A DNA stretch of 64,000 bases from Lingula anatina (Eukaryota > Animalia > Brachiopoda). The notes beneath the pieces are model-generated. The model worked only from the letters and a program-made list of their open reading frames with translations, ran no database searches and was not told where the DNA came from. Of the stretch, positions 1-64,000 are shown in pieces. Numbering within the stretch: the first letter of the stretch is position 1; the number at the start of each line of letters is the position of its first letter. A program made the position numbers and the translations under genes. Where the stretch lies: the NCBI GenBank assembly GCA_051362555.1, contig CM120643.1, positions 21,890,848 to 21,954,847 of the forward strand. Direction: 5' to 3'.

Positions 1-318
1 TCTCCTTGACAACTGTGTATATTATTATTATTATTAAATAATCTAGCAGGCCATGAATTGGGTAAATATAAAGCAGTTATAAGAACAAACATATTTTATA
101 ATTCACACAGTGCTTGTTTGCAGTAAATGCCTGACTATTATCATGATAATGGATCTTTTCTATCCTGATTCCTTCTTATCTCCTTCTTCTAATATCTAAT
201 TGGAATTATCATTTCCAATTGCCAGCACTTGAAAAGTTTGGTCTCTTCTTTCTATTTATATCAGTTTAGAACACGTCCCTCTTGGCAAGTCACAATACAT
301 CCCTCTACTAAAACCTAC

Positions 319-2776
319 CCTTTTCCTTCTGTGCCCACTTTTGGGCAGTTTGTTGGTCCACTTGGCGCAGTCCACTGTCCACATCAATCTTGTTGCCCAG
401 GGCTATTACTGTCACCTACGTAAAATACAGATAATATCTTGTCCAATAGGTTAAAATGTAGAAAATTCATCCAATAATATTTACCATTGATTATATAATC
501 ATTTTTATGCCAAAACCACGCTAAAAAGATGATTGAACATCATACTATTGTAAAAAGTAATCTAAAAATCATCAGTTTAAAACATATCACTTTCAAATCA
601 CTGTTAATAGTAATTATATCTATTTTAGTAATTTAAACAATATTATTATTTCTATAATTTAAATCACTTCTGAGTCTACTATCACAAAAAAGTTACACAA
701 AGCATGTTATGGAAAAGCTGCAACGGTAAGCAACCTAAAGCCTACACAATTATGCCAATTTCTTATTTAAAAAAATGCCAGCAGAATTTTAACAAACCTC
801 TTTCTTCTCTTTGTGCTTATCAATGTCTTTCTTCAGTTTGTTGATGCAGTTAAAGGAATCAAAGCTGTTGACATCATACACAAGGACAAAACCCTATAAG
901 AAAATAACACGGTTGAATAAAATGGAAGTCAAAAGGGAAAATTTGTTTTCCCTGCTGCATCATCACTAAATGGTCATGTGACGTCACGGCAGTGACAGGT
1001 GATGCTTTCAAAAGCTGAACATTTTTAACTTTTACTTATAATAAATGATTTACAAAATTTTACAGATTTTAATTTTAAAAAAGAAAATGCAATTGGAGCA
1101 TGAACACCCTTTTGCTCAGTCCAGTTTAATGAACCTCACAAAATGATGTATAAATACTTTTTTCTGTATTTTAACATTTATCACAGACACATTTTCACTG
1201 TACTTTATATTTATTAGATGCCAACTGCACTTGCTAGTCCACCATGATCATTGAATTTATGCTAAGCCCCAGCAAGTAATTGGGATATCACCGATAATTT
1301 CCAAACTTTCAACTTACGTCTGCATTTGTGATATAATGTCTTGGCATATCAACCTGAGAGGAGTCCTGCAACAACATTAAACTAACAGCATATTAAGGGA
1401 CTATACAGCAGTATCTCCCAACTCTATAACATACTTTTTCTCCTGTAAATCTTACTGCCAGAGTGATTTGATTCTACAAATTCTATTTGAGTTTTAACAT
1501 GAGGTGCCTGTACAAATAAATGTAAGATGTAACAGCTCCTTCCCTTCAAACATACTAAGATAAGAATTAAAATTGAAACATTTCATGGAGATATGATATT
1601 GCTGAAAAAAATTGTGAAATGGTCGTCAATTCAAATTTAGGAACAAAAATTTAGGATATATAATTATCCATAAATTAAATGATAAACTATAATTGTTAAC
1701 AGAAGTTTTTATTTTACGAATACAAGTCACAGGTGAGGGCTAATTAATATATAATTTTATATGCCAGAAGCATCCCCGAAGTAGAACATCTATAAAAATC
1801 CCTACCAGGCCTGGAGTATCATAGAGCCTCACTTTCTCCTTCACTCCTCTATCTGTGTCTACATAGGCAACATATATATCCTCTATGGTCTTAAATGTTG
1901 GCTGAAAAAAAAATCCACATCAATTTTATATAAATGCAATAAATGTACGTTGATCATATACAATTTTCATCGATAACACATGTGGATAATAAAAAATCCA
2001 CTAGCTATTATAAAAATTTGAAGAATGGTACAAAGGCACATTTATTTATCGATACATTTTACAGTCTTATGTTCCATAATTAATACAATAAGTAATGCAT
2101 ACAGCAGGAAGTCAGTTTGGATGCCATTACAATTGGCAATATATAATTCATATAAATCTATGAATGACATATTTCAATACAGAAATTTTAAAAAAAGGAA
2201 AACAATAAATTTATATATATATATAGAATAATTCTAACTGACCATCTTTCTGGATCTGATGGTCTAAACCTGTCTCTGGCAGGCAATTATCTAACACCAA
2301 TCATCTCTTCCCTGTTAACAGTGTTACAGATTAAAAGGCCAGTATTATAATTCTGGCAATAAAACTCAAAGTGCAAAAATCTCTTCGTATTTGGAGCCAG
2401 GGAAGTGTCAATCACAAATGGGCTTAAAGTCATACTGTCCAGCACTGAGATTTTAATTAGATCGAGTAACTGAAGGAGGCTGAAGCTCAAATCACTGAAA
2501 CAAAGGAAGTGAAGGTGGTCACCCCCCCCCCCCTTTCAGGCCCTTGTATATAATTGTGCAGTCAGTGTACAGTTTCAGATTGCATTATCCTAAGATCCAT
2601 AATGCCTACCGTAATTGCTTGCGAGACATATTGCGTTTGATTTCACACCTTCACACCTATTAACGCGTCATTCTTACCGCTCCAACAATGTGATTGCCAT
2701 ATATTAGCTGCTCTATGATAGCCGTCTTCCCGGTCAGTGTCTGTCCACAGACAACCACTCGCCAGGATTTCCCCAT
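319..2776 (-). CDS. NKIRAS: NF-kappaB inhibitor-interacting Ras-like protein (kappaB-Ras), 5 coding exons; 3' end lies outside the window
   Basis: Spliced minus-strand exons 2776-2678 ([33 protein letters not shown]), 1901-1806 ([32 protein letters not shown]), 1365-1318 ([16 protein letters not shown]), 893-798 ([32 protein letters not shown]), 415-319 ([32 protein letters not shown]). All are GT-AG and in phase. The atypical P-loop, EDIY..TDRGV.E.VR.YDT.GL and GNKxD motifs are characteristic of kappaB-Ras. Confidence 0.93.
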
Positions 2777-3518
2777 TCGGCAACCAGCTGCCCTCTTCGG
2801 ATTTCACGCCAATAAGTGAAGTGCCTGGTATAAAAACGTAAGCCAATCTAATATATTCTCTATTCTATTTCTTCCCTCGGCTACATTTTCTATTACATCA
2901 CAGCAGAGTTACTCATAAACAGAGATGTCCATCCGTGTTCCTTTAGTTCGCCGCTGCCTCGTTTTCGTAAAAATTCACACTATTTATATCCAAATCAATA
3001 CCGAGGTTTTAGTGAATGCAGAGACTATCGACAGCCAGGGATGATGCGCAAGGTCGCAACTAATGCAATTTGAGAAATTGAGCCGAAGACAAATCCATCA
3101 TGCTGATAGACAGAAACTGAATATCAAATTGCGGTTGAGAAGATATTACCTAGAAAAGGGGTAGCAGGTTAAATTCCATGTACGAGTAATTTTACTTCTA
3201 TATTTGTTTAAAATGTAAATGTAAACAAAAATCGGAATTAGTTTTACTTCATGAAAATGAAAATGAAACTGTTATCAATTGACTTGTAGAACAAAGGTAA
3301 TTTTTCAACGAACACTTTTAGAAAAAAGATGTCTTCACTCACCCGGTTGTAAAATAAACTCAACCAGAGCATTGCTGGGAAACCCCAATAGGAAAGAGCA
3401 CGCGAGGCTGACTGTGCACTTGCATCTAAGGTGAAACGTGAATAAATATCTTTCAAGCTTCAGTGTGAAAAAAAGTCGACATGACAATGGCGTCGCTATA
3501 CCATGCCCCAGGCGGATC
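2777..3518. promoter_or_regulatory. Probable bidirectional promoter between NKIRAS and the LRP-like receptor gene
   Basis: Divergent ATGs at 2776 (-) and 3519 (+) are ~740 bp apart, and the interval is visibly richer in CpG than the flanking introns. Confidence 0.6.
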
Positions 3519-4028
3519 ATGAAGACTATTTTGCTCGAGGTTATTTCCATTCTGTCTCTGCTATGTGAAGGTGTGTCTGGATATGGAGGATCACCTCGGC
3601 CAGGAGACGAAGGTAAAGGACGCTCGGTTTGTCTGTAGTCTGTGTGATGTAGTCTTCATGTGCCATCTGTCTGTCGTCTGGTACTATTGTGTAAATTAAG
3701 ATTGCATTATCTGGTAATTGCTGTACTGGTACGTGCTTTGCTTGATTAATCGATAGCTACGAGAATATTGTGTCGTGTGTTTGTGTGTATTGGGGGGGGG
3801 GGGGCTGGTGCGTTTGTCTTCGTTTGCGTTGGCGTGTGTGTGTGTGCTTGCGTGTGCAGGGAGGGGGTGCATGATACCTAACGTTAGTTGTAACTATATA
3901 TGTCATGTATATAGATATTGTTGCCAAATGCATTCTTGTTCCCATGTCAATCCCTTTTATACCCATACAATGATCAGATATTGCCCACTGGTACAATATT
4001 TAAAAGTCATTAAATACTGGTAGTACTG

Positions 4029-4085
<57 letters not shown>

Positions 4086-7000
4086 ATTACTTGGGGTTTT
4101 GTGTATTAAGAATTAAAAATACATGTATATGCTGCCAAAAGCACCGTTAACAATTTTTTCTTTTTGTTCACATCAATTATCCAGTTTTTATCAGCAGTTA
4201 CTGTACGTGTTACTAGTAATAAGTTTCAGACTGATAATCAAAAATGTTATTTGCTAATATGTATTTTTATTCACATGATTGTATTTTACTGATCAGGTTC
4301 AGTGTACTTTTCAAATGGAAGTCATATCCTGAATTTTACCACAGCCGGAGGCTACACCAGACTTGGCATTTTACCACTAACTAAGGTAAGTGGCAAACAT
4401 TTATCAGTTTGTTATTGTATGCAAATTTTGTGGTCACTGTAGCACAATGATCTGGATGCATTAAGATGTTGTTCGCAGCTAGTATTTAAATCAATATTAC
4501 AAGCTGAAACAATATTAATTTTAATTAAAAGTATTTTGACAATTTTCTAGTTCTTATATTTACTTGAATCAATAACTGCATTGTAAACCTATTCAGTCAA
4601 CTGAACGTGTATCAAAGTATGAACAGGTAAAGATGATCAATATTTGGTGACATTGAATGTGATTTTAGAAAACATTACTAAATAGCTAAGTCAGAAAACA
4701 CTTTCCCAACATTTGCACTACTATGCACTTATTGAATGAAGTAAGTATAACCCAGGTGTAATAATTATGTTGGGAAAAGCACCTTTGATGACACAACAGA
4801 AGAATTAAAAGAAAATAACAATATTTCAAGGTGAATGGATAAATATTTGTAGGTTACCATTCATATTATTTTTTAGGAATCTAAAAGTTGAAATACCAGG
4901 AGTTTTTACTTGTCATGTTCAGTGTAGAGTAAATTTGAAATTCCTAGAAACCAAAACATCTTAAAAATTTAATTTAAATTGATTAAGAGTTATCAGATTA
5001 TATGTTATCCAGTAAAACATTGCAGACTTTAGTGACTCCCATTCAAATATGAAACCAGGTGCAAAATAATGGGTTTAATATCTGAGCCACTATCTGCAGA
5101 CACAAAAATTTGATTCTTTACCAGGTGTTTTATGTTACAAATATCAGGTACTTCATTAAGTCATTGGAAGTTTGCCATTTAAGAAAGGTGAAAGAATTGT
5201 AAACCTATGTTACTAAGATTGGAATTTTGCTGGGATTATTACCTTGACAAATTAACCTTCAGGAAAGATATTATCATGGTACTAGTTTTTTTCTAGTAAT
5301 TAAAGCAAAGATATATTGAAATCAACTTTTTTGGAAGGATGAGGTTTGGAAGGCCACATTAGATCTATTTTTACCATGCTAGCAGTTTTTTTTTTTATAA
5401 TAAATTGTACAACTTATTAATTTATTTATCTCTTTTTTTTTAAGGTAGGAGAATGAAAGTCATCTAGGCAAAGTATCTCTCATAATCAAACCAGAAATCA
5501 TTTCACCCATTTTATATATATACTAAATAATAAAATGCCTTTGTGAGAAAATCCTTACTCTAACCATCCTTCTGCTAATAAAGCCCTGTAGAAGCCACAT
5601 GCGTAGGACTTATCTACCTAAATTCACCCCATTTGCGAGGCTCTTACTTTAAACAGGAAGAGTGTCCGACACATCCATCGCAAGACGTTAACCTCAACTA
5701 CATATTAGCTTTATCTGACTTTGGCTCAGTTCAATCTGAATATCTCCTCATGTACCATATCCATCAAGATAATGGCCATTAGTACATTGATTGCAGCAGA
5801 TCTAGATCTGCCCGAGCAGATGGTCCTGATTCTCAGGTTTGTTTTCACTCTGTGATTGCTGTACACCCTACTGCAATGTATGTTGTTATAAAGAGCATGT
5901 GTTCTATTCAGGAAAAAAAAAATTAGGGCTAATTGGTTTTTTGACCAATTTCACATTTTTTTTCATCTTCTAGTTGTATATGTATATAATTTTATGTATA
6001 AAATCAAACTTCAAGTTAGACCATGCAATTTGGATTAAAAATAGTGAGCCTGACCCTTCTGTAATAACAATGATGTTATTTGTTTTAATAGCTACACATA
6101 CTAAGTGTGCTTTATATAATGGCTCACACATCATCCAGATAATCGCATTACTGCAAAGTGCTTCTACATGTAGCTTTATGACCATGTATTTATTTGTGTT
6201 TACATTCATTTAGAGTGTATTTTGGGGAAGACACAGGCATAAAGTAATAGCCTAACAGGTAACAGTCATATACAGTATCTGCAGCAAAAAGGATTAAATT
6301 GGTTGAATGTGACTTTGTTGCTGAAAATTTGATATTTATTATTTATTTGCGAACAAATGTAAATTCCAGCAGACATCTGAATTCCTCACAGAGATTGATA
6401 GCAATAAATTTTACTCAGCTTTTAATCATCAGAAATCCAAACATCAAGAAACACATTTGAAAATTATGTTTTTTAATGAATAAAAAAAGTTGACTTTATC
6501 CAAAAAAGGAAAGTATTAGAACGCTGTCAAAATCTGTATTAACATTGTGTTGGATACCAAATGTTTTACCACTTAATCTGCAAAGTAAATACATACAATT
6601 GGTATATGTATGTACATGTTAGAATAGAAATGAAGAATTTTAAAAAGCAAATTTGAAGTCTTGCTTGAATATGATAATTATTTGTTTTATTACCTTCCTC
6701 AGAATGAAATAAAGAGACATATGTTTATATAATGAATAACTTATTAATCACAATCACCTGGTACCCTTGTTACAGCACTATCTTTGTTCAGTTAAACACC
6801 TGGTGCAAAACTTATTCACTTACTACTTTAAAGGCTGTTAAAATACCCAGTTCACTTGAAATAGACTCACCTGAAGTTTTAGTGGCCCTATTAATTTTGA
6901 ACTGAACCATCTGTTAAAGACATATCCCATGAAGTTAACAGGTAATCTATGACCATTTTGAAATTCTAGGAGCCATTAACCTTGGTAATATTCCATTTAA

Positions 7001-8476
7001 GGTCACAGTGTTCAGGTTGTAATAATCTTTGTCACAGATCTTCACTTGGGGAATCGGGGGTTAATGGCCATTACCCGTAAGCATCAAATGAAAAAGTGAT
7101 AGACAGAATGTAGTCAGATTGCATAAAAATTGACTTATTGCATAAAAATGCATAAAGATCGACAGATTGCTTTATAAGGACAATTGAAGCACTAATTAAT
7201 GCTCCTTGGCCATAAGTACGATTATAGCAAGCACCTGGTATCCCTTACCACATATTGTTTCACATTTTGAATTTCAAAATCAATGACATTAAAAAATGTA
7301 CATGTAGTATAAAGTGATCTCGAGAGGTAGGATATCAATCACAATCATGTAACTAAGACTTATGATAAAAAATTAGAACTTCAATCATGAATCATAACTG
7401 AGAGCATTTAATGTGACATTATCTGTTGACTTTTAAAGAGTGCATCATCTATGTTTGATCATCATCATCATCTAATGTTACAGTAGGAGAACTTACGAAA
7501 TCATGATCCTAGATATTGTGACTTTTTAACATGTTTGTATTTAATTTTCAACATTAAATTTGAGTTAGTCTATAATCTTTCAGTAGTGAAATTTCAGTGA
7601 CTAGTTTTATCGAGCAACTTTTCATGGAACAGTTTTGTTGATTCTACTATTGATAAGACTTCATTAGAATCCAGCAGACAGATAGCCAAGTTAATTGCAT
7701 CCTTGGGGGCTAGAAACCAATCAGAATTGAGTGGAATGCACCTGATTCATTGTTCATGAAACTGATTAACTCAACACAGATCTAATTTAGTATCCAAATA
7801 CTTCTTACAAGAAATACTGTGCATTCTGTTATTTTTATTGTTTATTGGGTTTTACATGATAATGTAATAACTTTGGTTATGTACATACCATAATGTATAT
7901 TTATAATGCACTAATTATTTAAATATCATAAATGATATAATAGCTCCCATTCATGGACTATAGGTTTAAACATGCATCTTACAATGTGTCAACATTGCCA
8001 ATTAAAATATTAAAGCCCTTTAAAATATTTTTAAAATATTTATTAATTAAAATATTACAGAATGATCTTCATTTCGTAATTTTTGATAATAACTTATGAT
8101 TGCATATTAATAATTAAAACTTTTGTACACAAAATGTGCTTAATTGTGTAAATATCATAGAAAACTTTTGTTCCAGCCCATAAGTAGATAAGAAAAATGG
8201 AGTCCCGGCCTGCTATGTGTTTGAATATTTGCATCTTTTCACCACTGCCAAGACCAACATCACTTCAAAGGGCTGTTGGTTTCCTTTGGCCTACATCAAC
8301 AGGAATACATCATACATTCAAAAATCTGTGTCATTCTAGTAGAACTCTTGTTTTAAAAGATCATCAAAAGCTGTCCAGGAACTTTAAAGTGTTGATTTCA
8401 AAATGTTGCCAAGAATATACCTTGAAGTTCTTAAATGCCACTTGACAAAAAAATGAATACATAAATAAAATAAATA

Positions 8477-8513
<37 letters not shown>

Positions 8514-11500
8514 GTAAAGAAAGAAGATGACAATAATAAGAAATAAGAATTTAAATATGGTAAAAGAAACCCTTATTTTATATAGTATACCGTACTAGTC
8601 TAGTGGTAGAAGGCATTAAACCTGAGACTATTTAGGTCTATAAGTTTGTATGCTAAAATGCTTAGTTCCAACAATACAACAATACATGTAAGACAGAGAG
8701 GGAGAAAGAGAATGATATTAGTTAATAATTATAAAAATTAAACATTGGTTTAATTGGAATAAATAACTGTTATATAATCGTGAACCGTTTAAAATTTCCA
8801 GGAACATGGTTATTGCTCACAAATATCAAATATCTCCCTTATTCTGGTTATGTCTTGGTTTCTAAATTCATCCAATTTTTTTTTTATCGTCTAAAAATAC
8901 CTTTTAACATGAACCCAGGTGGTACTGTATTTAAAACCTCGCAATATTTTTTTTCAGATTATGGTATAACTAATATTGCAGAACTCTTGAGAAAACATAT
9001 AACCAATTACATTTCTTCAAACCCACAAATTAACCAACACATCGTACAATTCTTTAGCACTAACAAAGTGATGCCCAGCACTAACACTCATCTGCAGTGG
9101 TAGTGCTGGTTATTGTGGGTTTGGTGGTTAATAAGGGTGTTGATGCTAAAAGATCTGTGGGTAGTGTTAGTAAATGCCTTATCCATTTATAAGGCCTGTA
9201 TGAGTAACCAGCACCATATGCCTGTCAAAATTACCAAACATCACTGCCACAGAGTACAGCAAGTCCAGACAGGAAGACGGTCAAATTACCAAGAATTTGC
9301 TAACCCAGCATGCAGGTAGCTGAGTTAGGGCTTGAAAGGTCTCGGATTCTCATTTGTGTGATAAAAAACATAACTCAGTTTTGGGGAAGATAACGTGTTA
9401 TATAAACTTGGCAAGCTGCTAGTCATAGGTGGATTCCTCTGATATTAGTGTGGGTGTATGAAACTTATTTTTAATCAGCCTGGGGGTGAATATTCCAATT
9501 CTAGGAGTTTCTCTTTAGTATTGATTTATTGTTATTATTCATTTTGTTAGTCAAAAAGTTGCCCTATCTATTAGCTCATTCTGCAAAATAAAAGTCATGC
9601 ATGTCAGGAGTTCTTATAGATCATTAATTTTTAATAAAAGCAGTGCCGCATTTAAATGCATTGTTTGACAAGTTGACAGAATTCAATTAAATGACACAAA
9701 AACTGTTCAGAGAGCCTTGCTTAGGCAAGGGGTGACAATTACACTCAAGAATATAAATCAAATTTGCCCCCCAAAATTTTTTGTAAAACTGAAAGAAAGG
9801 TCGACAAGGACTGCTTATAATTTGATTAATTTCAATGGAATCTAACAATTAATGGAATCTTACAATTTATTGCCTTCAGAGAAACCATACCCGTATCGTT
9901 GGGCTGGCCGTGGATGTGGATGATGGAGTCCTTTTCTGGTCGGATATCAGCGTGGAAAACAGAGGGATCTATACAACTTCTCTCACTGCACTGGATGAAA
10001 GGAAAATTATTGCAGGTATGGCAGAAATTCTCTTTGATGTTGTTTTGTATGGAAACTGAGTCATGATGCTTACAGCTGGGGTACAGTGTTATGAAGAATT
10101 TGAAGAAAAGGATAAAAAGCTTATAACTGATGTTATAAGTAATATTGGTGTTTCTAGTATGACAATGACCTGTTGGATGTGACCTTGATGTGTTGATGTG
10201 GCATTGAATTGTTGGATGTGACAAAAAACTGTCTGATGTGACATTTGAATTGTTGCATGTGACAGTGAATTGTTGCATGTGACAATGAACTGTTGGATAT
10301 TACAGTTAAATTGTTGAATGTGACATTTATGTCTTGATGTGACATTGAATTGTTGGATGTGACAGTGAGTTATGAGTTATGACATTTGTCTCTCTAGGTG
10401 TAACGGTTATATCTTTATAATATGTGATTGTCTCAATGATGTGGCTACTAGTATATATGACAGTGAACTATTGTTTTTCACAGTAAGCTTTAGTGGCGCA
10501 TGACATAATTATATGTTTATGCCATAGACTGCATTCCCACAAATTTTAGATTGATCTATCCCCGTGGGGAGTCTCACTAGATTACTGTTAGCTAGTTAGC
10601 CGGCTTAAATGTCTGTCCCACCTACTGAAAGCTGTAAGGGGGTAATTAACTTCCGTGCGCACTCGGCTGATAGCAATGTACCGAAAACCCCTAGGGAGTT
10701 AGGTCGATCCAGATGGATCAATCTAAATCTGTGGGAATGCAGTCATAGTGATGTTAAGGATGTCTCTGGATATAACTATGAAATGACTCAAATATGACAA
10801 TTGTATATTTACATATCAGAGAGGTACATGCCTGTCCTTGAAGTCTGTGGTTGACATTGTGCTGTGTCTGAATGTAGTGGCAACATTGACAATGCTAGTT
10901 TTTGAAAGTAGGTTAATTACATACTGTATAATATAATATAATATAATATAATATAATATAATATAATATAATATAATATGTATATATACTCCCAAGAAAA
11001 TCCAAATTTTTCTTTGAAAAACACTATATAGACTATATCTTAATCTAAAAGGTTTGAAGAAAATGAAAGAGATTTCAGTTTCTGTCCAATTTACAGGATG
11101 TCTTGATAAGAAAATTAAGATTTGACAGACAGGTGCATAAAGACAGTTAAAATGTGTACAGCATATCTCCACAAAATCATTTATTTACACAGACAGGAAA
11201 AAGTAAAAACCATCTCTAGTGCCTGAGGAACATCAGGCTAAAAAAAGTAATTTAAGACCAGACGGGCCTCTAGGAATTTGTCTAGAATTTCGAAAAAAAA
11301 ACTAACATGCTTAGGTCAAGTGTAAATTGGCAGAAAAGCCACCTCACCTTTTTGTACATGAGTGACCCCAGCAACTTGGATTCCACAGCCATTTCACCTT
11401 CATTACCTTGTGATATTTAGTGGAGTAGAAGACAGGTTGAGATATGCTGAAGATTTATTGCTTCAGGCAACAGGTTGTGAAGCTTTTTTTTTCAAGAGAA

Positions 11501-14000
11501 TTTGAAAGCATCTTAACGATGGTCAAATAGGAACCTAATGAGGGGTGTGGTTTTTGTTGTCTTTACATGTTTCTGAAAGATTTCTTTCCACCTCTTGAAA
11601 GGAAAAAAACATGGAAATTAATTAAGATTTGAGTATTACATTTACAGCCCGGGGTTCAAAGTCTATCAAATTCCCAAAGAACATTTATTGGGATTCCATC
11701 TTTCATTGATGACTGCGGTCAGTGTTGTAAAAAAAAAAAGGGTGTGGATGATTTCATCTCTGAGATAATTGACTGCAGCGTTATCTTTCAACTCTGAGGA
11801 ACTGCTAGTTCAAGCAGGGCGTGTTCATATCCTGCTTGGTATTTCCTTTCCACTTACCTTAACCATTTGTATGCACAGTGTCTTCCAAAGCACTGCAGAA
11901 TGTTTATACACAACATTTTTTTGACAAGTGTGTTCCCTTTATATTTTTCTTATCAATATCCTAGGAAAAGAGAAATTAGTCCTGAGTACACGCAACGTAA
12001 AAGATGTACATTACAGTACGGTATGTACTAGAATGTCAGTTACACAAAAATGATCTTGACATCTTTTGTCTGTTTTGCTGATTACATAAATTAAAGATTA
12101 AACCATGATAATACAAAATTTTGTGCACCATTATTTAGAGGAGTGAAAGTGTGATTTGCATAAAAAGTAGGGAATTTTTTCTATTTATGTTTTAGTAAAA
12201 TAACTGAAAATTGTGAATATTCAGTAACGAAAGTTCATTTGCTGGTCAGATTTTTTAATGGTCAGAGCTATATCAAATTTTCTTTTCTAACGAATATTAG
12301 ACATTTGGTGAGTGTTAATTTATACTCCAGAAATTTCTCAATTATTTTTAGTTTAAAAAAATTCAAATTTCTCAACTGGATCTTAAAAATTATATAAAAA
12401 ATGACCACTTTTAACACGTTTACCTAACTTAAATCATAAGATTATTTTAAAAACTCAGTTCTGAAATGTTCAACTTAAGCTTTTAAGTGCCTTATATCAG
12501 TAAAGATGTATGCCAAATGTTAACAACTTATAATGCTCTTCTTCAATCATCTATTACAAGGCTAGCATGAATATAATAGAAAATACAGATAAGATAAAAA
12601 ATTAATGATTTAGTATAAAGTGCAGATCATATTAATATGTTACTTATTTATACAATTTAGGTACATGTGCTTTGTACAGGTGTATACATTTCTCAGGTGT
12701 ATACAATGTGCACAGGTGTGCAGTGTGTTCATAAAGCATATGGCCCATGTTATGTTTCTGAGCTGGAGAAAAGCCACCATTATTTTAAGGTAGTTCATAA
12801 ATAGAGAAATGATACAGTGCCATTGGAGCCTAATCATGCCGTGATAGATCAAAGGAAAAAAGAGTAAAGTGCGTAATGACAAGAACTGCAGGATACAAGT
12901 ATACACGCACACACATAAATGTAAAGAGAGAGAGAGGGAGATCAGGAAATTTCCTTTGTGCTGGGCATGAATCTTTATATTTCTTTTTTGAAACCTCTAT
13001 GCAGAATGATGCTATGGTTTTTAATATTCTTTTTTTGTGATTGATCTTTTTATGTCAAGCTAGTACTGCTTTGGACATTTTGAATTAGTTCAAGTAGAAT
13101 AGTATGAAACAGTTTAGCTTATAGTGTTTGGGAAACTTTTGGGCATATTTTTCACCATGAATTTGTGATAAGCAAAGGCCATAATCAGTTGTATACTATA
13201 AGATATTAAGATAAATACTCAGACCCAGTTTAAGTTCCTGGAAGTCAGCAAGTCCACAGAGACTCTAGCTGAGGCTTTCCTATCCGCTGCCACTCTTCCA
13301 CAGGATGCTTCAGGTTTTTTTTTTTTTTTTTGTACTTCTTTGGAGATCAAGCTAAAGCTAGCTGGCCTGAACTGAATTTTTTTATTACATAACATAAGAG
13401 GGCGTCAAAAAATTTACCTTGTAAAAATATATTGTACTATCTTACAGTCTGCAATTTATGAACACTGCAATGACACAGACACAGTGACAATTGTTTCTTC
13501 TGCACCATCTTGCATCAGCCAGTGTGCAATTTGTATTAATACTTGGTAGTTTGAAATTTTTTTGCAAATATCTTGGTCTGCTTGTTTGTATATTTTTTTG
13601 TTCACTTTTCTATTCACAATAGAGGCCACAGTACATTTAAGTATATGTCCAAAGCTTAATATATATTAAGCAATCAATGAAATATATAATTTCAACTTTA
13701 TTGATCTACTTAATATTCATTTGAATTACCATCTTTGAACAATTGGTTTATCTCAATAAATTAATTAACAATCAACAAAATCATCTTGAACTGTATTTCC
13801 AGACTGTGGGGAAGTCCATGGACTGTCAGTGGACTGGCTGAGTAACCAAGTCTACTGGACAGACACCACCAAGAAAGAGGTGCTGGTCTCAGACTATGAC
13901 GGGAAATACACCAAGACCATTGCTTTCTCTGGTATGCTGTGGCCAAGGGGAATAGTGGTGGACCCTATCCACAGGTTAGTCACACGCGCGCGCGCGTGCA

Positions 14001-14045
<45 letters not shown>

Positions 14046-17000
14046 TCTGAGATATCTCTTCTTCCCCTTCTCCCTCCCATAAAGTGATAACAAGCAAAAT
14101 GACAGTCAATTTTTCCATCTCTGAAAACCCCATCAAACTTTGATAGAATTGTCCCCTTCTACTATTTCTTATTTGCCTAGAGAAGCAAGGCAGTGTTTTT
14201 TATCCATTCGTAACAGTACTAGTAAACAGATATGAAATTCTTGTGTTACAGGAAACCTCAACATCCCGTATCTGAGGCATGCATGCACATCTGTTTTCAA
14301 GTGATGATTTTTTGTTATGTGGAAGATATCACCTGTGCCCTTGACTTTGCTGTTTACATGGAAAAAGTTCAAAGCTTATGAGATAGATATTTGAAGTGGT
14401 TAAGAGAGATAGAATATGTTTTGCTGTAGGGCTTCAGTGTGTTTTTTAATGGTTTAAGAAAAGTAGAATACATGCTGATACCAAAAAAATTATATACAGT
14501 TTTTGATTTGATTTATTAATTGTTTTTGTTTTGTGTAACTAAATATTGTTGTCACTCTTTTATCATGGAGTTGCTGCCTCAGAGATGATGCCTGGAATAG
14601 AGTCTGCTTCAGCACCTGCTGCTCCTACAAACTGTCACATAAACCAATATGTTACACCTGACACAATGCCAGCTCAACCACAGTGGCACACTTATCACAT
14701 GATTACATCTAACATGTTGTCACCCAGAACACAGTGTCAGATGGAATATGCCATATCACACCTGGTACAGTTTCACACCTACCACAATTTCACACATATC
14801 ACATCGTCACATAATTTCACTCCCAGCATGTTGTTAATTTTAGCACTATCTACTGGGGTGATCAGGGTCGTAGGACAATTGAACATGCACAACTGGATGG
14901 TTCTGTGAGAGGGACTCTGGTCAGAAAGGGAATATATTGGCCAAATCAGCTGACCATCAATTATGCAGATAGGTAAGAGGTAACAGTTGGATTTGGATAT
15001 TGCTGCATACTAAACAGTAAACATACTTAGTTGAGGTCATATTTCTACAAGATTGCTGGTGTGAACTGGACCCAGTTTGGAAAACATTTTAATACCTGAA
15101 TTATATATATGTTGCAGAAAGAGATTTTTGCTGAGCCTAACAAAAATACAATTTTACATAATGCTTTGGTCACTTCACTGTACCCTGAGTTTCATAGGCC
15201 ATTTCAAAACTCACCTCTCTACTTAGTATCAGCATACCTGAGCTGTTACCAGTATACTGGTATAGAAAGGCGATTTTTCAGTGTCCTCTGAAACTCGGGG
15301 TGCTTCACTATCATACTATCACCTTGACTTGTTTTTTGTGTGTGACAGCATATTGTACTTGAAATAGCCTAATTACCACACTAGCACACACGTGTACTCT
15401 GCCATGTCCATTATTATATTGAATGATGCTCTTTGTCACCCTTATTATATATTGCTGCGTAATAGAGGCTCTCTTCTTTACAGTAAGTTATACTGGGTAG
15501 ATGCTTGGAACAAGACAGTGTGGTCATGTGACCTGGATGGAAGCCACGCCCAAGTCCAGTATGATTTCCGCGACACTCTTCAAGCCAACCCATTGTTTGG
15601 CATAGCAGCTGATGGTACGTACAGTATTCATTTCAGTGTGATTCATTGAATATGAGAATTTATAATAAAAACTAAATTTCCACAATAGAGGAAATTACTT
15701 GTTTTATCTCTCTGCAGCTAGTATCATGATGCCAATCATTGCTGGCTGGCACATCCAGGACTATTACAAACAGGAGGGGTGCAAAATTGGTAGATAATAA
15801 TACAGCATAGCTGTATGGCTCATAGCAGCTTTTATCCCTGCCATGCAAAAATACCAGCTTTGCCCTAAGCCCAAAGCTACATTCAACTTATTTTGTAGTT
15901 ATTATAATAATACTTGTAATAGCCACCAAACTCACTTGCCCATTCATATCACTGACATATTTTTCTTATTCTACCATAAATTTAACACAATGTCAAATAT
16001 AATATTAAGATAATAACTTATAGTAGGGAGCCAAACTCCAAAAGCCTTCAAAAGCCTTCCAGTAAGCAGATTCATAAACCCCAGATATCAGACTCTCCGA
16101 CGATATATTAAAAAATTTTATATCATAAACATTTTTTTCACCCTTATTTTTAGCCTTGGCTCCCCAACTATTAATTGTAGCAATTGTCACATGCTGTGAA
16201 ATTGAAAAGACTGCCATTTGACAAATTTTAGTTTTATCACATTGTCACAACTAACACAATGTCACTCATCAGTTATTCTAGCCTTATATGCCTAATCTTA
16301 ATTTTCTTTCTGTATTTCTAAAAGGAACAACCATGTACTTCAGCACATGGTACAATGGTGCCATCTTTTCTACAGACCTTGATAAAAAGAACAATTCCGT
16401 GAAAGTTGTCTTGGAGGGGATGACAGGAGGGGAAATGTTCAGCATCACAGTTGCCAGCTCAGCAGGCCAACCAATGGGTAAGCATCTTTAATGGTTACCT
16501 TTTTTTCGCAAGTGAATTTTATTTTATCTTCAGAAATACATACACTCATCAGCTGATGAGCAATATGTACTGATACAACATACAGTGAGTTAACCCAATT
16601 CCCCAAGTGCTTCCTATCTTAGGCTTCGTTCACATGCAATGTCTATTTTCTATTTTCTATTTTCTATTTTCGGTATGTCTTATGATCACGGTCTGTGCAC
16701 TGAATATCCCGCCGCGTAATTACTGGCAGCGCGAGCCAGTTACTTATAGTAACTTATAGTAACTGGCTCGCGCTGCCAGTAATTACGCGGCGGGATATTC
16801 AGTGCACAGACCGTGATCATAAGACATACCGAAAATAGAAAATAGACATTGCATGTGAACGAAGCCTTAGACAAGCCTGCCAGTCATTTGTTTATGTTCA
16901 GAGTTATTCTAAGTCTGTTCCCAGCGGGTCCTGTTGACTTGGCCCTGGTGTTAGTTTTTATACTCTGGGGTGCATGGTCACAAATATGGGTATGAATACA

Positions 17001-17462
17001 TACAGTGCATCAGGTCATTTAGTGTGCATTTTTCTGCTGTGTTATGGTACAGGTATTGGCATTTTACAGTAGCTATCGGTGTGAGATGGAATTATTTCAT
17101 AGTTTGGTTATTTATCCAACTAAAAATGAATATGAGGCCCAAGTTCTTGTGTAAAATGTATTTAGATTTTAACCTTTCAGGGTGATTCCCAGTCATGCTG
17201 TCCTTTAACACTTAACAACTTCAATCCTACATTAATAATGACCTGTTCTTATGATATCCACTTTGATTTATATATCCTTATGACCGATAGCTAATTGATA
17301 TCAACATTTACATTGTCACACCAAGCACACTTTCACATCCAACAACATCAAGCTGTCACATCTACATGTAACCCTGTCATACCTAACATTTTGTCATATC
17401 TAGAACTCTGGGTTATCTTGTACTTGTTGAAGGAAACCCATCCAAAATATCAGTGGAAGTGT

Positions 17463-17493
<31 letters not shown>

Positions 17494-20400
17494 GGGAAGG
17501 GCTCACATTTTTTACCTTGTTCGGAATAACTGCATATAAAAAAACTTGCTTAAAGAAAAAGATTCACTTGATCCTGTGGACCCCAGAATAATAAACACTT
17601 ACAAATAGAATAACTTAATAGAAATTAGTACTCTCAAACTCATTCTCAGCCATTTTATTTTTTACTTTTCCAGCAGCTGTGAATCTGTGTGACAACAAAG
17701 CACACTGTAGCCATTTCTGCTTCACCAGGAAGAGTAAGCAGGATTATGTCTGCAGGTGCCCTACATATGGTGGACTGGCACTGGCTTCAGATAACAAGAC
17801 ATGTACAGGTACAAGTACAAGGAATTCACATATTGTTTATACGTTAAAAGGACATACAACTTTTACCCATGCAGTGAGATCTTGAGTTTTGCTTACATGG
17901 GGAGGGGGTTGGGAAACAAGTATGGATTATAAATTGAGCAATTGCTGAGGGAAGAGAGGCAAATATAAAACAGTAGACATGTTCTTTTTTTATTAAATTA
18001 ATATATGTAAAGGTGGACAGGGTGATAAATTTTCTCGCCTGCTTTGGATTTGTTATTGTTTTTACATACAATATTATCGCAGTGTGTTGTGTCTACTGTC
18101 GTTTTTGCTAATATTGCCTTGCACTTTTCATTGTTTATGCTGCAATAAATGGACGACTTTGCAATGTGTATCCTCAGACATACTGGAATAATTCATAGCA
18201 ATTAAATACTGGTGTAATGTAAGTCAGGTAATTAATCGCATCAAAAAGCCACTGGCGAAGATAAAAAAAGCTATTTAATCATCCTCTATTGCATTTATTT
18301 TATGCAGTTTCCTTAAATTTAAATCAATATATGAAAATATGTAATTGCATACAATTAAGAAAAGATCTGAGATGATTCAAGACAAGGCATTTTGAATGGC
18401 TTATTTGCCACAATATAGCAACTAAAGGCAAACTGCTGTCTAAAGGCAAACTTTTTACATGTGGTGCACTTAAGGCCAAAGCCAGCTGGCCAATTGAAAA
18501 ATATCCCCAATAGATATACACAGCACAACACATGTTCAGGTACATGGAGTTTGTTTTAAATGAGAGTAACTATAATACTTTGAAAAAGGCTGTAAAGGTA
18601 TGGTACATGTACAGGAAGTAGGGGCTAAATATAGATCAAAAGACCAGTATTTATCTGAGTAGGGTGTGTGTTTTGGGCAATGAAAAATGACACTAAAAAC
18701 ATAAATGTACGTAACACTTGGCAGTTACTGAAGAGAAGGAAGTACAAGTAAGAGCTAACTTAAGGTAAAAAGCTGTGCACTTGATGCATGGACTCACTGC
18801 CGGGAAACATGTAGGTGTTGTCTGTGATTCTTTTGATAAAGATAACATATTGAGGAATGTACAGAATATACATGCTGTCAAGCCTGATGGATCCACTGTT
18901 TTGAAGTCTTGACTGCGTGGGGTCTGTGCTTGGGTGTGTGCACAGCAAGGTGCTTGTTTGCAGTACTGGTCTTTCACCAACCAGTATTGCCAAGCTTCTG
19001 TGGTATCTGTTTGATTTTGTTTGTTGCATGTAATTTTTAAGAACTGTTGATATTGGAAATTACCAGAGAGGTAGATTTTTAGTGACAGTTAGCACCTCCC
19101 CCTCAAAACATTGCTCTGGGCTTTTTTTTTTTTTGATGCCTTAATATTTCTTTCTTTATTAAAAAAATTGGAACACATAATAGGATAAGATAAGCAAGGA
19201 GACTACCAAATCTTATGTTACATAGAGTGCAGTCATCAAATCAGGAGACATTTCAAAATTGAGAAGGTTGACAGGCCTGATTTACTAGTAAGTGTGATGG
19301 GGCTAAAAATTTAATATGAAACAGGATTTGTTGAAATCGCACAATAAGCTATATTGCTGTGTTTACATTTCAGGACACATTTCATGTGTAAATTTTTAAT
19401 GTTCATAGTATAAATTTATTTTTCTTGAGACTGTCCACTAATTATAACTTCTTCATTTCCAAATTTTTCTTCTCCAGAGCCAACTGACTACCTGTTTTGG
19501 ACCAAGAAAGACACAGGTCAGGTTGGATATCTCAACCCAAGTAAACTGTACAATGGTGACACCTATCTTGTGGCACAGAGTAGCAGACCAGTAGCAGTGG
19601 CTTATGATCCTGTCGATAAGGTACGGAATCAACAAGAAATTGTAAGGTTAATAATGTTCTGATTTTAATGGATAATTAATAAAAGTTATTGAAATTATTA
19701 TATATTGATGAGAAACAAGATGTTTGCCACAAGACAAAGTAGTGCTAGTAAATAAATGTGTATACTGTCATTTGGTAGTAATTAAAGGTATGACACATTA
19801 AAATTGTTAAATGGTTTAATGCAATAATTATATTTATTTAATTATAGGATAATAAGGCATTAACTACTCATATATACTGGTATATGGTACACAGGGTCTA
19901 GTTGAAAAACATTAAAATGCACTCAAGAAATTATTGAATTATTCAGGAATTATATTATACGTAATTTTGTAATAATTCATGCAGAAACGATATTTTGAGG
20001 GTGCTTCATCTATATATAACAGGCTATGCTGCTTTGATTATAGCAAGTCTACTGGAGTGATGTGAGGGAGAAAAGTGTGTACCGTGCTAACCTGAATGGA
20101 ACATCTAAACAACTATTTTTACCCCATACAGCAGGGATTGGGGTGGTTGATGGTGAGTTGAGAAATGTGACAGTCTCTCTCTCTGTCACTCTCTCTTTCT
20201 CTCAGTTACAGGACAGTGATGTTTGTTTTTATTATATGATCACATTATGATATATATTGATGGTAAATACAGTAATACTAATGAAACAATAAAATAATTA
20301 TTTAACATTATAAACTAAAGCAGTTGATTAGCTAAAACTTTGAATATTTCAGGTTTGGCAGTGGACTGGAGGCACAGGAGGCTTTACTTCACCAACAGGA

Positions 20401-23400
20401 GGCAGCCCACTCAGGAAGGGAGGGTGGTCGACGCTGTTTGGCACAAAATAGAAATGGTCAGTCTGGACAGGACTGAACGCTGGGCAGTAACAACACTGCC
20501 AGAGAAACCAAGGGGGCTGGTTGTTGATGGGGAGAAGGGGTAAGGATATGGTCAGGTATGATAGAAAGATTTGAATGAAAGATGGCGTTCTCTTAGTTAT
20601 AACATTTTAACTCCTCTGAATTCGGAATCGGTGGATTTAGATATCCAATAAAGTTCAACTGGGATCTGTTTTGTTGCATTCAATGGGAATAAGAAACCAA
20701 AAAGAAAAGTGGAAAAAAATTGTGACAACAAATTCAAAAACAATTTTACTGAAAAAGTTAGTTACAAAGCAAGTAAAATCGATCAGGTCTTGTGAGGTTT
20801 GTTGCACATTGTGTTAGTTGTGACACTAAGAAATAATATGATGGCTTGAATTGATTTGATTGTTTTAGGTGAACCAGGATGAAAATTCATGGTAGCAAAT
20901 TAAGTACAATTTTTTTCAAAAGCACCAACATATTTACTTCTCTCGGGATGTGTTAACAGATGTGATTGTACAGTAGACAGTCTAGACCTTAGCCTTTTTG
21001 GTGAAATTTGCCATGGATCATTAAAACCAAAAGATGGAGTTATGGGCTTAATGAAGTCTGGTTGGTGAGCTTTGACATCACTTTCACTTTCACTTTACCA
21101 GGTACCTGTACTATACGGACTGGGGTAAGCACCCTAAAGTAATCAGAACTGAACTAGATGGTGCAAACCCAGCAGTTTTACGGGACACCAACATCAGCAA
21201 TCCAAACAGCCTGAGTTTGTACCAGGGAAAACTTTACATGGTGGACTCCAACTATAACCGCAAGGCAAGGAGGCCGTATGTGGCTGTTTATGATACAGAG
21301 ACAGGGATTTGGAATGATATGGAGGGTCCTTTGGTGAATGTCCAAGTGAGTGTAGTTAAGAATTGACTTCTGACAGAATGAGTTTTTTTTTTTATAAAAG
21401 CAATCGATAATATTTCCCAAATTATCAAATTATATTTTATGATTTGTGCATAAAGTTTTGATTAAAAAAATTAACCTTTTGCCATCACCAAACATATACA
21501 AAAACTTATAAAATGAACTTATAAAAAAACTGTAATATTTAATGAGCTGTTGTAAACAACAGTAGTAATGAATTGTGAGTGAAAGAAACATACTTTTATC
21601 TTAATTACAATTTTCTTTGGTTATTCAATTTATATCTTGAAAATAGACAGTGTCACATATTTTAATTTTTTTCAATTTAAATTTTTAAATAAGTGTATCA
21701 TTATACTTCCCTAGGTCCCCCTGTCCATAGCATCCTTTGGTCAGCATATTGTCCTGAGTGAGTGGACAGGTCAGCAGAAGGACATGGGCAGACTGACCAT
21801 CTACAGTATGGACAGTGGGGAGAGCCAGAACCTGTCTGTCTATGGGAACCCTACTGGGCTGTTCTCTAGTACAGCCTCAGTTAGCCATACAGGTACGGAG
21901 GTACAAGAAGGGGAATAATTTCTAAAGAGTCAGACTAGTTTGGTTGCTGTTATAACTAACAGTTTATGACAGCTTGTATAAAAAATTTGTGACACCATTC
22001 AGAAATGCATAGTTATATAATAGCTTCTTACAGGGATCTCCTCTATTTTTTTATGATATCAGATATTTTTTGTGTGTTGTCTTAAATTTGTTTGTGTATG
22101 TAACATGTACACAACTGTACTTGAAGATTTGGGCATTTATAAAACGATTGCATTTTCACCAAAAATATATAATTTTAAAATTTGCAGAAAACATCAGCTT
22201 AGTTTGCTCGGCCAGCAACTGTGATGACATCTGTATCCCAACCCCACCAGAGAGTGGTACAGAGTGCCGCTGTCAGTGCAGTGACCTGACTGGCAAAGTG
22301 CTGTCAAAAAATGGGAAGAGCTGTGTTGGTAAGTATTCATAAAGAGGCAGCTTTGGGGATGGTTTTATGTTATCTTTGAATACTGACCAAAATTTCTCTC
22401 ATTTTGAATAAAAGATACAGAAATATAGGTCATTTTCTCAGTAAAATAAGTATTGTGACTGGGCATATTTTGGTTTGCTCACAAGTAATCTTTTACTGTA
22501 ATAGCTGAATTTATGGAATTGTTGGACCTACATGTACTGGTATTCATAACTGTCAATTTCTTTTAGTAGCCTTATTTGATTGTTTAAACATATTTAGAAT
22601 TAGAATTTTTTTATTTTTAGCACCTGAAAATTTTGTCCTCTTTGCTGACCTAAACACCATCAAGCTGATCAACCTGGACAATCCAAGTGATAGGCATATC
22701 TATACACTGGTTCAGGGCAGTTATAATGCCAACTTTGTGGCCATGGTGTATGAACAGAAAGAAAGGAGGATATTTTGGGCAGACTTGAAAAGGTACAGTG
22801 TGCCATCTGCCTGAAAGTGATTTGTTTAATAAGTGTTGTACATGTGCCTGTCTTTTATTCCCACTGTTTTAGTCATATGTTCAAGATTTTTTCCTCAAAT
22901 GTCATAAAACAAAATCAATGCTTGTATGTGTAATCCTTTTAATATTTGTGCAGTTTTCCTGGGCAATGAATTAATCTACAATGTTAAATTGGACACAGGC
23001 ATAGAGTACAGTGTCAAGTAAAATTTCATCTATTTACATTGTCAAATAAATTGTCATATATTTGCCTTTTTGTAAACTTAATTAAATAAGTGCCATAATA
23101 TAGTAGCCTAGTAAATGTATATCAGTGCTGGAAATTATTGTTTTATTTACAGTCCCAGGCTTCTGACTGTACCTCTAGATTCTCCTGGTAATGTCACCAC
23201 CCTCCTGCACCTAAACTATGCAATAGACAGTATGGTCATTGTTGACCAGTTCAGGACACAAACTGACCAGTCGAGGAATTCTACTGACCATTCCATACCT
23301 ATGGCCGACTCATCTAGCGTGGTATCTCACACAGATAAATGGTCTGGCATGATTAATGACCAGTTCATTGCAGTAACGGATCAGTCCTCAAAGATGACCA

Positions 23401-26265
23401 ATGGCTCTGTTGAGATAAGCAATCAGGCAAATAATCAGACTGATCAGACTACTGAAAGGTCTATTAAGACCACTGACTGGTCAAGCAAGACCACTGATGG
23501 GTCTAGCAAGATCTTTGAGTGGTCAAGCAAGACCTATGATGGGTCTGGTCAGATCACAGATGGGACTGGTCAGCACACAGATGGGTCAAGCCAGACCACT
23601 ATGCAATATAATACAGACCAGACCAAGGCAGTTACTGTTATGTCCAGAACTTCCACAGTCAAGCCAAGTAAAAGACCTGGACATTCCCTGCTCTACTGGG
23701 TGGGCTATAATGCCACAGTGGGTCTAATAGCATGTGCAGAACTAAGTGACAGTGGTCAGTTGGTTCCAAGGATACTGACCACTGGGCTGGTACTGCCCAG
23801 AGCTTTGGCTGTAGATTCACAAAATGGGTTAGTTGATCATTATAATGAAGTTGTTACCATGCAAATTATTGTAATATTAATACTTGGTTGGTTACAGTTG
23901 ATTTATATCTAAATGGGCTAGACCAACTTACATGTACATGTACATGTCAAGTTTTCTGCCTTGTAAAGCACTGGTTTGATATTTATGGTAATTATTTTAA
24001 AAGACTTGAACCACAAATTATTATTTCCCTATCCTGTGCTTTGTTAGTATTAGTATTACATTAAAATGTTAATTCAGAAGTTTTGAAAAGTTAGTTGGCT
24101 TCATATCAATGAGTCCATTGTTGTGTTTAAAAATAATAAATCTTAAAAAAGTGAAACAAAAGAAAATTAAAGTAACATGTTTGAATATTTAATTTAAGTA
24201 TTTACAGTATTGTTCATGAAATGTGAATATAAGGAAAAAAAACTTGAACTTTACTAATCTCAAGATAAAACACTTATTAAACAGTATATTCACTTTTGTA
24301 CTGTCTTATTTTTTCTCAGTTTCATCTACTGGACAGAATATGGCCTTCATCCCAGCATCAAAAGAGTGACCACTGATGGTCATAATATGCAAACAGTGGC
24401 CAGTGATAGTTTGAGGTGGCCAAATTCTGTTATTGTCCACCCAGCCCCAGATGTCAGCTCTTCATTTTTGCTTGTTGCTGACGGATATTACAGAAGGATA
24501 GAAAAAATGAGATTAGACGGTAAATTTATGTAAAAATGTACTATTTTCACTGCTGTTGGATAGGTACATATTTTTCTATGCAAATTTAAGAAGTTGTGAT
24601 TATTTTGTGATATTCCACAGTTACTGTGCTGTTAATTGTTTCTTGTCAATGATTTAGGAACTACCTAGCTTGACAGGGTGCACGTTTTCTAATACCACTT
24701 TTAACATAATTAAAAATAAAAATAGGCTCCTTGTATCACTAAAATCCTCTGCTTTTAGGGTCCCTACGGCATGAGTTGAAAATTACTGAAGATCTGCCAC
24801 ATATCTATGGTATGGCACTTTACAGTGACAGATTGCTTTTCTTTACTGACTGGACTGGAAGCAGGATAGGCTATGTTGTCATGGATACAGGGCAGGTTAT
24901 CACCATGGCAACAAATTTATATAGACCAACTGCAATTGCCTTCCAAATATCCAGAGAAGGAGGTAAAATGATGATTTTGTGTTTCTTTAAAGATCATATA
25001 TTTTCATTTAATATTTGTGAGCTTGTAAGTGGTAAATTAGTTCCTTAGATTGAAAATATTATAACAGGTTCCACTGAATTTTCCCCAATATTGAATATTT
25101 CCATGAAAAATTTCAATTTTATTATTATTATTTCCATGCTTTTGCTAAAATACCTGGAAATTATTCAGGATGTCTACAAGCAGTGACTTGCCCTGTCTTA
25201 ACTATCAACTTTTTTTCTTAATTTTCTGTTGTAGAAAATATTCTGTTTTCATTGATGGATAAAATAAAGTCAGAGGTAGACACTACTTCCTCTGAAGGAA
25301 ATACAACAAAGGCCCAGGAGAGCACTACCTTTTCTTGGGTGAATTCAACAAGTGCAGCAGAGAACACCACTGTCCATGAAATGAATATAACAGAAACAAT
25401 TAATATAGCAAATGAAACTTTATCTGTGATAAATGCAACAGACAGCTCTGAGAACACTACTTTATCTTGGATAAATACTTCTATAGCACTGGAAGAAACA
25501 ACACTTACTGCATGGAATAATAATACAACTGCTGTGACAGAGGAATCCACCTATTCTAGCAGTAATACCACTGAGGTATTAGGGGATACCACTACCTCAG
25601 CTGATTTGGAAGATGGTAAGTTGGGCATCAAATTGGGTCTTTATCATGATGGTCTTTACTTACATAGTGGCTGATAATTTAGAGTATCACTTTTATGAAA
25701 TAATGGATTTTTCATGTAGTTAAATTTGATAAAACCTTATTTAAAGAAATTATTAAAAGATTTAACTGAAGTGAATATGAGAGTTTTCTACATAATTATA
25801 CACAAAATGTAAATGTGTAATAGTAAATCATTGATAATATACTTTTAATTTGTATTTTACGTAAAAAATCTCATAGCAGACATGACAACAAAAAGTATGA
25901 TCACTGTCTCAACTTTATATCCCAAATAAAAGTAGCCATAATATGAATTTTTTTTCTTTTTAGGATGTGACCCACCTACAAAACCTGTCACTGGAGGCCG
26001 TCTTGACTGTGAAAACAACTACTGCCATCTGGTGTGCAATGAGGAGACACACAGACTCAATCCTCAGTTTACAAAGCTGGCTGTGCCTGGTGCTCTCTGT
26101 AGAAATGGAACATGGGACAATTTGCCCATGTTTTACTCTGAACAGTCTTGTTTAGGTAAGTTTTTTTTTAATATTTATTTCTAGATTTGATTTAGTTTTT
26201 TGTTTGCTCTTATATTTATTGAAGTGTGCTTGAATTTCATTTCATAATCCATTCATGAAAAGTTT

Positions 26266-26308
<43 letters not shown>

Positions 26309-28734
26309 TTTCAGAAATAAGGAAGAACTACAGAGTTTTGGCAGAATATAAGATGTCACTAAAAGGAAGATGTATTTCTGACCAAACAGAACTCTTGGCC
26401 AAAATGAAAGACATAATACTTCAAAAAATGAAATCAAGAGGAATATGCTCTTCACTGAAATCAGGAGAGATACCGTGTAAACCCCAACTGAAGTTGAATC
26501 TTAACTGTCACAGAAAACAAAAGAGTAAAAAGAAATTATTGGAAGTAGTTTCCTCTTCAACTCAAAAGAAGAGACGCTCATATGCAGAAGTCACAAGCAC
26601 ACATTCCAACTTGAATAAATATAATTCATCAGACAAAAGCCGAAGGTCAGTTTTAAGACCAAAATCAACTATGATGTCTAGGAGAAAAAATAGTCACAAC
26701 CCAGTTGAACAAAACTCTTTATCTCCATTAATTAGTCCATCCAGGTTACAAATCCACAGCAGAATGTTGTGGCGTAGAAGCACTGCCAGAGATGAAGCTG
26801 CTGCTACACTAAATCAGAACAGAGTAAAAGAAGCAGGTGATTTGAACACTGAGAGAACAGTGTACTTTGTCTCTTCAAGAAAAAATATTAAAGAGGAGGC
26901 AGAGGAGTCTTATGGAGATGTAGCACCATTTAGAAAACTTTCTACCAGAAGTCTCAGGGAGGTGGCATACAATACACAGAGTGAGGATGCAGATACCATG
27001 GAGCTGTTTTTGACTTTGCAAATTGATGCTAGGTAGAGATGTTTTCAACATGCACAAGTCACATTCATAGGCATGCATGCACTGTACACTCCTCAAACAC
27101 ATATTTCTGATGCAGCTAACACATCAAGCTGTTGCAATGTTCTTGATTCAACATTGTGTCAACATTCATAAAGAGCTCCCATTTCATACTCTCTCACACA
27201 TTTTTACATCTTTGCCATGCCTCACAGTAACTGTCAACTGGACAATAGCCAACATAGCTATGTCACAATGACCTTTCACTTGACTCGCCCAGCACACTTG
27301 TCACTGCTAACACATTTGTCATAAAAATATGTCACTTCATTATCAAAAGCATAGTAATGGAATCAAATGGAAATAACTATGATTACTTATTCATCATTCA
27401 ATAGTGGCTCTCCAAATGAAGACAACATCACCGATGCCATCCAAGCAGCAGCAGCCAGTCTACAAGACTTGGTCAACTCTGGCCGTGGCCTGAGAGTGGA
27501 CAGTGGTCAATACGAGAGCATTCCAGGAAGTCTGAAGATCATTAGTCACAGGTGGACATGTCCTGAGGGACAGATTAAAGTGGAGGAAGTGTGTGGTATG
27601 TGTATAACATTTCATCTGGGATCAAATCATGTGAGGAATAGTCAACCAGCATATCTGATTGTTATATTCAGCTGTTACTGGCTTGTTAGGTCTGTATGAG
27701 TCATCAACATATGATATTTGCCAGTATGTTTACTGTTGATAAGAGAGTGTTCATGCTGAGGGAATCTTTTTTTGTCTTCCACATAAATATCTATAATCTT
27801 GTATTTTGAGGCTAGGTGATCCAAAAATGTTCAGCAAAGTCATCCAAAATGATTATGATTTATTAATATTCTTATATATTAAATAAAAAAGTGCTTTTCA
27901 GAATACCTCTTTAGATTGAATGCATGTTGATTTACTGTGTTATATAAGGTCAATTTATATGTCTCTCAACAAGAACCACTACCCAAACAACCTATTATTA
28001 TTTAAAAAAAGGAAAACGGCCAAATTGGTGTAACAGTACTTATGTGTCAAAAACAATTACCTGTATAGTGGTTGTAGGGGATGTTTATCGAGGCAAAGTA
28101 CTGATATACCTGAAATATTTGATAAAGCGGAATTTGAAAGAATACATAATACTAGTATATCAAAACCCAGATCATTTGTATATTTTAAATTAAAATTACA
28201 GTGGCCTGTCCCAGAGGTAGCTTCCACAACAATTCCTCACCAGATGGCGCCAGTGAGTGTAGCGTGTGTGGACCAGGGACATACCAGGACTTACAGGCCC
28301 AGACTACCTGTAAACTTTGTCCAGATGGCACTGTGTCACTGGCTGGCAGTACACATGTACACCAATGTGAGTACAGCACTGTTTGCCCTGTATGTTTGCT
28401 GCAAATCTTTCCTGATTTTTGGCAAAGTTTCAGGAATCTGGCATATTTCCTATGTGCAATATGACAGCATATCATGTATTTACTTTAAAATTAAGAATGT
28501 AGACATGACAGCATGCAAAATTTGAAAAATGAAAATATTTTAAAGATACTAAGGCTTTCAGGTTATGGGTAAGAGAGTTTATAAAAAAAGTTCCAACATA
28601 CTCAATATAACCAGATTTTACGAATCTGATTAATTCAGAATCTTGTAATGATAAATTATAGCATATCTATATGTGATAGGGATAATGCATGGTAATAAAG
28701 CTTGTTTATCTCGAGAAATTTAATCTCATACCTC

Positions 28735-28769
<35 letters not shown>

Positions 28770-29307
28770 TTCTCAAGTATCAGGGTCAGGAGACACTGCA
28801 GGCACACCACCAGTGTGGAACCTGCTCACTGTGGTCATAATAGCCAGTGGTGTAGCTGCTGTAACATTTGCCATGTTGACATGCATCATCTGCATCACAC
28901 ATCGCAGGGATCGTAAAGTCATCATCACCAGTCTCAAAGATGGCGCCTCAGTGTGCACTAAGTCCACCAGTGACTTGAGCGATTATGGAGAGACATATGA
29001 TCTTCGGGAAATGCGGCTATATAGGAATAGGATGACCAATTCTCAGCCAGATCTACTTCCCATGGAGTTAATATGCGCCTGGAATCCACATGATATTCCT
29101 GGAACCAGTACGACTAGTATCCCTCGCAGCAGTACTGCTCCAGAACGGTCGCCAGGTGGCACTGATTACAACCCAAGCCTGTCCCACAGGGAAATGTGGG
29201 AACAGCCAGTGGGGGTTCACAGAGGGGGGAGACGCCTCAGGACTTTTAGGCCCAAGAGCGGGGACCTATCTGTGACATTTAATGATGAAAAAAAGAGTTC
29301 ATTTTGA
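3519..29307 (+). CDS. LRP-like type I membrane protein (SP - YWTD propeller - EGF - YWTD propeller - EGF - YWTD propeller - mucin - sushi - basic linker - ephrin-receptor-like Cys repeat - TM - tail)
   Basis: Phase-compatible GT-AG exons: 3519-3612 (signal peptide MKTILLEVISILSLLCEGVSG), 4297-4385, 9880-10015 (LFWSD), 13803-13974 (VYWTD), 14844-14972 (IYWGD), 15484-15614 (LYWVD), 16325-16477, 17674-17808 (EGF), 19478-19620, 20044-20152 (VYWSD), 20353-20539, 21102-21345 (LYYTDWG), 21715-21892, 22188-22328 (EGF), 22621-22792, 23153-23827, 24320-24519 (IYWTE), 24759-24962 (FFTDW), 25235-25615 (S/T-rich), 25964-26155 (sushi-like), 26315-27032, 27405-27595, 28202-28366 (CPRGSF...C..C.PGTYQ...QTTC..CP.G), 28769-29307 (TM LLTVVIIASGVAAVTFAMLTCIICI and tail). 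Confidence 0.85.
4031..4083 (+). repeat. Poly(A) run of ~53 nt in intron 1 of the receptor gene
   Basis: Uninterrupted A tract seen directly. Confidence 0.9.
10160..10385 (+). repeat. Degenerate ~21-bp minisatellite (TGAATTGTTG[C/G]ATGTGACA[G/T])
   Basis: About ten tandem imperfect units. They account for the spurious minus-strand ORFs 9832-10278 and 10154-10345. Confidence 0.8.
10527..10744. mobile_element. MITE (~218 bp), possibly PIF/Harbinger-type
   Basis: TIR GACTGCATTCCCACA...TGTGGGAATGCAGTC flanked by ATA on both sides. A related copy in opposite orientation lies at 61778-61992. Confidence 0.75.
10928..10978 (+). repeat. (ATATA)n microsatellite
   Basis: Seen directly. Confidence 0.9.
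16622..16866. mobile_element. Fold-back MITE, PIF/Harbinger (Tourist)-like, 245 bp
   Basis: Nearly the whole element is a palindrome (GGCTTCGTTCACATGCAATGTC...GACATTGCATGTGAACGAAGCC), with TTA target-site duplication at 16619-16621 and 16867-16869. Confidence 0.88.
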
Positions 29308-31286
29308 TGACAGAGGAATTAGTAGCTTAACTTTTAATTTATTGACTATGAAAGATATTAAGTAGATGTTAATGATGGTGACTTACATCTTTATAATTTG
29401 GAGATGAAATGTGTATTTGTGATTGTTAAATGGAAGATAAATTATCCTTCATGGTCAGTGATCATGTTCTCCCTTTACAATAAGTTTGTAAATTTTGTAT
29501 CAAAATACTATATAGTCATTATGTATTTAATGCATATATTTAGTATTGATGAAATTTTTATTTACATTTTAATCATAGCAGGTCTTGTTGGCTATATTTT
29601 TTAATATTAATCAGGCCAGTTTACCCGTTTTCATTGTCTAATTTTTTTCTTTAATAGTTTGTACTGCAGTAACTGTGCTATTTTTTAAAGAAAAAAAATG
29701 ATGTCATGGAAGATTGCAGGCAGTAGAGTTATATGTTAAAATAATCCATTTAATTTGCTCAAAGCATTCTGTGTAAAATAACTTTTTAAAATAAAATACA
29801 TCAGCTATTACTGAAACCCAAAGACTGCAATGTAGTTTGTTGTCAGACCACTATAGAAAACTGACAAAGTTGTAATGTAGAAGTCGCCTTTCAGTGAATC
29901 CTTTTCAAATACAAAGGACTCTCAAGTGTAAAAGTGCAATGCCTTATAGATGTTTAGATGGTCATTTATATATTCTGAGAATGCCATTATGTATCAATTT
30001 CTCTTGTTATGAATGACACAAAAATAATTTTATTCATTATAATATCCAACTTTAAATGGTGTTTTAGCAATTATAATTGCTACCTCTATCATAAACAGTT
30101 ATGTCATGACTAGCTTAGTTCACCCTGAAACCTCTAGAGGGCAGACAATCTCATCAAACTGCCATGGGAAATGTGTCATCTTCAGCAAAATAATCGATTT
30201 TTTTGTATAGGTACACATTTATATTGAACTCTTTATGCTCAAGATGCATGTAGCTTTCTTCAGCTGGCATAAACAACATTATATACCAAAAAGTTAGACA
30301 AGCATGAGTAATAGTCAGAAATCTACATGCAAAACTGCCGGTGCTATACTACAAGTGGTACACTGCATATGTATTAGAGTGTGAGATGTTACATTTTAAA
30401 TGCATGTACGCGATAGACAATTACATATCTGAAATTGAAAGAAACTCAAAATCAATCTGATTTCGTTTGAAAATGGTATTTTGACAGTGTGCCACATTGT
30501 TATTTTTGATTTGTTACAAATGTTTTATGATACACAAGTTATACTGTCCTTGTAATATAATGCATTTTCTCCTTTTTTATTTTTTTTTTTCACTGATTCC
30601 TTTTGTTTTAATACTTTTTCATTAAATATTTTGCTTATTATTTATGCTTTATTTCATTTATTTTCTATTGCGTATGCACTCTAGAATTTTACCATGTGCA
30701 TTTTATAAGTTTCTGTTCATTTTATAAGTATCTGTTATATAGCAATAAATATATAAACTGATTATGTTAAAAGAAAATTTTTGTTCCCTCTGCTGACAGT
30801 TTTGCCGAGGATCACATGTACTGATCAGCTGGAATATTCTTCGTTGATTCTGTTTTGGCACGTAACTAACTTCATTAGGTTATATCTTACACGTATGCCT
30901 AGACACCGTGGAAGTCTGTTAGTTGATTATGGTTAATCCTCAAGCGTAAACATAACTTCAAATGTCTTATTTGGCTTGTCACACCTTAAAGCTATCGTTT
31001 TTACACATTGCTGTAAAGTGCCAGCAGATTCAGTTTCCTGTATTCATGCAACGCACTCTTTTTACATTATGACACCGATGTTAGGAACCTGAGGGTCCGT
31101 GTAACATGATAAATAAGTAAATGAAAGCTGAAAACATATGGTAAACAACATAATAAAAACACTACCACAGCAGCTGGATCTCTATCTGTAACCCTGAACT
31201 ACTTCAGTGTGTAAGCCAATTCATTTAATACAAGGAAACGTGGTTAACTTGCAAACATTTGCTTCCAGTGGTACACGAGTAACAGG

Positions 31287-34200
31287 ATGGGAGAATCCGT
31301 AAGGACGACTGACGGGACAGGTAAATTTTGTTTGTTAAAAGTGATAATGATCTGTCACTATAGAGATTAAAGATATTTCATTTTAGTCTCACCCATATAA
31401 AAATAAATACAAAATTAGAAGCAGTAAAATATGGCTGTTCTATATAGAACGGTGAGAGACTGAATATCCCTTGAAATGTACGTTATATAGCATTATTTAT
31501 AGATAAAGCGTCTCCTTAATTCTTAGATCGGCAGCAACTCTTGGCAACTAAATTAACCATGTTATCATTACTAATCATAAATACAAATGTTCTGATCATT
31601 TAAAAGGTCAAAATTGTTTAAACTTCTAGCAATTTAAAAAAGTTCAACACGTTTATCAGTAAAAAATGACAGTTACACGTAAGTGGGAGGTGGACATAAA
31701 GGGCAGGTTCTTCCCACAATAGCTTTTCATATCAAGCCGTTTTTATTCGAAGTGGGGCAACCCCACACGTCATCTTAGCAAGTAACCTTCGTAATGTATG
31801 TGTGTGTGTGTGTGTGTGTGTGCGTGTGTTGGTTTGTGTGTGCGTGTGTGTGTGATCGAGAGAGAGAGGGGGGAGATGGAAATTGTAGGGTCGCCTGTGT
31901 CTTTGAACATGCTTGCTTGTATGTTGTGATTTTGCTGTGCAGTTAAGTTTACAAGTTAAGTTTCCATGCATGATAATATGTTTACTAGTAAATGTGTCTT
32001 ACTAAGAGGCATGCATTCGAAATTTTAGGCTATCAGTATACAGATAACTTTTACGTTACTGACGAAGTGAAAGAACAGTTTGACACGGATGGTTTCATTA
32101 TATTGCGGTAAGGCAGTAAACTGTTTCGAAACCTTACCCTCTTGTTTGCATGATTAACAAGTTATCGTAAATGAAAGTTGAAATATCTATCCAATATCAG
32201 CACCCCCTGTAGACTTTTTGCTAGTAAATATTGGCATCTAACACTTGATATTTAAAATTACATTTAATATAATTTAAACCGAGTTTATTAACACACATAT
32301 TTGATATTTTTTTATATTTGTTAAAATCAGAATGTAATCTTTCATATATATCCGGTAAAGTGAAGACTGATAAAATTCAATAAGGACAGATGACGCCATC
32401 ACCAAACATAATATTGTATGTATCGACCGATTATGTAATCACCGAAATTTTTACCAATCACGGAAAAAGAAAAAGACCCATTTGCGTCTGATCTTGGAAG
32501 ACATTGACATTCAGACAGCACTTGAACCTTTTTCCAACCCTCTAATGTCTTTGCGTTCAGGAATTTTTTGGACACCGAAGAGGTGACTAACTTGAGAACA
32601 GCCCTGGAGCAAGACAAGACCCTGGAGGACAATTACTATACCAGGGACGACGGGGAGGGAAATCAGGCCAAAATGGCAAACTGGAATCACCCTGTGGATG
32701 ACATAACCGGGATGATAGGGAGGAGTGATAAAGCTGCCGGTACCATGGAAAAGGTAGCTACAGTACATGTAGGCCTCATAGTCTTTATCGACTGTCGTTC
32801 ATTTTTCCTCGAATTTTTCACGATTTCACTGCACAAATTGTTTTACCTAATACTAGGCCTTATTCTCTACATTTTTTGAAGGGAAAATCACAAAATGTGT
32901 TATTCTATTAATCTTATTTAGACTGCCAGGCTTCAGTATTCAGTTAAGATGCTGAGATTATCTATCTCTGTGGAAATTTGGCGTCCATTTTAAGCCTATA
33001 AATTAAATTTTGTATCTTAAGTAAGCAAACAAATTAAAAAAATCCAAACTTTGATTCCAGCTTTTAGGGGGAGAGGTATATCAATATCACGCCAAAGTCG
33101 TCATGAAAGAACCGTTCACAGGGGGTGCATTTGTGTGGCACCAGGATTACGGGTAAAATTTTACTGGACCCTTTTTGTCATTATTTTGATATTATTTTGA
33201 TATACCATGTGTCATCGCACATTGTACAAACCTGTAAGCTGCCAAGGTTAAAATTTGAATAGCGTGCAGCCAGTATAGAATAAAGCTGTCTGGTAACGAC
33301 CTTTACGCACTGCATCACTCGCATTCGCATTACCATTACAAAGAGGAGGCTGCGTACATTTTTCAAAGAAAGCAAAGATGAGACTGCAAGCTAGTTCTCT
33401 CTGGTTATGCATTTTGACCATTGATTTTAGCATTAGCGCCATGATGTTTATGCACAAGCTGTTGAGTCTACATTTTAAGTTTCAGTTAAAAACAGTTCCA
33501 TTTAGTCAATATGATGCCATAACAAAATTTAGAAAAGGCATTTGTTGTTAGATGAGTTTCTAATCACGATATCAAGAAAATATTCTCATATTTTCTTGAT
33601 ATTGGTGGTTATTTACTGCCCGCCCTGCTAATTGCTATTTTCAGTGTTTGGTACCATTACGGCAATCTGTTTCCAAACATGGGCACAGTGTGGATTGCTG
33701 TGGACAGAGCAGACAGAACAAATGGGTGTCTACAGGTAATGAAACACGACTTGTATGTACATGTAGATATCATTAATATTCACAGAATCCATCAAGGTGA
33801 ATGCTGATGCCAATGTTCAATTCTATACAAAGAATGATTCAAAAGCATGAAATATTGATGTATCTGCAGTCCGTAAAGGAAGCAAAGGTTACTCCTACTT
33901 TTGGTAAAAATTTAGAACAATGGTGTAAAGTAACAACATTTATATTGCATATTCATTTCCCGTTCATATTTTGGTGACACCACCAGCTTTTCCAGTTTTT
34001 TTCCTATAAAGAATGTGCAAGTGACATCCGCTAACTTCATACACGCAAAGACAAGTACCTTTCAAACCTATTTCTACATGTCCGCCACTGTATAAATTAG
34101 ACCAAAGAGACTATATTTTATCACCACATCCTTTATATACGTGCAGATACTAATTGGCTCCCATCAAGCTGGGCGACTGGAGCACGTGAAAGTCGGTGAA

Positions 34201-35107
34201 CAAGCAAGGGCTGACCCGGAACGCGTAGAACTCCTTGCCAAAACCTGCCCCTTGACCTACGTCCAGCTTGACCCTGGAGACGCTGTGATATTTCATTGTA
34301 ATCTAGTCCATCGAAGTGACCAGAATCACAGCCAGAACCGGCGCTGGGCTTACCTTGTTTGCTATAACCGTGCATCCAATGACCCAGTGTATAAACATCA
34401 CTATCCCAACTACACGCCCCTGATAAAGGTAGGCATAATACAGTCCATTATTTTCATAATTACATTCATAAATACATAATATTTTTTATCATTTTTATAT
34501 TTGTTTGTTAAATTTGCATAATACACCACATTTCAAATGGAACTTAGCCGAATAGACCCTTGGCGTCCATTTTACTAGTACTATCACCTCTTTAACATTC
34601 ATGTGACCTTTATATTGTTTTGTATATTGCATTACCTTTATGGATTAATTTTATTGCCTGCCCTTCTTTTTTAGCTGACAATAACGAAATATTTGGTCGA
34701 TTTCAAATAAGCCAGTAGTCATCACATTGGCAAAATATGAAAGCCCCTTTCTCCATTTATTTCTGTAGGCATTTTCACTCCACTAAACTACTATTTCTTT
34801 CAAAAAAAAAAAAAAATGACGTGACATGCAAGGGGTCTATTTATGAAATATTAGCGATTGACGTGCCGCTTTATTTTATAATAACATATCGTTCCTTTCT
34901 TATTTCAAGGTGCCGAATAGCAAAATAAAGGGATGTGACACTAAAACATCCTACGAAGGAAAGAATTTTTTCAAGGACCCTCCAATATCCCGGTGTGAAA
35001 GGAATGCATGTCCCACCGGAACGGATGTCCGGAGAACCTCCGTTCCTGGGGAAATATGTCCTATGGACGTGCGTTCCCTCGGACGTGCTGTCCTACCCGG
35101 ACCTTGA
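31287..35107 (+). CDS. PhyH-family Fe(II)/2-oxoglutarate dioxygenase (ectoine/proline hydroxylase-like), copy 1; last exon interrupted by a MITE
   Basis: Exons 31287-31320, 32029-32107, 32561-32753, 33061-33152 ([17 protein letters not shown]), 33645-33735 (TVWIAVD...NGCLQ), 34147-34428 (GSH...[27 protein letters not shown]), 34910-35107. The HxD...H iron triad and the 2OG-binding Arg are present. Confidence 0.88.
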
Positions 35108-35160
35108 TTCCCAGCTGTATTAATACGCAGCTAGGACGTGTTCCTGTCGGACATAATCGG

Positions 35161-35241
<81 letters not shown>

Positions 35242-35648
35242 CTAAATCTAATATTAATTTGTAGTCATTTTTTCGTTTATTTAAAGTATCTTAAGTTAGC
35301 CGAATAAAGGATGTATTGGGGTACATGTATACAAATAATTATAAGAAACGTAATAACATTCTTAAACATCTCGTTTAAGTGTTCTAAAATTAACACTTCA
35401 TCCAAATGAAAATGTCAGAAGATATCTGTTACTAGTCTAGCTGGGAAAATATGTCCAACTAGGACATCGATACCTGTCTGCAGGACTTGGAATACTAAGT
35501 AATGGATGTCCACTGGACTTTAAATCCCAGGAAATTATGTCCTAGGACATGCGTTCCTAGAAATGGAATACCCTGGACATGCATTCCCAGGACCTAGGAA
35601 TACATGTTCTACGGACATGCATTACGGCGGACATCCATTCCCTTCACA
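34994..35648. mobile_element. Non-autonomous Ginger1-like DNA transposon (655 bp) with internal (TA)n
   Basis: TGTGAA...TTCACA termini, imperfect TIRs, and CCGG duplicated at 34990-34993 and 35649-35652. The empty site ATCCCGGCCTTCTAA is present in paralogous copy 3 near 55490. Confidence 0.8.
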
Positions 35649-36220
35649 CCGGCCTTCTAAATTAAAATGCAAAATTACAGTCCCAGCAATAAAATTATTT
35701 TGCAACACACAACTAGCGCACCCTACGGCCACAGAGTAACATGCAATTCTTTACACATATATATAGTATTTTAGCTGAGCACCACATTAATTTTTTGTTA
35801 CAATTATTTTATGATTGGAGAGGAATACACTATAGCTGTAGCCCTTGTGATATTATGCTCTTTTCCTTTAATTTTTTCAATCAATTTCTTTTAATACTTT
35901 AAATTCCATTTAATATTTTGCTTCTAATTTAAGCTTCATTTGGGCGAATGTCTATTGCTTATGCACTATAGCAAGTTACGTTGTACGTACTATATGTTTA
36001 TTTCTTGCAATATCAGTATAAGAGCAATAAATACACGAATTGATTGTGTGTAAAGAAATGTGTTTTTCCCTCTTCTTTCAAATCCTTTTCTGGTATTACA
36101 TGTGCATAAATTGGACAACTGGAATATCCTCTGTTGACGTACAAAACTGACTTTTCTTTCATTTGATTAGACAACTTACTCAGAATTACCAAGGGAGTTA
36201 AAATTCAATGTTTAGTTTAT

Positions 36221-38100
36221 TGTGGGAACAGCTAGTGGGGGTTCACAGAGGGGGGGGACGCCCCAGGACTTTTAGACCCAAGGGTGGGACATTTAATGAC
36301 GAAAAATAGAGTTCATTTTGATGGCAGAGGAATTAGTAGCTTTACTTTTAATTCATTAAATATGAAAGATATTAAGTTAGTAGATATTAAGATGGTGACT
36401 GACATCTTTAAAATTGAGAGATGAAATGTGTATTTGTTACTGTTATTTTAAAGGAAGATAACCCCTCCTTCATGGTCACTGATCATGTTCTCCCTATACA
36501 GTAAGTTTGTAAATTTTGTATCACACTGCTTTATAATTGTTTAAAAGGACTTGATACATATTTAGTATTGATGAAATTTCTATTTACATTTTAATCATAG
36601 CAAGTCTTGTTGTATGTGTTTGCTTAATATTAAACAGGCCAGTATATCTGTTTTCATTGTCTTAAATCTTTCCTATTTTTATAGCTTGTATTAGAGTAAC
36701 TGTACTATTTTTTTTTCAGAAAAAAGAAAATGCTGCCATAGAAGGTTCCAGGCAGTAGAGTGATATGTTAAAATAATCCATTAAATTTGCTCAAAGCACT
36801 ATATGTAAAACATTTTTTAAATATAATGCACGAGCTATTATTGAAACCCAAAGACTGCAATGTAGTTCGTTGTCAAACCATTATAAAAAGTGAAAAAGTT
36901 ATAATGTAGTAGGCACCTTTCAGTCAGTCCCTTTTAAACACAAAAGACTTGAAGTGTGAAAGTGCAATGCCTTATAGATGTATAGATGGTCATTTATATA
37001 TTCTGAGAATGCCATTATGTATAAATTTCTCTTGTTATGAATGACACAAAAATAATTTTATTCATTATAATATTCAACTTTAAATGGTGTTTTAGCAATT
37101 ACGATTGCTACCTCTAGCATAAACAGTTATGCCATGACTAGCTTAGTTCACCCTGAAACCTCTATAAGGCAGAACATCTCATCAAACTGCCATGGGAAAT
37201 GTGTCATCTTCAGCAAAATAATCGATTTTTTTTTTGTATATGTACACATTTATATTGAACTCTTTATGCTCAAGATGCATGTAGCTTTCTTCAGCTGGCA
37301 TTTAACAACGAAATATTCCAAAAATGTAGACAAGCATGAGTAATAGTCATAAATCTACATGCAAAACAGCCAGTGCTACACTACAAGTGGTACACTGCAC
37401 ATGTATTCGGGTGTGAGATGTTACATTTTAAATACATGAACGCGATAGACAATTACATATCTGAAAATGAATGAATGAAAATGATATTTTAGCAGTGTGC
37501 CACTTTATTGTTTTTGTTTTATTATAACTTTTTATAATGTACGCAAGTTACACTATCCTTGTGATATAATGCTCTTTCCCATTTTTTAATTTTTTCACTA
37601 ATTCCTTTTGCTTTAATACCTTCCTCATTAAATATTTTTCTTATTATTTAAGCTTTATTTTATTTTATTTTGATTTTTCTATTGGGTAAGCACTCTATAA
37701 TGCTACCATGTGCGTATTTTAAGTTTATTCCTTGGAGTACTTCTGTTATATAGCAATAAATACATAAATTGATTATGTTAAAAGAAAATATTTTTGTTCC
37801 CATTGCTAAAAAAGTGTTGCCGAGGATCGCGTACTGAGCAGCTGGAATATTCTTCGTTGATTCTGTGTTTTGGCACAGAACTGACCTCATTTGATTGGAT
37901 CGCACACGTATGTCTAGTCATCATGTCAGTCTGTTATAGTTTATTATGATTAATCGTCAAGTGTAAAAACATAATTTTCAATGTCTTATTTGGCTTGTCA
38001 CACTGTAAAGGTGCCGTTTTTACACATGGATCTAAAATACCAGCAGATTCAGTTGCCTGTTTTGCAACATTTTATTTTTTATCTTATTGTATTCATTCAA
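36221..38100 (+). repeat. Duplicated 3' end of the receptor gene (end of last exon plus 3' flank) ahead of dioxygenase copy 2
   Basis: TGTGGGAACAGCTAGTGGGGGTTCACAGAGG... matches 29195 onward and stays colinear with 29195-31100. Confidence 0.88.
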
Positions 38101-38314
38101 CGCACTCTTTTTAGGATGACACCGATGATAGGAAACTGAGGGCCCGTGTAAAATGAAAAACAAGTAAATGTCAATTGAAAATATATTGTAAACAACATGA
38201 TAAAAACACTACCACAACAGCTAGATCTCCATCCGTAACCTTTAACTATGTCAGTTTGTAGCCAAGTCATTGTATACAAAGAAACGTCGTAAACTTGCAC
38301 AGACCAGTAACAGG

Positions 38315-38886
38315 ATGGGAGAATCCGTAAGGACGACTGACGGGACAGGTAAATTGTGTTTTTAAGTGATAATGATTTGTCAGTATAAAGATTAACAATA
38401 TTTTTTTTTAGTCTCACCCATATAAAAGGAAAAACAAAATTAAAAGCAGTAAAATATGGCAGTTCTATATAGAACGATGAGAGACTGAATATCCCTTGAA
38501 ATATACGTTAGAGCATTATTTATAGATAAAATCTCTCCTTAATTCTTAAATCGGCATCAACTCTTGGCAACTAAATTAACCATGTTATCTTTACTAATCA
38601 TAAACAAAAAGTTGTTCTGATCATTTAAAAGATCAAAATTGTTAAAACGTCTAGCAATTTCTAAAAAATTCAACACGTTTATCAGTAAAAAATGACAGTT
38701 ACGTACAAGGTGGTCTTTGTCCTTAATACGCCCAGATTCACATTAAGGGCAGGTTCTTTCCACAATAGCTTTTCATACCAAGCCGTTTTTATTCGACGTG
38801 GGGCAACCCCACACATCATCTTAGCAAGTAACCTTCGTAATGTGTGTGTGTGTTGTTTGCGTGCGTGTGTTGGTTTGTGTGCGTGC

Positions 38887-38924
<38 letters not shown>

Positions 38925-41900
38925 GGAGAGAGAAACTGTAGGGTCTCCTGTGTCTCTGAACATGCTTGCTTGTGTGTTGTGATTTTGCTGTGAAGTTAAG
39001 TGTACAATTTGTTGTTATTTCCATGCATGATGTTATGTTTACTAGTAAATGTGTCTTACTAAGAGGCATGCATTCAACATTTTAGGCTATCAGTATACAG
39101 ATAACTTTGACGTTACTGAAAAAGTGAAAGAGCAGTATGACAGGGATGGTTTCATTATATTGCGGTAAGGCAGTAAACAGTTTAGAAACTTTACCCTGTT
39201 GCTTGCATGATTAACAAGTTTCCTAAATGATAGTCGAAATAACTATCCAAAACCAGCAACACCCCCTGCAGACCTTTTATGCTAGTGAATATTCGCATCG
39301 AACACTCGATATTTAAAATTACATTTTATCTAATTTAAACCGAGTTTATTAACACACATACGCGTTGAGTGTTATTATTTGATAAATACAGAATGTGATC
39401 TTACATATATATCCGGTAATGTAAAGTCTGATAAAATTTAATAAGGACAGATGGCGCTATCACCAAACATGATATTGTATGCATCGACCGATGACATAAT
39501 CGCCGAGATTTTTTTACCAGTCACGAAAAAAAGACACATTTGCGTCTGATCTTGGAAGACATTAGTAGTTAGGAATGTGGTTTTCGACCTGCAAATTGAG
39601 AGGCGTTATATACTTTTTAATGTAATTTTTTTGGATGAACCTTGAACATTTTGAGGCGCAGTCTTAGTAAGCTGCTATTTTTAGCCACTGACTGGGTCCG
39701 ATGTACAATTCTTGCTAAACGTAGCAAGAGCTGTACACAGGAGCTGTTTTTTAACTATTTACTCTGATTGGAATTTTAATGACGACCATTTTATTATATA
39801 AAACTTGTTGATATTATAATTTCATCTCGGACCTTTGTAAGCGAATTTAAATGACGATTATAAAAACTTGAAAACCCAAAGCAATGTTTACGAATTATTT
39901 ATTAATGCACTAGATACATTTACATAACATATCAATTGTTTTTCGTTGAACTATTAAGAATACTTTATTTTAAGACACTAGATATCTAAGGGTTCAGTGG
40001 ACACACCGTCTTCTAACACTTTTCTTTTACAATAGAAATAACTAAAGGCATCTCTGCGTTGAACGTAGGAATACATCGTGTTGTTGAATAAACGTATCCC
40101 CCTATTTATACCACTGCCGCTTTGTTTATTTAAAAGTACATCTAAATACTTTTGTTCATTTATAACATTGGAATTTCTATTTGCAGCTAAATTTCGATTT
40201 GGTGTCTTCCCCAAAACAGTAGTAGGTTTTACTACACAGGCCAACGATACCGTCACCAACCCACTCGGCTTTGAACAACCCGGGCGTCCGTTTGTCGTAC
40301 GCCTCGTGCTCTGGGGTATCAGTACGCGGAAACCACAGATGTTTCTCGGCTTCGTACTGCGCTCTCATGTAAGGTTTTACTACGTCTTCTAAGCTTTCAG
40401 CCGAAAAGGCGATGTAAGCGGAATCCGTGTCCATTTCGCAGTATTGGAAATCGGACGGATCCACGAATTTTTGCATGAAGTCGTAGTAAAACTCCAACAT
40501 GCGTAGCTTGGCGTACTGATACACCATCACGCCTATGTGTAGAGGAAGGTCTAATTTGATGATTTTTTTGTTTAGCTCGACCTCATACACGTTTTCTGTA
40601 ATTCGATCTAAACGTCGAAAACGGTGACTGTTGACTTTACGAGAGGCTGTTGCCTCACCGCAATACTCGGTGTCGCGGTGCCTTTCTTTGTTGGTCACCG
40701 TTTTCCCGTAGCCCGAGTTGCCAATGAGCTTCATGGTGTCGGCGACGATGGCTTTGGTCTTGTCTCTGTCTCCCTCCCTGCGAGCGTCACTCACGGCGTT
40801 TCCGAAATGCTCGAAACAGGCTTTCGGGGTGTACTCGATTACCTGGTGGATGCGCGTCACGCAAAGACCGTGTTCCAAGTACCATTTCAAAAGCGGGGTC
40901 GCCAAAACGATTTTTTTCTCCGAATAAACTCCCGATCAACGAACGTCTCGGGACACTCATAATGTTATTTTCCTCGGCAAAGTTTTTCATGTAAGGACCG
41001 ATGTCGTCGCGAGAAATAGTCGTGTTTTTGAAAACGGGTGGCATTTCGGAGAATTTGTGTCTGAGGTTGGACGGGACCTCTATGTCGCACTCGACGAATC
41101 CAAACAGTTTGTCCCCGAGGACGGCGTCTAGGATCTCGTCGAACGTGAGCCGATACCTATGCTCCGTGGGGAGCGTGTACCGCTTTCTGAAAGTTTTCAC
41201 TTCATCGCTTTTGCTATGAAGTTTTTTTCCAATCGCACTCCCACATTTCGACGAGGTCGTAGCCGCACTCCCGAATGTACTCGCTATTAATTTCAGTTTC
41301 GATGCGTAAAGATTCCATAGTGACCTTTTTCGTATCGTTTATTTCCCTGTAGGTGCCATCTTTGTTTCGGTTCAAATGACACCGATGACCGTGGAAATAA
41401 CACCCATGGTACTGATACACTGTCTGCGTTTCTCGACAAAACCCATCCACCGGTAGCCGACGGCACCCGACGCGCTTTTCTGTACCGTTGAACTGATGCC
41501 GGATTTTCTGACCTGTGGAGTGTGCAACCCAGTCCAACCACATCGTTGCCTCGCGTCCTCGCGGGTGAGAATATTCGCGCGTATAGTCGGACTCTTCGCG
41601 TCTGCGGATAAACGTGCCCGTTGGCATAGGTTGCATGAGGCACCACAGGTATAGCGCGTTGGCGTCGTACCCAACGATCTTTTTGCACAGCTTGGGCGCT
41701 TCAGAATTCGCCTTTCTAAGAAAGGTCACATTCTTCTCGTGATAGCGGTGGAAGATGATGCTGGGACCGCCCACGATGGCGTTTTTCAGAAGATAGTAAA
41801 GATCGCTGTGCTTATCGTCGAAAAGGGTAAAAAATGCGTCACCTACATTTTGAAAGAGGTACTTCAACGTTAAACCCGGCACGCTGATACCGTCTTTAAA

Positions 41901-44900
41901 CATATCGATACCTCTTTCTTGGTAGAAGGCGAACATTTTTTCCACCGCTTCCAGCATCGGTTCAACGTCTTTGTTGTTGTACCAGATGAGGAAATCGCGC
42001 ATCGTCTGCATACCGTTTTCTACCCACACGCGTTGGCACTCCGCGTAATCTTCCTCTGTGATATTACTCTGTTTTAGTTTTGAGTAAAACTCTTCGCGGG
42101 GAGGGAGATTAGGGCATTCGAGCTTGTCCAAAGAGTCCATCCACTCGTAAGGGAAGAACCCCTTGGACTCTGTGCATTCGAACGCCTTCAAGAACTGACC
42201 ATAGCTGCATCCGGGAGCCAAATAGTTACAAATGTCCAAAAGTTTCAGGCGTTCCGATTTCAACACCATGAAATTGTTGTTGCGTTTTACGACAAATTTC
42301 AATGTGTCCGCCAACAAAGGCAAAAACAGCGTTTTCATGGCGTTGAGATCGTAATGCCCGCTATTGAAACCTAAGACGGGTAATTCCATTAAATATTGAC
42401 TAAATCTACGGATAAGTTTTGATAAGTAATGTTTTTTTGTTAAGTCTTCTACATCTTCGTCCTCGCTTTCCTGTAGCATTTGTTCAATGTCTTTTTCTTT
42501 TTTTTCGTTAAGCTTTTCAAACACCCATGTAAACTTGTCCCTTTGAAGCTTTTCGACCGCGCGGCTCATGTCTTGTAGGGTGTTGACGAACATTTGTACA
42601 GCTAACGAGGGCTCGCCGTCGGAAATAATGCATTTCGGCTTCGTGTGACCCGGCACGTTGCTGCACACGCTGACGCTGAGGAAACGATGTTCGTGTTCTA
42701 AACTCAGCTTTTCGCTGTTCTGCGGCTCCTCCGTGCGGGGTAGCAGACACTCGATATCGAACGCCGCCCAGTATCGATAGTACCTGTCTTCCTCGGTGAC
42801 GAAAATGCCCTCGTCTTCGAGGAGGTCGAATACGGTTTGCTGGGGAGTGTACGAATTGCAGGAAAACGAAGACGGTGACGTGTTTGCAGAACTCGTTCGT
42901 CGCTCTACTGACAGGTACGACGACACCATGTCGCTGAACGTGCACGAAAATCATTTTTCGTACATCAGCGACGTGGACAAATACTGCCGCTCGTTTTGCT
43001 GTTCGAGGTGCAGCAAAATGTTCAAAAGCAAATGGTCCCTTCAGCGCCACGAACAGACCTGCGACGTCCTCGTCGAACACCGTTTTCCTGGCAAGGCGTA
43101 CACTCCCCAGCAAACCGTATTCGACCTCCTCGAAGACGAGGGCATTTTCGTCACCGAGGAAGACAGGTACTATCGATACTGGGCGGCGTTCGATATCGAG
43201 TGTCTGCTACCCCGCACGGAGGAGCCGCAGCACAGCGAAAAGCTGAGTTTAGAACACGAACATCGTTTCCTCAGCGTCAGCGTGTGCAGCAACGTGCCGG
43301 GTCACACGAAGCCGAAATGCATTATTTCCGACGGCGAGCCCTCGTTAGCTGTACAAATGTTCGTCAACACCCTACAAGACATGAGCCGCGCGGTCGAAAA
43401 GCTTCAAAGGGACAAGTTTACATGGGTGTTTGAAAAGCTTAACGAAAAAAAAGAAAAAGACATTGAACAAATGCTACAGGAAAGCGAGGACGAAGATGTA
43501 GAAGACTTAACAAAAAAACATTACTTATCAAAACTTATCCGTAGATTTAGTCAATATTTAATGGAATTACCCGTCTTAGGTTTCAATAGCGGGCATTACG
43601 ATCTCAACGCCATGAAAACGCTGTTTTTGCCTTTGTTGGCGGACACATTGAAATTTGTCGTAAAACGCAACAACAATTTCATGGTGTTGAAATCGGAACG
43701 CCTGAAACTTTTGGACATTTGTAACTATTTGGCTCCCGGATGCAGCTATGGTCAGTTCTTGAAGGCGTTCGAATGCACAGAGTCCAAGGGGTTCTTCCCT
43801 TACGAGTGGATGGACTCTTTGGACAAGCTCGAATGCCCTAATCTCCCTCCCCGCGAAGAGTTTTACTCAAAACTAAAACAGAGTAATATCACAGAGGAAG
43901 ATTACGCGGAGTGCCAACGCGTGTGGGTAGAAAACGGTATGCAGACGATGCGCGATTTCCTCATCTGGTACAACAACAAAGACGTTGAACCGATGCTGGA
44001 AGCGGTGGAAAAAATGTTCGCCTTCTACCAAGAAAGAGGTATCGATATGTTTAAAGACGGTATCAGCGTGCCGGGTTTAACGTTGAAGTACCTCTTTCAA
44101 AATGTAGGTGACGCATTTTTTACCCTTTTCGACGATAAGCACAGCGATCTTTACTATCTTCTGAAAAACGCCATCGTGGGCGGTCCCAGCATCATCTTCC
44201 ACCGCTATCACGAGAAGAATGTGACCTTTCTTAGAAAGGCGAATTCTGAAGCGCCCAAGCTGTGCAAAAAGATCGTTGGGTACGACGCCAACGCGCTATA
44301 CCTGTGGTGCCTCATGCAACCTATGCCAACGGGCACGTTTATCCGCAGACGCGAAGAGTCCGACTATACGCGCGAATATTCTCACCCGCGAGGACGCGAG
44401 GCAACGATGTGGTTGGACTGGGTTGCACACTCCACAGGTCAGAAAATCCGGCATCAGTTCAACGGTACAGAAAAGCGCGTCGGGTGCCGTCGGCTACCGG
44501 TGGATGGGTTTTGTCGAGAAACGCAGACAGTGTATCAGTACCATGGGTGTTATTTCCACGGTCATCGGTGTCATTTGAACCGAAACAAAGATGGCACCTA
44601 CAGGGAAATAAACGATACGAAAAAGGTCACTATGGAATCTTTACGCATCGAAACTGAAATTAATAGCGAGTACATTCGGGAGTGCGGCTACGACCTCGTC
44701 GAAATGTGGGAGTGCGATTGGAAAAAAACTTCATAGCAAAAGCGATGAAGTGAAAACTTTCAGAAAGCGGTACACGCTCCCCACGGAGCATAGGTATCGG
44801 CTCACGTTCGACGAGATCCTAGACGCCGTCCTCGGGGACAAACTGTTTGGATTCGTCGAGTGCGACATAGAGGTCCCGTCCAACCTCAGACACAAATTCT

Positions 44901-47900
44901 CCGAAATGCCACCCGTTTTCAAAAACACGACTATTTCTCGCGACGACATCGGTCCTTACATGAAAAACTTTGCCGAGGAAAATAACATTATGAGTGTCCC
45001 GAGACGTTCGTTGATCGGGAGTTTATTCGGAGAAAAAAATCGTTTTGGCGACCCCGCTTTTGAAATGGTACTTGGAACACGGTCTTTGCGTGACGCGCAT
45101 CCACCAGGTAATCGAGTACACCCCGAAAGCCTGTTTCGAGCATTTCGGAAACGCCGTGAGTGACGCTCGCAGGGAGGGAGACAGAGACAAGACCAAAGCC
45201 ATCGTCGCCGACACCATGAAGCTCATTGGCAACTCGGGCTACGGGAAAACGGTGACCAACAAAGAAAGGCACCGCGACACCGAGTATTGCGGTGAGGCAA
45301 CAGCCTCTCGTAAAGTCAACAGTCACCGTTTTCGACGTTTAGATCGAATTACAGAAAACGTGTATGAGGTCGAGCTAAACAAAAAAATCATCAAATTAGA
45401 CCTTCCTCTACACATAGGCGTGATGGTGTATCAGTACGCCAAGCTACGCATGTTGGAGTTTTACTACGACTTCATGCAAAAATTCGTGGATCCGTCCGAT
45501 TTCCAATACTGCGAAATGGACACGGATTCCGCTTACATCGCCTTTTCGGCTGATAGCTTAGAAGACGTAGTAAAACCTCACATGAGAGCGCAGTACGAAG
45601 CCGAGAAACATCTGTGGTTTCCGCGTACTGATACCCCAGAGCACGAGGCGTACGACAAACGGACGCCCGGGTTGTTCAAAGCCGAGTGGGTTGGTGACGG
45701 TATCGTTGGCCTGTGTAGTAAAACCTACTACTGTTTTGGGGAAGACACCAAATCGAAATTTAGCTGCAAATAGAAATTCCAATGTTATAAATGAACAAAA
45801 GTATTTAGATGTACTTTTAAATAAACAAAGCGGCAGTGGTATAAATAGGGGGATACGTTTATTCAACAACACGATGTATTCCTACGTTCAACGCAGAGAT
45901 GCCTTTAGTTATTTCTATTGTAAAAGAAAAGTGTTAGAAGACGGTGTGTCCACTGAACCCTTAGATATCTAGTGTCTTAAAATAAAGTATTCTTAATAGT
46001 TCAACGAAAAACAATTGATATGTTATGTAAATGTATCTAGTGCATTAATAAATAATTCGTAAACATTGCTTTGGGTTTTCAAGTTTTTATAATCGTCATT
46101 TAAATTCGCTTACAAAGGTCCGAGATGAAATTATAATGTCAACAAGTTTTATATAATAAAATGGTCGTCATTAAAATTCCAATCAGAGTAAATAGTTAAA
46201 AAAACAGCTCCTGTGTACAGCTCTTGCTACGTTTAGCAAGAATTGTACATCGGACCCAGTCAGTGGCTAAAAATAGCAGCTTACTAAGACTGCGCCTCAA
46301 AATGTTCAAGGTTCATCCAAAAAAATTACATTAAAAAGTATATAACGCCTCTCAATTTGCAGGTCGAAAACCACATTCCTAACTACTGACATTGACATTC
46401 AGGCATCACTTGAACCTTTTTCCAACCCTCTAATGTCTTTGCGTTCAGGAAGTTTTTGGACACCGAAGAGGTGACTAACTTGAGAACAGCCCTGGAGCAA
46501 GACAAGACCCTGGAGGAGAATTACTATACCAGGGACGATGGGGAAGGATATCAGGCCAAATTGGCCAGCTGGGGTCACCCTGCTGATGACATTACCGGGA
46601 TGATAGGGAAGAGTGAGAAAGCTGCCGGTACCATGGAGAAGGTAGGTTCATTGGTCTTACAGCATTTGTCGACTGTCATTCATTTTTCCTCGACTGTAAA
46701 ATCATGATTTGACAACACGAATTGTTTACCTTCATAGTAGGGCCTACGGCTAATTCTTGACATTTTTGGTTCAAAATGTGTTATCTAATCAATGTTATTT
46801 TAATTGGCTTCAGTCTTCACTTACCACACTAAGTGGAAAAATGTCGCGCATTTTTAGCTTATATATATTTGAATTTTGTAAAACAAATTCCAAACTTTGA
46901 TTCCAGCTTTTAGATGGAGAGGTATATCAATATCACGCCAAAGTCATTATGAAAGAACCGTTAACAGGAGGCGCGTTTTTATGGCACCAGGATTACGGGT
47001 AAATTTCTAAGGACCGTTTTTTTTTTACATTATGCTCACATGTACATTGCATGTGTCATCGTACAATCTACGATCCTGGAAGTTGTCTAGATAAAAATGT
47101 GAAGCCAGTATGGAAAAATTCTGTCTGGAAACAACATTTTACGTTCTACAACACGTGCATTCACATTACCAACACAAAGGGGAGGAGAGTCAATTTAACA
47201 AGAATGGTAGTCTTATGAGTCGAAGTCCGAATTCACATACAAGAGTAATTAGGGTTAATCGTAGTATTGGGGTTGTTACATGGGACGAATGTCACCTGCA
47301 CAAAGTAATAGGGAACGGACTACGGTTCCTAGGGAAATACCATTCCCTACAAAGGCGCCATTTTCTACACAATAATGTACAATACCAGCAGAGCAAGTCT
47401 TCTGTTCCAACATTTAATTTTTCAATATTCTTGTTTTCACGCAGCGCGCCAATTCTACATTATGATAACACCTACAACGTTGGTCAAAAAGGTTGTCCCA
47501 CCCCCATTTCCATGTACTTTTATTTACAAATGATCACATCACAGCTGTATATTGTTAGAAATAGTTCTTTTTATTACAGATACCGTGTCTAACATGATTA
47601 ATGGTTAAAAATACAAAACAGTGGTGAAAATATACATATTTTATACCATTAATAAGAGGTACCCCCTCAAATCCACTGTTTCACTGTGACTTCTACAGAT
47701 ATAAAGAAATAGCTATTAAATTGAAAATACGCCATCAAATGTCAAATGGGTTGTTCTCCTTTGCATTGCACACTCCAATTCATGTCACAGTTAATTAGTA
47801 AGTTTAATATCAGGGCTCAAAGATGGTGGTTGACAGTACTATTTAGGTAAATATCATGCCAAACTTAGGAAAGGCATTGGAGTTCGATGTGTTTCTACTT

Positions 47901-49192
47901 ACAATATGAACAGTAAATTCTCATGTTTTATTGAAATCGGAGCAAATGGTAACTGCTATTTTCCAGTTATTGGTACTTTTACGGCAACCTGTTTCCGGAC
48001 ATGGCCACAGTGTGGATTGCTGTGGACAGAGCAGACAAGACAAATGGATGTCTACAGGTAATGAAACACAGCGTTCTAAATAGATATCTTTAACTTTCAC
48101 AGAATTCATCAAGGCGAGTGTTGATGCGAATGTTCATTTCTCTAGACTAGTCAGTAAATGAACCATTTGTTACTCCCATATTCATAAAAAAAAAAAAAAA
48201 AAAAAAAAAAACCTGTGACACACATATTGCATATTCATTTGCCGTACATATTTAGGTGACTTATCTCCGCAATGTTTAAAACATGCAGATACTGCCAGGT
48301 TCTCATCGAGCTGGTCGAATAGAGCACGTAAAAGTTGGTGACCAGGCAGGGGCTGAACCGGAACGCGTAGAGTTCCTGGCCAAAGTTTGCCCCTTGACCT
48401 ACGTCCAGCTTGACCCTGGAGACGCTATGTTTTTCCACTGCAACCTGCTACATCGAAGTGACCAGAATCACAGCCAGAACCGGCGTTGGGCTTACCTTGT
48501 CTGCTATAACCGTGCATCCAATGACCCAGTGTGTAAACATCACCATCCTAACTACACGCCCCTGATTAAGGTAGGCATAGTACAATCATTGTGGGCATAC
48601 ATGTAGTACATTTTTTTCAGTTTCATTATTTTTTTTTGTACTATTTTTTATTTTCATATTTGATAGTTAAATTTGCATAATATAAAACATTTAAAGTTGC
48701 ACATACATGTTTATTTGAATAGATCCTTGACGTCCATTTTATTATTAACCCATTTAACATTCATGCGCATAAGTGACCTTTACATTGGTTTTTATAATGC
48801 ATCTATATTGTCTTTATTTATTGTCAGCCTTTCTTCCTTTGCTCACAATAACGGGATATTAAGTCTATTTCAAATGTGCCAGTAGTCATCACACAGGCAA
48901 AATATGAATGCTCCTTTCTCCATTTATTTCTATGGGCGATTTCACTCTTCTCAACAACTGTTCCTATCTGAAAAAAGCGTCACGCCGCATACAACTGTTC
49001 TACTACAAAACATAGCAATTGACGTGGCACTTTATTTCATAATAACTTTTTGATAGTTCTTTTTTATATAAGGTACCGAACAGCAGAATTAAGGAATGTG
49101 GCACCAAAACACCCATCGAAGAAAAACTATTCTTCCAAGGACCGGAAAGAGACCGTGACCCTGCTATAGAAGTGCTAGAAAGGAAGGCTTAA
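38315..49192 (+). CDS. PhyH-family dioxygenase copy 2; intron 2 holds the 6.8-kb palindromic element
   Basis: Exons 38315-38348, 39086-39164, 46449-46641, 46907-46998 (WHQDYG), 47967-48057, 48289-48570, 49073-49192 (...[20 protein letters not shown]). The frame is open and splice sites are intact. Confidence 0.88.
39978..42853 (-). pseudogene. Protein-primed DNA polymerase B, left-arm inverted copy, 5'-truncated and frameshifted
   Basis: ORFs 41214-42929, 40787-41200, 40177-40905 and 39978-40259 mirror the right arm and carry the same motifs and the same lesions. Confidence 0.9.
42847..45972 (+). pseudogene. Protein-primed DNA polymerase B (Polinton type, Vsr-like insert), right-arm copy, 5'-truncated and frameshifted
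   Basis: ExoI AFDIEC, Exo[10 protein letters not shown], ExoIII YNNKDV, motif A YDANALY, motif [10 protein letters not shown], motif C MDTDS, and TPGLFK.E / SKTYY. The gene is split over ORFs 42796-44736, 44750-, 45045-45773 and -45972 by lesions at ~44722, ~45033 and ~45770. Confidence 0.92.
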
Positions 49193-50513
49193 ACTACAGT
49201 GTATTCTGAGACTTTATTCAGACATCGATTAATTATGAGACACAATGTTACCATATGTGTAAAATGGTTTTAATTCTACTAACGGTTTTGTGGCAAAGGC
49301 TATTTTGTTTTGAATTTTTTATTACATATCAGGGATTTACACAAACTGAAGAATAGAAGTGTCGCCCCTACTGACCAATACTTTGGGGGAGAAATGTATG
49401 TGGAATGTTATGTGGTATCATTTTATTAACATCAAATTTCACAAAAAGACCAAGAATACAATTCCATGGAACAGCGGTTTTATACTCATTAGTCACATAA
49501 TAAGTAGACCAGGCATTATAACTACTCAAGATCTACCTACTTTGATTACTCTGATTCAGGGGATGAAACTTCTATTGTCCAGTGTGTGTATCTGACGGTT
49601 AAGATCAAAAAGCTAACTCGTAGATGACTGTAATTTTTCACCACGGTCTAAGACGGATATTTTACAGACGTCTAATGCAGACATAATGTCACAGGTCCAG
49701 GCCTAATCTAGCCCACTTCCTAAGTGGCCCAGACCACATCCTAAATAGGACCTGGCCCAGACCACTTCGTGACCAAGTTAATTGACCAACATCTTTTTTT
49801 CCGACAGGAACAGTAGTTAATTGGCCTACAAGTTGAAATAAAAATGAAATAATAAAATAATGATAATAAAATTAATACGCTATCTGGGATTTATGCTGAT
49901 TCACCTCTTCGGGTATTACTGTTATGAAATTGATTTTTCTTCAAAATTGATTCAATCCCAAAGAGTGCAATAAGCCAAATTCAGATAGTGTACTTATGAA
50001 AACATTTATATTCTACTTAATAGTGGATCATAATAAAAGATACCACAATTAATGTTATTATCAATACTTGTAACGAATCTTTTAAAGAATACGATATAAT
50101 TAAGATTATATCGAACACACACTTGGACGCAGGCAGGCACGCACGCACACACACACATACACGCCTATTTCAAAAACGGTACATACAAAACTAGTATCAG
50201 AATAATGTGAATTTTTCTTCAGTCAACAGCTAATATTGAGATAGGTTTTACCTCCAATATTTCGATGTCTATCAGGACATCTTCTTCAGGGAATGAGGCT
50301 ATCCAGGTGAATAGCCTCTACTCAGGAGGTGTACTTGCCCCCCCCCCCCCCCCCCCCCCCCATTGTCCTATATTCTTTTAACTTAACACAGCTGATGAAA
50401 TTCTTCTCTGAAAACTAGTATCAATACAGATATAAACCAATTGAAAATTTGAGGGAGGAAGTAACTCAAAGAATCGGCCGGTAAATGGTGATTAACAGCG
50501 ACAGGCCATTTTG

Positions 50514-50876
50514 CAGTGGCCTGTCCCAGAGGCAGCTTCTACAACAATTCCTCACCAGATGGCACCAGTGAGTGTAGCTTGTGTGGACCAGGGACGTGCC
50601 AGGACATACAGGCCAAGACTACCTGTCAACTCTGTCCAGATGGCACTGTGTCACTGACTGGCAGTACACATCTACACCAATGTGAGTACAGCACTATTTT
50701 GCCCTGTGTGTCTGCTGCAAATCGTTGCTGATTTTTGGCTCAGTTTCAGGAATCTGGCATATTTCCTATGTGCAATATAACCTGTATTTACTTTAAAATT
50801 AGAAATGTAGACATGTCTGCATGAACATTTGAAAAATGTTTTAAAGAGGCCAAGGTTTTCAGGTCATGGGTAAGAG
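50514..50876 (+). pseudogene. Orphan duplicate of the receptor's ephrin-receptor-like Cys exon plus following intron
   Basis: ACPRGSFYNNSSPDGTSECSLCGPGTCQDIQAKTTCQLCPDG matches exon 28202-28366, and the downstream intron matches up to GGGTAAGAG. Confidence 0.85.
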
Positions 50877-51417
50877 GATCTATTGATAAGTACATCTGTT
50901 ATATAGAAATAAATACATAAATTGATTATGTTAAAAGAATATTTTTGTTCCCTCTGCTAACAAAGTGTTGCCGACCATCGTGTACTGAGCAACTGAAATA
51001 TTCTTCGTTGATTCTGTGTTTTGGCTCAGAACTGACCTTATTCGATTGGATCTCACACGTATGTCTAGACATCCTGTAAGTCTGGTATAGTTGATTATGA
51101 TTAATGGTTTGCCACACTGTAAAGGTGCCGTTTTTACACATTGATGTAATATACCTGCAGATTCAGTTTTGCAACATTTTATTTTTAATCTTATTGTATT
51201 CACGCAACGCACTCTTTACATTGTGATGACACCGATAACAGGAAACTGAGGGCCCGCGTGAAATGAAAAACAAGTAAATGTCAATTGAAAACACTACCAC
51301 AACAGCTAGTTCTCCATCTGTAATGTTCAACTATATCAGTTTGTAGCCAAGTCATTAAATACAAAGAAACGTCGTAAATTTGCACACATTTGCTTTCAGT
51401 AGTACACGAGTAACAGG

Positions 51418-54400
51418 ATGGGAGAATCTGTAAGGACGACTGACGGGACAGGTAAATTTTGTTTTTAAGTGATAATAATCTGTCAGTATAAAGATTAAAG
51501 ATATTTCATTTTAGTCTCATTCATATAAAAAGAAATAAAAAATTAGAAGCAGTAATATACGGCAGTTCTATATAGAACGGCGAGAGACTGAATATCCCTT
51601 GAAATCTACGTTAGAACATTATTAATAGATCAAAATTGTTTAAAAATCTAGCAATTTAAAAAAGTTCAACACGTTTATCAATAAAAATGACAGTTAAGTA
51701 GGAGGTGGACCTCTTTCTTAATACACCCAGATTCACATAAAGGGCAGGTTCTTTCCACAATAGCTAATTTTTCATATCAAGCCGTTTTTGTTGGAAGTGA
51801 AGCAACCCCACACATCACCTTAGCAAGTACCCTTCGTTGATTATATATCTATGTATATGTAGCACCTTACGTCTTGACAGACGTGCATTCAAACGAGTGA
51901 CAATTAGCCCAGGTAAAAAGTCTGCAACTGTACGCAGACTGCTTATTTAAATTTATAATAATGTGTGTGTTGTGTGCGTGCGTCTGTGTGTGTGTGTGTG
52001 AGTGTGTGAGTGTGCGTGTGTGTATGTGAGAGAGAGAGGGGGAGAGAGAAATTGTAGGGTCGCGTGTGTGTCTTTGAACATGCTTGCTTGTGAGTTGTGA
52101 TTTTGCTGTGTACAATTTATTGTTATTTTCATGCAAGATGATATGTTCACTAGTAAATGTGTCTTACTAAGAGGCATGCATTCAACATTTTAGGCTATCA
52201 GTACACAGATAACTTTGACGTTACTGACGAAGTGAAAGAGCAGTTTGACAGGGATGGTTTTATTATATTGCGGTAAGGCAGTGAACAGTTTCGAAACTTT
52301 CCCCTCTTGCTTGCATGATTAACGAGTTTTCCTAAATGGAAGTTGAAATAAGTATCCAACATCAGCACCTCCCCCTGCACACCTTTTATGCTAGTGAATA
52401 TTCGCATCGAACACTCGATATTTAAAATTACATTTTGTCTGATGAAAACCGAGTTTATTAACACATACGCATTGAGTGTTATTATTTGATAAATACAGAA
52501 TGTGATCTTACATATATATACGGTAAAGTGTAAAGTCTGAGAAAATTCAATAAGGACAGATGACGCCATAGACAAACATGATATTGTATGCATCGACCGA
52601 TGACGTTATCGCCGAAATTTTTACCAATCATGGAAAAAAGAAAAAGACACATTTGCGTCTGGTCTTGAAAGACACTTAAACCTTCTTTAACCCTCTTATG
52701 TCTTTGCGTTCAGAAATTTTTTAGACACCGAAGAGGTGGCTACTTTAAGAACGGCCCTGGAGCAAGACAAGACCCTGGAGGACAATTACTATACCAGGGA
52801 CGATGGGGAGGGAAATCAGGCCAAAATGGCCAACTGGAATCACCCTGTGGATGACATAACCGGGATGATAGGGAGGAGTGACAAAGCTGCCGGTACCATG
52901 GAAAAGGTAGCTACATAGGCCTCATACTGTATAGTCTTTATCGACTGTCGTTCATTTTTCCTCGGCTGTAAAATCATGATTTCACTGCACAAATTGTTTT
53001 ACCTAATACTACGCCTTATTCCTTACATTTTTGAAGGGAAAATCACAAAACGTGTTATTCAATTAATCTTACTTAGACTGCCAGGCTTCAGTATTCAGTT
53101 AAGATACTGAGATTATTTATCTCTGTGGAAATTTGTCGTCCATTTTAAGCCTATAAATTAAATTTTGTATCTTTAGTAAGCAAACAAATTCAAAAATTCC
53201 AATCTTTGATTCCAGCTTTTAGGGGGAGAGGTATATCAATATCACGCCAAAGTCGTCATGAAAGAACCATTTACAGGGGGTGCATTTGTATGGCACCAGG
53301 ATTACGGGTAAATTTTTACTGGACCCCTTTTGTTATTATTTCGATACTATTTTAATAAAACATGTGTCATAGCACATTGTACAAACGTGTAGGTTGCCAA
53401 GGTGAAAATTTAAAGGGCCTACAGCCAGTATAGAATAAAGCTGCCCGGTGTCATGTGTACGGTCCGTTCTGCGTGAACCATCCGTCCTGGCCGATTGTAC
53501 ACGCAGCAGACGCGATATGAGCCGTTCCGTGAATGATCCATTGTAATTCACCTGTACTGTTATATTCGGCTAGTTCATTTCCTACCTCATTATACATTAA
53601 GTATGATGGGGATATTTCTAGGTAAAATCCATGTGTTACTTGATAATTTTGATAGAGAATCAGCGTCAAATTACAGTTCGACGCATGGATGAACCTACTG
53701 TGGACGGGCCGTCGTTATTCAGCTGTTGGCCTACTATTTCAGTATTGATTTTATTAGGCTAGTGTGTTTATATGGCCACCTGAGGAATATCACAGTAGAG
53801 GTGAACATCTATAAGATATGAATACTTTATGTTTGAATTTGCAGTATGTTCTCAACAGCACATGTTTATTAAAGGCTAAGAATGTATTGATGACTCTATT
53901 GAGACGGACTGTACACGCCTGAAGTCTTTCAGATTTGCCTGCGCTTTGTGCGCATGAGCAGAATGGATGGTACACGCTCCGAGCGGTACACGCCACACAT
54001 TTGAGCATTAATTAGCCCCACGGTGTTTACGCACAAGCTGATGAGTCTACATTTTAGGTTTCAGTTAGAAACAGTTCCATTTAGGTCAAAATGAAGCCAT
54101 AACAAAATTTAGAAAAGGCATTTGTTGTTAGATGAGTTTTGAATCACGATATCAAGAATATATTCCCATATTTTCTTCGTATTGGTGGTTATTTACTGCC
54201 CGCCCTGCTAATTGCTATTTCCAGTGATTGGTACCATTACGGCAACTTGTTTCCAAACATGGCTACTGTGTGGATTGCTGTGGACAGAGCAGACAGGACA
54301 AACGGGTGTCTACAGGTAATGAAACACGAGTTGTAGTACATGTAGCTATCATTAATATTAAAAAAATCCATCAAGGTGAATGCTGATGCCAATGTTCAAT

Positions 54401-55502
54401 TCTATACAAAGAATGATTCAAAAGCATGAAATATTGATGTCTCTGCAGTCCTTAAAGGAAGCATAGGTTACTCCTACTTAGGCGACACCACCAGCTTCTC
54501 TTATTGTTTTTTCCTATAAAGAATGTGCATAGTGACGTCCGCTAACTTCATACACGCAAAGACAAGTACCTTTCAAAGCTATTCCTACATGTCCGCCACT
54601 GTATAGATTAGACCAAAGAGACTGTATTTAATCACCTCATCCTTTATATACGTGCAGATACTACTTGGCTCCCATCAAGCTGGGCGACTGGAGCACGTGA
54701 AAGTCGGTGAACAAGCAGGGGCTGACCCGGAACGCGTAGAACTCCTTGCCAAAACCTGCCCCTTGACCTACGTCCAGCTTGACCCTGGGGACGCTCTGAT
54801 ATTTCACTGTAATCTGGTCCATCGAAGTGACCAGAATCACAGCCAGAACCGCCGTTGGGCTTACCTTGTCTGCTATAACCGTGCATCCAATGACCCAGTG
54901 TATAAACATCACTATCCTAACTACACGCCCCTGATTAAGGTGGGCATAATACATTCCAATATTATCATAGTTACGTTCATTAATCTCCCATTTTTATCAT
55001 TTTTATATTTGTTTGTTAAATATGCATAATGCACCACATTTTAAATTGAACTTTGCCGAATAGACCTATGGCGTCCATTTCACTATCAACTCTTTAACAT
55101 TCATGTGCCCTTTATATTGTTTTGTATTATGCATTACCTTTATGGGCTACTTTTATTGTCTGCCCTTCTTTTTTAGCTGACAATAACGGAATATTTGGTC
55201 GATTTTAAATAAGCCAGTAGTCATAACATTGGCAAAATATGAAAGCCCCTTTCTCCATTTATTTGTAGGCAATTTCATTCCCCTAAACCTACTATTTATT
55301 AAAACAAAACAAAACATTACGTCAAATGCAAGTGGTCCATTATGAAATATTATAGCGATTGACGTGCCGCTTTATTTTTCATAACATATCGTTCCTTTCT
55401 TATTTCAAGGTGCCGAATAGCAGAATAAAGGAATGTGACACTAAAACATCCACCGAAGGAAAGGTTTTTTTTCAAGGACCCTCTAACATCCCGGCCTTCT
55501 AA
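51418..55502 (+). CDS. PhyH-family dioxygenase copy 3
   Basis: Exons 51418-51451, 52194-52272, 52714-52906, 53216-53307, 54225-54315, 54658-54939, 55410-55502 (...[14 protein letters not shown]). Confidence 0.88.
53449..53999. mobile_element. Probable decayed DNA-transposon insertion in intron 4 of copy 3 (CCGG|TGT start)
   Basis: Absent from the paralogous intron of copy 1. It begins CCGG-TGTCATG and has weak inverted similarity near 53960-53999. The right TSD was not found. Confidence 0.5.
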
Positions 55503-56765
55503 AATAAGATGCAAAACTATAGTACCAACAATAAAATTATTTTGCAGCAGACAACAAGCGCACCCTGTGGTCAGAGAAAAACATGCAATTATTTACACAA
55601 TGGGAAGTGAATGAATCTCCAAATCAAACGGCCATCTGATTTTGTCTGAAAATATATAGTAATTTAGCAGAGCACCAAATTAATTTTTTGTTTCAATTAT
55701 TTTATGATTGGTGAGGAATATACTATAGCTGTAGCTCTTGTGATATTATGCTCTTTTCCTTTAATTTTTTCAATCAATTTCTTTTAATATTTAAATTTCA
55801 TTTAATATTTTGCTTCTAATTTAAGCTTCATTTGGGTGAATGTCTATTGCTTATGCACTGAAAATGCTACGTTGTGCGTACTATATATTTATTTCTTGCA
55901 ATATCAGAATAAGAGCATGCAATAAATACACAAATTGATTATGTGTAAAGAAAATGTGTTTCTCCCTCTTCATTCAAAGCATCTTGAATATCCTTTGCTG
56001 ACGTCGGATTATGGTACAAAACCGATTTCATTTTATTAGACAACTTACTCAGAATTACCAAGGGAGTTAAGATCTCAAGAGAGAAACGTTGAAGTCATCG
56101 TTTAGTTTATTGACAACCCTGGCATTTTAAAAATGATATGTGACCAAAATTTGGCTTTCTTCGTCCCAAATGTACCCATGAAATACAGTAAAGGTGCTTA
56201 GCTTACCTATGCACCGATTCGGCCGATTTTAGCATATGCATCGAAAGGTTCACCTATTATTATTAACACCCTTGATTACGGTATTGCATGGCATAGTCGA
56301 ACGCTCCTCTTTACTCGCAATTAAGACAATTGCGACGTCCTTTATCACGACTAACTGCTTTTGAAATGACATTAAAATACAAATATACCAACCGATCTTT
56401 TGGCCTATTGCCTTGGTCAGGTATTGCTAATATGATATGTAATTTTTTATATTTTGCATAATTACACCGTTGACTTAATCCCCGACAAAGGAAATTAGCA
56501 GGGCTCAGCTAGTGTATTTGTGCAATCATTTACATGTATAATATTTTAAAAAAACTTGGTCATAATAAAAATGCCACAATTTCACTGACGACGGAAATTA
56601 GTTATGCATGTATGCTTAGCTAGCGTCTTTATGCAATCATTTACATGTATAATGTATCAAACACTAATAAAAAATGCCACGATTTATGTTATTATTTTAA
56701 AAAATAATTTGAAATATTTAAAAAAATCTTGTATCGAACCTTTTAATGTATACCATTAAGATAAG

Positions 56766-56798
<33 letters not shown>

Positions 56799-57314
56799 TC
56801 TTCTATAATCCTAGAATCGATACAGGTGTATTTATTTTAGTAAAGTTCCTGATAAGATGTAAATGAAAACGTTTCTCGATAGCCAGGTCCTACAGTACAC
56901 TGTATGTCTAGACATAAGCCTGGTGGCTGATCGAAATTAGCCTCAACTTTAGACATAACCGCAAATGTGTTGTTAAGTTTGTCAAACTGACAAATGCACT
57001 GTTTTTACACAATTATGTACAATGTAGATCAAGTTTTCTGTTCTGACATTTTATTTTTCAATCTTCTTGTATTCACGTAACGCGCTATTTCTACATTATG
57101 ATGCCACCAATGTTAGAAAACTGAGGGCCCTTGTAACATGATAAACAAGTAAATGAAAGCTGAAAACATATCGTTGACAACATGATAAAAAATCTACCAC
57201 AACTAGATTTCCATCTGCAACCTTCAACTATGTCTGTGTGTAGCCAAGTCATTTAACACAAGTGAACGTGGTTAGCTTGCATACATTTGCTTGCAGCGGT
57301 ACACGAGTGAAAGG

Positions 57315-60300
57315 ATGGGAGAGTCTGTAAGAACGACTGACGGGACAGGTAACTTTTGTTTTTTTTTTCAATGATATTGACCTGTCTATATAAAGATTCA
57401 AGATACTTTATTTCACTCTCACCCATATAAAAAGAAATGCAAAATTAGAAGCAGTAAAATATTGCAGTTTTATATAAAACTATGAGAAACTGAATAATAC
57501 TTAAAGTATACGTTAAAGCATTATTATAGTTAGTTCCATAAATCGGCAGAAGGTATGGCAACTAAATAAATCGTGTCATTATTAATAGTCACAAATAAAA
57601 ACTTGTTCTGATCATTAAAAAGATCAAAATTGTCTTTAAAACGCCTAGCAATATTAGTTTAACGCGTTCATCAATAAAGGACAGTAAACTAAGAAGTGGA
57701 CCTCGTCCTCAATACACTTAGATTCACATATAATAGACAGGTTCTTTCCGCAATAGCTAAATTTTCATATCGAATTTCTATTCGAAATGGGGTCACCACA
57801 CGCCTCACCTTAGCAGGTGCGCTTCGTTGTTTATATATATACAAGTATATTAATATATAACGTCATGACTGACGTGTATTTAAAACACTTATTGTTGGCC
57901 CAGGAACAATTGTCGGCAACTGTGCGCAGACTGCTTATTTTGATTTATTATCATAGGCATGTGTCTTTGTTAGCGAGAGAGAAAAGGCAGACTGTAGTGT
58001 CGAGTGTGTCTTTGGATGAACAGAATGGCCTATTTATTGTGATGGTGTCGTGAGGATAAGTCCACAATCCATTGTGATTTCCATGAATGATGTTGTGTTA
58101 GTAAATTTGTCTCACTGAAAGGTATGTATTTTAAATTTTAGGCTACCAATATACAGATAACTTTGCCGTTACTGACGAATTGAAAGAGCAGTTTTACAGG
58201 GATGGTTTCATTATATTGCGGTAAGGCAGTAAACAGTTTCAAAACTTTGCTCCCCTTTTTGCAAGATTAACAAGTGTTCCTCCGTAAATATAAAATGGAA
58301 TAAATATCCAATATTAGCCCCCCACGCAGACCTTTAATACTAGTTAATATTTGCATCGAACGCTTAACATTTTTTAAATTAAAGTTTGTCTAATTAAAAC
58401 CGATTAATTAAGACCCATACGAAAGGAGTTATTATATGATAAGAACAGAATGTGATCTTATATCCGGCAATGTGAAGTTTAATAAAATTCATGATAGCAG
58501 ATGACGCCATCACCCAATGTGATATTGATCAACCAATGACCGACATTAAATACCGACATTAATTAACAATCACAGAATAGGACACATTTATAACATAATC
58601 AGTCAGACTACATATATGTGGTGTGACAGCGATGTTGCAACAATTGACTCGAATCTCGGAAGACATTGACATTCAGGCATTCATTCACTTGAACCTTTTC
58701 TAGCCCTCTTATGTCTTTGCGTTTAGGAAGTTTTTGGACACCGAAGAGGTGACTAACTTGAGAATGACCCTGGAGCAAGACAAGACCCTGGAGGACAATT
58801 ACTATGTCAGGGGCGATGGGGAGGGATATCAGGCCAAAATGGCAAACTGGAATCACCCTGTGGATGACATAACCGGGATGGTAGCGAGGAGTGACAAAGC
58901 TGCCGGGACCATGGAAAAGGTATCTACAGTACATGTAGGCCTCATATCCTTTGCCGACTGCCATTGATTTTTCCTCGACTATAAAGTAATTTGACTTCAC
59001 AAATTGTTTTAATTGACGCTAGCACTTATTATTCACAATTTTGTGAAAAAAAATATTAAGACTGGCTTTAGCGTTCAGTTAAGATACTGAGATTATAGGC
59101 CTACATACATATCTGTGGGAATATGTCGAGTATTTTAAACCTATAAATTAAAATTTTGTCCCTACAGTAAGCAAACGAGTTAAATAAAATTTTCCAATCC
59201 TTAATTTTAGCTTTTAGGGGGAGAGGTATATCAATATCACGCCAAAGTCGCTATGAAAGAACCATTCACAGGTGGTGCGTTTGTATGGCACCAGGATTAC
59301 GGGTAAATTTCACAGGACAATGTTTTTTTACATTATTTTCACATGTTCACTGCATGCGCCATCGTTCAATGTATGATCCAGGAAGTTGTCAAAGTAAAAG
59401 TGAAGATTGTGCATCCCGTTTAGAATAACAAGGGCTGCATAAGACATTTTATGTACTGCAACACTTGCATTCACATTACCATTACAATGAGGAGGAGAGC
59501 CTGTGTGACAGGAATGGAAGTCCTACATACTGTATAGGAACCGAACTCTGTGGTCACATTAAGGTTAATGCACGTTGGGGTTAGTAGGAGTATTGCGGTT
59601 GGTATATGGGACGAATTTCACGTGTACAAAGTAATGGGGAACGGACTACGGTTCCTAGCGGACTATCATTCCTTTCAATTGCGCTGTTTCTACAAAATTA
59701 CGTACAATATCAGCACGCAAAGTTTTCTGTCCCAACATTTTATTTTTCAATAGCCTCAGATTCAGGCAACGCACCACTTCTACATTATGATGGCACCGAT
59801 AGGCCCGTTACATGATAAACAAGTAGCTAGCAGCTGAAAACATATTGTAAACAGCATGTCTCAACGCTTGTTATCACATTACTATTAAAAGTGTGTGAGA
59901 GCTGACTGTTTTCACTTTATAAAGAAAGAAGAAAAGATGAAACCGCGAGTTAGTTATCTCTAGTCATGTTTTTTGGCCATTGGTATTAGCCTAGTATTTG
60001 AACAAGCTGTTGAGTTGGCGCATTTGAACAAGCTGTTGAGTTGGTACACAGTGTCATTTAGGTAAATATCATGTAATAACAAAATTTAGAAAAGGCATTT
60101 TGTTTCTGATGAGATTTTACTCAAAATATAAAGAGTAAATTCTCATAATTCCTTAATACATGTATGATAGTTATTTACTGCACTTGTGATTACTGCTATT
60201 TTCCAGTTCTTGGTACCTTTACGGCAACCTGTTTCCGGACATGGCCACAGTGTGGATTGCTGTGGACAGAGCACACAAGACAAATGGATGTCTGCAGGTA

Positions 60301-61464
60301 ATGAAGCTTGTCTTGTAAATAGACACCTTTAACTTTCACAGAATCCATTGAGGTGAATGTTGATGTCAATGTTCACATCTGTCCAAAGTGTACAAAAATG
60401 ATTTAAAAGCATGAATTCAGTCTTCAGTCTGTAAAGAAACCATTGGTAACTCTTACTTAAGTAAAATATGTAGAACACATATGTGACACAGGTATTGCAT
60501 ATTCATTTGCCTTACATATTTAGGCGACTTATCACCGCAATTTTTCCATGCATGCAGATTCTGCCAGGTTCTCATCGAGCTGGTCGAATAGAGCACGTGA
60601 AAGTTGGTGAACAAACAGGGGCTGACCCGGAACGCGTAGAACTCCTTGCCAAAGTCTGCCCCTTGACCTACGTCCAGCTTGACCCTGGAGACGCTATGAT
60701 ATTTCACTGTAATCTGCTCCATCGAAGTGACCAGAATCACAGCCAAAACCGGCGTTGGGCTTACCTTGTTTGCTATAACCGTGCATCCAATGACCCAGTG
60801 TATAAACATCACTATGCTAACTACACGCCCCTGATTAAGGTGCGTATAGTACAATCAAACAATTTTTTTTCAGTTTCATTCATTAATCCACTTATCTCAT
60901 TAATTTCACTATTTTATTCACTTTTAATTTTTGTTGTTTACATTTACATAATACATAACATTTAAAGTTGCACATAACTGAATAGACCCTTGGCGTCCAA
61001 TTTACTATTAGCCCCTTTAACATTAATGCACGTAAGTGCGCAGGACTTTACATTGCTTTGTATAATGCATTATTTGTATGCTCTTCATTTATTGTCAGCC
61101 TTTCATCTTTAGCTGACAAAAACTGAATATTTGGTCGATTTTAAATGCGCCAGTAATCATAACATTGACAAAATATGAAAGTTCCTTTCTCCAATTATTT
61201 ATGCAAGCAATTTCACTCCCGTAAACTACTGTTCCTGTCAGAAAAGGGTTTGACGTCACATGCAACAAATCCATTTCGAAGCATTAGCGATTGATGTGCC
61301 AATTTATTTCATAATAACACAATATTGTTATTCCTCATATCAAGGTGCAGAATAGCAGAATTAAGGAATGTGGCACCAAAACACCCACCGAAGGAAAACT
61401 ATTTTCTCATGGACCGAAAAGAGAGCGTGACTCTGCTATAGAAGTGCTAGAGAGGAAGGCCTAA
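57315..61464 (+). CDS. PhyH-family dioxygenase copy 4
   Basis: Exons 57315-57348, 58142-58220, 58727-58919, 59211-59302, 60207-60297, 60558-60839, 61345-61464 (...[21 protein letters not shown]). Confidence 0.88.
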
Positions 61465-61777
61465 ACTACAGTATAATTTAAGATTTTATTCAGACACCGA
61501 TCAATTATGAGACACAATGTTACCGTATGTGCTAAATGGTTTTCATTCTGTTAACGTTCTGATGACAAAGGCATTTTTTGTTTTGAATCTTTCTTATTAC
61601 ATATCAGTAACATATCAGACGGTTAGGATCAAAGAGACAGTGCACTGGTGCCAGCATTCTACATACACGCGTGAATACTTTTGTAGAATCTAAATTTACT
61701 TTGAAAGAAGTAAACCTGATCTTCCCGTGATAAAAAACCCTTCCTCGTCCCAAACTGGAACTCTGAACTTCTAGTCA

Positions 61778-61992
61778 GACCCCATTTCCAGAGATTAGAT
61801 CGACCTACTTTAGATCGACCTAACTCCCTGGGGGTTCACGCTAAATAGCTGTCAGCCGAGAGGACACGAAAGATAATTACCCCCTTACAGCTTGTAGTAG
61901 GCGGGACGGACATCTAAGCCGGATTATCTGACAGTAATCTAGTGAGACTCCCCGCGGGGATAGATCGATCTAAAAGCTCTGGGAATACAGCC
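61778..61992 (-). mobile_element. MITE of the same family as 10527-10744, inverted and diverged
   Basis: Shares AATTACCCCCTTACAGCT and CAGTAATCTAGTGAGACTCCC as reverse complements of the 10527 element. Confidence 0.75.
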
Positions 61993-62044
61993 TAAGTCAC
62001 ATTTTTGAAACACACGCTGTACAATAGACTCCGTTCAGACATAA

Positions 62045-62625
62045 AGTGTGAAAGTGCAATGCCCTATAGATGCATAGATGGTCATTTATATATTCTGAGA
62101 ATGTCATTATGTATCAATTTCTCTTATTTTGAATGACAAAATAATGATTTTATTCATTATAATATCCAACTTTAAATGGTGTTTTAGCAATTAGAATTGC
62201 TACTTCTACATGTATCATAGACAGTTATGTCATGACTAGATAAGTTCACCCTGAAACCTCTATAAGGTAGACAATCGCATCAAACTGCCATGGGAAATGT
62301 GTCATCTTCAGCAAAATGATCGATTTTTTTGTATAGGTACACATTTATATTGAAATCTTTTGTTCAAGATGGATGTAGCTTTCTTCAGCTGGCATTTAAC
62401 AACGAAATATTCCAAAAATGTAGACAAGCATGAGTAATAGTCATAAATCTACATGCAAAACTGCCAGTGCTACACTACAAGTGGTACACTGCACATGCAT
62501 TAGGGTGTGAGATGTTGCATTTTAAATACATGTACGCGATAGACAATTACATATCTGAAAATGAATGAATGAAAATGATATTTTAGCAGTGTGCCACTTT
62601 ATTGTTTTTGTTTTATTATAACTTT
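62045..62625 (+). repeat. Third copy of the receptor-gene 3' flank segment
   Basis: AAGTGTGAAAGTGCAATGCC...GATAGACAATTACATATCTGAAA matches 29925-30435 and 36952-37530. Confidence 0.85.
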
Positions 62626-64000
62626 TGTGACGAAGTTATTGGCTTGTCTTCGTCATGTTACGCGGGGTAGTAAATACAACTCAGATATTATCTTTCTTAT
62701 TATTTATTGAACTACTGTCCAGTTATTACCCGCGCCGCTTCCTTCATCTCTATTCCTACCTCATGCAATCTCTAGCGGCCTTCTCCCTGTTTACACTATA
62801 TAAGCGCAGTTGTATAAATACCATAAGAGCATGTCAATCAACTTAAGTTACTATACTAAACACTCCCCGCTCTTATTCGCTGCATGCTGTCACTAACTGA
62901 CATTACATTATCTCCCGGGGACGATATGCCTGTCCCTAGGCATATTTAAAATTAAAATATACATTAATTAAAATAAACTTTCTTAAACACTGCATTTGTC
63001 TTTTACCATAAATTCATGCAAAACAAAACTAAGTACATAGATTTTGTATTATAAACCTACGATAAGATAGAAATGCATTTGACATGAAACCCAAAATATA
63101 ACTCAAAGGAAGATAGATTGACAACTCTTCAGAAAATATGGTTGTTCGTGGATGTGCATTTACATGTTGTCATGTGTGGCCCAAGAGTACAGATATTTTT
63201 ATTTGTTTTCTCCGCGCAGATGTTTAAATCTGTTACTCTCTTATTATGGCTCTGACACATTTTATTATATAGTTTCTCTCTTTTGTTTGCCATATGGGAT
63301 GTTCTTGGGATGCACTACGTGAGACAATTGGGTTAGCTACTCCCTGCCGAAGAAACAGCATTCACCACACAACGTTGCGACCAGCGCATCGTTGATGACG
63401 AAGTACCTGTTCAACTTCATATTTATCCACACAGTAGCGCTCTCTTTTGATGACTATAAGAGAAACAACCGTTTTATATCAAACCCAATCCACGATTAAA
63501 CAAAAAACATACCGAAAAATAATTAAGTAAGAATCTTCCTTAATGCATATCAACAGTTTCACGTCATCATCTTTATAAAAGTTAAGTACACTGTTCCTAT
63601 ACCAATAACTGTATAGTTAAATATCAATAACTAATAACTATAAGACCGAAAAACTGAATATAGATATACTTTTCCTAAGTCGCGTGTTTAATATTCAATA
63701 CACAATATTTAACATTTTCTTATAACCACATGCAATAACATATAACTCAAAGTTAACCAATAAAATCTCAAGTTCATTTCCCACAAATGAAAAGTTCCAT
63801 TTGGTATGGTCCGTTACATCCTCCATTTTTGAATTTTAGCACGAAAGTTCAGTTAGCATATAATGTCAAATCCGTCCTTCTAGACAGTGCATAGCGATTG
63901 TCATCTGCCACTCATTGTATATGGATAAACGTCTTATTCGCGCACGTGTAGATAAATGTTCACAGTTTCCTGTATATCCACGAATGTCCATGTCCAGCGT

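Follow-up and report, generated by a model that had tools for sequence, protein, structure and literature searches.

Polinton/Maverick elements, reportedly described by Kapitonov and Jurka in 2006, have to our knowledge never been watched directly while replicating, and the strand-displacement/panhandle model of their replication is inferred from gene content. In the accessible text of Barreat and Katzourakis (2021, PMC8097293) they measure 12.7–24.6 kb, carry terminal inverted repeats (TIRs) of 46–1,447 bp and end in (AGT)2//(ACT)2 or (AG)3//(CT)3 motifs. Long inverted ends that duplicate core genes are found in butterfly polintons, which, in the available portion of the preprint, are complete elements in which TIRs of about 2 kb containing hexon/adenain enclose a large unique central part (bioRxiv 10.1101/2025.02.07.637071); polB-lacking polintons stay mobile according to the same text. 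The palindromes of a further preprint are, in its accessible part, 52-nt terminal hairpins (bioRxiv 10.64898/2026.07.28.741278), and the available text on C. elegans describes PolB-end remnants and TIR-driven inversions, not fold-backs (bioRxiv 10.1101/2024.01.15.575659). A search of titles and abstract openings, outside Repbase Reports, subscription journals and supplements, returned no palindromic Polinton, a scope that may have missed described non-autonomous Polintons with long TIRs.

Esteban and colleagues are said to have obtained palindromic mini-replicons of phage phi29 in vitro in 1997, polymerase template switching inverting and duplicating one origin of a terminal-protein replicon; that phage system reportedly operates without integration, whereas the present element is integrated. 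Snapback genomes of AAV likewise mirror one terminus and a partial gene around a loop, and replicate with the helper proteins on which they depend, template switch or end joining being proposed in the part of the paper available (PMC8235507). AAV is, however, a single-stranded DNA parvovirus with hairpin priming whose snapbacks were seen in particles, while our element has ends of the protein-primed type, and is fixed in a host chromosome with a target-site duplication (TSD). Maize Mu killer, as presented in the accessible text of PMC3440606, resembles it in that the same end gives both TIRs, a partial gene is inverted and the locus lies beside or in host transcription; unlike our element, which would at most be a candidate silencer, Mu killer is a cut-and-paste transposon with demonstrated silencing, and that text disputes the read-through hairpin model. 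Galileo and other Foldback-type elements recruit adjacent internal sequence to extend the TIR, which is longest in non-autonomous copies, although Galileo belongs to the P superfamily, with extensions of hundreds of bp and TIRs of up to about 1.26 kb in the part of the report available (PMC3573991).

Results

A palindromic element with Polinton ends in a host intron

The window, the whole stretch of 64,000 nucleotides of Lingula anatina DNA that we analysed, contains an element at 39564–46387 (6,824 bp) that proved 96.4% self-complementary on self-comparison of the window; positions are those of the window, and features lie on the forward strand except the left arm. The left arm (39564–42853, reverse strand, 3,290 bp) comprises a terminus and the 3' part of PolB reading outward, and is the reverse complement of the right arm (43097–46387, 3,291 bp), from which it differs at five places (four substitutions and one single-base gap). 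The 243-bp spacer between them (42854–43096) is native PolB coding sequence and contains a C2H2-like zinc finger below the Pfam cut-off. The initial annotation had described two arms of ~3.29 kb, each one terminus plus an outward PolB 3' part, around a 243-bp spacer with ~96% self-complementarity, and our analysis bears this out, adding the coding nature of the spacer and three frame breaks in the gene.

The element ends in AGTAGT...ACTACT, the (AGT)2//(ACT)2 Polinton motif, and element/flank comparison places GACATT on both sides (39558–39563 and 46388–46393). The left flank ends in one GACATT unit and the right flank opens with two, three in all at the filled site; the paralogues at 32497 and 58659, where the site is empty, have two each, which leaves a net duplication of 6 bp, as is typical of Polintons. 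A third paralogue (about 52670) is uninformative on the TSD owing to a short deletion at the insertion spot. The end motifs and the 6-bp GACATT duplication claimed earlier thus stand, on the evidence of the empty sites.

The host intron (39165–46448) belongs to a PhyH-family dioxygenase gene that stands second in a tandem array of four paralogues. The sequences flanking the element on the left and on the right differ from each other, and each is collinear with all three of the other paralogues at 74–90% identity.

In its end motifs, 6-bp TSD and protein-primed PolB the element is like the Polintons/Mavericks of the accessible text of PMC8097293. It departs from them in that it is 6.8 kb long with arms of 3.29 kb, lacks ATPase, integrase, protease and capsid genes, and has a PolB that is truncated, broken, duplicated and outward-facing. 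Butterfly polintons share the long gene-bearing ends, but here the palindrome takes up 96% of the element and leaves a centre of 243 bp that comes from a truncated gene (bioRxiv 10.1101/2025.02.07.637071, available portion). Both ends come from one terminus through a single join, as in a snap-back, and the assignment of the element as a Polinton derivative whose PolB end supplied both termini is supported.

A broken polymerase gene and no other Polinton gene

Homologue matches, which cover 42847–45969 of the single-copy part, identify a 5'-truncated, protein-primed PolB pseudogene at 42847–45972, with exonuclease, polymerase and Vsr-like motifs present and native PolB sequence extending 7 bp into the left arm. 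It matches Pfam PF03175 (E=5e-8) but is not intact: about 410 N-terminal residues are missing relative to the homologue P0001, and the frame is broken near 44722–44745, 45033–45075 and 45763–45775, all three breaks being mirrored in the left arm. It is closest to Polinton polymerases of lancelets, echinoderms and cnidarians (best identity 54–60%), and no full-length protein in the homologue search exceeded 60% identity. As to which arm keeps the ancestral state, the three coding differences between the arms are split: one points to each arm and the third to neither.

None of the seven non-PolB proteins of the related Polinton L012 (ATPase, integrase and five unnamed ORFs) matches the window, and PolB leaves just 415 bp of the single-copy part. 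On this space and comparison, the earlier statement that integrase, capsid, ATPase and protease ORFs are absent was correct. Because PolB lacks its N-terminal residues and carries three breaks common to both arms, the element is non-autonomous, and its status as a non-autonomous Polinton derivative is supported.

PolB running directly into a terminus is not the usual layout: of 50 related loci with 600 bp or more of sequence beyond PolB, 37 carry another Polinton gene immediately 3' of it, so the immediate parent was perhaps already a reduced or palindromic element. At one locus, L079, other Polinton genes lie 8–9 kb upstream of PolB, and the 2.1 kb downstream hold none.

A native inverted repeat at the join

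The join coincides with a native imperfect inverted repeat of 22/23 bp inside the PolB gene. Its inner half (42847–42868) overlaps the arm by its first 7 bp, which encode a conserved PolB V-Y, and matches the outer half (43081–43103) at 20 of 23 columns across a 212-nt loop. An equal repeat score was reached by 15 of 100,000 random fold points, and none of 15 codon shuffles produced an equally good repeat anywhere. Within the 3.5-kb single-copy part the repeat is among the five best windows, and it is this repeat that closes the spacer in the predicted DNA fold. The V and Y at 42847–42852 are common to 111/113 and 99/113 homologues, respectively, and conserved PolB residues farther upstream are absent; the repeat was therefore already present in the parent, where it would have offered a ready primer for a template switch. 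A join at short inverted homology is what a snap-back predicts, though the same signal also fits a deletion within a longer palindrome.

Family copies carry a shorter TIR

We compared contigs from four of ten sequencing runs, and the figures here hold among the matches listed. In all four, contigs match the terminus and end exactly at 46387; the terminus is shared with a Polinton family of this organism that has multiple copies. The stretch 46053–46387 is matched by contigs of runs X1 and X9, and by a joint row of X3, all of which diverge inward of 46053. This second class of family ends means that short-TIR elements exist, and points to a native TIR of about 335 bp (46053–46387, mirrored at 39564–39896) rather than 3.3 kb. 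A parent family with native 3.3-kb TIRs, named earlier as the finding that would make this an ordinary internal deletion, is thus not what the listed contigs suggest. In one X2 contig (record 15, 45949–46387) PolB runs straight into the terminus in the family too. A substitution at 46101, inside the putative TIR, is present in both arms, while the listed contigs of 4/4 runs carry another letter. Among the matches listed in the four runs there was no joint at the fold point, and neither the join nor a host junction was bridged by a contig.

Contig depth, which is no copy number, was 143–186 for exact arm contigs in X1, about 87 remaining for the window-like spacer and 77–82 for host contigs, a ratio near 2:1:1 that a single palindrome would produce. 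In X2, with the same caveat that contig depth is no copy number, exact arm contigs stood at 192–352 against 84 for a host contig; these arm contigs contain the first frame break, and at 42903–42919 none of the matches listed counts as window-like spacer. Either X1 or X2 may be the run from which the window itself comes. X1 and X3 also have near-identical contigs without the first frame break (among the matches listed).

In a viral contig collection, the PolB N-terminal query gave no relatives among 6 candidate stretches, alignment A1 gave one distant locus of 28, and a 17-base terminus had three exact matches, about chance level by estimate. Metagenome contigs yielded 227 relatives among 284 stretches, of which the best 80 of 227 were retained. 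The terminus matched none of the resulting 81 loci. None has kb-scale inverted arms (longest self-match 259 bp), which says nothing either way, since short-read contigs would collapse such arms.

Discussion

We postulate, at a probability of roughly 45%, that the palindrome arose by a template switch at the native repeat during strand-displacement copying and was then inserted as a unit by the integrase of a helper Polinton. The nascent strand would start at the PolB end and run through PolB to 42847, where its 3' end would pair with the partner repeat 212 nt back on the same strand; synthesis would then run back out to the terminus, so that both ends of the product carried the same origin and integration end. 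The position of the join on a short native inverted repeat makes a fold-back during copying likely. As the three frame breaks are common to both arms, the template could not copy itself, and a helper element would have supplied polymerase, terminal protein and integrase; the breaks would either have been in the template already or reflect later correction of the arms against each other. Of the initial copy-back proposal, the derivation of both ends from the PolB end, the non-autonomous state and the join on a native repeat hold, while insertion as a unit in trans is a proposal and internal deletion a credible alternative to fold-back. The GACATT duplication and the microhomology fit unit insertion, repair in place and deletion in a longer palindrome alike.

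Counting against fold-back with unit insertion are the unusual layout of PolB next to a terminus and the three shared frame breaks, with which the template could not copy itself. In addition, the outer 335 bp (10% of the arm) hold two of the five arm differences, a slight enrichment (P = 0.08). Differences there are expected if an ordinary Polinton, already broken, inserted here and a break within it was then repaired in place: the short repeat would prime the fold-back, the PolB arm would be copied, and the product would re-anneal to the left end through the 335-bp TIR. Such repair, which we consider unlikely but credible, would yield an identical join, preserve the original TSD and account without a helper for the breaks common to both arms; the palindrome would then never have moved and be a one-off fossil, like the TIR extension of Galileo, whose copies, mostly non-autonomous ones, recruit internal sequence into longer TIRs (PMC3573991, accessible text). 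The enrichment is not significant, however, with only one of the four substitutions in the TIR (P = 0.35), and the shared letter at 46101, differing from the listed contigs of all four runs, implies that the two outer TIRs do not stem separately from old ends, unless that substitution was already in the parent.

We regard it as rather improbable that an internal deletion shortened a longer parent that bore the polymerase and was itself natively palindromic; the 3.3-kb arms would then be inherited, not newly made. The repeat halves would have been direct repeats on opposite arms of the parent, and a microhomology deletion between them would give the identical join. Butterfly polintons, with gene-bearing 2-kb TIRs, offer a parallel in the available text (bioRxiv 10.1101/2025.02.07.637071), PolB runs directly into the terminus here and in the X2 contig, unlike in 37/50 related loci, and arm-to-arm correction in an established palindromic lineage would explain the three shared breaks. 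Against this, the second end class diverging at 46053 reveals short-TIR elements, and a PolB-last layout is compatible with locus L079.

Amplification chimeras form at short inverted microhomology, and join- or host-junction-bridging contigs are missing among the matches listed, but a fold-back chimera fused in library or assembly with an ordinary Polinton allele at its left end is very improbable, since it would mirror one flank, whereas here the flanks differ and each is collinear with 3/3 paralogues, four substitutions separate the arms, and a net 6-bp duplication and exact end motifs stand at both sides.

The element appears to be a non-autonomous Polinton variant new relative to known Polintons, and it stands out for a fold point that is still legible. 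The strand-displacement/panhandle model predicts palindromes of this kind as by-products, and in this one the fold point can be placed to the base, on a native inverted repeat; AAV and, reportedly, phage phi29 make comparable palindromic by-products. If single-copy and formed in place, the element would be a neat but unremarkable relic of repair. Recurrence of the join at other loci would mean that Polintons spawn integrating satellites akin to defective-interfering genomes, and giant gene-less palindromes with Polinton ends would have a birth mechanism. Its position in a host intron makes the element a candidate source of family-wide silencing RNA. We tentatively suggest, as a possibility short of even odds, that it is a newborn palindromic Polinton satellite, of a class not yet described, propagated by helpers, with arms corrected against each other and intron read-through giving a 3.3-kb hairpin RNA. 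The element would then be an integrating counterpart of copy-back defective viral genomes, in which gene landmarks still mark the exact point of the template switch, and its hairpin RNA would target the polymerase of its own family.

Structure and insertion site of the element

Self-comparison of the element (39564-46387; 6,824 bp) resolves two arms of 3,290 and 3,291 bp that are reverse complements of each other around a 243-bp spacer, the self-complementary share being 96.4%. The arms differ by four substitutions (39812/46138, 40371/45579, 40396/45554 and 42719/43231) and one single-base gap (near 39746/46204). Its termini, AGTAGT and ACTACT, are of the type described in PMC8097293 as the most frequent Maverick end motif, and its interior has a GC content of 45-49% vs 33-38% in the surroundings. 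The element lies in a host intron (39165-46448) of the second of four tandem PhyH-family gene copies. Three GACATT units are present at the filled site vs two at the empty paralogous sites (32497 and 58659), thus giving a net 6-bp duplication at the element's site. The left and right flanks are unlike each other, and both can be aligned to all three paralogues, the third of which has a short deletion at the corresponding spot. The arm comparison and the empty sites bear out the arms, spacer, ends and 6-bp TSD reported in the initial annotation, and the element is very probably real.

The four PhyH dioxygenase copies (about 29900-62600) are spaced 6-7 kb apart, with introns 74-96% alike. In a motif search of all four, the last-exon motif was found solely in the element-carrying copy (48418); that it did not turn up in the others may reflect their divergence or damage. 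The tandem GACATT pair at the empty sites (32497-32514 and 58659-58676; the deletion in the third paralogue is at about 52670) could, speculatively, have been left behind by an earlier insertion with a 6-bp TSD at the same site. The next host intron holds a very high-copy repeat (47147-47600; depth 100 to 2,000 times that of the flank in run contigs), and a MITE-like, near-perfect palindrome of 255 bp lies at 16617-16871 (89-bp inner arms, 13-nt loop, 41-bp outer arms).

A truncated PolB and no other Polinton genes

Spacer and right arm together form the single-copy part, which comprises one protein-primed PolB gene (Pfam DNA_pol_B_2, E=5e-8) and a 415-bp non-coding end. The gene matches 1,826 proteins of 955-2,725 residues at E<=1e-20; the best 120 share at most 60% identity with it, those named being from lancelets, echinoderms and cnidarians. 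The N-terminal part is missing (about 410 residues relative to P0001, one of the matching proteins; median 330 across the 120 homologues), and the frame is broken relative to homologues near 44722-44745, 45033-45075 and 45763-45775. All three breaks are present in both arms, because none of the five arm differences falls at a break. None of the seven non-PolB proteins of L012, a PolB-related locus, matches anywhere in the window; these queries include an ATPase and an rve integrase by Pfam. The reported absence of integrase, capsid, ATPase and protease genes holds. The ends, TSD and family membership are those of a Polinton derivative, while the intact PolB, integrase, ATPase, protease and capsid of an autonomous Polinton are all absent. 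Judged from its sequence, the element would be unable to provide its own polymerase or integrase and is non-autonomous.

Among PolB-related loci (the best 80 of 227 metagenome-contig relatives and one distant viral-contig locus), the sequence continues for 600 bp or more beyond PolB in 50 of 81. There the next gene is an integrase in 23, an ATPase in 13 and another Polinton gene in 1, with no L012 genes in 13. Outward PolB at the element end is thus a minority layout, which a second locus, L079, fits, and the parent could accordingly have been a reduced element or one that was palindromic already. L012 itself (2688-14049), a Polinton that is nearly complete, has PolB, ATPase, integrase-chromodomain and five unnamed ORFs, all on a single strand; two of these ORFs occur in L079, 8-9 kb upstream of PolB.

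The join coincides with an inverted repeat

We aligned the frame across the join with the 113 of 120 homologues having enough upstream sequence. The V and Y encoded at 42847-42852 are native, being found in 111 and 99 of the 113, respectively, and conserved residues upstream of them are absent, for example N (98/113), F (90/113) and E (108/113). The join had been placed at 42853; the mirror arm does end there, but native PolB sequence starts 7 bp earlier, at 42847. As these 7 bp also mirror 43097-43103, the parent already had an imperfect inverted repeat (42847-42868 vs 43081-43103; 20 matches in 23 columns, 212-nt loop). Of 100,000 fold points drawn at random from this DNA, 15 score as well, and none of 15 codon shuffles holds an equally good repeat anywhere. 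Across the actual 3.5 kb, two scanned windows outscore the repeat and two tie with it; chance for the perfect 10-bp core alone is 92/200,000. When the spacer DNA is folded by prediction, the repeat forms the closing stem, whichever strand is used. The join was thus guided by homology.

Family members in sequencing runs

The window stretch is present in ten DNA runs (one organism, four studies), four of which (X1, X2, X3 and X9) were compared as contigs. All four have a contig ending exactly at 46387, which confirms where the element stops and that there are many insertion sites. From 46053 to 46387, contigs of X1 and X9 match the element, as does a joint row shared by X1, X3 and X9, and further inward they diverge; this would be expected of the opposite end in an element with a 335-bp TIR. 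An X2 contig spans the PolB stop to the element end, making PolB adjoining the terminus a family trait. X1 and X2 contain exact arm matches of 251-636 bp, and the window may itself derive from one of these two runs. Among the rows listed for the four runs, none is a joint with a change of strand at the fold point. Family contigs split off at fixed end-region points (46053, 46179 and 45965), which represent several subfamilies or satellites with a common terminus. A copy of the 46265-46291 motif sits just inward of 46053 in these contigs.

Proposed origin

Anatomy, join homology, non-autonomy and TSD are established. Our preferred reading, at a probability of roughly 45%, is fold-back during protein-primed copying followed by insertion by a helper's integrase. 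Strand-displacement synthesis would begin at the PolB end and the nascent strand run beyond 42847, anneal to the partner repeat within its own length and be extended back to the terminus; the product would have two valid ends, which the helper's integrase would insert. We infer each of the template switch, the helper and the insertion as a unit. Less probably, the same fold-back took place while a resident copy was repaired, was completed via the TIR and retained the TSD. Two of the five arm differences lie within the outer 335 bp (P = 0.08), a weak hint towards such repair, whereas a TIR substitution at 46101, in both arms but absent among the contigs listed, hints weakly against it. Slightly less likely again, a longer palindromic element underwent a deletion from one arm to the opposite one, the repeat halves being direct repeats in such an arrangement. 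An artefact is improbable.

In its way of working the element would resemble the palindromic mini-replicons of phi29. It would likewise work as an AAV snapback genome does (PMC8235507), and the layout matches that of Mu killer (PMC3440606). Compared with autonomous Polintons, the arms exceed twice the length of the longest TIR in vertebrates (1,447 bp; PMC8097293), and they carry further the TIR growth seen in Galileo (PMC3573991). A preprint (bioRxiv 10.1101/2025.02.07.637071) describes polintons whose 2-kb TIRs bear genes, and also polintons that lack polB yet are mobile. No description of a palindromic Polinton was found in the literature searched by title and abstract start, a search outside which the founding Polinton papers lie. 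Those papers reportedly name non-autonomous Polintons. The particular value of this element is that its fold point is still marked by gene landmarks.
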